From the NCBI GenBank assembly GCA_963831325.1, contig CAWHQA010000004.1, positions 128,069 through 192,068 on the forward strand: a stretch of 64,000 nucleotides of DNA. Reading direction: 5' to 3'. The stretch is from an uncultured Actinomycetes bacterium. Its GTDB lineage: Bacteria; Actinomycetota; UBA4738; HRBIN12. Positions 1 to 64,000 of the stretch are shown piece after piece. How positions within the stretch are numbered: position 1 is the first letter of the stretch; each line of letters starts with the position of its first letter. The notes beneath the pieces are model-generated. The model did no database searches, was not told the origin of the DNA, and saw nothing but the letters and a program-made list of their open reading frames with translations. A program made the translations under genes and the position numbers.

Positions 1-193
1 TCAAGCTGCGCTTGACTTCGCCAATCGCTTGCCTGGACGGCTCTACCCTGTATCAATGTCGATGGGGATCGCGACCTTCGATCCCGAACGACCTGTCTCG
101 GCTAGCGATCTCATTGCCGAGGCAGATCGTCGAATGTATGAACACAAGCGGTCGAAGCGGCAAGATGGATCCGAACTCTTCGGCGTCAGATGA
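1..193 (+). CDS. GGDEF-domain (diguanylate cyclase-type) protein, C-terminal fragment entering from upstream of the window
   Basis: The frame starting at nt 2 reads QAALDFANRLPGRLYPVSMSMGIATFDPERPVSASDLIAEADRRMYEHKRSKRQDGSELFGVR*, with stop TGA at 191-193. SxGIAxF followed by LIxxADxxMYxxKR is the typical C-terminal end of GGDEF domains. It is absent from the ORF track because it has no in-window start. Confidence 0.6.
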   Translation, partial: QAALDFANRLPGRLYPVSMSMGIATFDPERPVSASDLIAEADRRMYEHKRSKRQDGSELFGVR

Positions 194-269
194 AGTGTGG
201 ATCGGCCTGACTCGTGGACATCGACTAGAGGTACGAGTCCACCGCCTGCTTCGGAAGCGTGGCCCTGGT

Positions 270-513
270 TCAGTTGCGGTCCGACCAACTAGCGACGTCC
301 ACCTCGTTGCCCTCGGCGTCGGCCAGCGTCCACCACATGGGGGCGTCTGATCGCTGACCAGGTGCCCCCCTCGCCGATGGCCACTGCGACTCGTGCCTCC
401 GCCTGATCGTGTGGCACATACACATCGATGTGAATTCGGTTCCGATGCGGAGGCGGCGCGTCCATCTGCTGGAGCATGAACGGCGGCCCCTGGAAGTAGG
501 GGGAGACGGTGTT
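270..513 (-). pseudogene. Remnant of a VOC/glyoxalase-like domain gene (C-terminal half only, frame-broken)
   Basis: Directly after the sdhB stop the minus strand reads NTVSPYFQGPPFMLQQMDAPPPHRNRIHIDVYVPHDQAEARVAVAIGEGG. After shifts at G/C homopolymers it continues HLVSDQ.. then DAPMWWTLADAEGNEVDVASWSDRN*. This matches the C-terminal half of the glyoxalase-like fold (..NRxHxDxxV..GA....W.xLADPEGNE). The N-terminal half would have to overlap sdhB. Confidence 0.35.
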
Positions 514-1281
514 TCAGAAGCGGTCGAAGAGGATGGACCGCTTCACTTCCTGGATCGCCTTCGTCACCTGGATGCCGCGAGGGCACGCTTCCGTGCAATT
601 GAAGGTCGTGCGGCACCGGAAGACGCCGGTCTTCTCGCTCAGGATCTTCAGGCGCTCGCGGCCCGCCTCGTCGCGCGAGTCGAAGATGAACCGGTGGGCG
701 TTCACGATCGCCGCGGGGCCGATGTAGCCCTCGTCGCCCCAGAAGATCGGACACGACGTGGTGCACGCCGCGCACAGGATGCATTTGGTCGTGTCGTCGT
801 AGCGCGCGCGTTCTTCGCTCGACTGGATGCGCTCACGCTCCGGTTCGCCCGAATCATTGATCAAGAACGGCAGCACCGACTTGTAGCCGTCGAAGAAGGG
901 GTCCATGTCGACGATCAGGTCCTTCAGCACCGGCAGCCCGCGGATCGGCTCGATCGTCACCTTTGATCCCACATCGTCGACGAGTACCTTGCATGCGAGG
1001 GCATTGCGGCCGTTGATCAGCATCGCATCACTGCCGCAGATGCCGTGGGCGCACGACCGGCGGAAGCTCAGCGTGCCGTCGTGGTACCACTTGACCTGGT
1101 GTAGCACTTCGACGAGACGTTCGAGCGGATCGGCTCGCAGCGTGAACTCGTCCCACCAGGAATCCTGCGACACCTCGGGGTTGAACCGGCGGATCCGCAG
1201 GGTGATCTCCACGGTCCCAGGGGCGCCGCCGCCGGCCCGACGCTCCTCGGACTCCTGCAGCACATCGGCCGGCGTCGCCAT
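514..1281 (-). CDS. sdhB: Succinate dehydrogenase / fumarate reductase iron-sulfur subunit
   Basis: Intact 255-aa ORF. Cys clusters CAHGICGSDAM, CILCAACTTSCP and CRTTFNCTEACPRGI are typical of SdhB 2Fe-2S/4Fe-4S/3Fe-4S ligands. Its start overlaps the sdhA stop. Confidence 0.95.
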   Translation of the reverse strand: MATPADVLQESEERRAGGGAPGTVEITLRIRRFNPEVSQDSWWDEFTLRADPLERLVEVLHQVKWYHDGTLSFRRSCAHGICGSDAMLINGRNALACKVLVDDVGSKVTIEPIRGLPVLKDLIVDMDPFFDGYKSVLPFLINDSGEPERERIQSSEERARYDDTTKCILCAACTTSCPIFWGDEGYIGPAAIVNAHRFIFDSRDEAGRERLKILSEKTGVFRCRTTFNCTEACPRGIQVTKAIQEVKRSILFDRF

Positions 1282-3021
1282 CAGTATTTCCTCTCCATCG
1301 GCACGTAGGGCCCCATCTTCACGGGCTTGTGCTCGAGCCGGATCGAGCCGTCGTCGTTGCGGTAGGCGAGCGTGTGCTTCAGCCAGCTCGCATCGTCGCG
1401 CAGCGGATGATCGTCTCGGTAGTGGGCGCCGCGGCTCTCGGTTCGGGCTCGGGCGCTGACGACGAGCGCCTGGGCGCAGTCGAGCAGGAAGCCGAGCTCG
1501 ACCGCTTCCATGAGGTCGGTGTTGTAGAGCGCTCCCTTGTCGGTGATCGCGATGCGGGCGAAGCGGTCCTGCAGGCCGCCGATGATCTCCTGCATCTTCG
1601 ACAGGCTCTCCTCGCTGCGCACCACGAACGCGAGGTCGAACATGCTCGTTTGCAGTTCCTTGCGGATGTCGGCGCCGTTGTCACCGTCGCTCCGCCCGAG
1701 GATCGCGTTCAGTGAGGAGAGGGTCCGCTCGGTCGGACGCTCGGGGGCGTCGGAAGCTCCGAGTGCTTCGCATGGCGGGCGGCATCGGCGCCGGCGCGGC
1801 GCCCGAACACCACCAGGTCGAGCAGCGAGTTCGTGCCCAGGCGGTTGGCGCCATGCACGCTCACGCAGGCACACTCGCCCACCGCGTAGAGCCCCGGGAT
1901 CGGCGTCTCGTCGGCGCCCGTCGACCACGCGGCCGTCGACGTCGGTCGGGATACCGCCCATGGCGTAGTGCGCCGTCGGCTGGATCGGCACCGGCTCCTT
2001 CGTGGGCTCGACCTTCAGGTAGACGCGCGCGAACTCGGTGATGTCGGGAAGCTTCTCCTCGATCACCTTCGGGTCGAGGTGGGTGATGTCGAGGAAGGCC
2101 CAGTCGCCATTGGGGCCGCCGCCGCGGCCTTCCTTGATCTCCTGATAGATCGCGCGGCTCACCATGTCGCGCGGCGCGAGATCCTTGATCGTGGGGGCAT
2201 AGCGTTCCATGAATCGCTCGCCGTCCTTGTTCAGCACGATGCCGCCCTCGCCTCGCGCGGCCTCGCTGAGCAGCACGCCGAGCTTCGCGAGGCCCGTCGG
2301 GTGGAACTGGAACATCTCCATGTCCTCGAGCGGCACGCCGCGGCGCCAGACGACGGCGGGGCCGTCGCCGGTGAGCGCATGCGCGTTCGAGGTCACGCTG
2401 AACATGCGTCCGTAGCCACCCGTCGCGAACACGATCGACTTCGCCCGGAAGACGTGGAGCTCACCGGTCGCGAGCTCGTAGGCGACCACGCCTGCCGCGG
2501 CGCCATCGATCGTCGCGGAGCAGGTCGAGGCAGTAGAACTCGTTGAAGAAGCGCACGTCGCGCTTCACGCACTGCTGGTAGAGCGTCTGCAGGATCATGT
2601 GGCCGGTGCGGTCGGCCGCGTAGCACGCGCGGCGCACCGGACGCTCGCCGTGCTCCGCGGTGTGGCCGCCGAACCGGCGCTGGTCGATGCGCCCCTCGGG
2701 TGTGCGGTTGAACGGCAGGCCCCACCGCTCGAGCTGGTAGATCGCGTCGACCGCTTCCTCTGTCATGAGCTGAGCTGCCGGCTGGTCGACGAGGTAGTCG
2801 CCGCCTTTCACGGTGTCGAAGGCGTGCCACTCGGGGTGATCTTCCTCGGTGTTGCCGAGCGCCGCGCAGACGCCGCCCTGCGCCGCGCCCGTGTGCGAAC
2901 GGGTCGGATAGAGCTTGGAGATCACCGCGGTGCGGACCTGGTCGCTCAGCTCGATCGCGGCGCGCATGCCGGCCCCGCCGGCGCCGATCACGATGGCGTC
3001 GTAGGTGTGAGTCGTGGCCAT
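1281..3021 (-). CDS. sdhA: Succinate dehydrogenase flavoprotein subunit (frame-broken in this assembly)
   Basis: ORF pieces 2461..3021 ([25 protein letters not shown] GxGxxG) and 1281..2489 (..FQFHPTG.., [11 protein letters not shown]..) form one SdhA. A central stretch (about 1740-1920) is out of frame. The expected [20 protein letters not shown] segment is readable in another frame. Confidence 0.9.
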
Positions 3022-3082
3022 CGCTACGCGCTCCGAGCCGTGGCCATCGCTACGCGGCTGCGATTAGTGGCCATCGCTACGC
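3014..3082 (-). repeat. Triplicated ~26-27 bp unit at the sdhD stop / sdhA start junction
   Basis: GTGGCCATCGCTACGC occurs at 3014, 3040 and 3067 on the plus strand. On the coding strand each copy is TAG-CG-ATGGCCAC, a stop codon plus a start codon. The last copy is the real sdhA start (MATTHTYD). Confidence 0.85.
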
Positions 3083-3523
3083 CCCTGCGACCGGTGTGAA
3101 CGTCACGACGATGATGGTGCCGAGCACGAAGAGCGTGAATCCGAGCACGTAGAAGACCATGTTCATCGAGAACCGAACCGCGGGGGAGCGCACGTAGTCG
3201 AGCGTGACGTTGCGCAAGCCGTTGATGCCGTGGATCAGTGCGAGGGTGAGCATCATCCAATCCCACGTGCGCCACAGAGGACTCGCCCAGCGGTCGGCGA
3301 CGAAGTTGTAGTCGACGCGTTCCACACCGTTGGCGGGCAGGTGCATGATCAGCGTGTGGCCCACGGCGAGCACGAGCAGCACGATGCCGCTGATCCGCAT
3401 GAACAGCCACATCCAGAGCTCGAAGCCGCCGACCGGCCGCTCGCGTCCACCGGCGTAGCTGCGCTGCGGGGATGGCGGCGTGCCACCGTCGCGGGGGGGG
3501 GGGCGTTCGATCGTGGTCGCCAT
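3077..3523 (-). CDS. sdhD: Succinate dehydrogenase hydrophobic membrane anchor subunit
   Basis: 148-aa ORF with three hydrophobic helices (ISGIVLLVLAVGHTLIMH.., WDWMMLTLALIHGINGL.., MVFYVLGFTLFVLGTIIVV), sitting between sdhC and sdhA. It contains an 11-nt C/G homopolymer at 3493-3503. Confidence 0.8.
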   Translation of the reverse strand: MATTIERPPPRDGGTPPSPQRSYAGGRERPVGGFELWMWLFMRISGIVLLVLAVGHTLIMHLPANGVERVDYNFVADRWASPLWRTWDWMMLTLALIHGINGLRNVTLDYVRSPAVRFSMNMVFYVLGFTLFVLGTIIVVTFTPVAGA

Positions 3524-3536
3524 CAGCGCGCTCCGC

Positions 3537-3938
3537 TCACAACAGGTCGATGATCTGCCTGCCCATGATCGCGGTGACGACGAGCGCCGAGATCGCGAAC
3601 ACGAGCGCCGACGTGCGGCCGACGGCCTTGATGTGGCCGGCGAGGCTCGGGAAGAAGTCGATCAGCGTGATCTTGATGCCGTTGATCGAATGGAAGAGCA
3701 CCGCGAGGACGAGCCCGAGCTCGAGCACGTGCACCGCCGGATTCTTGTACGCATCGGTGACCCGGTTGTAGGCCTCGGGACCCCAGCCGACCAGGGCGGT
3801 GTCGACGATGTGCGCGAACAGGTACAGGATGACGGCGACGCCGGTGATGCGGTGGAACATCCACGACCACTGACCCTCGTGACCTTTGTAGACGGTCCCG
3901 AAGTCGCTCTTCTGCTTCTTGCTGAGTCTGGTCGCCAC
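3537..3938 (-). CDS. sdhC: Succinate dehydrogenase cytochrome b subunit
   Basis: 133-aa ORF reading ..WSWMFHRITGVAVILYLFAHIVDT.. and ..LAVLFHSINGIKI.., typical SdhC helices with heme-ligand His. It is the first gene of the sdhCDAB order. Confidence 0.85.
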   Translation of the reverse strand: MATRLSKKQKSDFGTVYKGHEGQWSWMFHRITGVAVILYLFAHIVDTALVGWGPEAYNRVTDAYKNPAVHVLELGLVLAVLFHSINGIKITLIDFFPSLAGHIKAVGRTSALVFAISALVVTAIMGRQIIDLL

Positions 3939-4077
3939 GGCTGATCACCCTCAGGCTAGCTCGCGCCCCGGCGAACGAACGTGCCGAAGCGTCCAGCGGA
4001 CGGCGCGCAGTCTACTCCGTCGTGGCAGGCCGCCCATTGGAGCGTTCGTGAACCACGGGGGCGATGACCGGCAAGCG

Positions 4078-4719
4078 TCACGCCAGGCGCACTGCCACCA
4101 GCACGCCGTCGCGGATCGGCAGGATCGTCGTCACGTAGCGCTCGTCGGCGGCGACCATCGCGTTGTGCTCGCGGATCGCCTCGGTGACCTCGTCTGGCGG
4201 CTCGCCGTCGGGCGGCACCCGGCCGTACCAGAGCGTGTTGTCGCAGATGTAGAGCCCGCCGACGCGCACCCGGTCGCGCGCGGCGCGCCAGGCATCGGGA
4301 TAGCCGTGCTTGTCGATGTCGTCGTAGACGACGTCGAACTCACCGTCGACCGCGGCGAACGACGTGAGCGCGTCGCCGACGTGGTAGCGTCATCGCGGTC
4401 CCAGACACCCGCGCGCCCGAGGTAGTCGGCGGCCTTCCGCTCGTTGGCGGCGTCACCGTCGGTGAGGTGGATCTCGCCCTCGGCGCCGGTGGCCTTCGCG
4501 AACCAGTACGCGGAGTAGCCGAACCCCGAGCCGAGCTCGAACACACGTCGGGCGCCGATCGAGGCGGCGAGCATCCACAGCGTGACGCCGACGTTCCGGC
4601 CGACGATCGGGAAGCCGACGCTCGCGCGCTTCGGCTTCCATCTCGAGCAGCACCGGCTCGTCGTAGCGAGCGTGCAGCGATGCGGTGTAGGCCTCGATGC
4701 GAGGGTCGACGATATCCAT
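4078..4719 (-). CDS. Class I SAM-dependent O-methyltransferase (family 3 / caffeoyl-CoA OMT-like), frame-broken
   Basis: Pieces 4453..4719 (MDIVDPRIEAYTASLHARYDEPVLLEMEAEA..), the middle of 4131..4889 (VFELGSGFGYSAYWFAKATGAEGEIHLTDGD) and 4078..4269 (VGGLYICDNTLWYGRV...VTTILPIRDGVLVAVRLA*) join into one OMT. The SAM motif is ELGSGxG. Confidence 0.8.
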
Positions 4720-4796
4720 CGACCCACGCTACTCGACGCTGGCACGGGCCATGAACCGGACGTGGGTCGTCGGTCGAGCTCGCGACACGACGTCGA

Positions 4797-5826
4797 TTGC
4801 GCTCCGCCGTGGTGAACCGAGAGACTTCCTGCGATGGAGCCTCCGAGGAGCTTCGCCACGTCGTCCGGCGCTTCTTCGATGCCGTCCACGAAGGGGACGA
4901 GGAGGCCGTGAGCCGCCGGTTCTCACGCGAGCCCGGATTCGAGCGGTTCGGTCAGATCCCGCGGAGTGGTGGCAGGACGGCGAGGCATCGACGCGGGTGT
5001 GGCTGCAGCAGATGCGCGAGCTGGGCGGCGGCTTCCCCTGGACGCTGGTCGGTGACGTGCACGCCATGACGGAAGGAAGCGTCGGATGGGCGGGCGCTGC
5101 GGGCGGAGTGGGCGACGCCGAACGGGCCGCAAGACTTCCGCCTGTCCTTCGTCCTGCACCTCGAGCACGGCGAGTGGAGGATCGTCCACTGCCACGGGTC
5201 GGTGCCCTCGCCGAACGAGGAACACGGCTTCCTGCTGACGACCTCGGTCGACGACATCGCCGAGTCGGTCACGAGCTCGCGGCCGGACCTGTCGGCCACC
5301 TCCGCCGCCGACGGGACCGTGACGATCGCGTTCACCGACATCGAGGACTCGACACGGCTGAACGGCCTCCTCGGGCGACGAGCGGTGGCTCGACGTGCTG
5401 CGCGCCCACAACGGCGTGTTGCAGGACGCGACGTCCGAATTCGGGGGCACGGTCGTGAAGAACCAGGGCGACGGCTTCATGCTCGCCTTCCCTTCGTCGC
5501 GCACGGCCATCCGATGTGCGATCGCGATCGAGCGAGGCATCGCCGAGCGCTTCCAGCGACCCGGGCTCGCCGGTGCGCGTGCGGATCGGGCTGCACGTCG
5601 GCGAGGCGCTCCGTGAAGCCGACGACTTCTTCGGGCATGCGGTGGCGTACGCGGCTCGCATCGCCTCGTCGGCGAGAGGTGGAGAGATCGTCGTCTCCTC
5701 GCTCGTCCACGATCTCGTCGGGCACGACCGGCGAGTTCCGGTTCGTGACAGCCTCGGACGGTGGAGCTGAAGGGCATCGCAGGGTCGCACAGCGTCTATC
5801 CCGTCGAGATTCCTGCGCAGGCGTGA
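4797..5826 (+). CDS. NTF2/SnoaL-like domain + class III adenylate/guanylate cyclase, frame-broken
   Basis: N-terminal part: [27 protein letters not shown]...[22 protein letters not shown]. Cyclase part: [69 protein letters not shown]. The pieces are spread over ORFs 4797.., 4697.., 5202.., 5395.. and 5516... The start is approximate. Confidence 0.75.
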
Positions 5827-5878
5827 GATCGAGGATGCCGCGCTCGGACTACCGTGTGGACACCTGCTGAACCGCAGG

Positions 5879-7498
5879 GTGGCATGGGAGGAAGATGACG
5901 GTTCCACACGACGAGCGCCGTACCGATCAGGCATCGAGCTGCAGCTCCGTCTACACCGCAGACGATCTGGAAGCGCAGGGCTTCGATCCCGGCGCGCGAC
6001 CTCGGCGAGCCGGGCGAGTACCCGTTCACGCGCGGCGTGTATCCCGACGATGTACCGCCACCGCCTCTGGACGATGCGCCAGTACGCGGGCATGGCGACC
6101 GCCGACGAGACGAACGCGCGCTTCCGGTACCTGCTCGACGCAGGGGCAGACGGGCATCAGCGTCGCGTTCGACCTGCCGACGCAGATGGGCCTCGACTCC
6201 GACCATCCGCGGGCCGAGGGCGAGGTGGGCAAGATCGGCGTCGCGATCGACTCCGTCGACGACATGGCGCGGCTGTTCGACGGGCATCCCGCTCGATCGC
6301 GTCTCGACGTCGATGACGATCAACGCGACGGCGCCGATCCTGCTGCTGCTCTACGAGCTCGTCGCCGAGGAGCAGGGCGTGCCGTCGACCGACATCAGCG
6401 GCACCGTGCAGAACGACATCCTCAAGGAGTACGCGGCGCGCGGCACGTACATCTACCCGCCCGAGCCGTCGATGCGCCTGATCACCGACCTCTTCGCCTA
6501 CTGCGGCGAGCGCGTGCCCCGCTGGAACACGATCTCGATCAGCGGCTACCACATGCGCGAGGCGGGCTCGACCGCGGCCCAGGAGATCGCGTTCACGCTC
6601 GCCGACGGCATCGCCTACGTGCAGGCCGCGCTCGACGCCGGGCTCGACGATCGACGAGTTCGCGCCGCGCCTCTCGTTCTTCTTCGCCTGCCACATGCAC
6701 TTCTTCGAGGAGATCGCGAAGTTCCGCGCGGCCCGGCGCATGTGGGCGCGCATCATGCGCGAGCGGTTCGAGGCGCGAGGACCCGCGGAGCTGGATGCTG
6801 CGGTTCCACACGCAGACCGGCGGCGCGACGCTCACCGCGCAGCAGCCCGAGGTGAACATCGTGCGCACGGCGCTCGAGGCGCTCGCCGCGGTGCTCGGCG
6901 GCACGCAGTCGCTGCACACGAACTCGTTCGACGAGGCGCTCGCGCTGCCGACCGAGCACAGCGCCACGATCGCGCTGCGCACACAGCAGGTGATCGGCTA
7001 CGAGACCGGCGTGACCGAGACGGTCGACCCGGTCGCCGGCTCGTACTACGTGGAGTCGCTCACCGACGAGCTCGAGCGGCTCGCGACCGACTACATCGAG
7101 AAGATCGACGCGATGGGCGGCGCCGTGCGCGCGATCGAGGCGGGCTTCTACCAGGACGAGATCCACGAGGCCGCGTTCCGCATCCAACAGGGCATCGAAT
7201 CGGGCGAGCGAGTGGTCGTCGGCGTGAACCGGTTCGTCGAGGCCGACGAGCAGCCGATCGAGCTGCAGCGCATCTCCGAGGCGGAGGTCGCGAAGCAGGT
7301 CGAGCGCGTGCGGGCGCTGCGCGCGGATCGCGATCAGGCGGCGCGTCGACGCGGCGCTCGCCGCGGTGGCCGAGATCGCCGTCCGGCACCGGCAACCTGT
7401 TGCCGCCGATGAAGGAAGCCCTGCGCGCCCGAGCGACGCTCGGCGAGGTGAGCGACACGCTTCGCGAGGCGTTCGGCGAGTATCGCCCGAGCTACTAG
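5879..7498 (+). CDS. Methylmalonyl-CoA mutase-family catalytic (large, N-terminal) subunit, no B12-binding domain, frame-broken
   Basis: Reconstructed across three frames: ..[42 protein letters not shown].. [35 protein letters not shown].. [17 protein letters not shown].. [18 protein letters not shown].. [22 protein letters not shown]... It ends ..[33 protein letters not shown]. Confidence 0.88.
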
Positions 7499-7534
7499 TC
7501 CATACTAGATTAGCTGGTGTGTGGGGTTGACCTC

Positions 7535-8860
7535 TCAGTACCCGGCGAACACTCGCCATTCGCCGGGCACACCCTTGAGCACATGGGTTCCGCGGTCCTC
7601 GAAAGCCATGCCCGAGCCGGTGACGAGATCCTTCACGGTCGACGACACCAACACTTCGCCCGCGCCGGCGAGCGCCGAGATGCGCGCGCCGATGTGCACA
7701 GCGATGCCCTGCACGTCCCCGTCCGATAGCTCGAGCTCTCCGGTGTGCACACCAGCGCGGATCTCCAGGCCGATCGCGCGCACCGCCTCCGCCGCGGCGC
7801 CCGCACACTCGATGGCCCGGCGCGGCGAGTCGAACGTGGCGAGGAATCCGTCGCCGGCTGTGTGCACCTCTCGCCCGCCGAACCGGTCGAGAGAGGAACG
7901 CAGCACGCTGTGATGTCTCGCGAGCAGCTCACGCCATTCCCGGTCGCCCAGTGCGGCGGCCCGCTCGGTCGAGCCCACTATGTCGGTGAACAGGACGGTC
8001 GACAGCACCCGGTCGTGGCGAGGTGGCGGGCGGGTCCCCGTGAGGAATCCTTGGATCTCGTCGACGATCTCGTCGACGTCACCCGCGAAGATGATCGTGC
8101 CGGTGCCCGGCAGCTCCACCAGACGAGCGTCCGGCAGATCGCGAGCGAGCGCGCGACCGTTGGCGATCGGCAGGATCTCGTGGGCGGCCTTGTGCAGCAG
8201 CAGAACGGGGACGTCGACGGATGAGAGCAGATCCGTGATGTCCCACGTCATCGTCATCATCATGAACGCTTCCATCGGGATGCCGCTCGAGGCGGCGCGG
8301 TTGTACCGGCGGAACCACGACCGGAAGGTGGGATCGTCCATGCGACCGGGGGCCACGATGGATATGTGAGTCTCCATATCGATCTCGTGATTCGCGGCGG
8401 CCATCCGTGCCAGCACCTCCGGCTCGACGCCGTAGTCGTCCTGACCTGTCCGCGTGAACCTGGGGGTCGACTCGAACGCGATCACCGAGCGGGCCCGCTC
8501 CGGATACCTTGCCGCGAACGCGAGCGCCAGCGTACCGGCGTCGATCGTGCCCATCAGGGCTGCGCGCTTCGAGCCCGCGGCGTGCATCACGGTCGCGAAA
8601 TCCTCGACCTGTGCTTCGAACGCCGGCAGCTGATCCAGGCCGTCCGACATGCCCATTCCCCGACGGTCGAACCGGATCAGCCGCGAGAATGATCCCAGCC
8701 GCTCGAACAGCCGTCGAAGCTTCGGGTCTTCCCACGCGATCTCGAGGTGAGCGACGGTGCCCTGCATCATCACCAGGTCGATCTCGCCGTCGCCTGTGAC
8801 CTGATACGCGATGTGTACCCCATCAGGTGCGAGCGCGTATCGCGTCTCAGCAGTGGTCAT
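7535..8860 (-). CDS. alpha/beta-hydrolase-fold domain + class III adenylate/guanylate cyclase
   Basis: Intact ORF (the track gives 7535..8893; the internal start MTTAETRY is preferred). N-terminal part: DGVHIAYQVTGDGEIDLVMMQG..IRFDRRGMGMSDG. C-terminal part: VLSTVLFTDIVGSTERAA..EVHTAGDGFLATFDSP..IRAGVHTGE..GIAVHIGARIS..GEVLVSS. Confidence 0.88.
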   Translation of the reverse strand: MTTAETRYALAPDGVHIAYQVTGDGEIDLVMMQGTVAHLEIAWEDPKLRRLFERLGSFSRLIRFDRRGMGMSDGLDQLPAFEAQVEDFATVMHAAGSKRAALMGTIDAGTLALAFAARYPERARSVIAFESTPRFTRTGQDDYGVEPEVLARMAAANHEIDMETHISIVAPGRMDDPTFRSWFRRYNRAASSGIPMEAFMMMTMTWDITDLLSSVDVPVLLLHKAAHEILPIANGRALARDLPDARLVELPGTGTIIFAGDVDEIVDEIQGFLTGTRPPPRHDRVLSTVLFTDIVGSTERAAALGDREWRELLARHHSVLRSSLDRFGGREVHTAGDGFLATFDSPRRAIECAGAAAEAVRAIGLEIRAGVHTGELELSDGDVQGIAVHIGARISALAGAGEVLVSSTVKDLVTGSGMAFEDRGTHVLKGVPGEWRVFAGY

Positions 8861-8929
8861 GAGGCAAGTCTCGTCCCTCCCGCGCGGTGGCACAACCGCG
8901 GGTTCCGCAGGGTGGGGCGACGTGCGAAC

Positions 8930-10889
8930 ATGCCGTACGGAGGCTCAGTGAAGGACACCACCACGCTGGAACGCGCTCGACTTGCTCTCGCGGATCATCA
9001 ATGGGCTGAGGCCTACGAAGCCTTCACGAGTGCCGCAGCCGATCAAGCGATAGCGGCCGAGGACATGGAGAAACTCTCGGAGGCGGCGTGGTGGACGGCG
9101 CATCCGGCGGAGTGCATCGACGCTCTCGAGCGAGCGTACGCCATGTACTCCGGCCAAGGGAATCCAAGGCGTGCTGCCTACGTCGCACTGCACCTCGCCG
9201 ACCAGTGGAACGAGCGGCTGCAGCCGGCGCAGGCCGCCGGCTGGCTGCAACGGGCAACCCGGCTGCTCGACGGGCAGTCCGAAGGGGTCGAGCACGGCTA
9301 CCTCGAGCTTGCCTTGGCGAAGAGCAGTGGCAGCGTCGAGGAGTTGATCCAGCATTCGGAGGCCATCCTCGACATCGGCACGCGCTTCGGGGATCGGGAT
9401 CTGCAAGCATTCGGGTTGATGTGCCAGGGCATGGCGCACATCCTCCAGGCGCAGGTGGAACGCGGCATGTCGCTGATCGACGAAGCCACCGCGGCGGCCG
9501 TCGGGGGCGAGCTCACCCCGTTCGCGACCGGCATCGTCTACTGCTTCACAATCGTCGCATGCCGTGATCTCGCGGACTACCGACGAGCCGGTGAATGGAC
9601 CGCGGCGACCAAGCGGTGGTGCGAGCGCCAATCCATCGGCGGATTCCCAGGGCACTGCCGGGTGCGACAGGCGGAGATCATGCGTCTTCGCGGTGCGTTC
9701 GCCGACGCGGAGGAAGAGGCTCGTCACGCGGTGCAGGAGCTCACCTCGTTCGGGGAGCTGCCGATCGCCGGTGTTGGCTTCCACGAGATCGGTGAGATCC
9801 GCTTCCGGATGGGCGATCTCGACGGCGCCGAAGAGGCGTTCGCCGAGGCTCATCAGCGTGGGAACGACGCGCAGCCGGGGATGGCACTCTTGCAGCTCGC
9901 TCGGGGCCGATCCGTCGCGGCTCGCTCGTCGATCCGCGCGGCGCTCGCCGATCAGCCGATCGCACTCACGAGGGGTCGGCTGCTTCCGGCCCGTGTCGAG
10001 ATCGCGTTGGCCTCCCATGATGTGTCGGAGGCGCGCGAGGCCGCTGAAGAGCTAGGCGAGATCGCGTCCGCATATGACGCCCCGCTGTGGAAGGCGAGTT
10101 CGCATCAGGCGCTGGGAGCCGTGCTGATGTACGAGGGCGACGCGGTGGGAGGGATCGCCGAGCTCCGGCAGGCCGTCGATCGGTGGACCGAAGCCGATCT
10201 GCCGTTCGAGGCTGCGCAGGCACGCCGAGACCTGGCCATGGCTCATCGGGCCGGCGGCGACGAGGCGTCGGCTGTCCTGGAGCTGCAGGCCGCGCACTCG
10301 ACGTTCGAACGCCTCGGCGCAGCGCTCGAGACCGAGCGCTGCGTGGCCTTGATGCATGCCGGCTCCGCCGAGGCGGGTCGACGCGTGGCTCGGACGTTCA
10401 TGTTCACGGACATCGTCGGCTCCACGAGCCTGCTGGAGGCGATAGGTGACGAGGCATGGGAAGACGTGCTGCGTTGGCATGACGACGACACTGCGCTCGG
10501 CGATCGACTCGAACCACGGCGAGGTCGTGCATGGGACCGGCGACGGGTTCTTCGCGACGTTCGAGGACGCAGGCTCTGCGGCAGCGAGCGCGGTCGCGAT
10601 CCAGCAACGGCTCGCCCAGCACAGGCACGAGCACGGGTTCGCTCCACAGGTCCGGATCGGACTGCACGCCGCGGAGGCGACCCTCATCGCCGATGACTAC
10701 GCGGGGCTGGGCGTTCACCAGGCTGCGCGAGTCGGCGCGCTCGCCGAAGCCGGAGAGATCGTGATCACATGCGAGACGCTCGAACGAGATCCGATCGGAT
10801 TCCCGGTCTCGAAGGAACGGGAGGTCTCGCTGAAGGGGATCGCTCAGCCGGTGCGGATCGTGGGCATCGATTGGCGGACGACCCGCTAG
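8930..10889 (+). CDS. TPR-like helical sensor region + C-terminal class III adenylate/guanylate cyclase (one frame break near 10480)
   Basis: Starts at ATG 8930 (MPYGGSVKDTTTLERARLALADHQWAEAYEAF..). The long helical repeat region lies in ORF 8747..10696. The cyclase part (ARTFMFTDIVGSTSLLE..) continues in ORF 10446..10889 (VVHGTGDGFFATFED..VRIGLHAAEA..GLGVHQAARV..GEIVIT). Confidence 0.8.
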
Positions 10890-13867
10890 GTGGATGTCGA
10901 CGGCTCGGCAAGTCGGTGACACAACACCCGGATCACGCCCAGCGCGGTCTCTGGACGTTCCCGCAAGATCGACTCGAACTGCGGACGTGCGATCGTCAAC
11001 AGGCGCACGTCGCCCCGCGCGACGAGCCCCGCGATGCGCGGTTCGTTCGTGATGACCGCCATCTCGCCGACGACCTCACCCGACGACCTGGTAGCGACGA
11101 CGCGCTCGCTCTGACCGGCGCCGTGCACGACCACTGCGACCTCACCGCTCACGATGATGTGCATCGCGTCACCCTGGTCGCCCTGCTCGGCGATCGTCTC
11201 GCCATCGGAGAACGCGTGTTCCTCGGCGATCGCAGCGATCGGTTGAAGGTCCGCCGGCGGGAGATCTGCGAACAGCGAGACCTTCCGCAACATCAACACC
11301 CGCTCCATGGGCGACATGGTGGTCAGCATCCGTGTCATCGGTCCTCCTTCGGGATCGCGCTCGGGTGTGGTGAGGAGCTTCGCGCACGCGCGGATCCAAT
11401 CGTCGGGGTCGCGCTCGAGGCGCTCGAGCAGTGAGCGCCGATCGAACGGGGTGGCTGCGCCGTCCCACATCGAGAGCAGGGGCACGACGATGTCGCGCGC
11501 GCCCACGCTCTCGATCACCTCGAGCGCGTTCGCGCGTTGAGCGGGATCGGTGACCGAGAGGTTCTCGAGTGCCACCGACATCGCGTGCCGGCCACCCAGC
11601 ACGGCTGCGGCTCGAAGACCGAGCATCGCGTGACGATCCGACCTCGCGAGCAGGGAATCCCGCAAGAGCACGAGGCGCTCGTCCGACGGGTCCTCGACGC
11701 TCGAGGCGGCTCGGTGGCTGTCGATCGCTCCTTCAACCATGTCCTTGGCGAACCGACGCACGTGATCCGCCCTGCCGTCGATCGGCACATGCTGCAGGGC
11801 CGAGACCGCCCCTTCCCATCGTGACGGCGACATGAGCGCGTCGACCACTGCCTCACCGGCAGCCGGTCCTCCGCCGGACAGCGCAACGGCGGCGGCTTCC
11901 CGCACGATGCGTTGCTCGTCGCCGAGGGCCGCGATGAGCGCACGCAACGCCCGCTGATGATCGATCCTGGCCAGAGCTCCCGCGGCCTCCGCTCGCACGA
12001 TCGGCACGGGGTCCGACAGGCCCGTCTCGGCCAGGTCGAACACCGTCGCGACAGGGCCGCCGATGGCGCGGAACGCGGCCCTGCGCACGCCCTCGTCGGG
12101 ATCGGCCGCAAGCTCGGCGAGCGTCGCGGTGGCCCGCTCCGTCGCGCCGAGCTGGAGGAGGGCGGCCGCCGAGTTCGCTCGCACGTGCGGATCGGCATCG
12201 CGCAACGACGTTTCGAGCACGTGTGCGCGGCTGGCATCGTCTCCGAGCGTCGCGATCGCCTCGATCGCCGCGAGCCGAACGCTCGCATCAGGGTCGCCGG
12301 CGCGTTCGACGATCGCCCGCATCGAGCCGGTACTGGAGCTTCGAGCGAGCGACGCGATCGCGGTGGCTCGGACGCTCGCATCGTCGTCTCGCAGGCATGC
12401 GAGCAGGGGCGCCGCCACATCATCGGCATCCGCATCGCCGAGAACGAATGCGGAGACCCGGCGCACACGAGGATCGAGGTCGGCCAGGCCTTGCACGGCC
12501 GCGGCCACCGCCGACCTATCCGATCGCTGCAGCCCGAATGGGTCCGCGCTCGCAGGGTCGGCGAGGAACACGTGCGGCCTTCCCTCTCGCAGGGCCTTCA
12601 CGAGCTCGATGGGATACGCGCGGCGGACACCGAGCATCGCCACCGTCGCGATCACGGCGCTCGTGAATCCGACGCCGTAGAGCATCGCCGGGGAGAGAGA
12701 GGTGCCGACGAGCGCGATCACGCCCGCGAGCACCGTGCCCACCTGCGTCGGCCCACCGTAGAGGAACGCACGCGTCTGGTCGCGCCTGTCGGTCGGCACG
12801 GTGTTGATGATCGCTTCCGACGAGCTCATGGCGCCGCCGGACATCCACGCGACCTGCACGAACCGGAAGACGGCGAGGAAGGCGAAGCTCGGATCGATGG
12901 CCAGCACGCCGAACGCGGCGACGTAGATCAGCGGCAACACGAGCATGACCGTCGGCACGCCGAAGCGTGCGAGCAGCCGGTTCGTCACGAACAGGGAAAG
13001 AAGGAAAGCGACGCCCGTCGACAGGCCGAAGAAGACGCCGAAGAAGCCCGCGAGCTCGTCGGGATCGGGGTAACGGGCGGTGGCGGCGCGTGAGAAGGGC
13101 AGGTAGAGCGAGAAGAACAGCAGCGAGAACAGGATCGAGCCCAGCGCCATCCATCGCATCAGGGTCGAGCGGCTCGCGTACCGGAAGCCGCGCACCATCT
13201 GCCCGAAGGGGCCGGCGTCGCCTCGGTGAGGCCGACGCCGAGGTCCGCGCGCGTCCTCGCCTCCGAGGACGAGCAGCCTCGCTCCGGTCACCACGACCAC
13301 CGCGAGCGTCGCGATCCAGACAACCAGCAGGTCGGGTGAGCCGATCCACGCTGCGAGTGGCTTCGTCGCCAACCCACCGATCACGTAGCCGAAGACGCTG
13401 CCCGCCCCGATCAACGGGAAGAACCGCTTGGCCTGACGCGTGTCGGTCATGATGCCCGCCAGTCCCCACACCGCCAAGCTCAACAGGAACTGTGCGGCCC
13501 CCTGGAGCAACCAGAGGGCCTGCGTGATCCAGACGACGTTCGCGCCCAGCGCGATCCGCCCGGCCGCGGCGGCAAGCGCCAGCACGACCGGTACCGACAG
13601 GCACGCGCGACCCCGGCCGAGGCGGCCGAGCGCCGCGCTGAACGCGATCGTCAGCACGAACATCGTGACACCGAGCACGAGGTACATCGCCGGCAGCTTC
13701 GACACGCCGTAGCGTGCGAAGAAGAGAGCTTCGATGCCGCTCTGACCGATCATCAGGCCCGCCGAGGCGAAGAACGATGCCGTCATCGCGAGGCCGACGG
13801 GCCTGCCTTCGCCCGCTCGGAGACCGAGCAGTCGCGCGATCCTGCCCTCACCAGCCATCGGCTGCAT
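10886..13867 (-). CDS. Multi-pass transporter (MFS / nucleotide-transporter-like) + HEAT repeats + C-terminal cyclic-nucleotide-binding domain
   Basis: Intact 993-aa ORF. About 12 hydrophobic helices occupy the first ~440 aa. At least 7 HEAT/PBS-lyase-like repeats follow (DPRVRRVSAFVLG, DASVRATAIASLA, DASVRLAAIEAIA, DPHVRANSAAALL, DEGVRRAAFRAIG, VPIVRAEAAGALA, EQRIVREAAAVAL). The C-terminal cNMP-binding fold reads ..GDAMHIIVSGEV..GEVVGEMAVI..PRIAGLVA. Confidence 0.85.
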   Translation of the reverse strand: MQPMAGEGRIARLLGLRAGEGRPVGLAMTASFFASAGLMIGQSGIEALFFARYGVSKLPAMYLVLGVTMFVLTIAFSAALGRLGRGRACLSVPVVLALAAAAGRIALGANVVWITQALWLLQGAAQFLLSLAVWGLAGIMTDTRQAKRFFPLIGAGSVFGYVIGGLATKPLAAWIGSPDLLVVWIATLAVVVVTGARLLVLGGEDARGPRRRPHRGDAGPFGQMVRGFRYASRSTLMRWMALGSILFSLLFFSLYLPFSRAATARYPDPDELAGFFGVFFGLSTGVAFLLSLFVTNRLLARFGVPTVMLVLPLIYVAAFGVLAIDPSFAFLAVFRFVQVAWMSGGAMSSSEAIINTVPTDRRDQTRAFLYGGPTQVGTVLAGVIALVGTSLSPAMLYGVGFTSAVIATVAMLGVRRAYPIELVKALREGRPHVFLADPASADPFGLQRSDRSAVAAAVQGLADLDPRVRRVSAFVLGDADADDVAAPLLACLRDDDASVRATAIASLARSSSTGSMRAIVERAGDPDASVRLAAIEAIATLGDDASRAHVLETSLRDADPHVRANSAAALLQLGATERATATLAELAADPDEGVRRAAFRAIGGPVATVFDLAETGLSDPVPIVRAEAAGALARIDHQRALRALIAALGDEQRIVREAAAVALSGGGPAAGEAVVDALMSPSRWEGAVSALQHVPIDGRADHVRRFAKDMVEGAIDSHRAASSVEDPSDERLVLLRDSLLARSDRHAMLGLRAAAVLGGRHAMSVALENLSVTDPAQRANALEVIESVGARDIVVPLLSMWDGAATPFDRRSLLERLERDPDDWIRACAKLLTTPERDPEGGPMTRMLTTMSPMERVLMLRKVSLFADLPPADLQPIAAIAEEHAFSDGETIAEQGDQGDAMHIIVSGEVAVVVHGAGQSERVVATRSSGEVVGEMAVITNEPRIAGLVARGDVRLLTIARPQFESILRERPETALGVIRVLCHRLAEPSTST

Positions 13868-13933
13868 CCTCGCAGCGTGAAGGAAGCAGCGCTACCGGTC
13901 CTCGCGAGGATCCTCGTGCCCGTTTCCAGCGGG

Positions 13934-14092
13934 TCAGAGGAGCTGCACCGTGGCATGGCCGGCGGCGGCGAGACCCGCGACGAGGAAGCCGGTGCCGACG
14001 ATGCGCCGTCGGCCGGTGCGCATCAAAGACGACCCGACGACGAGGCAGGCGATGCCGACGCCCAGCTCGATCGCCCACGTCACGGTCTCCAC
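13934..14092 (-). CDS. Possible small 2-TM membrane protein (52 aa, GTG start)
   Basis: The minus strand reads (V)ETVTWAIELGVGIACLVVGSSLMRTGRRRIVGTGFLVAGLAAAGHATVQLL*. This is two hydrophobic helices joined by an RRR loop. It is below the ORF-track size cutoff and has no homology support. Confidence 0.3.
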   Translation of the reverse strand: METVTWAIELGVGIACLVVGSSLMRTGRRRIVGTGFLVAGLAAAGHATVQLL

Positions 14093-14145
14093 GCCGGCGG
14101 ACCCTAGCACCGGCGTGCCGGGCCGCGTCCCGTAGGCTTCGAGTC

Positions 14146-14829
14146 ATGGACGTCACGATCGTGGGCGGCACCGGGGCGGAAGGGTTCGGGTTCGCCCTGC
14201 GCCTGCTGGGAGCCGGGCACGGCGTCACGATCGCCTCGCGCTCCTCCGAACGGGCGGCCGAGGCTGTCGCGAAGGCGAAGGAGGCGCTCGGATCGGGTAT
14301 CTCCGTTCACGGCGCCGAGAACGCCGAGGGGGTCGCCGGGTCCGGAGTCGTGATCGTCACGGTGCCGTTCGCCGGCATGATCGAGATCTACGGCTCTATC
14401 GCGCCGGCGCTGCAGCCAGGCCAAGTCGTGCTCGACGCCACCAGTCCGCTCATGGCGGCCGTGGGTGGCAGGGCGTGGGAGGCGATCCGTCCGTGGCAAG
14501 GCTCAGCCGCCGAGCTCGCGGCGTCCCTCGTGCCTGAGGGCGTGCCGGTGGTGGCCGGCTTCCACACGGTCGCGGCGCATTCGCTGGCGGCGCTCGATCG
14601 CGATGTCGACTCCGACGCGCTGCTCTGCTCCGACGACGACGACGCGAAGCGCCTCGTGGGCGAGCTGATCGCATCGGTGCCGGGCATGCGATGGGTCGAC
14701 GCCGGCCCACTCGCGAACGCCCGGCTCACCGAACCGCTCACCGCGCTGATCATCTCGATCAACCGCCGGTACAAGATTCGCGACGGCGGGTTCCGGATCA
14801 CGGGCCGCGACGCGTGGGGCATTCGGTGA
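14146..14829 (+). CDS. npdG: NADPH-dependent F420 reductase
   Basis: In-frame ATG at 14146 within ORF 13714..14829. MDVTIVGGTGAEGFGFALRLLGAGHGVTIASRS is a Rossmann GxGxxG. The C-terminal ..LTALIISINRRYKIRDGGFRITG matches the NpdG family. The upstream 144 codons of the track ORF are a GC-rich artefact. Confidence 0.8.
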   Translation: MDVTIVGGTGAEGFGFALRLLGAGHGVTIASRSSERAAEAVAKAKEALGSGISVHGAENAEGVAGSGVVIVTVPFAGMIEIYGSIAPALQPGQVVLDATSPLMAAVGGRAWEAIRPWQGSAAELAASLVPEGVPVVAGFHTVAAHSLAALDRDVDSDALLCSDDDDAKRLVGELIASVPGMRWVDAGPLANARLTEPLTALIISINRRYKIRDGGFRITGRDAWGIR

Positions 14830-14875
14830 TGAGTGTGAACACGGTCCGGTCGGTCACGGGCCGTGCTCGGCGGGC

Positions 14876-15742
14876 ATGAGCTGCCCCGGCCGGCTCGTGC
14901 CGATCGACGACACCTCGCTGTGGGTGGTCGAGCGTGGTCCCGACGATGGCCTGCCGTTGCTCGTGCTGCACGGAGGTCCGGGGCTCGACCACCACGAGTT
15001 CGCCGACTACCTCGACCCACTGACCGAGCGTGGCATCAGGCTCGTGCTCGTGGACCTGCGCGCGTGCGGTCGGTCGGAACGACCGCCGGAGCAGACATGG
15101 ACGCTCGAACGGTTCGCACAGGACGTTGTCATGCTCGCACGGGCGATGCGTCTCGACCGGTACGCCGTGCTCGGGCATTCCTTCGGAGCGTTCGTGGCCC
15201 TGCAGAGTGCGGTGGACTTCCCGGGCGCAGCCGCTGCCACGATCCTGTCGGGCGTCATCCCGTCGATGCGGTTCCTCGATCGCCTCGACGACAACCTGGA
15301 GTCGTTCGAGCCGGATGAGCTTCGGGATCGAGTGATCGCATCGTGGGCGCGGGAGTCCGACGTCTCGACCGCCGAGGGGTTCGAGGAGATCACGCGCGAC
15401 CAGTTCCCGTTCCATTTCGCGGACCCGCTCGACCCGCGCATCGATGACTACCTGGAGCGCACGGCCGAGACGGTCTACCAACCGGACGTGCTCCGCCACT
15501 TCGCCGCCGCCGGATACGGAGGGATCGAGGTCGAGGAACGGCTCGACGAGGTGACCTCCCCGGTGCTGGTGCTCGCCGGTCTCCACGATCGAACGTGTGT
15601 CGTGGAGGCGGCAGAGGTCACGGCGAGCGGTATCGCCGATGCGCAGCTCGTGGTCTTCGACGGGAGCGGCCACATGACGTTCGTCGAAGAGACCGAGCTC
15701 TTTCTCGAGGCGGTCGCGAGGTTCGTCGGCGAACCGATGTGA
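14876..15742 (+). CDS. alpha/beta hydrolase (proline iminopeptidase-like)
   Basis: Intact 288-aa ORF with LLVLHGGPGLDHHEF (HGGPG oxyanion motif), nucleophile elbow LGHSFGA, and C-terminal FDGSGHMTFVE (catalytic His). Confidence 0.85.
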   Translation: MSCPGRLVPIDDTSLWVVERGPDDGLPLLVLHGGPGLDHHEFADYLDPLTERGIRLVLVDLRACGRSERPPEQTWTLERFAQDVVMLARAMRLDRYAVLGHSFGAFVALQSAVDFPGAAAATILSGVIPSMRFLDRLDDNLESFEPDELRDRVIASWARESDVSTAEGFEEITRDQFPFHFADPLDPRIDDYLERTAETVYQPDVLRHFAAAGYGGIEVEERLDEVTSPVLVLAGLHDRTCVVEAAEVTASGIADAQLVVFDGSGHMTFVEETELFLEAVARFVGEPM

Positions 15743-15782
15743 TCGAGGGCGGGGCTGTGTTCGGGCGACGAGCGCGAGCGGC

Positions 15783-17507
15783 TCAGTCGATGACCGCGAG
15801 CACCTGACCGGTCTGCACGACCTGGCCGGCGCGGATCGGGAGATCGGTGACCTCCCCGTCACGCGTCGCAGCGATGTGATTCTCCATCTTCATCGCCTCG
15901 AGGATGCAGATCACCTCCCCCGCGCGGATGTCCTGCCCTTTCTCCACCAGCACCTTGATGATCGTGCCCTGCATCTCGGCTCGGACCTCACCGTGCACGT
16001 GCTCTTGGTGCGCAGCCGTGTGGATCTCCGGTGGCTTCGGTGCAACGTCGCGGCGCTCGTCGAACACCCGCACGGGCACGCGGCGGCCGTCGACCTCGAC
16101 GAGGATGTCGGCCGGCCTTCCCTCGCGTCCGTGCGGGCCTTGCTGTCCGAGCTCGGGATGTGCCGGGAAGTCGGCCTCGGCGAGCGCATGCTCGGCCCAG
16201 GTGGTGGTGTGCGTGCCGGTCTTGAATTCCTTGGACTCGAGCATCCACCGATGCGCGGGGATCGTGGTGGGTACGCCTTCGACGGTGTACTCGCCGAGGG
16301 CCCGGAGCATGCGCCGCCGGGCCTGTTCGCGATCGGTGCCGGACACGACGAGCTTCGCGAACATCGAGTCGTAGTCGCCGGGGATCTCCCGCCCTTGTCC
16401 GAACCCGGCGTCGACACGGACGAACGGACCGGCCGGCTCTTGGTAGCGCGTGATGCGCCCCGGCCCGGGCATGAAGTTGCGTCCCGGATCCTCGGCGTTG
16501 ATGCGGCATTCGATCGCGGCTCCCCGGGGCGAGACCGTGAGGTCGGCCACCGACTCGCCCATCGCGATGCCGATCTGCAGAGCGACGAGGTCGAGACCGG
16601 TGACCATCTCGGTGACCGTGTGCTCCACCTGGAGACGCGTGTTCATCTCCAGGAAATAGAAGTCGCCGTCCTCGTCAACGATGCACTCGATCGTGCCGGC
16701 GTTCACGTAGCCGGTCTCGCGAGCGAGCGTGATCGTTGCGTCGGCCAGGCGTTGGCGCATCGCGTCGTCGATCGCGGTCGACGGGGTCTCCTCGATCAGC
16801 TTCTGGTGTCGCCGTTGCACCGTGCAGTCGCGCTCGCCGAGGAACATGATGGTGCCTTGGGTGTCGGCGAGGATCTGCGCTTCGACGTGGCGCGCGCGAT
16901 CCACGTAGCGCTCGAGGAAGACCTCCGGCCGCCCGAAGTACGACTGCGCCTCCCGGGCGCCGCGCTTCAGCGCTTCCTCGAGGTGGCCGGCGTCGCGCAC
17001 GATGTGCATGCCCTTGCCGCCCCCGCCGAACGCGGCCTTCACGAGCAATGGGAAGCCGATGCGCTCGGCCTGCTTGCGAGCTTGTTTCGCGTCGACGGGC
17101 TCGGGTGTGCCGGGCACGACCGGCATGCCGCTCGCGTCGGCCGCCCGGCGAGCTGCGGCCTTGTCGCCCATGATCTCGATCGCCTGCGGCGATGGCCCGA
17201 CGAAGGTCATGCCTGCGTCGCCGACCGCTTGTGCGAACTGTGGCCGTTCCGACAGGAAGCCGTAGCCCGGATGCACCATGGTGGCCTTCGACCGGCGCGC
17301 GACCTCGAGGATCGCCTCGATCGATAGATACGACGCCGATGCCTGCGCGGGCCCGATCCGGAACGCCTGATCGGCCATCTCCACATGCAAGGAATCTCGA
17401 TCGGCGTCGGAGTACACGGCCACGCTGGGGGTGCCGAGCTCTCGGCACGTGCGCATGATGCGCACGGCGATCTCGCCGCGGTTCGCGATCAACACCTTGG
17501 GCTTCAT
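15783..17507 (-). CDS. accA: Acetyl/propionyl-CoA carboxylase alpha subunit (biotin carboxylase + biotinyl carrier domain)
   Basis: Intact 574-aa ORF. MKPKVLIANRGEIAVRIMRTCRELG.., GGGGKGM and EMNTRLQVEHTVTE mark the biotin carboxylase. The C-terminal EAMKMENHI is the biotin attachment motif. Confidence 0.93.
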   Translation of the reverse strand: MKPKVLIANRGEIAVRIMRTCRELGTPSVAVYSDADRDSLHVEMADQAFRIGPAQASASYLSIEAILEVARRSKATMVHPGYGFLSERPQFAQAVGDAGMTFVGPSPQAIEIMGDKAAARRAADASGMPVVPGTPEPVDAKQARKQAERIGFPLLVKAAFGGGGKGMHIVRDAGHLEEALKRGAREAQSYFGRPEVFLERYVDRARHVEAQILADTQGTIMFLGERDCTVQRRHQKLIEETPSTAIDDAMRQRLADATITLARETGYVNAGTIECIVDEDGDFYFLEMNTRLQVEHTVTEMVTGLDLVALQIGIAMGESVADLTVSPRGAAIECRINAEDPGRNFMPGPGRITRYQEPAGPFVRVDAGFGQGREIPGDYDSMFAKLVVSGTDREQARRRMLRALGEYTVEGVPTTIPAHRWMLESKEFKTGTHTTTWAEHALAEADFPAHPELGQQGPHGREGRPADILVEVDGRRVPVRVFDERRDVAPKPPEIHTAAHQEHVHGEVRAEMQGTIIKVLVEKGQDIRAGEVICILEAMKMENHIAATRDGEVTDLPIRAGQVVQTGQVLAVID

Positions 17508-17638
17508 GGCTGCCTCATGGGCTGGTCCCCGACGGACCCCTCGGCCCGCCCGCGATACTCTCCGGGCTCGCCGAGGGAGTCAAACCTCGGCCTGACGACC
17601 GACCTGCCTGAAGACCGATCCGCCTGGAAGCGAGGAAG

Positions 17639-18388
17639 ATGACGTCGACGGAGCTGGAGCGAGCCTTGCAACTGGCTGGTCTGTCCGCGCCCGCACACTG
17701 GCAGGAGGTTACCGGGTCGACGAACGCCGTCGCGGCGCGGCTCGCCGACGACGGGGCACCCGAGTGGACCCTGGTGGGCGCCGGTCACCAGACGGCCGGG
17801 CGCGGTCGCCTGGGACGAGCGTGGGTCGATCGGCCGGGCGGATCGCTCATGACGTCGCTCGTGCTTCGTCCGGCCATGCTGCCGGAAGATCTCGGGCTCC
17901 TCACCCTGCTCGCCGGCGCCGCGTGGGCGGAGGTCGCAACCGAGGTCAGCGGTCTCGAGGTCCAATGCAAATGGCCCAACGATCTCTTGGTCGGTGACGC
18001 CAAGGTCGGGGGAGTGCTCGCTGAGTCGTCGGTGACGGGTGACGAGGTCCATTGGGTCGTGCTCGGATCGGGGCTGAACCTGGCGGACCCAGGGATCGAT
18101 GGCACCGTCGGCTTGGGGAACGACGTCGATCGCGAGGCGCTGCTCGGCGGATTCCTGTCGCGGTTCCGACACGGCTATCACGCCCCACCCGCGAAGCTCG
18201 CCGCCGAGGTCGTGTCGCGATGGTCGGGGGTCTCCTGCACGCTGGGTCGCCCGGTCGCTGCCGTCGGCACCGATGGCGTTCGCCGGGAAGGTGTCGCGGT
18301 CGCGGTCGACACTTCCGGACGGCTGGTCCTCGAAACGACCGACGGTCCCGCCGCGGTTGCGTCCGACGAGGTCGAGCACCTCCGCTGA
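17639..18388 (+). CDS. birA: Biotin--[acetyl-CoA-carboxylase] ligase (group I, no DNA-binding domain)
   Basis: 249-aa ORF with GHQTAGRGRLGRAWV (the GRGRxGR biotin-ligase motif) and KWPNDLLVGDAKVGGVL. It is divergent from the biotin-dependent carboxylase gene. Confidence 0.88.
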   Translation: MTSTELERALQLAGLSAPAHWQEVTGSTNAVAARLADDGAPEWTLVGAGHQTAGRGRLGRAWVDRPGGSLMTSLVLRPAMLPEDLGLLTLLAGAAWAEVATEVSGLEVQCKWPNDLLVGDAKVGGVLAESSVTGDEVHWVVLGSGLNLADPGIDGTVGLGNDVDREALLGGFLSRFRHGYHAPPAKLAAEVVSRWSGVSCTLGRPVAAVGTDGVRREGVAVAVDTSGRLVLETTDGPAAVASDEVEHLR

Positions 18389-18455
18389 ACATTGCGCTCG
18401 CTCGACCGGAAGCGCCATGTTTGCCGGTCGGCTGAGCCTCGGCTAGCGTCTCGCC

Positions 18456-19133
18456 ATGTTCCCTCGCAAGCTGCTGATCCCGGGAGAAGACGTCGTGCTG
18501 GAGCTGCGACCACATCCTGTGTCGCTGGTTGCGCCCGCGATCGTCGCGATCCTCGCCACGGCGGTCGCCGTCTGGGTCAACGGCCGTGTCGACGGCCTTC
18601 CCGTCTGGATCGCGTGGGCCGCGTGGCTCGCATTGATGCTGGGGTACGTCGTGCCCAAGGTGGTGGCGTGGTGGACCTCGATCTTCGTCGTCTCGACCGA
18701 CCGGGTGATCAGCCGCGAGGGATTCATCGCCAAACGCTCGATGGAGATCCCGCTCGAGCAGGTGAACGACGTCCGGTTCGAGCAGGGCATCTTCGATCGC
18801 ATCGTCGGCGCCGGCACGCTGTTGATCCAGTCGGCGAGCACGAGCGGCACGAACTCGTTCGACAACATCCGCCGGCCGGAGGATGTGCAGCGGACGATCT
18901 TCCATCAGGGGGAGCTCAACCAGCAGCGTTCCGGTCGCCGTTCGATATCCGCACCGGATGTCGACACCGATCCGGACGCCCGCCCCCCGTCTCGCCCCGA
19001 CAGCCCCACCACGTCTCCGCTCTCACCGTCGGTCACGACCGAGCTCGAGCGGATCGCCGACCTTCGCGCTCGTGGGGTCCTGACCGAGGAAGAGTTCCAG
19101 TCGCAGAAGGCCCGCATCCTCGGACGGGGCTGA
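18456..19133 (+). CDS. Membrane protein with bacterial PH (YdbS/YdbT-like) domain and C-terminal SHOCT domain
   Basis: 225-aa ORF. Two N-terminal TM helices are followed by FVVSTDRVISREGFIAKRSMEIPLEQVNDVRFEQGIFDRIVGAGTLLI (bPH_2-like). The tail ELERIADLRARGVLTEEEFQSQKARILG is SHOCT-like. Confidence 0.7.
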   Translation: MFPRKLLIPGEDVVLELRPHPVSLVAPAIVAILATAVAVWVNGRVDGLPVWIAWAAWLALMLGYVVPKVVAWWTSIFVVSTDRVISREGFIAKRSMEIPLEQVNDVRFEQGIFDRIVGAGTLLIQSASTSGTNSFDNIRRPEDVQRTIFHQGELNQQRSGRRSISAPDVDTDPDARPPSRPDSPTTSPLSPSVTTELERIADLRARGVLTEEEFQSQKARILGRG

Positions 19134-19139
19134 CCCGCC

Positions 19140-19487
19140 ATGATCGGCGAGATCGACCACATCTATTACTGGGTGCGCGACATGGACGTCGCCGTATCGT
19201 TCTACCGCGACGTGCTGGAGCTTCCGCTCGTGCGGCGCAACGGCGACGAGTGGGCCGAGCTCGATGCCGGCCCGGTGCGTCTCGCCCTGCACGGGACCGC
19301 CGATCCGACCCCCACGAGCGGCACGGTGGTCTTCCGGGTCGGCGATCTCGACGACGCTCGCATCGCGCTCCGTCAGCGCGGCGCAGATGTCGACGAGCAC
19401 GTCGGGGAGGTCGAGGGGCTCGCGCGTTTCGCGACCGTGAGGGACCCCGACGGCAACCCCGTTCAGTTGATCGAGTACCTGACATGA
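19140..19487 (+). CDS. VOC family protein (glyoxalase/bleomycin-resistance fold)
   Basis: 115-aa ORF reading IDHIYYWVRDMDVAVSFYRDVLELPL...FATVRDPDGNPVQLIEY. Its stop overlaps the next start (ATGA at 19484-19487). Confidence 0.8.
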   Translation: MIGEIDHIYYWVRDMDVAVSFYRDVLELPLVRRNGDEWAELDAGPVRLALHGTADPTPTSGTVVFRVGDLDDARIALRQRGADVDEHVGEVEGLARFATVRDPDGNPVQLIEYLT

Positions 19488-22400
19488 GCTCGGAGCCCGC
19501 CTTGGAGCGCCCCCAGGCCGATGCAGAGCCGGCCCTGGAGCCCTGTCCTCGATGTGGACGGGCTCTGCCGCCGCGTGCCAACTTCTGCCCGAACTGCGGC
19601 GCGCCGGTCGCGGTGCCGGCCGCGTCGGAGCGACGTGTCGTCACGGTGGTCTTCGCCGACCTGGCCGGGTCGACCGAGCTCGCCGCCACGCTCGATCCCG
19701 AACGGTTCCGCGACGTGCTCGCGGCCTTCCACGGCATGGTGACCGACGAGATCACGTCGCTCGGCGGGCGGGCAGAAGGCTTCATCGGCGACGCGGTGCT
19801 GGGCGTGTTCGGCATCCCGATGCTGCACGACGACGATGCCGAGCGTGGCGTGCGAGCCGGGCTCGCGATCGTGGAGCGCGCAGGCCGCATCGGCGCCCGG
19901 CTGGAGCTGCCGGTGCCCGTGCGGCGTGCGGGTCGGCGTGAACACCGGGCCGGTGGCGGTGGGCACCGCGAGCGACCGCAACATCGTGATCGGCGCCGAG
20001 GTCAACATCGGCGCACGCCTGCAGCAGGCGGCCCGGCCTGGCGAGGTGCTCGTGGGCGAACGCACGCGCCTGCTCGTCGGCGACGCGATCGAGCTCGGCG
20101 AGCGCCGCCTGATCGAAGCGAAGGGATTCGACGAGGCGATGCCGGTGTGGGAGGCACTCGGCGTCGTCGGGCCGCAGACGCGCCGTTCGATCTCGCTCGT
20201 GAACCGCCGGCGCGAGCTCGCCCTGCTCACGGACACGTTCGAGCGGGTGCGCGTGCGCGAGCGCGCCCACCTCGTCACGCTGCTCGGCGAGCCCGGCATC
20301 GGCAAGACCCGCGTCGTCGAGGAGTTCCTCGCCGGCCTGCCCGAGGGGGTGCGCGTGCTCGCCGGACGCTCGAGCGTCTTCGAGGAAGAGGTCACGTTCT
20401 GGCCGCTCGCGCAGATGGTCTACCGTGAGATCGGCGCCGACCGCAGCGCCCCGGACGACGAGGTGCACGATCGCCTGCGTTCGTTCGTGGGCGAGTGGGT
20501 CGAGGGCGACGACGTCGACGAGGCCGCGCGGCGGCTCGCGATGGCGCTCGGCATCGACGCCGACCGCGAGGATCAGCGCTACCACGCCGCCGAGGTGCGC
20601 CGCGGTCTGCTGAGCGTGCTCGCCGGCCTCGCCTCGCGCGGCCCGGTCGTGCTCGTCTTCGAGGATCTGCACGAAGCCGACCCGGTGCTGCTCGACCTGA
20701 TCGAGCAGCTCGTGAAGGAAGCCCGCAAGGTGCCGCTCATGGTGCTCTGCGTCGCGCGATGGGAGTTCCTGGAGCAGCGGCCGAGCTGGGCCGGCGGCAT
20801 CGCCGACAACGTGACGCTGTGGGTCGAGCCGCTCACGCTCGGCCACGCCGCCGAGCTCGCGATGGAGGCCGGCGGCCTGCGCTACGACGACGCCGAGCGC
20901 GTCGCGCAGCACGCCGGGCGGCAACCCGTTCTTCATCGTGGAGATCGTCGGCATGCTGCGGCGAGAGGAACGCGACCTGCCTCCGTGGGGGCCCGCGCCG
21001 AGCGGACGGCTGCTGCCGGCCACCGTGCAGGCGGTGATCGCGGCGCGCATCGACCAGCTCTCGCCGGCGGCGCGCGAGCTGGTGCGGCGTGCATCGGTCT
21101 TCCCTCAGGGGCGCTTCGACCTCGACGAGCTGTCGCTGCTGGTCGAACCCCGCCAGGAGCTGCTCGACGAGGCCGAGGACGACGAGCTGCTGATGCGCGA
21201 CGAGGACCGTCCCGGCGTGTGGCGGTTCGGCTCCGACGTGCTGCGCGACGTCGCCTACGACTCGCTCGCCAAGCGGGAACGCCAGCGGCTGCACCTGCGC
21301 GTGGCGAACAAGCTCTCGGAGGGCGACGACCGATCGTTACCCGCGCACGGTGGCGTTCCATCTCGAACAGGCTGCACAGGCAGCGCTCGACCTCAATCCG
21401 GGCGACCGCACCCTGGCCGAGCGCGGCGTCGATGCGCTCGCGCACGCCGGCGACATCGCGCGGCGCCGCGATCGAGTCGCGCTCGGCCGCCGACCTGTAC
21501 GAGCGCGCCTTGGTCATGGCCGGACCCGATGATCGCTGGAGGCGACCGCGAAGCATGGATCCTGAGCGTGCTCGGCGAGGCCCGGTACTGGCTCGGTGAG
21601 TTCGACGCCGGCGGGTGCGGCCCTGCACCGGGCGCTCGCGCTCGGCGGCGAGTCGAGCGATCGTGTGTGCGCGCACGCCTCGCGGTTCCTGGCCGACATC
21701 ACGCTCACGATCGGCGGTGACGCCGATGCCGCCTCCGCGCTGTTCGAGCGCTCGCTCCAGGCCGCCCGACGGCTCGGGGAGCCGCGCGTGCTCGCCCGCA
21801 CGCTGCTCATGGCCGGGTGGGTGCCGTTCTGGGCGAACGACCTGCTCGAAGGCCGAGGCGATGTTCCGCGAGGCGCTCGAGGCCGCGCGATCGGCCGACG
21901 GAGGCGACGCCTGGGCCGAGTCGCGATCGCTCGTCGGCATCGCCAACGTGATCTCGCCCGTCGGGGACGAGGAGGAGGCGCTGCGCGTCGGGCATCGAGG
22001 CGCTCGCCGTGGGGGAGGACGCCGGCCAGGCGTTCACGGCGGCCGTCGCGCGACGAGACCGTCGCGGCATCGCTCCGCCGCCTCGCTGCGCCTCGACGAG
22101 GCGCTCGAACATGCCGACGCCGCGATCCGCACGTTCCGCGAGCTGGGCGCGCGGTGGGAGCTCGCGAGCGCGCTCGGCAACCGAGGCTCGATCTACCGCA
22201 TGGCCGGCCGGCTCGAGGAGGCCGAGACCGACCTGCGCGAGGCGTTCGTGCTCTGCCGCGACCTGCAGGAGCGGGCGCTCGTGACCTGGATCGCGGCCGA
22301 GCTCGCGCGCATCCTCGCCGTGCGAGGCGATCCGTCGGCTGCGCGCCAGGTGCTCTACGGACCCGTCCGCGCAGCTGGCCGACGGCGACGCCGGCGCGCT

Positions 22401-22676
22401 CGACCGCGTTGCTCACGGCCGAATGCGTGGTGGCGCTCGTGGAAGGCGACGAGGCAACCGCCCGCGCGAAGGCGAGGATCGCGATCGAGGCGGAGGCGGG
22501 CCCCGGCGACGGAGGCGAACGTGCACGCCGCCCAGGTCTGGTGGGCGGGCCGGCTCTTCGGAGCCGGCGATGCCGGGGGAGAGGAAGCCATGCACGAGGC
22601 CCGGGATATGCTCGAACGCCACCACTGGATGCAGGCCCTGCGTGAGCCGGATCTCGCCTCCGACCTGCGCCGATAG
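19484..22676 (+). CDS. Zn-ribbon + class III cyclase + P-loop STAND/AAA ATPase + TPR protein (heavily frame-broken)
   Basis: MSSEPALE..CPRCGRALPPRANFCPNCG is the zinc ribbon. VVTVVFADLAGSTE..GFIGDAVLGVFG..VRVGVNTGP..IGAEVNIGARL..GEVLVG is the cyclase. LLGEPGIGKTR is Walker A and VVLVFEDLHEAD is Walker B. TPR-like helices run to ..MLERHHWMQALREPDLASDLRR*. The gene is spread over at least 8 ORF-track pieces. The architecture resembles mycobacterial cyclase-ATPase proteins but lacks a LuxR HTH. Confidence 0.8.
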
Positions 22677-22831
22677 GTCGAAGATCTGCCCGGGGAGGCC
22701 TTGGGAAGCTCAAGGGCACGGCGAGTCCGGCCCGAGGATGGTTGCATCGGCCTCGATCCCGGGGGAGCCTGTGAGGGCATCGGGCCGGTTGCCAACCCTT
22801 CCCTCGGTCCGGTATGGGTAGACGCTCACAC

Positions 22832-24036
22832 ATGACGAGAACGCACTCCCCTTCCCCCCGCTTCCCCGTGGCGTTTCGCGTCGTCGCGGTCTCGACCGCG
22901 CTCGTCGCCCTGGTCGCGGTGGCCGCCACGAGCGGGTTCGCCGACCCCAAGGACGAGCTGCAGGAAGCCCGCCAGCAGCGGCGTGAGGTCGAGGCGCAGC
23001 TCTCGGCCGCCCAGGGCGAGCTCTCGACGATCGAGGCCCGCCTCGCCGACGCGCTGCTTCGGCTCGAGGACGCGACCGGCCGGCTCGAGGAGGTCACGGC
23101 GAACCTGCAGGCCACTCGCGAGGAGCGCGACGAGGCCGAGGCTCGCTTCGCCCGCATCGAGCTCCGGCTCAACGAGCGCGCGGCCGAGGTGTTCATGGAA
23201 GGGCCGGCGTCCGACGTCGGGTTCTACCTCGGCGCGACGTCGCTGTCGGATCTGTCCGACCGCATCGAGTTCGTCGACGTCGTGCAGCAGGACGACGCCG
23301 ATCTCGCGCAGGAGGTCTTGAACGTGCGGAACGAGCTCATCGCGGCCGAGGATCGCCTCGAGGAGCTGCAGTCGGAGGCGCGCCGCGAGCAGGCCAAGGC
23401 CCAGGCGCTGCAGGACGAGGTGCAGGCCGAGCTCGAGGCGCAGCAGGCCGTGCTCGCGAACGTCGAGTCGTCGCTCGCCGGTGCGAAGGCCGACGAGAAG
23501 GCGGCCGAAGAAGGCCTACCAGGAGTGGCAGGCTCGAGCTCGCCGCGACCGGATACGGCGGCCATGGTCGGTGGCGCTGCCCGAAGCGTGGCAGGGCGTG
23601 TTCGATGCGTGTCCCGTGGACCAGCCGCGAGGGTTCGGCGACGGGTTCGGCGCGCCCCGCTACGTAGGTGGCTACCACCTGCACAAGGGCGTCGACATCG
23701 TCGCGCCGCATGGGCACGCCGATCCGAGCGACGTTCGACGGCGTGGCGAGCGACGCCACGAACATCTACGGCGGCACCGCCGTCTACGTGAGGGTCAGTA
23801 CGGGGCGACCTACAACGCCCACATGACCTCGATCGCGAAGCTCGGGCCGGTGCAGGCCGGCGACGTGATCGGCTACGTCGGCAGCACGGGCCTCGCGGGC
23901 GGCGAGACGAACCACAACCACTTCGAGTTCCGGCCCGAACGTGATGCCCTCGAGCTGGCCCGCGAGCTACTACGGCTACTCGATCATCGACGACGCGATC
24001 AACCCGTACCCGCTGCTCGTCGCGGCCTGCGGCTGA
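22832..24036 (+). CDS. Secreted coiled-coil + M23 family metallopeptidase (frame-broken)
   Basis: A signal/TM segment (VVAVSTALVALVAVAATSGFA) precedes a long coiled coil (ELQEARQQRREVEAQL...). The M23 core reads GYHLHKGVDIVAPHG...YGGTAVY...YNAHM..GDVIGYVGSTG....HNHFEF. The pieces are ORFs 22814.., 23481.. and a third frame. The start is ATG 22832 or 22814. Confidence 0.78.
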
Positions 24037-24050
24037 CCCGATCCGGACAC

Positions 24051-24071
24051 GCTAGTCCATGCTGGACTAGC
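24051..24071. terminator. Perfect 9-bp stem / 3-nt loop hairpin between convergent genes
   Basis: The sequence is GCTAGTCCA-TGC-TGGACTAGC. It lies between the M23 gene stop (24036) and the minus-strand gene stop (24067). There is no U-tract. Confidence 0.4.
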
Positions 24072-24918
24072 TCGCGCCGCGGCTCCTGATCAGCAGACCG
24101 AGCCCGATCACGAACACGACCCCCGCGGCGACCAAGAGCGCGACGGCGAGTGGCGGCGTTCCGACCCCCGCCCGATCCCGTCCCGGACGGGCTCGGTGAG
24201 ACCGGCGCCGGCACGCCCGCAACCACGACGTAGCCCGAGACCGGGCAGGTCGGCTTCCGCTTGCTGCTGGCCGGGTGTGTCGGTCGTCTCGAGCGACTCC
24301 CAGGTCTCGCCGTCCGACGAGAAGAGCAGCTCGTGGATGTTCGCATGCAGCGTCGAGGTCGCCGGGTACGCGAGGATCGCCTGGATCGGCCGATCGAAGC
24401 TGCGGATGCGGTCCCCCGAGGGGAGTGATGTCGCGCTGACCCGATAGGCGTTGCCGAAGGCCGCGAGGTCGCCGCCCGGCGGTGCGAGCTCGGCGGGATC
24501 GACCGGCTCCACCACCAGCTCGACCGACCTGCTCCGTCACGGGCGCCACGATCGAGCCATCGTCGATGACCACTACGATCTGGTTGTCGTCGGTGAACAG
24601 CACCTGCGTGCCCACCTCGCCCTTGCGCAGCGGAAGCTTGAACCGGTCCGAGCTCGGTTCCTTGTTCGTGGACTCGAGCTCCGGCGGCGGCGAGACCCAC
24701 CGGTAGTCCACGGGGCCGACACCGTCGAGCAGGGGCCCTCGGGCCAGCGGCGAGAGCGACCCCGACCAGGCGGCCAGCGCCGCGTAGGTCACCACCACGA
24801 CGAGCCCTGCGATCAACGCGCGCCGGGCGTCACGGTTCACCCGCCTCACGCCGGGATCGAAGGTCACGGCGCGATGTCCATGGGCAGCACCTCGTGGGTC
24901 GCGAGCTAAGGGGGCCAC
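24067..24918 (-). CDS. Hypothetical membrane-anchored protein (N- and C-terminal TM helices; frame-broken)
   Basis: ORFs 24067..24918 and 24108..24515 combine. The N-terminal TM is RRALIAGLVVVVTYAALAAW. The extracytoplasmic body reads ..DYRWVSPPPELESTNKEP..FKLPLRKGEVGTQVLFTDDNQIVVVIDDGSIVAP.. ..AFGNAYRVSATSLPSGDRIRSFDRPIQAILAYP... The C-terminal TM is LAVALLVAAGVVFVIGLGLLI. I recognised no family. Confidence 0.5.
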   Translation of the reverse strand: MAPLARDPRGAAHGHRAVTFDPGVRRVNRDARRALIAGLVVVVTYAALAAWSGSLSPLARGPLLDGVGPVDYRWVSPPPELESTNKEPSSDRFKLPLRKGEVGTQVLFTDDNQIVVVIDDGSIVAPVTEQVGRAGGGAGRSRRARTAGRRPRGLRQRLSGQRDITPLGGPHPQLRSADPGDPRVPGDLDAACEHPRAALLVGRRDLGVARDDRHTRPAASGSRPARSRATSWLRACRRRSHRARPGRDRAGVGTPPLAVALLVAAGVVFVIGLGLLIRSRGAS

Positions 24919-26116
24919 ACGACCATGTGCTCACCGGGGACCATCCATTCCCAGATGACGGCCGCGGCGGCGACGTTGTCGCCGGCCGTGGCGGTGCCCG
25001 GCTCACCGAAACGCAGGCCGCTGCCGTTGGGCAGGCTTCCCAGCGGGAAGGTCGATCGCGAGCGCCGCGTCGGCGATCGCCTCGGGAGAGGGCCCGGCGG
25101 CTGTGGGCATGATCTCGGCGAACAGCGCCCACGCGGCGGAGAAACCCGCGAGCGCTGCCGGGCTCATCTCCTCGTGCCAGCGCTCGTCGTAGGCGGTGCG
25201 CGCTCGTGCGAGGAGATCGGCGCCCTCGGGCCGCAGCGTGGAAGGGTCGATCGCGTCGCCGCTGGGCTTGTCCGAGGCGAAGAGCCCAACGGCGCCCTGG
25301 CCGAGGGCCGCACCGAACTCCGGCATGCAGTACGACGAGGAGGTGCCGATGCTCGCAAGCAGGTCGACGTCGTTGCGAACGAGTGCCCGGCGCAGACCGA
25401 TCGCGTCGACGAGGTAGGCAGAGACGAAGAGCACGTCGGCGCCGGAACGTCGATGCGCAGAGCGAGCGCGTCGTAGTCGACCGTACGCAGGTCGTACCCG
25501 AAGCTGCCGACGACATCGAGGCCGAGCTCGCGCGCGGCCTGCGAGGCGCCGCCCGCGACCGACCGGCCGTAGACGTCGTCGACGAACGAGATCGCGTACC
25601 GCAGTTCGTCAGGGTCGCGCCCGAACGCTCGGCGAGGGGACCGTTCATGAACGCGATCGCGTTGCGGCCGAGCACCGCGCCGGTCGGCGGCATGCGGAAC
25701 GTGCGCACCCCCTGTTCGGACCGCGCGCTCAGCATGCCGACGGCGCCCGTCTCCCAGAAGAGCATGCCGTTCGCGGCGGCGGTCTCCGACGCAGGCGCCG
25801 AGATCGTGCTTCCGTAGCTGCCGATCACGACCTCGATGCCGTCGGCGCCGAGACCCTCGATGGCGCCCGGCGCCGCCTCGGCTGCCGAGACGTCGGTCGA
25901 GACGATCTCGATCGTGCGGCCGTCGATGCCGCCGTCGGCGTTCACGAGCTCCGCCGCGAGCAGCGCGCCTCGGTGCTCGTCGATGCCGCCCTGGCCCTGC
26001 GAGCCGGACAGCGGATAGATCGCGCCCGACTCGGATCGCCTCGTCGCCCGGGCTCGCCGAGCACGCGACTGAAGCGTCAGCGCCGCCGCGGCCAGCAGGG
26101 CGAGCCGGCGCCTCAT
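24907..26116 (-). CDS. ABC transporter substrate-binding protein, branched-chain amino acid (LivJ/type I PBP) family, frame-broken
   Basis: MRRRLALLAAAALTLQS.. is the signal peptide. The body reads IYPLSGSQGQGGIDEHRGALLAAELVNADGGIDGRTIEIVSTDV...VVIGSYGSTIS..ANGMLFWETGA... Later pieces are in 25003..25434 (LFVSAYLVDAIGLRRALV..). The end is ..MVVWPP* with stop at 24907. Confidence 0.75.
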
Positions 26117-26618
26117 CGCAGCACCGTCATCACCACGTTGGCGGCTGCGTGCGTCGCCGCGGGAACGGTCCAGCTTCCCGATGCCCAGCGCTGCCACGAG
26201 AGCAGCAGCCCGGCACCGAGATCGACGGGGAAGACCGCCACGCCGTAGAGCGGCACGTGCACGAGGGCGAACGCCAGCGCGGTCACGCCGATGGCCACGA
26301 CGGCCCCGCGTCGTTCGAGCGCCCCGTACGCCGCCCTGCGGAACAGCGCTTCCTCGGCGACGGCGGCGAGCAGGGTGAGCGGCAGGGCCCAGGCGACGAG
26401 CGGGGAGGCGCACGGGGCGTCCGCCTGTCGAGAGAGCGAGCGCGATAGCGGCGAGGCCGACTCCGAGCACGAGAGCGGGGTGAAGTCGCGCGTCGCCTCG
26501 TGCAGACAGGCACCAGCAGCGACCCGGCGAGGATCGCGACCAGGGTCACGGTGAGGCCGCGACGCGCCCGGTTGCGCCGAGCGACGGGAGCCACGTGCGC
26601 ACGAGCAAGCAGCGCCAC
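26113..26618 (-). CDS. CPBP family intramembrane glutamic endopeptidase (CAAX protease-like), frame-broken
   Basis: ORF 26113..26298 gives ..VTALAFALVHVPLY...TVPAATHAAANVVM (conserved His motifs). Upstream, in another frame, is ..LLAAVAEEALFRRAAYGAL (the EExxxR motif). Confidence 0.65.
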
Positions 26619-26682
26619 GCCGGCGGCGACCAGGCCGAGCGTCGCGATGTCGGCGTTCGCGAAGCCGCGCGCTGCGACCGGC

Positions 26683-27144
26683 TCACGGCTTCGCCTCGAA
26701 GGAGACGGCGGCCAGCACCCTCGGGTCGAACGGCGCGTGGTCGTTGGCGACGAACTCCACCTGCAGCAGGTGCTCGCCGGGTGTGAGATCGGTCAGCGGC
26801 TGCGACGTACCCGAGGTCATCGAGACGAGCGCGCCGTCGAGCATCACGTGCAGATGACCCTGTCGGGCCGGAGGTCGGTCGAGGTCTGCTCGACGATCTC
26901 GGCGCCCTCGCAGGTCGACCTCGAGCTGCGCGGTGTCGCCCGCGACCCGATCGCCGTTCTCGGGGCTCACGATCGTGAGCACGCCCGTGCTCGTCGGCCG
27001 TTCGGCTGCCACAGTGGGCGCCGTCGGCGTCGAGGGCGAACCGCCGTCGCTCGTCGCTGCCCCCGCACCCGGTTGTGACGAGTGCGAGGACGACGGCGAA
27101 GGCGCGAGCGATCGCGCGGTTCGCGCGATCGAGCGGCGGTTCAT
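26683..27144 (-). CDS. Lipoprotein with a C-terminal GHLHVxLDG-type (DUF4399-like) domain, paralog 1
   Basis: 153-aa ORF reading ..LTIVSPENGDRVAGDTAQLEVDL...GHLHVMLDGALVSMTSG..GEHLLQVEFVANDHAPFDPRV... A canonical lipobox (AFAVVLALVTTGCGG) is readable only in a shifted frame just after MNRRSIARTARSL. That implies compensating indels at the N-terminus. Confidence 0.55.
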   Translation of the reverse strand: MNRRSIARTARSLAPSPSSSHSSQPGAGAATSDGGSPSTPTAPTVAAERPTSTGVLTIVSPENGDRVAGDTAQLEVDLRGRRDRRADLDRPPARQGHLHVMLDGALVSMTSGTSQPLTDLTPGEHLLQVEFVANDHAPFDPRVLAAVSFEAKP

Positions 27145-27157
27145 CGTTCGGCCTCGT

Positions 27158-29218
27158 TCACGGTTCGATCTCCTGTTCGTGGATCGCCTGCAGCACGGTA
27201 CCGCCTTCGGTGGTGGCGACCACCTCGAACCGCCACCGTCCGGCGTCGACCTCGGCCGGAGGCCGCGAAGTGCCCGGGGTGAGGCGCGTGACGTCGAGCG
27301 CCTCGCCCTGCCCCTCGGGCCCGACCGCGACGACCACGAGCCCGGAGAGCGGGAAGCTCGTCGCCCTTGCGGTCGAACGCCGTCACGTGGAACTCGTTCG
27401 CGCCGGCCGCGCCGGGGTCGAGGTAGACCTGCAGCTGCTCGCCCGTCGACGAGCGTGAACGTCTCGATGTCGGGCAGCCCCGGCTGCCCTGGGCGACGGT
27501 CGAGGTCGTCGGGGGGGCGCGCGTGACGAGGACGAGCGGCACCTCGGTCGTGCGCGCCCCGGATCGCACCTGGACCACCGGCGTCCCACGCTCCGGCGAG
27601 CGAGAGCTGCGTGCCGGCGCCCGTCCAGGTCGCGGCCCGCCATCGTGGGAGATCCCCTCGGCTCGAGAGGAAGCGTGGCCGGCTCGATCTCCGGACGTCC
27701 GATCGCCGACATCAGCACGGTCACCTCATCGGCTTCGATGGGCGTGCCGTCGTCGTAGTCGACGATGCTCGCCTCGAACGTATTCGGGCCGGCGCCGCCG
27801 GGTGACGCAGTGAGCGTGACCCGCGTCGTGGTGGCGAAGTCGGCGCCCGACGCGGCGATCGATGGTGCCTCGGGCCGGGCCGGCCGGGCGTTCTGCCCGT
27901 CGGGGTTGAGGCTCGTGAGTGTTCCGGTGAGCCCGAAGACGCCGAGCGCGGCGACGATCTCGATCGCGACGCACCTGCCGCAGCAGCGTGCCGTCGGTCG
28001 CGAGGCGCGGGATCGACCGGCGGCGGTTGAACGCGCCGAGCGCCGATGAGCAGCGGCTGCGAGCGCGACCTTCACGATGCAGGGCCGTGCCGTAGCTCGT
28101 GCTCGGTGAGCATCGCGCGCACGTCGCCGATGCCACCGGCCTCCCCGACGGTGCGCGCCATGCCGGTGAGCACGACCGCGAGCAGCGCCCAGCCCGCGAT
28201 GCGCGAGAACCGCGTCGCCTCGGCGACCGGAGCGGAGGCTCGCCGGCGACGCTGCGCTCGCGCACGAGCAGCAGCAGCGGCACGAGGCCGCCGATCCACA
28301 CCCCGATCGCCAGGAAGTGCACGAACTGCGCGATCTCCGCCGGCCACGCGGGCACGAGCGCCGCCGCATGGCCGCTCGTGGCGCGCACGAGCATCGCGTC
28401 GCCGCGGCGATGCCGATGGCGACCAGGGGAGCGCGGCCGGCGGAGCGGCTCGCCGACCTCGAAACGCCCGCAGATGCGATCAGCGACGCGACGAACGTGA
28501 GCCGCGGCGGTGGCGAGCAGCCAGACGTAGGAGCGACCGGCCGCCGACGCGAGCAGGTCGCCGACCGACGCGCCGACGACGTCGGCTTCCGCGATCGTCA
28601 TCGCGATCGCGCCCACGAGCGCCGCCGCGCCCGCGAGCGGCAGCAGCACGCGTCGGGCAGGCACCACGCCGCCGAACGCCGCGAGGCTCGTGACCGCCGC
28701 TCCCACCGCGAGCGCGAGGCCGGCGTAGAGCAGCACCTTGCCCGCGACCGCGAGCGGCGATGGGGCGGGGGTCGACGGGGCGGCGGCCTCGGGCGCGGCG
28801 GCGACCTCGCCGAGGTCGCGCCGACGCCGAACGCGAAGACGCCCGCGGTGAGATGGCCGTCGGCGGTCGGAGACGACGACCCACGAGACGGTGTAGACGC
28901 CGTCGCCGAGGTCGCTCGGCAGCGCGACCTCGAGGGATCGCGGCGCTGAGCCTCGCTGCAGCGGTCCCGTCTCGATCGTCGGTGCCGCTGGCGTCGAGCA
29001 CGGTCACCGACGACAGGTCGGGGTCGGGCGGTTCGGTGAACGACATCGTGATCGAGGCCGGGGCGGTCGCGAGCACCTGCCGTCGGCGGGGTCGGAGGAC
29101 TCGAACGCCGCATGCGCCGACGCGGCGGTCGCGAGCGCGAACAGCATCGCTGACGCCGATCGCGCACACTGCGCCCGATGCGATGGCGCTCCGAAGGCCG
29201 AACCTGACGGGCGCTCAT
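27158..29218 (-). CDS. Fused copper resistance protein: CopC domain + CopD membrane domain + C-terminal YtkA/FixH-like domain (frame-broken)
   Basis: The CopC part is ..ATAASAHAAFESSDPADGQVLATAPASITMSFTEPPDPDLSSVTVLD..DGVYTVSWVVVSPTADGHLTAGVFAFGVG. The CopD helices include KVLLYAGLALAVGAAV.. and ..IAQFVHFLAIGVWIGGLVPLLLL... The C-terminal part is ..LQVYLDPGAAGANEFHVTAFD..GRWRFEVVATT... The start (29218) overlaps the upstream stop (ATGA). Confidence 0.75.
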
Positions 29219-29780
29219 GGAGCCTCCGTCTCGAACCGCACGGCCGCCGTGACCCTCGGGTCGAACGGGGCGTGATCGGCGGCCACGTACTCGGCCTGCA
29301 GGGTATGGACCCCGGCGAGGTCCCCGCAGGTCGACGACCTGCACGAGCCCGTAGGTCATCGAGACGAGCTGCACCGTCGAGCACGAGGTGCACGTGGCCC
29401 GGTGTCGGGCGTGAGCTCGCGTGCTCGTGTCCTCGACGATGCGTCCTCCCTGCAGATCGAGCACGACCTCGACCTCGTCGGCCGCCACGACCTGGCCGTC
29501 GGCCGGGATCGCGAACGACAGGGTCGCGGTCGACGACGGCCGAGGCCCCGGCTCGACCGCGCCGAGACCGGCGATCCGCCGGCGTGCGCGGCGGGAACAT
29601 CGCCCTCGGGACGACCGCGGCCGACGACGACGAGCGCCGCCGCGGCCGACGAGCAGCCCCGGGCCGGCCCAGGCGGGCAGGCGGGGGAACCCCTTCCCCT
29701 TGAGGCGGGACCACCCCACCCACCCGACCCAGAGCGCGCCGAACAGCAGCACGACCGAGAGCGACTCGTCGACCGCACCC
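29215..29780 (-). CDS. GHVHLVLDG-type (DUF4399-like) protein, paralog 2 (frame-broken; 5' boundary unresolved)
   Basis: ..TLSFAIPADGQVVAADEVEVVLDLQGGRIVEDTST.. then GHVHLVLDG..LVSMTYGLVQVVDL.. then ..LQAEYVAADHAPFDPRVTAAVRFETEAP*, pieced from three frames. It is collinear with paralog 1 (26683..27144). No stop codon in any frame separates it from the upstream ORF. Confidence 0.4.
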
Positions 29781-29799
29781 GCGATGGGCGAGCATCGCC

Positions 29800-30515
29800 G
29801 TGGCCTCGGGTCCTCCTGCGGCTTCCGACGCGCCATCGCCAGCGCGGCGATCGCGACGATGATGCCGATCGCGCCGAGCACGATGCCGACCATGCCGACC
29901 GTGCGCGCGCTCGACGCGGCATCCTCGGCCGATGCGGCGGCGGCCTCGGCTGCGGCGACCCCGTCGGCCGCTGCTGCGTCGCTCTCCTCGTCGATGCGCG
30001 TGGCGAGCTCCTCGTTCGACGGCGCGTCGACCGCCGGGAACGACATCGGCGGCCAGCGTCCTCGACGGCCGAGAAGGTGCTCGGGGCCGGAGGTCATCTC
30101 CTCGTCGACCTCTCTCGCCGTCGATCGTGCCGGTGAAGTGGAACGTGTACTTGCCGGGCTGCGACGGCACGAAGTCGGCGTGGTAGTCGCCCGCCTCGCC
30201 GAACACGAGCTGGCCGCCCTCGAAGAAGAACGCCGGCTCCATGTCCATGGGCTCGCTCGTCTCGTCGCCGAAGGTGATCTCGACCTGCACGTCGCCGGGC
30301 TTCAGGTCGGTGACGGGCTCGCCGTCGTGCTCGACGACGCAGCTGCACGGCGTTGGGCTGGCCGGCGAAGGCCGGCTCGTCGGCGAAGCCGATCGTGAGG
30401 ACGAGGTCGCCCTCGCCGGCCTCGCCGTGGGCGAACGCGGGCGCGGCCGGCAGCACGATCAGACCGGCAGACGGCCGCGCCGAGCGCGGCGCGCCGCGAA
30501 GGTGGAACGACGCAT
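29800..30515 (-). CDS. Secreted, C-terminally TM-anchored protein of the copper cluster (frame-broken; 3' boundary unresolved)
   Basis: SD GGAAGGAG precedes ATG 30515 (MRRSTFAARRA..). The signal ends ..LPAAPAFAHGEAGEG. The beta-rich body reads DLVLTIGFADEPAFAGQPNAVQL..DVQVEITFGDETSEPMDMEPAFFFEGGQLVFGEAGDYHADFVPSQPGKYTFHFTGTIDGERV. An acidic linker leads to the TM helix VGMVGIVLGAIGIIVAIAALAMARRK. Confidence 0.45.
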
Positions 30516-30587
30516 GGGATGCTCCTTCCCTGATCCGTGCACCGCCTGCGCCTGGCCCGAGAGACGCGGGCGCGGAAGGCGATGCAG

Positions 30588-31195
30588 TTACGGAGTGTCG
30601 TTCAGGGAAGGGAGGGAGGGGCGCGGCTCGCGGTCGCTCGCATCGACGGGCCGCATCGCGGCATGACCGCCGCCGCGAGCGGCGTGGCGATCACGAGCGA
30701 AGGAGCGGATGACACCGCGGGCGCGCGGCCGAGCGACTCGGCGACCTCGGCGGCGCGCTCGGTGAGCCTGAGCGCGAGCGCGCCGGCGACCGCCATCACG
30801 AGCTGCACGCCGATGCCGATCACGAGCAGGGGACCGTGCGTCAGGTCGTGCAGCGACGCGCCCGACAGCAGCCGCTCGCCGACCTCCATCGCGACGAAGG
30901 CGCTCGACTGCACGCCGGCGAGCCGAACGACGTCGCCCGCGAACGAGCCGCGTCTCCCGCGGCGGGTCAGCCGGGTGAGGAACAGGCCGACGAGCCCGAT
31001 GCGCGCCCGCGAGCAGCGCGACCTGCGTCGCGTAGCGGCAGGTAGCCGTGGCCGGTGGCGTGCAGCAGCTCGTCGCGCGCGTGCGCATGCGGCGTGTCGA
31101 GCGCGTAGGCGAGCCAGTGCCCGAGCACGAGCCCGGCTCCGGCCACGCCGAGCGTGGCGCACGGTGCGGTGAGGATGCGAACCGCTCATCGCCAC
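30588..31195 (-). CDS. Hypothetical integral membrane protein (frame-broken N-terminus)
   Basis: ORF 30602..31195 reads ..SSAFVAMEVGERLLSGASLHDLTHGPLLVIGIGVQLVMAVAGALALRL... An alternative frame upstream gives ..LGVAGAGLVLGHWLAYALDTPHAHARDELLHATGHGYLP (His-rich). This is the first gene of the minus-strand copper cluster. Confidence 0.45.
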
Positions 31196-31317
31196 GATTG
31201 TAGGCCGAGCGCTGACATCGGACGGGACATGGTCGCCCGCGGGCTTGTGTCTACTTCATGTTCATCCGTAAGCTCGGCGCCGACATCGAAGGCTGGCAGC
31301 GGCGGGGACGGAGGACC

Positions 31318-32181
31318 GTGGAACCGAGTGACGTTCGAACCGTTGGTGTCGTGGGCTGCGGCCTCATGGGCTCGGGCATCGTCGAGGTCGTGGCCCGCAC
31401 CGGCATCGACGTCGTCTACCTCGAGCCGACCGATGAGCTGGTGCGTCGCCGGCCGCGTGCGCATCGAGGCCTCGACCGGCCGCGCGCTCGAACGCGGGCA
31501 AGCTCTCCGCCGAGGACCGCGACGCGATCCTGAGCAGTATCAGCGGCGTCGACCGACGTCGCCGCGTTCGCCGACGTCGACCTCGTGATCGAGGCCGCGA
31601 CCGAGGATCCAGCGGTCAAGCTCGAGACCTTCCGAAGGCTCGACGAGGTCACGCGCGACGACGTCGTGCTCGCCTCGAACACGTCGTCGATCCCGATCGC
31701 GACGCTCGGCGCCGCCACTGGGCGGCCCGACCGGGTGATCGGCATGCACTTCTTCAACCCGCCTCCGGTGATGGGGCTCGTGGAGCTCACACCCTCGCTG
31801 TCGACCAGCGAGCAGACGATCGCGTTCGCACGCGGGTTCGGCGAGCGCCTCGGCAAGACGGTGGTCGTGGCGAAGGACCACGCCGGCTTCATCGTCAACC
31901 GGCTGGTGATCCCGTACCTGTGCGCGGCGATCGGTCTCTACGACGAGGGCTTCGCGAGTCGCGAGGACATCGACACCGCGATGACGCTCGGCATGAACCA
32001 TCCGATGGGACCGCTGCGCCTCGCGGACTTCATCGGGCTCGACACCGTGCTGCAGATCGCCGAGGTGCTGCACGGCGAGTTCCGCGATCCCAGGTACGCC
32101 CCGCCCCCGCGACTGCAGCGCATGGTCGACGCCGGACACCTGGGGAAGAAGAGCGGCCGCGGCTTCTACGAGTACGACTGA
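31318..32181 (+). CDS. 3-hydroxybutyryl-CoA (3-hydroxyacyl-CoA) dehydrogenase, frame-broken in the first third
   Basis: GTG 31318 follows GGACGGAGGA. VRTVGVVGCGLMGSGIVEV is the NAD-binding GxGxxG. ORF 31585..32181 carries ..ASNTSSIPI..IGMHFFNPPPVM.LVEL..AKDHAGFIVNRL..MGPLRLADFIGLD..GKKSGRGFYEY. Confidence 0.88.
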
Positions 32182-32254
32182 ACGTGCGCCGTTGACTCGC
32201 AGCACACCTGCCACTACGTTCGACCACACCGCCGAGGGGAAAGAGGTCACGGGC

Positions 32255-33196
32255 ATGCAGATGGTTCGTCGGGTTGGTCTGAGCGTGATGTCGCTGATCA
32301 TCGCTGTCGCCCTTGCGACGACCGCGTCTGCAACGTCTCCCGGTGGCAACGGCGACATCGCCTACACGACACTCGGCAGAATCCTTGCCGTGCGAGCGAT
32401 CGATCCCGACGGCATGGGGGACCACAAGATCTCGATCGGGCGGATCTCGGCCGGAGACGCCGAGTACGTGGCGACCGGCGACGCCGCTGTGATCGTCGAG
32501 TATCCGGGAAGGCGTAGCCGCCTCGTACACGTCGATCTCGCGACCTCGGCGCGCACCGTCGTCCTGCCTGCCACCGAGGCGCCGCGCGGCACGATCTTCT
32601 CTGTCGGCGTCTCGCCCGACGGCTCGGCGGTGGTGTTCTGCACGATGCAGAGTCGAGGGTGGCGTCTCTACACGGTTGGCATCGATGGCTCTCAGCTGAC
32701 GCGCATCTCGAGCGGCACCGATGACTGCCACGCCGATTGGGGTTTCAACGGCCGTATCGCCGCCACACAAGAGCTCGGCTCCGGCGCCCAGCGGCTCTTC
32801 ACGATGATGCCCGACGGCTCGGATCGCCAGACCGTCGTCACGTTCCCGGTCCCCAAGAGGAGATGGAACACCATCTACTTCCTCGTGCCGAGCTGGTCGC
32901 CCGACGCGTCGAGCATCGTCTTCGGTGCACAACGCAACGATCGGAACCCCGACATCTGGTCGATCGATAACGACGGATCCAACCTCACGAACCTCACGGC
33001 TACCTCGACACGCGACGAGTACGGGCCGCTCTTCTCGCCCGACGGGTTGTTCGTCGCCTTCACCCGAGGTCAGCCGTCCCGCCGCGTCGTGGATCCGAGT
33101 GACCTCTGGCGCATGGATGCTGCCGGCGGGAACGATGTGCGGCTCACGCAGACCGAAGGGCGAGACGAGTACTCGCGCTCCTGGCAGGCGCTGTAG
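32255..33196 (+). CDS. Secreted TolB-like / PD40 beta-propeller repeat protein
   Basis: ATG 32255 is in frame within ORF 32192..33196. The signal peptide is MQMVRRVGLSVMSLIIAVALATTASA. Repeated xSPDGxxxxF blades follow (VSPDGSAVVF, WSPDASSIVF, FSPDGLFVAF). The N-terminal TSPGGNGDIAY motif is shared with the 55553 paralog. Confidence 0.8.
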   Translation: MQMVRRVGLSVMSLIIAVALATTASATSPGGNGDIAYTTLGRILAVRAIDPDGMGDHKISIGRISAGDAEYVATGDAAVIVEYPGRRSRLVHVDLATSARTVVLPATEAPRGTIFSVGVSPDGSAVVFCTMQSRGWRLYTVGIDGSQLTRISSGTDDCHADWGFNGRIAATQELGSGAQRLFTMMPDGSDRQTVVTFPVPKRRWNTIYFLVPSWSPDASSIVFGAQRNDRNPDIWSIDNDGSNLTNLTATSTRDEYGPLFSPDGLFVAFTRGQPSRRVVDPSDLWRMDAAGGNDVRLTQTEGRDEYSRSWQAL

Positions 33197-33211
33197 CCCT
33201 CGGCGGCTTCG

Positions 33212-33610
33212 ATGGTCCTGATGAGGACTCGGAGGGATAAGCTCGGTGCCGTGGAGAAACCGAAGAGCGTCGACGCCTACTTCACGAGCCTCGACCCTGC
33301 GCGCCGCGCCCCGCTTCAGAAGCTCCGCGAGACGATCGCGGCCGCGGCTCCCCGAGCCGAGGAGGGCATCACCTACGGGATGCCAGGCTTCCTTGTCGAC
33401 GGTCGTGGTCTGGCCGGCTACATGGCGTTCGACCGGCACTACAGCTTCTTCCCGATGAGCCCCGCCGCGGTGGACGCTCACCGCGAGGAGCTCGGCGATC
33501 TCGTTACGGGAAAGGGAACGATCAGCTTCGAGTACGGCCGCCGTCTGCCGATAACGCTCGTGAAGAAGGTCGTAAAGACGCGTCTCGCTGAGGTCGCCGG
33601 GGAGCCGTAG
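33212..33610 (+). CDS. DUF1801 (YdhG-like) domain protein
   Basis: 132-aa ORF reading ..KSVDAYFTSLDPARRAPLQKLRETIAAAAPRAEEGITYGMPGF...FDRHYSFFPMS....GTISFEY, the typical YdhG/DUF1801 pattern. Confidence 0.7.
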   Translation: MVLMRTRRDKLGAVEKPKSVDAYFTSLDPARRAPLQKLRETIAAAAPRAEEGITYGMPGFLVDGRGLAGYMAFDRHYSFFPMSPAAVDAHREELGDLVTGKGTISFEYGRRLPITLVKKVVKTRLAEVAGEP

Positions 33611-33715
33611 AGATTCCCAGCGTGCCAGAAGGCCCGATCCAGCCCGCCTCATCTCGCCCCCCTACCGAGGCTCTCGAGCGGGACCGGTGCCCGTGGGAAC
33701 CGCGGACCGGCCGCA

Positions 33716-35440
33716 CTATTCAGGGGTTGTCCACGGTGCCGGGCCCTCCAGTCGATCCCGCGCTGTGTCCTGAGCCGCCGCGTGGGCCTCGCCGGTGAGT
33801 GCGGCGAGGAACTCGTCGCGGTGCAGCGAGAGCAGACGTGAGTCGGCGAGCGCCACCACGGTCGCCGTGCGGGGTACGTCGCGCAGCAGTGCGATCTCAC
33901 CGAACTCCTCGCCGGGACCCAATGTCGCGACGTGCGCTCCTGCCCGAGACACTTCCACCGAGCCGGCCGCGACCGCGTAGTAGCGATCGCCCGCATCGCC
34001 CTCGCGGATGATCTCAGCGCCGGCTTCCACATCAACCGGCACAGCGTTGCGGGCCACCCGTTCCAACGCGGGGCCTGGCAACACCGAGAAGATCCGTGTG
34101 CGTCGCAGCACCGCCAACTCCTGCGCGGGCACTCGGACCCCGACGTCGAGGTCCGTGAGGCGGCGCCCAACGACGAGCGTGATCACTGGCAGCACCAGAC
34201 CACCCACCACCAGGGTCCAGCGAGGTCCGAACGAGACGACGACGATCGAAGCTGCGAGCGCTCCGAGCCCCTCGCCGCCCATATACATGGACTCCAACAC
34301 ACCGAGCACCCTCGTGAGCTTGGCGTCGGGGATCAGCCGTTGCAGCATCGTGATGCCGGCGACGTTGCTGAGCGCCATGCCCGCCGACGAGAACGCGAAC
34401 AGTGGACCGGCAGCGACCGGCACGATCGCGGTCGCCGCGACCGGAACACCGGTGACGAGCAATCCCGATCGGAACGAGCCCGCCAGGCGCCGGCGACCGG
34501 TGACCACGACGGCGACCGCCGCACCGACTATCGATCCGACGCCGATCGAGACGTTCAGCAATCCGACACCGGCGTCGCCGGTGCCGAGCACCTCGAACGC
34601 CAGCACCACGATCAGCACGTCGATCACGCCCAGCACGAAGGTCCACATGCCGAGCAGTCCGACGAGCAGCCGAGCGCGGGGGTCGTGCCAGGCGGTCCGG
34701 ACTCCCTCGGATACCTCTCGGCGCAGGGAAGGCCGCATGGTGGCCGCGCCTCCACCAGGGGCCCGGCCTTCGACGGCTGGGATCGTGGCAACCAGCCCAG
34801 TGCCGAGCACCAGCAGGACCGTCAGCGCAGCGTTGACTGATCCAGGCCCCGACAGCGAACCGCTGACCGCGAATGCGATCGTGGCGAGCAGGGGCCCGAG
34901 GAACGCGCAGGCGCTCTCGATCATGCCGGTGGCCGCGTATGCCGCCGTCAGGTCTCTCGGCGTCGGAGCGAGCGCCGGCAGCACCGCGTTGTGCGTCGGT
35001 CTGACCAGGGTGAGCAGCGCCGCGGAGACGGTTGCCGCTGCGTAGACCACGATCGGAGATAGTCCCGCAAGCATGGAGAACGCGGTCGTGCCGGTGCCGA
35101 GCGCCAGGCCGCCGTGGGCGAGGACCAGTACGCGTTCCCGCCGGTATCGGTCGCCGAGAACCGACCCGATCGGGGCGACGACGGCCGCGAGCACGAGGGT
35201 GAGCGTCGACACGAGGCCGACCCTCGCGGTGCCTCCTTCCGCGAAGGCGTACACGATGAGCGCGATGTATGCCGCCCATTCGGTCGTGCTGAACGCGATC
35301 AGCGCCAGCAGGGCCTTCGCGAGCGAGGGGGTTCGGAACGACCGGCTGAATCCGCGGACCGAGGCGCGCAGCTCAGCCACCACGGCCCCCAAGGTGTCGG
35401 TGAGGACCTCGTCCGCAGATGCACCGCCGTCGGTGTCCAC
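33716..35440 (-). CDS. MFS transporter fused to a C-terminal cyclic-nucleotide-binding domain
   Basis: This is the lower part of ORF 33716..36046. About 12 TM helices begin at ..LAKALLALIAFSTTEWAAYIALIVYAF... The cNMP-binding fold is IFSVLPGPALERVARNAVPVDVEAGAEIIREGDAGDRYYAVAAGSVEV..GEEFGEIALLRDVPRTATV. The start is set at GTG 35440, because the remaining ~200 upstream codons are antisense to the Crp gene. Confidence 0.8.
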   Translation of the reverse strand: MDTDGGASADEVLTDTLGAVVAELRASVRGFSRSFRTPSLAKALLALIAFSTTEWAAYIALIVYAFAEGGTARVGLVSTLTLVLAAVVAPIGSVLGDRYRRERVLVLAHGGLALGTGTTAFSMLAGLSPIVVYAAATVSAALLTLVRPTHNAVLPALAPTPRDLTAAYAATGMIESACAFLGPLLATIAFAVSGSLSGPGSVNAALTVLLVLGTGLVATIPAVEGRAPGGGAATMRPSLRREVSEGVRTAWHDPRARLLVGLLGMWTFVLGVIDVLIVVLAFEVLGTGDAGVGLLNVSIGVGSIVGAAVAVVVTGRRRLAGSFRSGLLVTGVPVAATAIVPVAAGPLFAFSSAGMALSNVAGITMLQRLIPDAKLTRVLGVLESMYMGGEGLGALAASIVVVSFGPRWTLVVGGLVLPVITLVVGRRLTDLDVGVRVPAQELAVLRRTRIFSVLPGPALERVARNAVPVDVEAGAEIIREGDAGDRYYAVAAGSVEVSRAGAHVATLGPGEEFGEIALLRDVPRTATVVALADSRLLSLHRDEFLAALTGEAHAAAQDTARDRLEGPAPWTTPE

Positions 35441-35504
35441 CGGGGCACCGTACTCCCGCGGCACGGGCTTGCGGCAAGGCCATCGTTCCTGCGAGGCTCC
35501 GTCT

Positions 35505-36197
35505 GTGACGGCGAACGACAACGCCCCGCTCCTCGCGAACTCGGCCCTTTTCGTCGACCTCGCACCGAAGGCGCTCGACTTCCTGGCGGATCGGGCCACA
35601 CGCCTGGACTTCGAGCGCGGGCGGCACATCTTCCGCCAGGGTGACGAGGGCGACACCCTGTTCGTCATCGCAGAAGGCCTCGTGAAGGTCTGGGTGTCGT
35701 CGGGGGAGGGAGGCGAGATGGTGCTCGCCACCCTGCGATCCCCCGATGCCTTCGGGGAGCTCTCGGCGGTCGACGGCCGGCCTCGTTCGGCCTCGGCGAC
35801 GGCGCTCGAGCCGACCACGTTGGTGGCCCTCGACCGGGCCACGCTGCTCGACGCGGTGCACCGCCACCCCGGGGTCGCCGACGGCATGTTGCGAGCGCTC
35901 GGCGGGCTCGCGCGCCGCATCACCGAGCAGACGTCCGACCTGGTCTTCCTCGACCTGGCTGGGCGACTCGCCAAGACGCTCGCCATGCTCGCCGACCGCG
36001 ACGGTCGCGCCGAAGGCGATGCGGTCGTGCTCGCGCTTCCGTTCACACAGACCGAGCTCGCGGAGATGGTCGGGGGGTCGCGCCAGAGCGTGAACCAGAT
36101 CCTGAAGTCCTTCGAGACGCGGGGCTTCCTCGAGGTGCGCGGACACGAGGTCGCGATCCCCGATCTCGACGCGCTCCGCCGACGCGGCGCCCGCTGA
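35505..36197 (+). CDS. Crp/Fnr family transcriptional regulator (cNMP-binding + HTH)
   Basis: GTG 35505 is in frame within ORF 35073..36197. The cNMP-binding part is ..LFVDLAPKALDFLADRATRLDFERGRHIFRQGDEGDTLFVIAEGLVKV..FGELSAVDGRPRSASA. The HTH is QTELAEMVGGSRQSVNQILKSF. It is divergent from the MFS-cNMP gene, with a 64-bp gap. Confidence 0.88.
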   Translation: MTANDNAPLLANSALFVDLAPKALDFLADRATRLDFERGRHIFRQGDEGDTLFVIAEGLVKVWVSSGEGGEMVLATLRSPDAFGELSAVDGRPRSASATALEPTTLVALDRATLLDAVHRHPGVADGMLRALGGLARRITEQTSDLVFLDLAGRLAKTLAMLADRDGRAEGDAVVLALPFTQTELAEMVGGSRQSVNQILKSFETRGFLEVRGHEVAIPDLDALRRRGAR

Positions 36198-36199
36198 CG

Positions 36200-37102
36200 T
36201 CAGTCCGACTCAGGAAGGAGAGCCCGAACGGCCTCGTCGCTGAGCTCGACCTGACCGTCGGCGACCACTCGTCCCAGGAGCTCGGCCCACCCCGAGTGCA
36301 CCTCGTGCGCGATCGCCGCGGTGCGTCGCGCCTCGTCGAGCCGTCCCGCGCCGGCCATCGCCACGGCTGCCCAGAAAGCGATCTCCGGATGGTCGGGCTC
36401 GATCTCGAGGGCGCGCAGGCGCTCCTCGAGCGCGCCGCCCAGATCGCCTTCGAGCTCGAGCTTCTCCGCGCGCTCGGCGTGGCCGTACGCCCGCCACAAC
36501 CGCACGACGCGTGCGAGCTCGTCGACCGGGGTCGCGTGATCCTCGATGCGCAGGTCGATCACACGGTCGTCCCACTCGTTACCGGTCGGCTCGGCTTCGA
36601 CGACGAGCATCGCGGCCGATTGCATCCCGCGGATGTCGCCGCGCTCGCCCTGGGCTGCCCCGAGGGCGGCCAGCAGCCGGTCGGCAAGGTCGCTTTCGGC
36701 GCTTCGGTAGGCATCGGCCATGGCGGTCCAGACCGTGTCGCGTTCCATCATGTTCGCCTGAACTGAGAACCCGTCGCCGGTGAGGTGGCCGAACTCGCGG
36801 ATGCAATCATCGCCGGTGTGCACGCCGACCTCCCCCGACGCATCGACGAAGGCGACCTGCCGCACCGCTCGGGCTTCGTCGGCATGAACGAGGGTCTCGA
36901 GTGCCTCCGGCGCGCTCCGCCCGCGACGCATCAACTCGAGACCGAGCGGTCCGTACGACCGCTCGGCGAACGACTGGGTCGCGACCGCGCCGACGCCCGC
37001 TTCGGCCCACGAGACCACACTGCCGACCGAGAACCAATGGGATTGCACGGCCACACCGAGCCGCCCGGTTTCAGGGTCGCGAGCGACGATCGAATAGGTC
37101 AT
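36200..37102 (-). CDS. DUF1028 (Ntn-hydrolase-like) family protein with C-terminal TPR-like tail
   Basis: Intact 300-aa ORF. MTYSIVARDPETGRLGVAVQSHWFSVGSVVSWAEAGVGAVATQSF is the hallmark DUF1028 N-terminus (Thr2 after Met). Confidence 0.75.
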   Translation of the reverse strand: MTYSIVARDPETGRLGVAVQSHWFSVGSVVSWAEAGVGAVATQSFAERSYGPLGLELMRRGRSAPEALETLVHADEARAVRQVAFVDASGEVGVHTGDDCIREFGHLTGDGFSVQANMMERDTVWTAMADAYRSAESDLADRLLAALGAAQGERGDIRGMQSAAMLVVEAEPTGNEWDDRVIDLRIEDHATPVDELARVVRLWRAYGHAERAEKLELEGDLGGALEERLRALEIEPDHPEIAFWAAVAMAGAGRLDEARRTAAIAHEVHSGWAELLGRVVADGQVELSDEAVRALLPESD

Positions 37103-37190
37103 GACGCTTCCCCTCCTCCCGCCATGAAGTCGAAGGCGCGAACGTACCGCAGCGGCCGGTTACGTGGCCGAACTGCCGTCCATCGTGACG

Positions 37191-37208
37191 TATGTCACAG
37201 ATGACATA
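37191..37208. promoter_or_regulatory. Perfect 7-4-7 palindrome upstream of the orphan vapB-like gene (candidate autoregulatory operator)
   Basis: TATGTCA-CAGA-TGACATA lies 24 bp upstream of the ORF start. It overlaps a second short inverted repeat, GTGAC-GTAT-GTCAC. A one-mismatch copy precedes the second vapB at 39225-39242. Confidence 0.55.
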
Positions 37209-37231
37209 CTCCTGTCCATGTACGAACCACC

Positions 37232-37438
37232 GTGATGGCGGATCAGATCGTGATGGAGCGACTCAAGGGCCTGGCAGCGGAACGCGGGGTCTCGCTCAGC
37301 ATGCTCATCCGGGAAGCCCTGGAGGAGAAGGCGGGCGAGTATCGACCGAAGCCCTCGTTCCTAGGCATGTTCGACTCGGGAACGTCAGACACGTCAACAG
37401 CGATCGCCACGGATCGCCTTCCGTCATGGGACGACTGA
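37232..37438 (+). CDS. Ribbon-helix-helix (CopG/VapB-like) antitoxin without an intact toxin partner
   Basis: 68-aa ORF reading MMADQIVMERLKGLAAERGVSLSMLIREALEEKAGEYRPKP... It is a close paralog of 39251..39463. Only a few codons resembling a vapC start (..TGATCCTGGTC..) follow its stop. Confidence 0.7.
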   Translation: MMADQIVMERLKGLAAERGVSLSMLIREALEEKAGEYRPKPSFLGMFDSGTSDTSTAIATDRLPSWDD

Positions 37439-37453
37439 TCCTGGTCGCAATCA

Positions 37454-37471
37454 GATACCGGAATCGGTATC
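37454..37471. promoter_or_regulatory. 7-4-7 inverted repeat GATACCG-GAAT-CGGTATC (copy 1 of 2)
   Basis: Perfect arms. A second copy starts exactly 50 bp downstream. Both lie in the 220-bp non-coding gap between the orphan antitoxin and the M1 peptidase gene. Confidence 0.5.
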
Positions 37472-37503
37472 AGATCAGAGTCGAGCGACCGGAGGCACTG
37501 CCT

Positions 37504-37521
37504 GATACCGAAATCGGTATC
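37504..37521. promoter_or_regulatory. 7-4-7 inverted repeat GATACCG-AAAT-CGGTATC (copy 2 of 2)
   Basis: It has the same arms as 37454..37471. It sits about 140 bp upstream of the M1 peptidase start. Confidence 0.5.
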
Positions 37522-37659
37522 GCTCGATGACGAGCTGACACCCCCGGGCCCAGCTGCGGGTCTAGGCTCTCGGCCAACGAGTTGTGCCGCGCCAGCTCAC
37601 GCTAGGGAAACTCCGGGCGGACGGATCATCTGGACCTACGGCGATCGGAGGATACGACG

Positions 37660-39192
37660 GTGGGTGCTCGAAGCAACGCTTCCAATGGCAGAAGCGCGAG
37701 CGGGCTTGCTCCCAGCCGACGTCCGCGGAGCGCCCTCGTGGCGACGCTCCTCGTTGCCGTTCTCACCGCCGCGTCAACGACGATTCCGGCCATCGGAGGC
37801 GTAGGGGCTCCCGGTTCCGACGGCATCGGTGACAGCTACTTCCCGTTGTACGGCAACGGCGGCTATGACGTCGAGCACTACGACCTGAATGTCCGGTACT
37901 ACCCGGCCTCCGACCGGCTGGCCGGGGATGCGACGATCACCGCGCAGGCAACCATGGACCTCTCGCGGTTCAACCTCGATCTCGTGGGGCTGCAGATCGC
38001 TTCCCTCACGGTCGATGGCGCCGACGCGACTTGGACGCGCGCCCAACACCACGAGCTCGTCGTCACGCCGCCGGTGATGCTGGCGCAGGACAGCACGTTC
38101 GTCGTGCGTGTCGCCTACGGCGGCGTCCCGAAGCAGTTCAGCGTATCCACCCACGGAGGGGTGGTGCGAACCGACGATGGCGCGCTCTTCATCGGCGAGC
38201 CCGAGTCCGCCGCCGCATGGTTCCCAGTGAACGATCATCCGAAGGACAAGGCGACGTACGACATCGACCTCACCGTGCCCTACCGGCTGAAGGCGATCTC
38301 GAATGGGATCTTCCTCGGCCGGGCTCCGGCGGGCGACGGCCGAACGACGTGGTCGTGGAAGGTGATCGACCCGATGGCGAGCTATCTCGCGACGGCTGCG
38401 ATCGGCCGGTTCCAACTCGATCGCCGCGGCACCGGCAGCGGCATCCGCGTGCTCGACGCCCTTGACCCGCGGGCCCCCAACGAGGCTCGCCTGGCGCTCC
38501 TGAAGGAAGAGCGGGTCGTGCGTTTCCTCGCGAATCAGTTCGGGGGGTATCCCTTCGACGACCTCGGCGGCATCGTTGATCGCCACCGGCTCGGATACGC
38601 GCTCGAGACGCAGACGCGACCCGTGTACGACTCCCGCTTCTTCAAGGGCTTCGTGAACATCCACATCGTCGTGCACGAGCTCGCACACCAGTGGTTCGGT
38701 AACACCGTGTCGGTCGACGACTGGCAGCACATCTGGCTGAACGAAGGCTTCGCGACCTACGCGGAGTGGCTGTGGATCGACGGGAGCGGGCTCGCGACGC
38801 CGCAGGTCCTCTCGAACGCCTGGTGCGACTCCTTCCGCCGGGCCGATCCGTTCTGGAAGGTGCTTCCGGGCGATCCCGGTGCCGACAAGCTGTTCCACCT
38901 CGCGGTGTACGGGCGCGGAGCGATGACATTGCAGGCCTTGCGTAAGGCCGTGGGCTCGGCCGCGTTCTTCGAGACCCTGCGCACCTGGGTCGCGGACCGT
39001 GCAGACGGCACCGGCACCACGGACCAGTTCATCCAGCTCGCCGAGAACATCTCGGGCATGCAGCTCGATGCGCTGTTCGACGAATGGCTCTTCACGCCCG
39101 AGAAGCCGCCGTGCGGCGGAGGCGCGGCCCGTCCGGGTGAGATTGCGCCCGCGATCGCACAGCTCTTGGCCGAGGCACGCCTGCGTCGCTGA
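37660..39192 (+). CDS. M1 family metallopeptidase (aminopeptidase N-like), secreted
   Basis: Intact 510-aa ORF. The N-terminal signal is like LVATLLVAVLTAASTT. The zinc motif is HELAHQWFGNTVSVDDWQHIWLNEGFATY (HExxH-18-E), with an exopeptidase-like LGYALET upstream. Confidence 0.9.
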   Translation: MGARSNASNGRSASGLAPSRRPRSALVATLLVAVLTAASTTIPAIGGVGAPGSDGIGDSYFPLYGNGGYDVEHYDLNVRYYPASDRLAGDATITAQATMDLSRFNLDLVGLQIASLTVDGADATWTRAQHHELVVTPPVMLAQDSTFVVRVAYGGVPKQFSVSTHGGVVRTDDGALFIGEPESAAAWFPVNDHPKDKATYDIDLTVPYRLKAISNGIFLGRAPAGDGRTTWSWKVIDPMASYLATAAIGRFQLDRRGTGSGIRVLDALDPRAPNEARLALLKEERVVRFLANQFGGYPFDDLGGIVDRHRLGYALETQTRPVYDSRFFKGFVNIHIVVHELAHQWFGNTVSVDDWQHIWLNEGFATYAEWLWIDGSGLATPQVLSNAWCDSFRRADPFWKVLPGDPGADKLFHLAVYGRGAMTLQALRKAVGSAAFFETLRTWVADRADGTGTTDQFIQLAENISGMQLDALFDEWLFTPEKPPCGGGAARPGEIAPAIAQLLAEARLRR

Positions 39193-39224
39193 AGTCTTCG
39201 GGTCGATCTCCGTCCGATGAGACG

Positions 39225-39242
39225 TATGTCACAGATGGCATA
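39225..39242. promoter_or_regulatory. Imperfect copy of the vapB operator palindrome
   Basis: TATGTCA-CAGA-TGGCATA has one mismatch. It sits in the same position relative to the second vapB gene as 37191..37208 does to the first. Confidence 0.5.
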
Positions 39243-39250
39243 CTCCCTGC

Positions 39251-39463
39251 ATGGTACGAACGACGGTGATGGCAGACCCGATCGTGATGGAGCGACTCAA
39301 GGCCCTCGCGGCCGAGCGCGGCGTCTCGGTCAGCGCGCTCATCCGCGAAGCGCTCGAGCAGAAGGCCGGTGAGTATCGACCGAAGCCCCGGCTCGGCATC
39401 GCCCACTCCGGTGGCGGCGACATCGCCTCGAGCGACGCGACGAGAGCCGTGCCGCCTCGCTGA
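39251..39463 (+). CDS. vapB: Ribbon-helix-helix antitoxin of a VapBC pair
   Basis: 70-aa ORF reading ..MADPIVMERLKALAAERGVSVSALIREALEQKAGEYRPKP... Its stop overlaps the vapC start (TGATG). Confidence 0.8.
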   Translation: MVRTTVMADPIVMERLKALAAERGVSVSALIREALEQKAGEYRPKPRLGIAHSGGGDIASSDATRAVPPR

Positions 39464-39876
39464 TGCTGATCCTCGACACCAGCGTGCTTCTCGCAGCCCT
39501 CGATGCCGACGAACGCACCCATAGAGTCTGCAGTTCATTGATCGACGGCAGCAACGAACCGCTCGTGATCCCCTCGCCGGTACTCCCCGAACTCGGCTAT
39601 TGGGCCGAGCAGCGGCTCGGCGTCGACACGATGATCACCGTGCTCGGCGACGTTCGCCGGGGCGCATACGTGGTCGAGGAGCCCACATTCGACGACTTCG
39701 CTCGGGTTCAGACGCTGCTCGATCGATATCGCGACCTGCGCGTGGGGTTCGTCGATGCGGCGGTGCTGGCACTCGTCGAGCGGCTCGAGGAGCCCAAGCT
39801 AGCGACCCTCGATCACCGCCACTTCGGGGCGATGCGTCCGCGCCACGTCGACGCGCTCGAGCTGCTGCCGGGCTGA
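39463..39876 (+). CDS. vapC: PIN-domain ribonuclease toxin
   Basis: 137-aa ORF. MLILDTSVLLAALDADE carries the first PIN acidic residue. ..PSPVLPELGYW.. and ..GFVDAAVLALVERL...LATLDHRHF carry the conserved D/E quartet pattern. Confidence 0.85.
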   Translation: MLILDTSVLLAALDADERTHRVCSSLIDGSNEPLVIPSPVLPELGYWAEQRLGVDTMITVLGDVRRGAYVVEEPTFDDFARVQTLLDRYRDLRVGFVDAAVLALVERLEEPKLATLDHRHFGAMRPRHVDALELLPG

Positions 39877-39941
39877 GTTTCGGCCGCAGCATCTACATCA
39901 CGAAAAGCCGTCATCGCCGGGGAGGCCCGTCCGGGCGAGGT

Positions 39942-39962
39942 CGGAACAGCTGCTCTGTTCCG
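39942..39962. terminator. 8-bp stem / 5-nt loop hairpin between convergent vapC and the secreted-protein gene
   Basis: The sequence is CGGAACAG-CTGCT-CTGTTCCG. There is no U-tract. Confidence 0.35.
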
Positions 39963-39997
39963 AGCACTCGCCACGGACCGGCTCACACGCCGCTTCC

Positions 39998-40645
39998 TCA
40001 GTGGTCGCAGCCACCGATCCTGATCCGGTAGGTGACGCTGAACACCTCGTCGGGGACTCCGAAATCGACCGCAGTCTTGATGACGTGCCGGCCGCATTCA
40101 TCCTGCGGTGGCAGGGTCATGACCGTGCCGGTGAGCGACGTGCGCACGCCACCCGTGCCGAGGCCGATCTCGTCGTAGAAGCTTCCGTCCTCTGACCACA
40201 CGGTGAACGCGCCGAGGTTGAACGTCTTGCCCGAGAGTCCGACCCGCTCGCCGTCGAACTTCACCCATGACGAGACGGGGGCGAAGCCGTCGTTCGCGGC
40301 GGCGATGATCTGTGCGTCGGTCGAGCCGTCGGCCGGGATCGTCGTGAACCATGCGGCGTGCGAGAACACGATCGCCGTGTCGAGCGGAACCCGGCACCTG
40401 AGCTCCATGTCCTGGCCGATCGGCGGCGCCATGAAGAACGCGTTGCCCACGCGGTCGCCGCAGTCTCCCTCGAACGCCAACAGCAGCGGGCTCGGGCTTT
40501 CGCCGAGCGCCCAACGCGCCAGCGATCGGGCTCGGGTGAGGCCGGTCTTTTGAAGGTCGTCGCCATCGGTGCTCGCGTGAGCGGGAACGGTTCCCCCCAT
40601 GACGAAACACACCATCGTGGCGAGCAGCAAGAGCCGCCGGATCAT
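39998..40645 (-). CDS. Secreted hypothetical protein (signal peptide, 6 Cys)
   Basis: The start is set at MIRRLLLLATMVCFVMGGTVPAHA (ATG 40645) within ORF 39998..40753. The mature part is beta-rich: ..FEGDCGDRVGNAFFMAP..RCRVPLDTAIVFSHAAWF... I recognised no family. It is divergent from the cyclase-STAND-SLOG gene. Confidence 0.6.
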   Translation of the reverse strand: MIRRLLLLATMVCFVMGGTVPAHASTDGDDLQKTGLTRARSLARWALGESPSPLLLAFEGDCGDRVGNAFFMAPPIGQDMELRCRVPLDTAIVFSHAAWFTTIPADGSTDAQIIAAANDGFAPVSSWVKFDGERVGLSGKTFNLGAFTVWSEDGSFYDEIGLGTGGVRTSLTGTVMTLPPQDECGRHVIKTAVDFGVPDEVFSVTYRIRIGGCDH

Positions 40646-40705
40646 CGCATTCCCCTTCCCGGTACTACGTAGGGCGGGCAGCCGACACGACGCTACTCCC
40701 CGGGC

Positions 40706-43700
40706 GTGCCTGCGCGCAACCCTTCGAGCCGGCACATCGCCGGCGCAGGGCACATCGAGGCGCTACTAGCGGCGTATCGTTCGGCCGTGCAGGTGTGCAG
40801 GAAGTGCGGCGAACGCAATCCCGACCGGGCTCGGTTCTGCATGAGGTGCGGCGCCTCGCTCGACGACACCCAGCGCCCGCTCGAATCGCGGAAGGTAGTC
40901 ACGGTGCTCTTCGCCGACCTCCGTGGATCTACCGCGATCGGGGAGCGCCTCGACCCCGAAGCCGTTCGCCGGGTTCTCACGAGGTTCTACGACGCCGCGC
41001 GCGAGGTGATCGAGCGCCACGGCGGCACAGTGGAGAAGTTCATCGGTGACGCGGTCATGGCTGTCTTCGGAGTGCCGCTCGTGCACGAAGACGATGCCCT
41101 ACGAGGGGTGCGCGCGGCGGCCGAGCTGCAACAAGTCCTCGGGCACATGAACGACGAGCTGCTCCGCGCCAAGTACGGGGTCGGCCTCGAGCTGCGCATC
41201 GGCGTGAACACCGGCGAGGTCGTGGCCGGCGACCCTTCCACGGGCAGCTCGTTCGTGGCCGGCGATGCCGTGAACGTCGGCGCCCGACTCGAGCAGGCGG
41301 CGCCTCCCGGCGAGGTGCTCATCGGTTCGGAGACACAGCAGGCGGTCGGATGGGCCGTCGAGGTGGAAGCCATCGAACCGCTCGACCTGAAGGGGAAGTC
41401 GGAGAAGGTGCCCGCGTATCGGCTCGTGGCGCTGCGCTCACCGGACCAGGTGCCCGAACTGCTTCCCTTGATCGGCCGCGATCGGGAGCGACGCCGGCTC
41501 GATGACGCCCTCGATGCCGCCCTGAGCGCATCGCGCGCCGTGACCGTCACGTTGTCGGGTCCGCCGGGTATCGGCAAGACCCACCTCGCCGAAGACGCTC
41601 TCGAGCGGTGGCACCGAGAGCGCGGCGTTCGAGCCGTCGAGGTGCGATGCGTCGCCGAGGGGGAGGGCAACCCGCTCGGCCCGATCGTGGCGTTGATCCT
41701 CGGGCTCCTGAACGCTCCGGCGGGCGCTCCGGCCGACGATGTCGCCGCGGCGATCCGACTTCGACTGGACGAGCATGAGCGCGCGCCGGTGGTCGCGACG
41801 GTGGTGGCGGGCCTCGTGCGCGGCGGCGGGGCCCGCCCCTCGATGGTCGACGTGGCCTGGGCGGCGGCCGAGCTCGTGTCATCGGTTGCCCGCGAGGCCC
41901 CGGTGGCATTGCTCATCGACGACGCTCACCGGAGCGACGATGATCTCGATGCTGTGCTGCACGAGGTGACGACGCGCCCGGATCGGCCCGTCGTGCTGGT
42001 ACGAACGGTGTTGCCCGAGTTCTCGTCGGGCACGACCGAAACGATCACGCTGGATCCTCTGGGGGACGCCGCATCGCGCGAGCTGCTCCTCTCGGTCATG
42101 GGCGACACGCCGGCCAACGACCGCATCGTCGCTCAGGCCGACGGCAATCCCCTGTTCCTGATCGAGACGGCGCGCATGCTCCGCGAAAGCGGCCCGCAGG
42201 ACGCCTCGGAAGCCCTTCGGGTGCCGACGACGATCAGGGGGTTGCTCGCAGCCCGCATCGAACGACTTCCTGCCGCCGAGGCGCGGCTGCTCGAGACGGC
42301 TTCGGCTATCGGTCGCGTCTTCCCGCTGGAGGGCGCCGCATCGATCGCGCGGATCGGGCTCGATCAGGTGAGCGCCGCAGCGACGTCGCTCGAGGGTCGG
42401 CACCTGTTGACCGAGGTCGGAAGCGTGCACGGCGCCAACACCTCGTTCTCCCATGCCCTCGTGCGTGAGGTCGCCTACCAGAGCATGACGAAAGAACGGC
42501 GCGCCGATCTGCACGAACGTTACGCTGCGTGGCTACAAGCCCGAGGACGGACCCTTCCGTCGGTCGTCGCCCATCATCTAGAGCAGGCATATGTGCTCCG
42601 CAGCAGCTTGGGCGTGCCGGGTCCTGACGAATGGCGGCTCGCAGCCCGGGCAGCGACGGCATTCGCGGCGAGCGGCCTGCACGCCATCGCGGGGGAGTCG
42701 CGTGCAACAGCGATCGCAGCCCTCAGCCGAGCGCGCGCGCTCGTAACCGCGATCCCTGCCGGGGCCGGAGCGTCCGAGGTCGCGCTCGAAGCGCGATCCT
42801 CGTCGGGTCGCTTGGCGGTCGATCTCGGGGACTGGGAGGCCGCGATCGAGCTGCTCGATCTCGAGTCGCTCGGTCCGACCGAGGGGCACGGCGACAGCTA
42901 TCGCCTGGGTCTTGCTCTTACGCAGGCACATCGTGGCCGGGCCGATCACGCCGAGCTGCGGCGTGGCCGCGCGCTGCTCGAGAGCCTGCTCGACACGGCC
43001 CCAACGGCAGACGTGGCCGCCTCGCTCGCCGGCAGTTGGAAGGGCATCGACGACGAGCGCGCCCTCGATCTGTATCGATCTGCGCTCGATCTGGACCCGG
43101 GGGATCCGTATGCGCTTGGAAACGTCGTGGAGTTCGAAGCTGTGAGCAGCGGATCGCTCGACGTGGTCCGCGGCATGGGCACTTTCCTCGATGCCGCAGC
43201 TCGTCGATGTCGCAGCCAGATCGAGCGCGGTGAGAACCAGCCTTGGGCAAGCTTCGATCTGGCCAAGTTCGCCCTGCTCTCAGGCGCACACGACGACGCC
43301 TTCGAAGCGGCCTGTCTGGCCGTCGCGCGCAGTTCCGCCCGATTCATGGTCGAGACATCGCTTCGGTCGCTCGAGCGGTTCTCGGCGATCGACGGCTCGA
43401 TCGCCGGTCTGCAGCGGGTGGTCTCGCTCTACCGCCTCGCGCTTGCCGCCGGCTTCGGTGCTGATGAGGTGGTCCCGTCGTTGCCCTCGACTCCTGACGC
43501 TCGATCGTTCACCCGTCCGGTCGTCATCATCGCCGGAGGATCCTCGCTCGAGTCTGAGGCCCAAGTGCTCCGGTTCGGTCCGCTGGTGCGCGAAGCCATG
43601 CGCGGGGGAGGGGGAACGCTGGTGTCCGGCGCGACCCGTCAAGGCGTGAGTCTGATCGCAGGCGACATCGCGGAAGATGATGCGTTCCGGGCCATCGGAT

Positions 43701-44047
43701 ATCTGCCGGCCTCGATACCGGCTAACGTCGAGGTCGATCACGAGCGGTACGCGGAGCTGCGACGCACGACCGGCGAGGACTTCAGCGTCGCGGAACCGTT
43801 GCAGTACTGGAGCGACGTTGTTGCGAGCGGCATCGACCCTGCCGACGTCCGGGTGCTCGCGATCGGCGGCGGCGGCATCTCGGCCGCGGAGTATCGCATG
43901 GCGTTGGCGCTCGGGGCTCGGGTCGGCGCGATCAGCGGAAGCGGCGGGGCGGCGTCGGAGCTGTTGCGCGACCCGTGGTGGGCGGCGACGACGAGGCTGG
44001 TCGAGCTTGCGCCCGAGGTCGAAGCGATGCGCGAATTCCTCGGGTAG
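40706..44047 (+). CDS. Zn-ribbon + class III nucleotide cyclase + P-loop STAND ATPase + TPR/helical (MAP3K-TRAF-binding/DUF4071-like) region + C-terminal SLOG/LOG-like Rossmann domain
   Basis: Intact 1113-aa ORF; an alternative start at GTG 40787 gives MQVCRKCG.
- Zn ribbon: CRKCGERNPDRARFCMRCG.
- Cyclase: VVTVLFADLRGSTAIGE..KFIGDAVMAVFG..LRIGVNTGE..GDAVNVGARL..GEVLIGS.
- Walker A GPPGIGKT (nt 41558-41581) and Walker B ALLIDDAHRSDDD.
- Helical region with ..LAGSWKGIDDERALDLYRSALDLDPGDPYALGNV.. and ..NQPWASFDLAKFALLSG...
- Last 177 aa (nt 43514-44044): RPVVIIAGGSS...TLVSGATRQGVSLIAGDIA...VLAIGGGGISAAEYRMALALGARVGAISGSGGAA. These are the two Gly-rich motifs of LOG/SLOG-type nucleotide-binding folds. 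Confidence 0.85.
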   Translation: MPARNPSSRHIAGAGHIEALLAAYRSAVQVCRKCGERNPDRARFCMRCGASLDDTQRPLESRKVVTVLFADLRGSTAIGERLDPEAVRRVLTRFYDAAREVIERHGGTVEKFIGDAVMAVFGVPLVHEDDALRGVRAAAELQQVLGHMNDELLRAKYGVGLELRIGVNTGEVVAGDPSTGSSFVAGDAVNVGARLEQAAPPGEVLIGSETQQAVGWAVEVEAIEPLDLKGKSEKVPAYRLVALRSPDQVPELLPLIGRDRERRRLDDALDAALSASRAVTVTLSGPPGIGKTHLAEDALERWHRERGVRAVEVRCVAEGEGNPLGPIVALILGLLNAPAGAPADDVAAAIRLRLDEHERAPVVATVVAGLVRGGGARPSMVDVAWAAAELVSSVAREAPVALLIDDAHRSDDDLDAVLHEVTTRPDRPVVLVRTVLPEFSSGTTETITLDPLGDAASRELLLSVMGDTPANDRIVAQADGNPLFLIETARMLRESGPQDASEALRVPTTIRGLLAARIERLPAAEARLLETASAIGRVFPLEGAASIARIGLDQVSAAATSLEGRHLLTEVGSVHGANTSFSHALVREVAYQSMTKERRADLHERYAAWLQARGRTLPSVVAHHLEQAYVLRSSLGVPGPDEWRLAARAATAFAASGLHAIAGESRATAIAALSRARALVTAIPAGAGASEVALEARSSSGRLAVDLGDWEAAIELLDLESLGPTEGHGDSYRLGLALTQAHRGRADHAELRRGRALLESLLDTAPTADVAASLAGSWKGIDDERALDLYRSALDLDPGDPYALGNVVEFEAVSSGSLDVVRGMGTFLDAAARRCRSQIERGENQPWASFDLAKFALLSGAHDDAFEAACLAVARSSARFMVETSLRSLERFSAIDGSIAGLQRVVSLYRLALAAGFGADEVVPSLPSTPDARSFTRPVVIIAGGSSLESEAQVLRFGPLVREAMRGGGGTLVSGATRQGVSLIAGDIAEDDAFRAIGYLPASIPANVEVDHERYAELRRTTGEDFSVAEPLQYWSDVVASGIDPADVRVLAIGGGGISAAEYRMALALGARVGAISGSGGAASELLRDPWWAATTRLVELAPEVEAMREFLG

Positions 44048-44065
44048 GGAGAGGAGGCTGCGTTG

Positions 44066-45379
44066 ATGAGCAAGGTCGCCCGGGATGTCTTCGTCAGCTA
44101 CCGACGTGATGACGCGGGCGGGTATGCGGGACGCCTCGGCGACGCCCTCGCGGATCGGTTCGGAGCCGACCACGTCTTCCTCGATGTGGTCAGCATCGCG
44201 CCCGGTGCCGATTTCGTGGCCGCGATCCGGGAGGCGATCTCGGCGTGCGATGCATTCGTGCCCGTCATCGGACCCGGCTGGGCGGATTCCCGCGATGGTC
44301 GGGGGAACCGCAGCTCGACGACCCGGATGACGTGGTGCGTCTCGAGATCGAGGCGGCACTGGAACTGGACGTCGCGGTCATCCCTGTGCTGGTGGGCGAC
44401 GCGTCGATGCCGACGGCCGACGGGCTCCCACCGGGACTGCTCGGCCTCGCGAAGCGGAACGCCGTGCCGATCAGCAACGCTCGCTGGTCCTCCGACGTGT
44501 CCCGTCTCATCGCGGCGCTCGTGGGCGGGACCAGGACGCAGGACCTGGTGTGGGTTCCGCCACGAGATCTGCAGTACGCCCACCGTGAGGATGCGAGCAT
44601 CGCCTTCGAGGCTTTCGGCCGCGGACCCGTCCTGGTGTATATGCCGAGCTGGGCATCGAACATCGAGTCGAACCACCGGCACGCGCCGTACCACCGCTGG
44701 CTCTCGGATCTTTCGCAGATGTGCCGTCTGATCGTCGTGGATAGTCGCGGACGTGGATGTTCCGACGGGGTCAGCGAGAGTCTCGAGGTTCACGTGGAGG
44801 ATCTCATGGCCGTGCTCGATGCCTCCGGCTCTCCGCGTGCAACCTTGTTCGGCGTCCAGGAGACGAGGTTGATCGCCCTGCTGGCTGCGGCGAGACATCC
44901 CAACGCATCACCCGTCTGGTCCTCTTCGACGCCAGCGCCTCGTACGCTCCGACCGACGACGACGCGTCGTCATGGGTCGACGAAGACTGGGAAACGGCCG
45001 TCCGCACCGAGGACATGTGGGGGACCACGGCCTACACTCATTCCTGGGCCCTGGCTCACACGCCCTCGCTGGTGGGAGATGTGGGCGCTCGAATGGCTGA
45101 CGACCCTCTTCCGCCTCACGTACGGTCCTCAGAGTCTGCACGTGCAGACCCGGATGTTCATGCGGGCCGACGTTCGCGACGCATTGCCTTCGGTCGTGGC
45201 TCCGACGCTCGTGCTTCGGCGCGAGCACGACGCCATCTTCAGCGAGCAAGAGTGCCGGTACGTCGTGGACCGGCTGTCGAAAGCGCCTAGAGGAGCTCTC
45301 AGGTCGAGATGCGATGCCGTGGGCGGGTGACACTCGACCGGTCACCGAGGCGATCGCACGGTTCCTCAAGACCGGCTAG
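44066..45379 (+). CDS. TIR domain + alpha/beta-hydrolase-fold domain fusion (frame-broken)
   Basis: SD GAGGAGG precedes ATG 44066, 18 bp after the upstream stop. The TIR part is DVFVSYRRDDAGGYAGRLGDALADRFGADHVFLDVVSIAPGADFVAAIREAISACDAFVPVIGPGW....DDPDDVVRLEIEAALELDVAVIPVLVGDASMP. The second part, ..LQYAHREDASIAFEAFGRGPVLVYMPSW..LIVVDSRGRGCSDG..ATLFGVQETRLIALLAAARHP.., is collinear with the hydrolase-like module of the 7535 cyclase. The end is ..VTEAIARFLKTG*. The pieces are ORFs 44063.., 44245.., 44757.. and a fourth frame. Confidence 0.8.
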
Positions 45380-45404
45380 GCGAAACGGCAGGTGACCTTG
45401 TCGA

Positions 45405-48400
45405 TCAGTCCGCGATGGCGAACGTGGCGAGCACGCGATCCACGGCCGGCATGAATCTCTCGAAGCTACGACGGTCGGCTGAGAACGCGTTCACGACGAT
45501 GGTGGAGCCGCCCGTTTCCAGGACGATCCATCGGTCGACTCCCCGGGGCCGAGAGCGTTGACAAAGTCGTCAGTCGTGAGAGGTCCGGTCTCGTGTCGTG
45601 CCGACATCGCCAAAGCGTGACGCATCCTCCACAGGTCGGCCATGGGTTTTCGCGCGGCACGGAGACCACCTCGGTGTCGACGGAAACGCCATCGATGTCC
45701 CCGACGCTCATGGGTGTGGGGGAGGTGGTCTCCAGGTCGGGGTGTCTTGCGAGCCATCTCGGCAGATCTTGTGGAAAGGGCAACAGATTCCTTCGCTCGT
45801 CCCAATCCTTGAATGGGTCGAGCCGCGCCCTGGATTGAGGGAGATGAAGCTCAATCCGCTGAAGGGATCGTCGATCGGCTGAAGCTGCACGAGGTACCAA
45901 ACCCAACATCCTTCTCGTCCGGAGCCAGCTCTGCCGTGACGAACCAATCGTCCTCCAGGTCGAAGGAGAACTCCGGGTACGCGTGCTCGAGTGTGTATGT
46001 GCCGGGCGTTACGACACCGTTCGAGACGCGCTCTCCATCGGCATCGACAGCACGACCGGACCGCTCTTCGAAGCGCCTACGAGTCTCCGCTGCGACTCGA
46101 GCCTCAGGGCCCAAGGAATCGGCCAGCCGTCGCCGGGCGAGCGAGATGAGTTCACCGATGCTGCCACAAGCATCGCAACGATCGATCCTGACGGACGTCT
46201 CGTTGGTGCTCACGACCCTGGAGCCGTCGCCGGTGAAGAATGCAATGCGCCCGGTCCACCGCCTCCCCCGAACGAGGCGAGCAAGTCACCGGAGTTCGGG
46301 TCCCACACCCGGGTGGTACCGCCGTCGTCGGTCGTCGCGACCCTCTGACCGTCAGCATCCCACCACACGCTGTTGACCACTCCGTCATGGCCTGGGAGCC
46401 GCCGCAGCAACTCACCTGACTCCGGATCCCACACGCGTGCGACTCCGTCATCCGAGCGTGTGGCCACACGCTCGCCATCAGGCGAGAAGACCATACCCAG
46501 AACCTCACCACCATCCTCGAGGGAGGCGATTCGACGGCCTGCCCGGGCGTGCCACACGATCGCGGTCGAGGCGACGGTTCCCGCGAACCGGCCGTCTGTA
46601 CTGAGGGCGAGGCCGACTCCACCCGATCGGAAGAGGCGGTCGTCGTGCCACAGTTCTTCGCCCGAGCCCGCGTCCCACATGCGGACCGTTCCATCACCCA
46701 CACCCGATGTGAAGACGAGGCCATCCCCACTGATATGGGCTTCCCAGACGCCTCCGAACTCATTCGGCTCGCCATGCCTGTACATGCCGAGTTGCTTCCC
46801 TGTGCATGCATCCCGCAGGCGAGCCTGCCATCGTCGCTCCACGTCAGGGCGCGATCAGAGCTCGCGAAGAAGTCGGCTGCCATGTACGTCTCGTCGTGGC
46901 CACGGAGCTCCGTCACCAACCTTCCGGAAGCCACGTCCCACACACGGCCCGATTCCGTCCAGTCCCTCCAGAGACGAGCAACCGTCCGTCGGTGCTGAGG
47001 GAGGCGGTGGTCAGCGGTGCGCCGGCATCGAGCCGCATGGTCTCGCGTCCGGTATCGGAATCGACAGGTATGCCGCACCATCCCACGTCGATACCGCGAT
47101 CCGCGGACCCGAGGGGTCGGCGGACGCGAACGAGATCTCGCCCTTGACGACCGTCCGTCCGGTCGACACATCCCAGATCCGAGCCGTCCCGTCACGGCCC
47201 CCGGTCACCACGCTGGCGCCATCGGGAGAGAAGCGGGCATCCAGGACCTCGCCCGCATGACCTCGAAGGGTTGCGATCGACGTGCCGTCGTCCGCGTCCC
47301 AGACCCTCGCCGTTCCATCCGTGGCTCGAGGTGACGACAAGGGCTCCGTCGTTGCTGAACGAAGCGGTACCGATTTCACCCTGGTGTCCTCGGAGGACGG
47401 CGGGCTGCCGTCCAGCCCGGGCGTCCCACACCCTCGCCGTCTCATCCTCCCCGGCGGTGACGACGGAGCGACCGTCGGGGGAGAACGTAGCCTCGACGAT
47501 AGGCGTGGCTCCCGGGTCGAGATCTGCCAGGAGGCGTCCCGATGCTGGCTGCCCAGATCTTCGCAGTCCCATCCTCGCTGGCGGTCGCTATCCGCGATCC
47601 GTCGGGGGAGTAAGAGGCGCTGTACAGGCCGTCGACGTGTCCTTCCAACACGCTGATCGTCCGACCGCTCTTCGCATCCCACAAGCGAGCTGTGTCGTCA
47701 TCACTTGCCGTCACGATGGTCGTGCCTCTAGGATCGAAGTCCACGTCGTAGATCGGCCGGGAATGTCCACGGAACACGCCCACCAACCGGCAGGTCGAAG
47801 GATCCCATGTTCTCGCGATGCCGTCTTCCCCGGCGGTGACGACGCGAGCGCCGGACGCATCGAACGTCGCATCGTGCACCGCCCCACCGCCGTGACGCAA
47901 CGTGCAGACTTCGTCGCCACTGTCTGCATCCCACACGATAGCGGTGCCATCGAAGCTCGCGGTCACGGCCAGCGAGCCGTCGGGGGAGTAGTCGACGGAT
48001 TCGATGATGTCGTCATGTCCAGACAGCACGACCGGTGCTCGCGAGCTCGCCGTGTCCCACAAGCGGGCGGTTCCGTCTGTACTCCCGGTAAGGATCCTCC
48101 GCCGACTGGGCTGTATCGAACGGAGACGATCGCAGCCTCGTGTCCGCGCAGGGTTCGCCGAACCCTCGAGGTCTCCAACGATCGCCGGAGCGCATCGACT
48201 GCCTCGGCGGTCTGGGCACTCGCCATGGCTTCGGTCGCTAGCACGAGCGACCGTTCGGGGTCGACGGCGAGCTGACCCATGGCCGAGGCGGCGAGTTCCC
48301 TCGATCGTGAGTGGGCCGCTTGCTCTCGCGCCTCGCCCCGTTGCACGAGCGCGAACGCGCTGAGCGCGAGCGAGACGACGAGTGCCGCGGCCACCGCGGC

Positions 48401-49036
48401 GATGGCGCCGCGCTGACGCCGGGTGGCGGCCGACCTGGATGCCTGCACGTACCGTGCCTGCGCGGGGGTGGCCCTCGGCTCCGACCCCGATGCCACGACC
48501 GCCTCGGCTTCGGCGATCTCCGCGCCCCGCAGCAACAGGGCCTTCGTGTCGTCCTTCCGTTCCCACTCGCCGGCCTGCACCCCGAGCTTCGTGTGTGCTC
48601 GTACGTGCTCGAGGTCGGTCCGAAGTGCCTCCACCGCTCGGTCCACCGCGCCGCCGAGGGCTCCGTCGGTGGCATCGATCCAGTTGAGCGCCGCGAGCGG
48701 CCCCGGCACCGATGCGGCATCGGTGGATCGCACCATGACCGGCACGATCCGCTTACCCGCCCCCCGGGCGAGCTCGAGCTCCTCCGCACAGACCTTCGAG
48801 TTCGCGAGGGAGGGGGAGACGACGACCAGGTAACCGTCGGAGGACTCGATCGCCGATCCGATCTCGGCCATCCACTCGGCCGAGGGTGGGATGTCCTCGA
48901 GGTCCACCCACGCCTTCAGCCCTCGTGCGTCGAGGCCCGCCACGATTGCTACCACGGCCTCCCGGTCGGCGCGGGAGTAGGAGACGAACACGTCGTGGGG
49001 CTGGGTGGACTCGCTCGACTCGGCAGCGCTCAACAC
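45405..49036 (-). CDS. TIR + single TM helix + WD40 beta-propeller array + C-terminal domain, paralog 1 (heavily frame-broken)
   Basis: GTG 49036 overlaps the stop of paralog 2 (GTGTTGA). The TIR part is HDVFVSYSRADREAVVAIVAGLDARGLKAWVDLEDIPPSAEWM..SKVCAEELELA... The linker is HVRAHTKLGVQAGEWERKDDTKALLLRG. The TM helix is AIAAVAAALVVSLALSAFALV. WD40 blades (..TGSTDGTARLWD.., ..TASFDGTAIVWD.., ..TAGEDGIARTWD.., etc.) are spread over ORFs 47963.., 47442.., 47192.., 47011.., 46210... After ..IDRCDACGSIGELISLARRRL comes a ~250-aa C-terminal domain ending ..AVDRVLATFAIAD* (stop at 45405). Confidence 0.8.
48330..49036 (-). repeat. Conserved ~0.7-kb 5' module (TIR + linker + TM), copy in paralog 1
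   Basis: Long runs are identical or near-identical in DNA and protein to 51154..51882 and 54548..55275. Similarity stops right after the TM helix (..ALVQRG). Confidence 0.8.
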
Positions 49037-51882
49037 GTGGCTCGATACTGCGCGAAGGGGATGAGGTCTTTCCACTCGGCCTCGGTGAGGTTCCTGCCGG
49101 CCGCCGAGCACAAGTGCTCGGCGAGGAGTTCGACGTCGTCGGACCACGCGACCGACGGGAGCACCAAGATGCTTCCGTCGTCGCTGGCCGCCACCAAGCT
49201 CGTTCCCTCGGGATCGAACGCGAGTGAGTTCACCCAATCGCGTTGCTCTGGCAGTCGGTCCCCGATGACCTCGCCGGTGCTCGCCTCGAACAGCGCGACT
49301 TCGCCCGCGACCGTGCCTGCGGCGAGCACGTTTCCATCGGGGCTGAACGCCACGCTCTGCACACCGTCGCCCAGTGTGAGCTCGAATTCCGGCTCGCGGC
49401 TCTCGACGCTCAGCACGACCACGTCGCCACGGAAGTTGCCGATCGCCAGTCGTTCGCCGCTCGGATCGAAGGCCATGGCGTACACCGCACTCCGCTGCTT
49501 CAGCACGGGTTCGCCCACGACACTTCCATCGGAGGGGTCGCGGAACACCACCGTGCCGTTGAGGCTGCTCGTGGCCAGGATCGAGCCATCGGGGCTGAAG
49601 GCGAGCGCGTAGATGAATCCCTTCTGACCAGGCACCAGCTCGCCGATCGGTTCGCCGCTCTCGGCGTTCCAGAGCTGCACATCGCCTTCGAGGCTGCCGG
49701 TCGCGACGGTCGAGCCGTCGGGGCTTATCGCCACGCCCGTGAGGAACGGCCCAGGCGCCTGAGTGGGCTCGAGGATCTCGAGCGCCAGCGAGTTCCATCG
49801 GCGCAGATCGCTTTGGAATGCGGCTGGGTCGAGCGCGGTACCGACCAATGTCTCGCCGTCGGGGGAGTAGGCCACGCCGTACGCGCCCTGTTCGTCGAAC
49901 GTTGCGATCGCCTCGAGCGTCCCGGTATCCCAGACGGTCACCCTTCCGGTCGTGACACCACCCCCGTCGAGGTACTCGATGGGATAGGTCGAGGCGAAAC
50001 TCTCGCCGTCGGGGTGGAAGGTCACCACGTTGACCGGCCCGCCGCCGCCCGCGAGCCGGTGCTTCACATCCCACACCACGACGGTGCTGTCGGAGCTCCC
50101 TGAGATCACCGAGCCGCCGTCGGGCGTGAACGCTAGGCCGTTGACCCAATCGGTGTGAGCGCGCAGCGGCTGGCTCACCTGCTCCCCTGTGTCGACGTCC
50201 CAGAGGCGCACCGTGGTATCCGCGCTTCCCGACGCAAGCGTTCGCCCGTCAGGGGAGAACGCGACGTCGTACGCGGCGTCATCGTGGCCTTGCAACTGCC
50301 AGAGCCGTTCTCCTGTCCCCAGATCGAATACGAGGACCTCGCCCGTCGCGGCCTGAGAGCGACGCGCGAGCGTGGCGACGGCCACCGACCGTCCGTCGGG
50401 GCTGACGTCGAGTCCCCACGCTTCCTCGGCCGACAGCTCGAACGTCGAAACCTTCTGGCCGGTCTTCAGGTCCCACGACGACATCAGCCCGCCTTCGGTG
50501 CTCGCGATGATGTCGTCGTTGTTGCCCGCGAACGCGAGTCCCCATACGGGCTGACGACCCACGCGGATCGGTGCGCGCATGATCGGGGTTCCGGAACCAG
50601 CGTTCCACGCGTGCACCGTTCCCTCACTGGTGCCGCCGAGAACGATCCGTCCGTCGAGTGAGAACGCGACGGATGTCACGTCACCGTCGTCGACGGGAAG
50701 CGGTTCACCGATCGCCTCGCCGGTAGTCGGATCCCACAGGTCCACGCTCCCGTCAGTCCCACCGGAGGCCAGCGTGCCGTCGGCGGCAAACGCCATGGAG
50801 AACACCGAACGGTCGTCGGCATCGATAGATTCCCCGGTCGGTTTACCGCTCTCGGCGGACCAGATCGAGATCTGGCCGTCGTTGTCGCTCGCGGCGATGA
50901 TCGACCCATCAGGTGCAACCGCCGCCGAGTTCACGCCGTTCGGCCCTCGCAGCGTGTGCTCGATCCAGATCGAACGCTGCGCAGCGACGTGCAATGCATC
51001 GAGTGCCTCGGGCGTTGGCGCGGTGCGGTAGGCCTCGAGGGCGAGCAGCATGCCAACGTCGAGCCGATCGTCCATGCTCAGGAGCGCCTCGGAGGCGAGT
51101 GCCCGTGAGTTGGCGACCTGGGTCTGCGACTCCGCACGGTCACGTTGCTCGACCGCCTCGCCCCGCTGCACCAGCGCGAACGCGCTGAGCGCGAGCGAAA
51201 CGACGAGCGCCGCGGCCACCGCTCCGATCGCAGAGCGCTGTCGCCGGGTGGCGGCCGCCCTGGACGCCTGCACGTACCGTGCCTGGGCCGGGGTGGCCCT
51301 CGGCTCCGAACCTGAGGCCACGACCGCTTCGGCCTCGACGATCTCCCCGCCCCGCAGCAACAGGGCCTTCGTGTCGTCCTTTCGCTCCCACTCGGCGGCT
51401 CGCACCCCGAGCTTGGTGTGTGCACGAACGTGGTCCAGGTCGGTCCGTAGCGCCTCCACCGCTCGGTCCAACGCACCGTCGAGGGCTCCGTCGGTGGCAT
51501 CGATCCAGTTGAGCGCCGCGAGCGCCCCGGGCACTGAGCCCGGATCGGTGGGGCGCACCATGACCGGCACGATCCGCTTGCCGGCCCTCCGAGCGAGTTC
51601 GAGCTCTTCGCCACAGACCTCGGAGCTCACGAGGGACGGGGAGACCGCGACCAGATAGCCGTCAGAGGCCTCTATCGCGGCTCGGATCTCGGCCATCCAT
51701 TCCGCCGAGGGCGGGATGTCCTCCAGATCTACCCACGCCTTGAGGCTCTTTGCCTCGAGACCCGCCACCAGCGCCACCACTGCCTCCCGGTCTGTGCGGG
51801 AGTAGGAAACGAACACGTCATGGCCCTGGGCAGGCTCGCTCGATCTGGCCTGCGCGGGCACACGCGGCTCGGTTTCGGTCAC
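49030..51882 (-). CDS. TIR + single TM helix + ~14-blade WD40 array, paralog 2 (intact)
   Basis: Intact 950-aa ORF. SD GGGAGG precedes GTG 51882. The TIR domain is about aa 21-140 (HDVFVSYSRTDREAVVALVAGLEAKSLKAWVDLEDIPPSAEWMAEIRAAIEASDGYLVAVSPSLVSSEVCGEELELARRAGKRIVPVMV). The TM helix is aa 218-238 (AIGAVAAALVVSLALSAFALV), preceded by RRQR. About 14 blades follow, of the type ..SPDGxxLAxGSxDxTVxLWD... There is no P-loop between the TIR domain and the repeats. Confidence 0.9.
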   Translation of the reverse strand: MTETEPRVPAQARSSEPAQGHDVFVSYSRTDREAVVALVAGLEAKSLKAWVDLEDIPPSAEWMAEIRAAIEASDGYLVAVSPSLVSSEVCGEELELARRAGKRIVPVMVRPTDPGSVPGALAALNWIDATDGALDGALDRAVEALRTDLDHVRAHTKLGVRAAEWERKDDTKALLLRGGEIVEAEAVVASGSEPRATPAQARYVQASRAAATRRQRSAIGAVAAALVVSLALSAFALVQRGEAVEQRDRAESQTQVANSRALASEALLSMDDRLDVGMLLALEAYRTAPTPEALDALHVAAQRSIWIEHTLRGPNGVNSAAVAPDGSIIAASDNDGQISIWSAESGKPTGESIDADDRSVFSMAFAADGTLASGGTDGSVDLWDPTTGEAIGEPLPVDDGDVTSVAFSLDGRIVLGGTSEGTVHAWNAGSGTPIMRAPIRVGRQPVWGLAFAGNNDDIIASTEGGLMSSWDLKTGQKVSTFELSAEEAWGLDVSPDGRSVAVATLARRSQAATGEVLVFDLGTGERLWQLQGHDDAAYDVAFSPDGRTLASGSADTTVRLWDVDTGEQVSQPLRAHTDWVNGLAFTPDGGSVISGSSDSTVVVWDVKHRLAGGGGPVNVVTFHPDGESFASTYPIEYLDGGGVTTGRVTVWDTGTLEAIATFDEQGAYGVAYSPDGETLVGTALDPAAFQSDLRRWNSLALEILEPTQAPGPFLTGVAISPDGSTVATGSLEGDVQLWNAESGEPIGELVPGQKGFIYALAFSPDGSILATSSLNGTVVFRDPSDGSVVGEPVLKQRSAVYAMAFDPSGERLAIGNFRGDVVVLSVESREPEFELTLGDGVQSVAFSPDGNVLAAGTVAGEVALFEASTGEVIGDRLPEQRDWVNSLAFDPEGTSLVAASDDGSILVLPSVAWSDDVELLAEHLCSAAGRNLTEAEWKDLIPFAQYRATC
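51154..51882 (-). repeat. Conserved ~0.7-kb 5' module (TIR + linker + TM), copy in paralog 2
   Basis: See 48330..49036. The similarity to paralog 3 extends about 25 nt upstream of the start codon (CTAGGCTCC.GG.CGGGAGGTTCCTCGTG). Confidence 0.8.
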
Positions 51883-52017
51883 GAGGAACCTCCCGCCGGG
51901 AGCCTAGTTCATGACCTAGGTCTGGCGATAGCGTGCTTGAGGGGACTCAGGAAGTCTCGAAAGCGACAGGATCGGCGAGTCCAAGTCGGCATCCCCCCGG
52001 TATGCGACGACCCCGGA

Positions 52018-55000
52018 TCAGGGGGTCCAGCCCACACGCTCCCACTGGTGGGCGGCGAGCGCCTGGACCCAGCCCTCGTTCGAGAGCTCGTCCCCGCAGC
52101 CGGGCAGCTCGATCGACTCGGGGGCGACGAAACGGACGGCCGAGGGACCGTCTGGCACTAGCCGTCCGGAGAACGAGTACCCGACGCACTTCGGGGGACC
52201 CGCGCTCGTGTGATGAGCGTGACCCTTTCCCCCGATCGCTCGATCGAGCCGCTCCAGTCGTCCAGGTCGCCGTTCGACGACCGCACGTGATATCGCCAGG
52301 TGTCACCCTCGAAGTACCAGGTGTAGACGCCCGCAAGCCATCGATGGTCGTTCGGTCCGAACGGTGGGCTCGGGAAATCCTCACGCTCGAGCTCGACGCG
52401 GAAGGCGCCCTCGGGAACCGGTGACTCCGGAAGGGCCGACGGTTCGGACGAGGCCGGACTAGCACGCGTGTCGGGGCACCGATCGACGTGGAGGTACTGC
52501 CGGCACTCGACCTCCGTGAGGTCGCGCGAGAGCCTCGAACGGGCGAGGGCGACGAGCTCGTCAACTTCGAGGGTGAACACGCGGAGCGTGCCATCTTCGC
52601 TCGCCGTGGCGAGCTCGGATCCATCGGGACTGAAGGCGATGCCCCAGATCGGTGCCGTGTGTCCTCGGAGCGCCAGGAGCTCCTCGCCGGTCTCTGCGTC
52701 CCAGACGTAGGCGATCCCGTCACCGCCTCCGGTCGCGAGCTGCGAGCCGTCAGGGCTGAACGCCACCGACTGGACGAACCCGACTCCCCCCATGGAGGCG
52801 AGCTCTCGACCCGAGGCGCTCAGTACAGTTGCGCCGTCTCCGCCGGCCGTGGCGATCCTCGAGCCATCCGGGCTGAAGGTGACCGAGCTCGCGAGCCCTC
52901 CACCCGACTGCACACGCGTGAGCTCCTCTCCCGATGATGTATCCCACACATAGAGCGTGGCCAGGCCGCTCAGGCCCGCGAGCAGATCTCCGTGCGGCGC
53001 GAACGCCACATCCACCATGCTGTCTCGCGCGTTGCTTGGCTCGCCGAGCGTATGCATGGTCCGGCCAGTAGCTGCGTCGAACACGGCAGCGGTACCGAGC
53101 TGCCCGGCAACGGCCACCCGAGTACCATCCCCCGATAACGCCATGGCGTTCGGCCAGTTCTCGTCGTCGCCATGGGTCGGGAAATGACTCACCACCGACC
53201 CATCGTCCGTCTGCACGATCTGGACGTCATCCTTCGGCGTGAGGAACGCCATGGTGCTGCCCCCGGGACCGAACGTCCCGTTGCGGAACCCGTCTAGGTA
53301 GCCGCGGACGAGCTCTCCCGTTTCGATGTCCCACAACCAGCCGCGCCCATACCACTCCGTCGTGAGCAGCGAGTTCCCGTCTGGGTGATACGCGAGATCG
53401 TTGAGGCCGGCGGGCTCCTCGATGCCGAGACGCTCGGCCGTCCCCGCCCGTGAGACGTCCCAGACCCGGGCTGTCCCGTCGGTCCCGCCGGTGAGGAGCT
53501 GGGTCCCATCGGGGCTGAACGACACGAGCGCGATCAGCCCCCGGTGTCCCGGGAGTGCGAGCACCTCCTCGCCGGTCTCGGCGTCGAAGACGCGGGCCAC
53601 ACCATCGCTACCCCCTGTGGCGACCAGGTCGCCGTCTGAGCTCCAGTCGACACCGATCACGTTCCCGGGACTCAGGATCCGCACCTCGGGCACGCGATCG
53701 AACCCGCCCTCGATACGAAGGTCCCAAACATTCACGCCTCCTTCGTCCGAGGTCACGAGCCGGGTCCCATCGGGGCTGAACGACATCTCCTGTGGGCAGA
53801 CGGCATCCAGCGACAGCACCTCCCGACCGGTACGCGCGTCGAGGATCACGGTCCGGTCGCGCGCGTTGGCGATCCTGGTGCCGTCAGGGCTCATGAGGGG
53901 TGTCGTGCACATCCCCCAGGGCTGATCGACTCGGAGGGTCTCGGCGCCGCTGTCGACATCGACCACCCGCACGACGCCACCCACGACGTTCCCGTCGGGA
54001 CCCGTGGGCAGCTCCCCGATCACGACCCGTTCACCGTCGTGCGCGAAGCGAGCTCCGGCGAGGATCCCGTCTTCAGCCTGCGGGATCACGGCCTGCACAT
54101 CGCCGGTGGCGACGTCCCAGATGCGGACACCGTCCTGTTCCTCATCGGAGACGCTCACGATCTGGGAGGCGTCGGGGCTGAACGCCACGTAGTTGAGGTC
54201 CGAGGTGTGACCCGAGAGTCGCTGCACCTCCGCACCCGTCTGCGCGTCCCACAGGATGGCGTCGACCCCCTCCTTTCCGCCGGCCGTTCCGCCCGTGAGC
54301 AGGAGCCGCCCGTCGGGACTCCACGCCACGTTCCCGGTGGAGGGATCGACGATGGTCAGGAGCTCACGGTCGGCCTCCACCGCATCATGCAGCGCCTGTT
54401 CCGCCTCGGGGAGGACGGCCTCATCGTCCCGCGTCGCGTCCACCGCTGCCAGAGCCAGGAGGATGCTGAGCTGCGGATCTACCGAGAGGTTCGCGGTCGA
54501 GGCGGCCGCGAGCTCTCGAGCCGTCGCCACGCGCGTCTGGCGTTCGGCCCGACCACGCTGGACGAGTGCGATCGCGCTCAAAGCCAGCGAGACGACGAGC
54601 GCCGCAGCCACCGCCCCGATCGCAGCACGTTGACGCCGGGTGGCGGCCGAGCGCGACGCCTGCACGAACCGAGCCTGGGCAGGGGTCGCCCTCGGATCCG
54701 AACCCGAGGCCACGACCGCTTCGGCCTCGGCGATTTCCCCTCCCCGCAGCAACAGCGCCTTCGTCTCGTCCTTCCGTTCCCACTCGGTGGCCCGCACCCC
54801 GAGCTTCGTGTGTGCCCGGACGTGGTCGAGGTCGGTCCGAAGGGCCTCCACGACCTGGTCCACCCGGTGGTCGAGCGCGCCGTCGGTGGCATCGATCCAG
54901 TTGAGCGCCGCCAGGGTCGTGGGCACCGAGCCTGGATCGGTGGGGCGCACCATGACCGGCACGATCCGCTTACCGGCCTCGCGCGCGAGTTCGAGCTCTT

Positions 55001-55275
55001 CGGCACAGACCTGCGAGCTCGCGAGGGAAGGGGAGACCACCACCAGGTAGCCGTCGGAGGCCTCGATCGCGGCTCTGAATCTCGGCCATCCACTCGGCCG
55101 ATGGCGGGATGTCCTCGAGATCCACCCACGCCTTGAGTCCCCGTGCGTCGAGTCCCGCGACCAGCGCCACCACGACCTCCCGGTCCGCGCGGGAGTAGGA
55201 GACGAACACGTCGTGGGGCTGGGCAGGCTCGCTCGACTCGGCCTGCGCGGGCATGCGCGGCTCGGTCTCGGTCAC
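52018..55275 (-). CDS. TIR + single TM helix + WD40 array + distinct C-terminal domain, paralog 3 (two frame breaks)
   Basis: GTG 55275 starts MTETEPRMPAQAESSEPAQPHDVFVSYSRADREVVVALVAGLDARGLKAWVDLEDIPPSAEWMAEI. A 1-nt insertion near 55080 shifts the frame into ORF 52158..55043 (..VVSPSLASSQVCAEELELAREAGKRIVPVMV.., TM AIGAVAAALVVSLALSAIALV, WD40 blades, ..HVDRCPD..). A second shift near 52190 extends the C-terminus to ..CVGYSFSGRLVPDGPSAVRFVAPESIELPGCGDELSNEGWVQALAAHQWERVGWTP* (stop at 52018). Confidence 0.85.
54548..55275 (-). repeat. Conserved ~0.7-kb 5' module (TIR + linker + TM), copy in paralog 3
   Basis: See 48330..49036. Confidence 0.8.
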
Positions 55276-55485
55276 GAGGAACCTCCCGGCCGGAGCCTAG
55301 CCCACGGAAATGTCCTGCACGAACGCCAGGTGGGGCCGCGCTCGGCGTCCGCGGCCGAGTGAGTCCTCTAGTCCCCTCGAATTCGGTGGCTCCTTGGTCA
55401 GCTGTTGACTGATCAGGATGCCATCGCCCTGGAGGCCTTGGCTCATGAGACCATTCGTAGGCTTCACCCGCCCGCGCGGGGCGCC

Positions 55486-55515
55486 TTGACTTGGCCAACG
55501 CCGCGGGAGTAGACA
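55486..55515 (+). promoter_or_regulatory. Possible sigma-70-type promoter for the PD40 gene
   Basis: TTGACT (55486-55491), an 18-nt spacer, then TAGACA (55510-55515), about 40 bp upstream of ATG 55553. This is pattern match only. Confidence 0.25.
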
Positions 55516-55552
55516 TCGCTGCAATCCGGCATCAGCCGCGAATGGGGGAGCT

Positions 55553-56463
55553 ATGAGGCGGACATGGATCGGGGTCGCTGCTCTGACCGCGCTGGTTCTG
55601 GTAGCGCAACCGGCGGCGGCGACCTTCCCCGGGGGCAACGGCAAGATCGCCTACTTCGATTACACCGGTGAACCACTCCACATCTACTCGATCGATCCGG
55701 ACGGTTCAGGACGGATACAGCTCACCTCAGGCTCGATGGCTAATCAGTACCCGGCGTGGTCGGCCGACGGCGCCACGATCGCGTATGTCCGCTCACGCGG
55801 GATCGAGACGGGCCGTCATTCCATCCTCACGATGAACGCTGACGGCACAGGCGACACCGTCCTGTTCCGCGCGAAAGACAACCGGAAGGAGATCCTCGAT
55901 CCGGCGTGGTCCCCGGACGGCACCCAGATCGTGTTCTGCGCCGAAGGGCGTCAACCACCTGCGCTCTTCGTCATCGACGCCGACGGGACCGGCCTGACGA
56001 AGCTCACGCGCGGACGACACTTCGACTGCCACCCGTCGTGGTCCCCGGACGGCAGCACGATCGCGTTCGCGACGATCAGGGGACGGCACTTCTCGATCGC
56101 GACCATGGCCACCGACGGGTCGAACAGGACGCTGTTGGTCCGCCGTGGGTCGAATGACGTGCCCGATTGGTCGCCTGACGGATCCCAGCTGGTGTTCTTC
56201 CGGGTGCACGGGCGCCGCAGCGACGTCTTCATCATCGATGCGGACGGCACCGGGCGAACCCAGTGACCCATTCGACGAAACGGTGGGAATGGACACCGAC
56301 AGTCTCGCCCGATGGCCAGCGGATCGCGTTCGGACGAGGACAGGGCCGGACGATCTTGCACGATGCCGACATCTACTCGATGGCGACGGACGGCACCGAC
56401 GTTCAGCGGCTCACGAGCACGGATCGTTTCGACGAGATCTGGCTCACCTGGCAACCCACGTAG
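55553..56463 (+). CDS. Secreted TolB-like / PD40 beta-propeller repeat protein (one frame break near 56260)
   Basis: The signal peptide is MRRTWIGVAALTALVLVAQPAAA. Then comes TFPGGNGKIAYF. Blades include WSADGATIAY, WSPDGTQIVF, WSPDGSTIAF and WSPDGSQLVF. It continues in ORF 56263..56463 (VSPDGQRIAF...DIYSMATDGTDVQRLT..). It is a paralog of 32255..33196. Confidence 0.8.
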
Positions 56464-56499
56464 GCCTGGCCACGATCGTCCTGCCGTCCTCGGCATTGG

Positions 56500-59400
56500 T
56501 CATCGCCCGATCTCGATGGTTCCGATGATGGGTCGGAGTGCCGCGAGGGTCCGCTCGAGTCCCTCGCGCGACTCCGCGCGGATCATCACGAGCACGATGC
56601 CCTCCTCGGTCTCGATCTCGATCCATCGCTGTTCGTCGCCACGTGAGACGCCGACGAACAGGTCGTGGGCAAGTGGACCCATTCGGTTCGTGACCGTGAT
56701 CGGCATGATCGGCAGGCAGTCGGTGCACATCGGGGGCAGGTTCTGCTGCTGTACCGAAGCGACGCGAAGATCGATAGCCGTTCCAGCAGCTCCGCCGAGC
56801 GTGGTGTCTTCGACCCGGCGTAGATCCAGGTGCGGATGATCGTCGACCCACGCGGCGAGGTCGTCGGGGAATGGGACGATGTTGCGACGCTCGTCCCATT
56901 CCTTCCATCCGTCGAAGACGCGCCCGGGTTCGAGGTGGACGAAGAAGATGTTCACGGCCGCATCGTCGGCCTTCGAGAGCAGGACCGAGGTCGCAGTCTG
57001 TGCTTCGCCTTCGTTGGCCCAGCCGATATCGGTCGTGGCGATCCATCCTTCGGGAACGCTGAAGGACAGGCTTGGAGCGAACCGGTGGCCGAGTAGGCGC
57101 CGGCTGGGAGCGGTCCGTCGCTGTATGTCCTCGCCATGCACGTCGACCAGTCCTGCCGGCCTCGATGCATCGTCGGTGGCAGGCTCCGAAGCTGTTCCCA
57201 GGAACGCGCTCTCTTCGGCGGCTGTCAGACCCCGCGTGGTCCGCTCTTCCGCGAGCTGAAGGAGTTCCTCCACGGGCACGCAGGCGTCGCAGCGATCGAC
57301 CCGAACGCCGTTCGCATCGTTGGTCACGATGGTGCGATCTCCAGCGACGAAGAAGGCCATCGTGGCGCCGTAGGCGGCATCGAAGGAGGCGACCAGCTCA
57401 CCCGACACAGGGTTCCAGATGCGTGTCGAGCCCCCGTCCTCGGCGGCGACCACCCATCGGCCGTCGTGACTGAACCTGGCATCCACCGAGCTCTCTTCGC
57501 TCTGCATCGTCGAGAGGACGCGACCCGTCCGCGCGTCCCATACCCGCACCGGTCCGTCATCGCTGCGGGTGACGACCATCCGCCCGTCCGGGGAGAAGCG
57601 TGCGTTCTGGATCAGGTCGGGGGCATCCAACGAGGCGACGACGCTGCCGTCATCGACATCGACGATCCTGGTCTGGCCGGACACGATCGCGAGCAGGTCC
57701 GCGTCCGGGCTGAAGTTGACCGACATCCCAACGGTCCCACTCCAGAGATCCTCGATCGACCACCGCTCTTCCGCGGAAGCCGCATCCCACATCCGGACGA
57801 CGCCATCGCCGCTGCCGGCGGTCACGACGTTGAGAGCATCCGCGCTGAGGGTTGCATCCCAGATGCCGCCACTCTCGGCGTTGCCGTGTTCGAAGGACGC
57901 CGTTTCCCTGCCGGTGACGGGATCCCAGAGCCTCGCCGTGCCGTCGTCGGAGAACGTGAGCGCGCGATCTCCGACCGGGACCGGGACGGGGACGGTGAAT
58001 CCCGGTCGATGACCGACCAGTTCCTCGATCTGCTCGCCGGACTCGATATCCCACACGTGTGCGACGCCGTCGAACCCTGCGGACGTCACGAGTGACCCGT
58101 CCGGCGAGACGGCGGCACCGATCTGGAGTTGACCGGCATCGACGTTGATGAGTTCGTCCCCGACTCGGCATCGATCACGATGACCCGACCCCCCATCGTG
58201 ACCACGGCGACCTGGGTGCCATCCGGGCTCTGCGTCATCCAGAAGACCTTCGTATCGAGCACGGTTCGCCCGGAGCTCGGTTCCCAGATCCGAGTCGTCC
58301 CGTCCTGCCCACCCGAGGCAACGAACGTTCCGTCGGGAGAGAAGCGCGCGTCAAGGACGGCGCCGTCGTGGCCGCTGGAGCACGGCGAGGGGGGAGCCGC
58401 TCTCTGCATCCCAGACACGCACGGTGCCGTCCTCGCCGGTGGTCACGACCTGGGATCCGTCGAGGCTGAACGCGATCGTGTTGAGGCCACCTTGATGCCC
58501 GCGAAGGACGAGCGTACGACCGGTCCCTCCGTTGACGATCCGAGCGGTTCCATCTTCGCTGGCGACACCGATCGATCTGCCGTCGGGGCTGAACAGGGCG
58601 TCGACGACAGCTCCGTTCATGCCGCCGACCTCTCGCAGCAACCTTCCCGACCGGGCGTCCCAGAGCTTCACGGTCGCATCCTCGCCAGCGGTCAGGATCC
58701 GCCGGGCATCGGGCGAGAAGCGGGAGACGTAGAGACCATCGGTGTGACCCTTCAGCGTATGGGCGAGGTCCTCACGGCGTAGGTCCCAAACCTTCGCGGT
58801 GTCGTCGTCGCTCGCTGAGGCGGCCAACGAACCGTCGGATCTTACGCTCACGTCATAGACGGGGCGATCGTGCGTGCCAAGGGTCGTGAGGCGCTCGCCG
58901 GTCTCGGCGTCCCACGCGAGCACGTTCCCATCACCGTCTCCGGTGATGACCGTCTCGCCATCGGGAGTCAGCTCGGCATCGAAGATGCCACCTCCGGTAC
59001 CGAGGAACGTGGCCACTTCCCTCCCCGAGTCCGTCTCCCAGATCTTGGCCGTCCCGTCGTAGCTGGTGGTGAGGACGCGGCTGCCATCCGAGCTGAAGCT
59101 TGCCGCGGCGATGAGATCCGTGTGTCCTGCGAGGACGAGCGGGTCCGACCGGATGCGAGATCCTGTATCCGAGCCGTGCCGTCGTAGCTGGCGGTGAGCA
59201 ATCGATCGCCGTCGGGCGAGTACTGGACGACCGATACAGGACCGTCGTGTTCGGTGAATGAGGAACGCACCCGCGACTCATCGATCGATTGCCGCATGGA
59301 GTCGACGGCTTCGGGGGTCTGTTCCACCTTCAGCGCTTCGGAGGCGAGCAGGAGCGAAAGTTCAGGATCGGTTTCTAATTGGTCGATGGCTGCCGACGCC

Positions 59401-60229
59401 AGCTCCCGAGAGCGGGATTCAGCGGCTCGTGCGACCGCCTCCTGCTCGTTCCTCACCGCTGAGCCACGTTGGATCCACGCTGCCAGACCGAGGGTCGCAG
59501 CCACGAGGGCGACGCAGACCGCGATCGCGATACCGGTACGTTGGCGACGACCCGATGCCTTGCGGGAAGCGAGTACGAATCGGGTCTGCAGTTCCGTCGG
59601 CCTCGGTTCCCGATCGGCTGAGGCGAGCGTCGCTTCCGCCCCCTCGAGGTCTCGACCTCGAAGCAGCAACGAGCCATCCTCCCCCTTCGCCTTCCATTCC
59701 GACGCCTTCACGGTGAGGCGGGTGTGAGCTTTGACGTGGTCGAGGTCGGTCTCGAGGGCTTCAACGATGTCATCGCAGGCGCTTTCGAGCGAAGTCGAGT
59801 CGATCGCATCGATCCAGTTGAGTTCGGCCAGGAACGTCGGGACGGACTCCGGATCGGTTCGTCGGATCGCCACGGGGACGATCCGTTTGCCTGCCGAACG
59901 GGCGTGCTCCAACTCCTGGGCGCAGACCTTCGAATGAGCGAGATCTGGGAGAGACCACGACCAGGTACCCATTAGCTGAGAGCGATCGCGGCTTCGATGG
60001 TGGCCATCCAGGCAGCGGATGGCGGGATGTCCTCAAGGTCGACCCAGGCTCGCTTCCCGCGGGCGGCGAGGCCTTCAACTATCCGTCGAACGACCTCCCG
60101 ATCGGCCCGGGAATAGGAGATGAAGACATCATGGGTGGCGGTCCGTGGGTCGTTCGCACCCTCAGACGGAGCGATGGGCCGAATGTCCTTCGCCAACGGT
60201 CCCGCTTTCTCCCGCTCTACCCATCGCAC
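56500..60229 (-). CDS. TIR + single TM helix + WD40 array + C-terminal domain, paralog 4 (divergent; heavily frame-broken)
   Basis: ORFs 59972..60229 (..THDVFISYSRADREVVRRIVEGLAARGKRAWVDLEDIPPSAAWMATIEAAI), 58968..59972 (..SKVCAQELEHARSAGKRIVPVAI.., HVKAHTRLTVKASEWKAKGEDGSLLLRG, TM IAIAVCVALVAATLGLAAWI), 58351..59016, 58086..58418 and 56500..58089 (WD40 blades) form one gene. After ..VDRCDACVPVEELLQLAEE comes a C-terminal domain homologous to that of paralog 1. Confidence 0.8.
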
Positions 60230-60417
60230 TCCGCGGAGGCAAGGCCATCGTGGCAGGTCGACCGAAGCTTCGTTGTCGGGTAGACGACATCCTGGGCGTC
60301 GGGTGCCCGACCGGTCAACATCCGCTCATCAATGCCTCGGAGGCCGATCTCCCCGCTCAGGATCGACGAGGAAGAAGGCGGTTGGATCTTCTCGGTCGGG
60401 ACTCGGAGCGTCGGCGA

Positions 60418-60600
60418 TCAGGCCTTCAGGAGACGGTCGATCACTTCGGCTTCCGCGTGGAGTCGGGTCAGCAACCTACGGGCACGGTTCGATCTCTGCA
60501 GGGAGGCCGCATCGGAGACCAGCGTGCGTTCGACGTCGTCGTGTGACTGTCGACGCCGTTGGGGCTTCGTCTCACGGATCCGTCGCTGCATCGCGATCAC
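60418..60600 (-). CDS. Possible small basic helical protein (60 aa)
   Basis: The ORF reads MIAMQRRIRETKPQRRRQSHDDVERTLVSDAASLQRSNRARRLLTRLHAEAEVIDRLLKA. It lies between the S8 peptidase gene and TIR-WD40 paralog 4 on the same strand. It has no homology support. Confidence 0.25.
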   Translation of the reverse strand: MIAMQRRIRETKPQRRRQSHDDVERTLVSDAASLQRSNRARRLLTRLHAEAEVIDRLLKA

Positions 60601-60818
60601 CTCCTGCCCAGAGGTTCGCAGCGGCCCATCTACCGGACTGTCGTCTGAGCGACAGTCGAAGTATCAGATCGCTGACCCGCTGGTGGAGCGAAGCAGCACC
60701 GAGGCAACCCGGCCTCGTCGAGTTGGATTCCGACGAGGACGTGACCGGGCAGGCCTTCAGGCGCCCCTGAACGGCCGCTCGTGGCACCCAGGAGAGTCTG
60801 CCTTCACGGGCGGGCTCT

Positions 60819-61633
60819 TCACTTGCCCACGTTCCGCGCGAGCGCCATCAGCACCGTCTTCGCCTGGAACGGCGTGAGCTCAGGGTGCTTCGCGAGGATC
60901 AGCGTCGAGCACCCCGCGATGTGCGGCGCCGCGAACGAGTTCCCGGTGGCGACGATCGTCTTCCCTTCGAGCCACGGGACCTCGACGTCGATGCCGGGCG
61001 CACCCCATTCCGCCGGCGGCGTGGGGTTGTAGTCGAACGCGAGGGGGTCGTCGACGTCGTCGTGCGAGGCGACCGAGAACACCGACGAGTACTCCGCCGG
61101 GAAGCTCGGCCCCGGCATGTTGTTGATCGCGCAGACGAGCATCACGCGGCGGAACGCCGCCTCGTCGGCGATGCGATGGAACACCGAGTAGTAGTCGCGC
61201 TTGCCGGTCGACAGCGAGAGGTTGATCACGCGCATGTCGTTGCGCAGCGCCCACCGCAGGCCCGCCGCGAACACGAACCCCTTGCCGGTGAGCTTGCCCC
61301 CGAGCACCCGCACGCTGTGGATCTCGCAGTCGGGCGCCATCTTCCGGATGATGCCGGCGCAGGCGGTGCCGTGGCCGAACAGGTCCTCGTGCGGTCCCTC
61401 GGTGAAGCGCACGTTGCCCGGGCGCCTCGGGGTCGAAGTCGACCGCCACCGCGCCCTCGACGGTGTCGCACCCACGGGTGATCCGCGTCGATGCCCGAGT
61501 CGAGCACGGCGACCTTGACTCCCTCGCCGGTGCTGTCGCCCCACGCCCACTCGGGCGTGATCTCGTGCGGCACGTCGACGTCGATCTGCTTGAGCGCGCC
61601 GGGCTGGAACGCCCACGACCACGCCGGGCGCAT
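60819..61633 (-). CDS. S8 family (subtilisin-like) serine peptidase, no signal peptide (frame-broken near the N-terminus)
   Basis: ORF 61226..61633 gives MRPAWSWAFQPG...GEGVKVAVLDSGIDADHP (catalytic Asp). ORF 60819..61622 gives ..LFGHGTACAGII (His), ..VINLSLS.. (oxyanion Asn region) and ..ATGNSFAAPHIAG (Ser). The start lies 3 bp after the GAF gene stop. Confidence 0.85.
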
Positions 61634-61636
61634 GCG

Positions 61637-62402
61637 CTAGCCCCGGTTCCCCTGGGCGTACATCAGGAACGTGTAGAGCAGGTCGGTCGCGGCCTGGCGC
61701 TCCTTGGGCCCGAGGGCGCCGATCTCGGCGAACAGGTCGAGCAGCTCGGCGAACTCGCGAGCGGGCCCTCGAGCCTTCTCGGCGATGCGCTCGAGCGCCG
61801 CTTGCAGGTCGCCGCTCTCGGCTGCGCGCGCAGCCGCCTTGAACATCACCCGGCCGAAGCGTGCGGAAGAGGCGCGTCGGTCTCGATCGTGACCGCGGCC
61901 TGGCGGGCGAGCGTGGAGACCAGCCGCGACTCGTCGTGCGCGCCTTCCCTGCCCTCGGGGGCGTCGAGGATCTCCATCACGCCCATGACGCCCGGCGTCG
62001 GTCTCCAGCGGGATCGCGAACACCGTCGAGGGCGTGTAGCCGGTCGCCTCGGCGATATCGCTCGCGAACCGCGGGTCGCTCGGCGCGTCGGAGATCGAGA
62101 TCGACTGACCCGACGAGAAGGCCCATCCGGCGATGCCCTTGCCGGCCTCCATCTCCATGCCGACGACCTGGTCGCCGGCCGCGCCCGAGGCCGCGACGAA
62201 CGTCAGGATCTCGCGGTTCGGGTCGAACGACGCGATCGATGCGGCCTTCGCGCCCGGTCATCTCGCGCACCGTCTCGACGATCCAGTCCAACAACTCCTG
62301 GTACCCGGGTGGCTGGATCGCCGGACCCAGGTTGGACGCGGCCTCGGCGAGCTGGCTGAACAGATCAGGACGATCGGGCGCTGAACCGGCATCGTCGCTC
62401 AT
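61637..62402 (-). CDS. GAF-domain protein with C-terminal helical tail (frame-broken)
   Basis: ATG 62402 starts MSDDAGSAPDRPDLFSQLAEAASNLG..ELLDWIVETVREMTG.. The gene continues through IASFDPNREILTFVAASGAAGDQVVGMEMEAGKGIAGWAFSSGQSISISDAPSDPRFASDIAEATGYTPSTVFAIPLE...VMGVMEILD.. (a typical GAF core). It ends ..LYTFLMYAQGNRG*. Confidence 0.75.
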
Positions 62403-62565
62403 CGTCGCGGATGGTACAGGCCGCCGCGCGGCCGCGAAAGGGTGTCGCCAATCGGACAGCTCGAGAGTCGGGTGCCTGACAGTCGGCGTGGGTTGCATGA
62501 ACCATGATGCAGGGGTCAGGATGAGCCCCAGAAGAGAGGGCTCCCACCCAGAAGGAGGGTCGGAG

Positions 62566-62934
62566 ATGTCAGACCAGGAGAAGCGCGAAGGCGCCGAGGA
62601 CGACGCCGAGGGCCAGGCACCGAGGAAGCCTCGACGAGGACGACGCCGAGGGCCAGAAGCTCCAGAGGCCGAAGCTCGCCGAGGACGACGACGCCGAGGG
62701 CCAGGTCCTTCAGAGGCCGCAAGCTCGCCGAGGACGACACCGAGGGCCAGGTCTCAGAGGCCGAAGCTCGACGAGGACGACACCGAGGGCCAGGTCTCAG
62801 AGGCCGAAGCTCGCCGACGACGACACCGAGGGCCAGGTCCTTCAGAGGCCGAAGCTCGACTGACGACGACACCGAGGGCCAGGTCCTTCAGCAGGCCGAA
62901 GCTCGCCGACGACGACGGCCTCGCCGCCCTGTAG
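62566..62934 (+). CDS. Small charged tandem-repeat protein (about 122 aa as written)
   Basis: SD AAGGAGG precedes ATG 62566 (MSDQEKREGAEDDAEGQ..). The body is built from 7 copies of a ~45-bp unit. A strong hairpin lies immediately downstream. Its coding status rests on the SD, the ATG and the terminator only. Confidence 0.5.
   Translation: MSDQEKREGAEDDAEGQAPRKPRRGRRRGPEAPEAEARRGRRRRGPGPSEAASSPRTTPRARSQRPKLDEDDTEGQVSEAEARRRRHRGPGPSEAEARLTTTPRARSFSRPKLADDDGLAAL
62596..62915 (+). repeat. Seven tandem copies of a ~45-bp unit GA(G/C)GACGAC(A/G)CCGAGGGCCAGGTC(CT)TCAGAGGCCGAAGCTCG(C/A)C
   Basis: Units start at 62596, 62636, 62681, 62730, 62773, 62816 and 62862. Their lengths are 40, 45, 49, 43, 43, 46 and 45 bp. 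In the ideal frame each unit encodes EDD(T/A)EGQ(V/K)LQRPKL(A/D). Confidence 0.9.
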
Positions 62935-62946
62935 TCGCCTCATCTT

Positions 62947-64000
62947 CTAGACGCCGAAGGGCCGCCTCCGGGCGGCCTTTCGCATGTCCGGCCCTAGGCG
63001 TGTCCGAGCTCCTCGAGCGGAGCCCGTCACCGCAAGCCGGTTCGAGATCGCTGCCAGCAGCGTCGTCGAGATGCGAGGGCCTTCGTTGATGATGCGCAGG
63101 AAGTCCTCACCCGGGATGCGGAACAACGTCGTGTCGCTGGCCGCGGTCACGGTGGCCGTTCGGGGACGCTTCTCGAGTAGGCCGATCTCGCCGAAGTAGT
63201 CGCCCTCGCCGAGCGTGGCGACGACGCGTGTCGCATCGCCTTCGTCCACGCTCACCTCGACCTGACCGGTCACCACGGCGAAGAGGTCGTCGGGCTCGTC
63301 GCCTTCAGCGATCACGACGGCGCCGGCCGGAACCTGTTCCTCGGTGCCGGCGGCCGCCAATGCTTCGAGCTGCGACGCGGTGGCGGCTTCGAAGATCCCG
63401 AGCCGCTCGAGCAACGCGACCCGCGGCGCGAGCTCGGACGCACGGGCCGCGGCGCGGGCGTCGAGCCGCCGTGCCATGGGAAGCATCGCGACCGTGAGCA
63501 CGAGCAACACGCCGCCCGCGAGCGCAGTGGCGACCCCGAGACCGAACAGGTCGATCGTGATCGGGGCGGCGAGCGACCCGAGAGCCGTGCCCCCCACCGT
63601 CGCGGCGCCGAGGATGCCGAACACGCTTCCGAGACGTTCCTCGGGCACGACCCGCTGCAAGGTGGTGGTGCTGACGACGTCGGCGATGATTACCGCGGCG
63701 CCCTCGATCGTGAGCAGCAGGTACGCGGCGACGGGCGCATGCACGACCGAGAGCACCGTGAGCGGGATGCCCGCGACCAGCACCGAGAAGACGAGGATGC
63801 CGGACGTGTGGCTGCGCGAGGCGAGCTTGCCGGCGCTGGCCGTGGCGAGGATGCCGCCGATGCCCGGCGCCGCGAACAGCAGGCCCGTCGCGTCGAGGTC
63901 GAAGCCGAGGAAGTCCTCGGTGATCGGGCCGAACAAGCACGATCTCCTGCCCGAACGTGAACCCGAACGCGATCGAGAGGCCGACGAGCAGCATGGCCTC
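62947..64000 (-). CDS. MFS-type transporter fused to a C-terminal cyclic-nucleotide-binding domain (N-terminus beyond window; frame break near 63940)
   Basis: ORF 62947..63936 gives TM helices (..ILVFSVLVAGIPLTVLSVV.., ..AYLLLTIEGAAVIIADVV..). The cNMP-binding fold follows: IFEAATASQLEALAAAGTEEQVPAGAVVIAEGDEPDDLFAVVTGQVEV..GDYFGEIGLLEKRPRTATV. It has the same architecture as 33716..35440. Confidence 0.75.
   Translation of the reverse strand, partial: RPCCSSASRSRSGSRSGRRSCLFGPITEDFLGFDLDATGLLFAAPGIGGILATASAGKLASRSHTSGILVFSVLVAGIPLTVLSVVHAPVAAYLLLTIEGAAVIIADVVSTTTLQRVVPEERLGSVFGILGAATVGGTALGSLAAPITIDLFGLGVATALAGGVLLVLTVAMLPMARRLDARAAARASELAPRVALLERLGIFEAATASQLEALAAAGTEEQVPAGAVVIAEGDEPDDLFAVVTGQVEVSVDEGDATRVVATLGEGDYFGEIGLLEKRPRTATVTAASDTTLFRIPGEDFLRIINEGPRISTTLLAAISNRLAVTGSARGARTRLGPDMRKAARRRPFGV
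62957..62980. terminator. GC-rich hairpin between convergent genes (bidirectional terminator candidate)
   Basis: AAGGGCCGCC-TCCG-GGCGGCCTTT is a 10-bp stem including one G-U pair, with a T-run on the plus side. It lies 23 bp after the repeat-protein stop and overlaps the last codons of the minus-strand gene. Confidence 0.6.

Follow-up and report, generated by a model that had tools for sequence, protein, structure and literature searches.

A constant signalling module that is combined with varied sensors and kept alike by recombination is a hallmark of eukaryotic immune-receptor families. Toll-like and IL-1 receptors, including hetero-dimerising sets such as TLR1/2/6, are laid out as a repeat ectodomain, a single TM helix and a TIR domain. 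In bacteria, TIR domains occur in enzymatic defence proteins such as Thoeris ThsB, TIR-SAVED, Cat1 and the TIR-STAND/Avs-like proteins. The PknB-type receptor kinases of Actinobacteria are single-pass, N-in proteins with a cytoplasmic enzyme head and an exported repeat sensor; their output is a kinase and their sensor is of the PASTA type, where the proteins described here have TIR and WD40. In this study we report that the logic of one head and many sensors is now also seen in an uncharacterised bacterial family.

The stretch of DNA that we analysed (the window, 64,000 nucleotides) comes from an uncultured Actinomycetes bacterium; the genome is a MAG, fragmented into 38 contigs, 76% complete and affected by errors of the indel type. 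It carries three tandem TIR-WD40 genes on the minus strand (P1, P2 and P3) with homologous 5' modules, and a fourth tandem paralog (P4) that the preliminary description had missed. We consider it likely that the TIR heads of these tandem genes were homogenised or exchanged by recombination, that the WD40 tails are much older paralog types, and that the products are receptor-like membrane proteins. The features are as follows:

45405 to 48334, minus strand: tail of P1, assigned to the '1220-type' by the tail tree and colinear with the intact ortholog L014_1221 (87.4% nt)
48335 to 49036, minus strand: head of P1 (TIR, helical linker and TM; 234 codons; Pfam TIR_2, E = 4.6e-25)
49030 to 51159, minus strand: tail of P2, '950-type', an intact ORF with the ortholog L001_950
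51160 to 51882, minus strand: head of P2 (241 codons; TIR, linker, RRQR motif and TM)
51169 to 51231, minus strand: predicted TM helix of P2 (residues 218-238), from hydropathy, flanking charges and a helix in the AF2 model
51883 to 51920, minus strand: leader of P2, ~38 nt, conserved by sequence comparison
52158 to 54551, minus strand: tail of P3, a WD40 double propeller with a distinct C-terminal extension, an orphan tail type
54552 to 55275, minus strand: head of P3, with one extra T inside
55276 to 55313, minus strand: leader of P3, by sequence comparison the same element as the leader of P2
approximately 56500 to 60190, minus strand: P4, with its head at 59454-60187

The tail of P1 consists of juxtamembrane helices, a WD40 double propeller, a CxxC motif and a C-terminal domain of ~250 aa, and that of P2 of juxtamembrane helices, a 14-blade double propeller and a C-terminal helical cap with two Cys. 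L001_950 is 86% identical to P2 at the aa level with zero indels; none of the sequences retrieved contains a close ortholog of the P3 tail. P4 combines a tail of the 1220-type, C-terminal domain included, with a head of another clade (B), which shares 54% of its aa with the head of P2. The GTG start of P1 overlaps the stop of P2 (GTGTTGA).

The heads of P1, P2 and P3 had been described as near-identical and as identical at most positions. They are homologous over ~0.72 kb and not alike by chance, and the example peptides quoted for them are correct, but the wording is too strong since about one base in seven differs: all three pairs are 85.0-86.0% identical over 690-748 nt by blastn, and 84-86% (nt) and 85-88% (aa) in a codon alignment. 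The reported collapse of similarity after the TM helix proved right. Nucleotide identity in windows of 30 codons is 0.80-0.88 at P2 codons 211-240, 0.68-0.75 at codons 226-255 and 0.46-0.57 from codon 241, so that the likeness is lost within ~15 codons at the exit of the TM helix, just 3' of ..ALVQRG. Past the heads, blastn leaves only a few WD40 matches of 45-84 nt and the tails are unalignable in DNA, in agreement with the earlier statement that WD40 arrays and C-termini differ. Upstream, the likeness of P2 and P3 had been put at about 25 nt; it is real and runs ~38 nt 5' of the start codon (GGGCTAGGCTCC..CGGGAGGTTCCTC GTG). The same leader stands upstream of every close relative in five other assemblies. 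P1 itself has no such leader upstream of its GTG although L014_1221, the ortholog of its tail, carries one, and we count this as a further sign of recombination. The element holds TAGGCT, which resembles a -10 box, and CTCCC..GGGAGG, a putative SD in a small hairpin.

Heads and tails differ strongly in apparent age. Among P1-P3, dS (NG86) is 0.45-0.48 in the heads and 1.3-1.5, that is saturated, in the tails; four-fold-site identity is 0.66-0.71 in the heads and 0.36 in the tails, where 0.37 is expected at random. Uniform divergence along the genes, which the preliminary description had named as the finding that would speak against it, is not seen, even at silent sites. An array in another assembly (L015) shows the same head/tail dS contrast, and an independent array in another species (G041) has heads that are 82-84% identical (nt) with unalignable tails. 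In the suggested comparison with orthologous loci, the tails are conserved across assemblies: orthologous tails are 86-89% identical (aa; dN/dS 0.17-0.24), and because of this conservation the tails must be regarded as old and stable, not as fast-evolving. At least six of these old types of tail exist, each of them kept from genome to genome, and no internally repeated DNA was found in the tails. The heads of clade A are 83-89% identical (nt) whatever the genome, and those of P1-P3 resemble one another no more than they resemble the heads of orthologous genes in other genomes; they form a star at dS ~0.5. At this depth there is therefore no sign of ongoing concerted evolution of the textbook kind, and the homogenisation of heads in this lineage is old, neither recent nor ongoing.

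Trees of ~45 family members resolve the heads into clades A, B and C and the tails into strongly supported types, and every tail type combines with three head clades. The two trees conflict strongly (AU p = 1e-76 and 1.5e-9). On this deeper level the heads of an array belong mostly to one clade: they are A, A, A and B in the window and A, A and A in L015, and other arrays are mixed. Two ortholog pairs have heads that are more diverged than their tails (dS 0.44 vs 0.26; third-position differences 0.316 vs 0.214). Within the heads of P1-P3 a max-chi2 breakpoint lies at nt ~350 (p = 1e-4): 27 vs 7 sites in nt 1-350 unite P1 with P3, and 38 vs 15 in nt 350-723 unite it with P2. With three sequences, part of this signal may come from rate shifts between regions. 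A GENECONV-like run-length scan of the heads found recent tracts to be almost absent, with 1 of 45 pairs significant, and a PHI-like test gave a weak signal, limited to k=5 (p = 0.03). The tract check proposed earlier thus has a mixed outcome, with a max-chi2 breakpoint and hardly any conversion tracts. In three Chloroflexota loci the tandem paralogs have no similar heads, and the head-sharing process is therefore lineage-specific. Of the earlier suggestions, gene conversion or duplication of the head agrees with the tree conflict and the dS contrast, but not as a recent event; a swapping of sensors would likewise fit the reassortment of tail types with head clades, but the sensors have not diversified fast.

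Could the mosaic have arisen without recombination, by ancient duplication of whole genes whose heads were then kept alike through stronger purifying selection than the sensors experienced? The low dN/dS of the heads (0.13-0.20) and the many head residues that are invariant across phyla would fit such paralogs of uniform age, and a plateau might be read from the star-like head tree and from the ~85% identity that recurs in two lineages. We nevertheless regard this as very improbable, as it is contradicted by the silent sites, by the conflict of the head and tail trees and by the shared non-coding leader. There is no plateau of silent-site constraint, because more distant heads fall towards random (four-fold identity 0.43-0.54) and the two ortholog pairs above have heads more diverged than tails. 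The pace of evolution in orthologous tails is, moreover, about as slow as in the heads. A single head with its leader might instead have been put onto several existing sensor genes, or tails swapped in, in one non-reciprocal burst without repeated conversion. Heads that form a star, show zero excess of likeness within the genome and have almost no recent tracts are what such a burst would leave; all copies share the two head boundaries, which are sharp, and the same head is also found on dCache and TPR tails. The breakpoint inside the P1-P3 heads argues against it, as do the ortholog pairs with the more diverged heads, which point to later exchanges, and the reassortment in three head clades and a separate array, which points to a recurrent process. 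A one-off burst as the whole explanation thus seems unlikely to us, although gene conversion and one-off swapping of heads or tails cannot be separated on the present evidence.

Errors of the assembly bear on two further readings. That the assembler created the repeated heads by collapse or chimeric joining would be in keeping with the fragmented, indel-prone MAG, but we hold it to be extremely improbable: 15% of bases differ between the copies, and their longest common exact run is only 37-45 nt, which makes collapse or mis-joining unlikely. Moreover, the P2-P1 junction (L001) and intact orthologs of P1 and P2 are present in independent Illumina contigs, and equivalent arrays exist in L015 and G041. 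Frameshifts, which the preliminary description had also missed, are a different matter. As assembled, the P1 tail has ~14 single-base indels, P4 changes frame at least 3-5 times, and the P3 head contains an extra T at 55078-55079 (GAGAT[T]C) that shifts the frame inside the TIR domain. They might mean that the locus is decaying, with P2 as the only functional gene, with P1, P3, P4 and the adjacent TIR-hydrolase gene as pseudogenes and with the shared heads as relics. Their uneven spread (0 in the 2.85 kb of P2 and 0 in the 3.2 kb of the cyclase gene, ~14 in P1, 1 in P3 and at least 3 in P4) would suit this idea, and so would another member of the genus (G022) with head fragments only and the reduction of the P1-type gene to a 117-nt stub in L001. 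Such decay is possible but doubtful. Every indel in P1 is exactly 1 nt, the frame-corrected tail has zero stops, and its differences from the intact ortholog L014_1221 are still biased towards third positions (0.09/0.065/0.216 by codon position). By eye, further genes of the window appear frame-garbled as well, one of them a methylmalonyl-CoA mutase-like ORF at 5895-7412, and the related MAGs were assembled from long reads, with 'contig_' names and genes that are split. The 1-nt frameshifts in P1, P3 and P4 are probably consensus errors.

Returning to recombination among tandem heads as the preferred explanation, the head (0.72 kb) and the ~38-nt leader would form one recombination unit, exchanged among paralogs by homologous recombination, either as gene conversion or as unequal crossing-over within the heads. 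That the heads of P1-P3 coalesce at dS ~0.5 would be due to such homogenisation or exchange, and exchange would halt at the membrane exit because nucleotide homology ends there. The propeller tails are much older types that lost alignability in DNA long ago and are each kept across genomes. After homogenisation the heads would have diverged independently, with occasional further exchange.

What kind of protein is shaped in this way? The TIR domain matches Pfam TIR_2 (PF13676) far above the curated cut-off of 28 bits (P2 84.5 bits, E = 1e-23; P1 head 88.9 bits), and its nearest solved relatives are Hydra TRR-2 (Toll-receptor-related 2, the closest by sequence), Cat1 and TIR-SAVED. In P2 it spans residues 23-132 and is followed by a conserved helical linker of ~80 residues (134-215), the RRQR motif and the TM segment. 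Glu93 (SEVCGEELELA; C/W-x-x-E-L motif, in the helix after the third strand) does not vary in two alignments, of 61 and of 17 sequences, and aligns with the DEL of Cat1. The domain is a probable NAD+-cleaving enzyme. The AF2 model of P2 (pLDDT 90.5) shows a helix that runs unbroken from 198 to 269 through the membrane, and the double propeller. Nearly all of 84 proteins have a 19-residue hydrophobic window after a basic RRQR-type motif (mean hydropathy ~1.9-3.1; 2.2-3.1 in WD40-tailed members). Counts of Lys+Arg and Asp+Glu are 4.5 and 0.2 before the TM segment and 2.7 and 2.0 after it (net charge +4.3 and +0.7), the number of Cys in the tail is even in 73 of the 84, and in P0038 the same head is fused to dCache_1. 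One TM helix, a positive-inside bias and the features of an exported domain are all predicted, and the proteins look like single-pass receptors with the TIR in the cytoplasm and a 14-blade WD40 double propeller outside the membrane. A WD40 propeller is an unusual kind of exported domain. Binding of an external ligand would drive clustering of the TIR domains inside, and the common head may let different sensors co-assemble or feed one output.

The conserved head was found at 444 places in species-representative genomes, and the best 80 of these loci are spread over several phyla, among them Actinomycetota, Chloroflexota, Cyanobacteria, Acidobacteriota and Proteobacteria. Neither a curated family name nor a defence-system model was found for the family, the PADLOC system models gave zero matches to its proteins, and a full-text literature search, partly by exact term, found no description of it. 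Across the family there is no recurrent partner effector gene; a cyclase gene lies near the TIR-WD40 genes at 6/6 close loci and at 2/80 family-wide (best 80 loci), and Pfam found no SLOG domain in the neighbouring cyclase-AAA_16 gene. The evolutionary result is solid: mosaic, silent-site contrast, tree conflict and internal breakpoint are all observed, as is the domain architecture. Topology, NADase activity and signalling mechanism are inferences. If the predicted topology is true, bacteria have outside-sensing TIR receptors, which would bear on the origin of Toll-like signalling. As a tentative and on balance unlikely extension, the family might be a germline repertoire of Toll-like surface receptors, in which at least six old, conserved propeller ectodomains answer different external cues (phage, competitor or kin) through one interchangeable TIR-linker-TM head kept compatible by recombination, so that different receptors could co-assemble or supply a single NAD+-derived output. 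What results is a practical map of the family: its heads fall into three clades, its tails into six or more types, and the point of exchange is precisely placed at the membrane exit. With this map domain-swap experiments become straightforward.

With Toll-like and IL-1 receptors the proteins share a single-pass topology, with a repeat or solenoid sensor outside and the TIR inside, and the organisation as a germline family with several conserved sensor types and one signalling domain. They differ from Toll-like receptors in the reversed order (TIR N-terminal), in an ectodomain that is a WD40 double propeller and not LRR or Ig, in the catalytic-type Glu of enzymatic TIRs that they keep, and in the absence of the adaptor pathway. 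Because of the WD40 ectodomain and the N-terminal TIR we reject membership in that family and regard the topology as analogous only. The bacterial enzymatic TIR defence proteins share the TIR_2-type domain, the invariant Glu in C-x-x-E-L and a patchy, accessory distribution, and there are weak profile matches to ThsB, SAVED-TIR and the Thoeris type III protein ThcB4; in contrast, the TIR-WD40 proteins are predicted to be membrane-anchored, with an external sensor and without an NTPase. Thoeris is rejected, as the ThsB and ThcB4 matches (E = 2e-4 and 4e-4) are far below the cut-off and synteny with the neighbouring cyclase-AAA_16 gene is confined to close relatives. A STAND or NLR-like protein (Avs, bNACHT, Apaf-1-like) is likewise rejected: Pfam finds zero NTPase domains (NB-ARC, NACHT or AAA_16), and in the AF2 model only helices and the TM segment lie between TIR and propeller. 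Apaf-1 and other STAND-WD40 proteins and the fungal HNWD (HET-E type) NLRs do share the tandem 7+7-type WD40 propeller sensor (Foldseek matches of the propeller include Apaf-1 and 2ymu), as well as the combination of an effector head with repeat sensors in a family shaped by recombination. In HNWD proteins, however, concerted evolution and hypervariation affect the WD40 repeats, whereas here it is the head that has been homogenised.

The window is part of contig C4 in a genome of 2.9 Mb (38 contigs, 68% G+C, 76% complete) and carries on its minus strand four tandem genes coding for TIR / single-TM / WD40 proteins (P1-P4, also W_P1-W_P4). We call the 5' module of about 0.72 kb (TIR, linker and TM helix) the head and everything 3' of it (WD40 double propeller and C-terminus) the tail.

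45405-49036, minus strand: P1, with about 14-15 single-base indels in the tail
49030-51882, minus strand: P2, 950 aa, the sole uninterrupted frame of the four
52158-55275, minus strand: P3, with one extra T at 55078-55079, within the TIR
about 56500-60190, minus strand: P4, with at least 3-5 frame changes

The head of P4 (59454-60187) shows only 54% identity to that of P2 and was absent from the preliminary description. Between P3 and P4 a PD40 (TolB-like) propeller gene is found on the opposite strand (55553-56266, plus strand; Pfam PD40, E = 1e-21).

The three head pairs of P1-P3 are 85.0%, 85.2% and 86.0% identical over 727, 690 and 748 nt (blastn), and beyond the heads merely a few short WD40 matches are left. 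In a codon alignment the heads share 84-86% of nucleotides and 85-88% of amino acids. Thus the heads are alike, but with about one base in seven differing they had been called near-identical too strongly. In 30-codon windows identity is 0.80-0.92 as far as P2 codon ~240 and 0.46-0.57 from codon 241, immediately past ..ALVQRG, where the hydrophobic helix ends. This is where the collapse had been seen by eye, and the WD40 arrays and C-termini are indeed clearly different. Upstream of the GTG, P2 and P3 have about 38 nt in common (instead of the ~25 nt noted before), including the Shine-Dalgarno sequence: GGGCTAGGCTCC..CGGGAGGTTCCTC-GTG (window 51883-51920 and 55276-55313). This leader contains TAGGCT, a TANNNT-type hexamer resembling a -10 box, and a small CTCCC-loop-GGGAGG hairpin that encloses the Shine-Dalgarno sequence. 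Such a hairpin would sequester the ribosome-binding site and may be a candidate translational control element. The leader is kept upstream of every close relative (clade-A heads, see below) in five other assemblies. P1 does not have it; its GTG overlaps the P2 stop (GTGTTGA, 49030-49036). On L001, an independent Illumina contig, the P2 ortholog ends in an identical overlap that leads into a 117-nt P1-type head stub (overlap and stub, L001 2902-3020), after which comes an opposite-strand TIR-hydrolase gene. Hence the coupling of P2 and P1 is ancestral and the junction genuine, and the P1-type gene has been deleted in the L001 lineage.

Selection alone does not account for this mosaic. Where residues are conserved, four-fold degenerate sites have an identity of 0.66-0.71 in the heads of P1, P2 and P3 and of 0.36 in their tails, compared with 0.37 expected from base composition. 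Divergence along the genes is not uniform: dS (NG86) is 0.45-0.48 in the heads (dN/dS 0.17-0.20) versus a saturated 1.3-1.5 in the tails, and the three paralogs of locus L015 show the same contrast. A plateau set by silent-site constraint is excluded because more distant heads go down to a four-fold identity of 0.43-0.54 and because two ortholog pairs show more divergence in the head than in the tail (L015_996/L016_992, dS 0.44 vs 0.26; W_P1/L014_1221, third-position differences 0.316 vs 0.214). The tails are not fast-evolving either, as protein identity between orthologous tails is 86-89% and their dN/dS 0.17-0.24, near the head values. The suggested diversification of the sensor therefore does not come from fast evolution. 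Repeat-driven diversification was also rejected, since TRF found no tandem DNA repeats over 45.3-60.3 kb.

A collapsed or chimeric assembly is very unlikely as the source of the repeated heads. With one base in seven differing and a longest common exact run of 37-45 nt they share too little for a collapse or chimeric join. Intact orthologs exist elsewhere for P2 (L001_950, 86.3% nt, no indels) and P1 (L014_1221, 87.4% nt, colinear over 3.6 kb), and three-gene arrays with similar heads are also present in L015 and in another genome, G041. The frame breaks are very uneven (P1, about 14; P4, at least 3; P3, 1; P2 and the cyclase gene at 40706-44047, none) and resemble consensus errors of long reads in stretches that vary between strains, which we consider the likely cause in P1, P3 and P4. 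Real decay of these genes seems rather improbable to us. In its favour, P2 and the adjacent cyclase gene are free of indels, for which consensus errors would need a very uneven spread. However, the P1 indels relative to L014_1221 are all exactly 1 nt, many of them beside clustered mismatches, and frame-corrected P1 has no internal stop and retains third-position bias in its substitutions (0.09/0.065/0.216). Other regions of the window are likewise frame-garbled by eye in ORF translations (5895-7412, methylmalonyl-CoA mutase-like; 8747-10696 and 18392-21599, cyclase-like), and the related MAGs, long-read assemblies with ‘contig_’ names, carry some split genes. As a yardstick for the indel rate rpoB was wanted, which was not found in this 76%-complete MAG. 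The analysis of the mosaic holds under either reading because it is based on substitutions.

A search with the P2 head retrieved 93 proteins, nearly all with a TIR, a conserved linker, an RRQR-type basic motif, a TM helix and QR(G/S/N) followed by WD40 repeats. Head and tail trees were built on about 45 family members. The head tree has three clades: A (W_P1-3 and P0002-13), B (W_P4 and P0036/40-46) and C (P0014-37). The tail tree has strongly supported types (1220-type with a C-terminal domain, 950-type, 99x-type, 939/960-type, 928-type and 945/934-type), each of which occurs on A, B and C heads; the tail of W_P3 is an orphan. AU tests rejected monophyly of the 1220-type genes on head data (p = 1e-76) and of the clade-A genes on tail data (p = 1.5e-9). 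Mostly there is one head clade per array (A,A,A,B in the window; A,A,A in L015), with exceptions (C,A in L003). Homogenisation of the heads, or reassortment of heads and tails, superimposed on long-standing sensor types characteristically leaves such a pattern. About 250 residues past a CxxC motif (56503-57300 and 45405-46150) are common to P1, P4 and all 1220-type relatives. This region, without a match in Pfam, marks a tail type found with all three head clades. The same N-terminal TIR-linker-TM module also stands on non-WD40 tails, namely dCache_1 (P0038) and TPR (P0079/P0083). P0092, a weak match (E = 2e-5, 33% identity), has the reverse domain order, CHASE2 with a C-terminal TIR.

When did the heads recombine? 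The clade-A head tree is a star in which every pair is 83-89% identical in nucleotides, same-genome paralogs and orthologous-tail genes of different genomes alike. Among ten clade-A heads a run-length (GENECONV-like) test found one significant tract in 45 pairs and a PHI-like test gave a weak signal. Recent or ongoing conversion is therefore rejected. The window heads nevertheless appear mosaic inside: P1 groups with P3 at head nt 1-350 (27 vs 7 sites) and at nt 350-723 with P2 (38 vs 15 sites; max-chi2 21.7, permutation p = 1e-4). Besides the leader, W_P1 lacks the first seven codons, and both are present in its tail-ortholog L014_1221. Recombination within and around the head thus mostly predates or coincides with the separation of these genomes (dS ~0.5), and no ongoing activity is visible. 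Of the earlier proposal of gene conversion or recent duplication, recombination stands (AU tests, dS contrast, max-chi2) but its recency does not. Gene conversion or unequal crossing-over in the heads and single swap events are indistinguishable with these data. The pattern is found again in G041, an unrelated actinobacterial array, where heads are 82-84% identical in nucleotides and tails unalignable. Three Chloroflexota loci have tandem paralogs without similar heads; homogenisation thus does not extend to the whole family. Overall, we consider it probable that recombination shaped the heads on old sensors.

The head TIR domain of P2 is a TIR_2 (Pfam, E = 1e-23), with Hydra TRR-2, Cat1 and TIR-SAVED as the nearest solved domains. 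In all 61 sequences compared Glu93 (SEVCGEELELA) is unchanged, and it lines up with the catalytic-type Glu motif. The AlphaFold2 model of P2 (pLDDT 90.5) has the TIR at 23-130, helices at 134-189, a single helix at 198-269 bearing the TM (218-238), two further helices, a 14-blade double propeller at 307-909 and a C-terminal helical cap; Foldseek matched 2ymu, Apaf-1 and other double propellers. An N-in/C-out topology is predicted because Lys+Arg amount to 4.5 and Asp+Glu to 0.2 in the 15 residues before the TM (2.7 and 2.0 beyond it), 73/84 proteins have an even Cys count in the tail (most heads have one Cys), no signal peptide precedes the 215-residue N-terminal domain, and in P0038 this head is fused to a dCache_1 sensor. 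A plausible, putative function would be that of a receptor: a ligand on the outer propeller would likely alter the oligomeric state, the rigid helix would pass this change on to the cytoplasmic side, where the TIR domains would cluster and cleave NAD+.

A zinc-ribbon / adenylate-guanylate cyclase / AAA_16 / TPR gene (40706-44047, plus strand) stands beside the TIR-WD40 genes in 6/6 close loci (window, L001, L003, L014, L015 and L016). cNMP-binding regulators or transporters are also near them at several close loci. No conserved partner gene was found family-wide, the cyclase-AAA_16 gene occurring at just 2/80 loci (the best 80 of 444, several phyla), and Pfam showed no SLOG domain in it; a functional link to this cyclase-STAND gene is a putative, local lead. 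The TIR-WD40 array is accessory in its genus: 24 species representatives of the genus do not have it, the single match being short broken head fragments in one genome (G022:C6:91314-91678), probably left over from an array since lost. Since these representatives lack the head, orthologs of the window genes were drawn from metagenome contigs.

A known defence system is not supported, as these proteins lack a model in PADLOC and NCBIfam, which gave weak, domain-level matches only. The architecture and the head/tail reassortment are not described in the full-text passages retrieved, also with the exact term ‘TIR-WD40’, and the architecture is not described in the passages of Kaur et al. (2020, 2021) and of a 2025 Thoeris survey. 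In topology the TIR-WD40 proteins resemble Toll-like receptors, and in their chemistry, as predicted from sequence, enzymatic bacterial TIR domains, but they are members of neither; unlike STAND/NLR proteins they have no NTPase. In conclusion, the TIR-WD40 proteins fit among the modular receptor families shaped by recombination.
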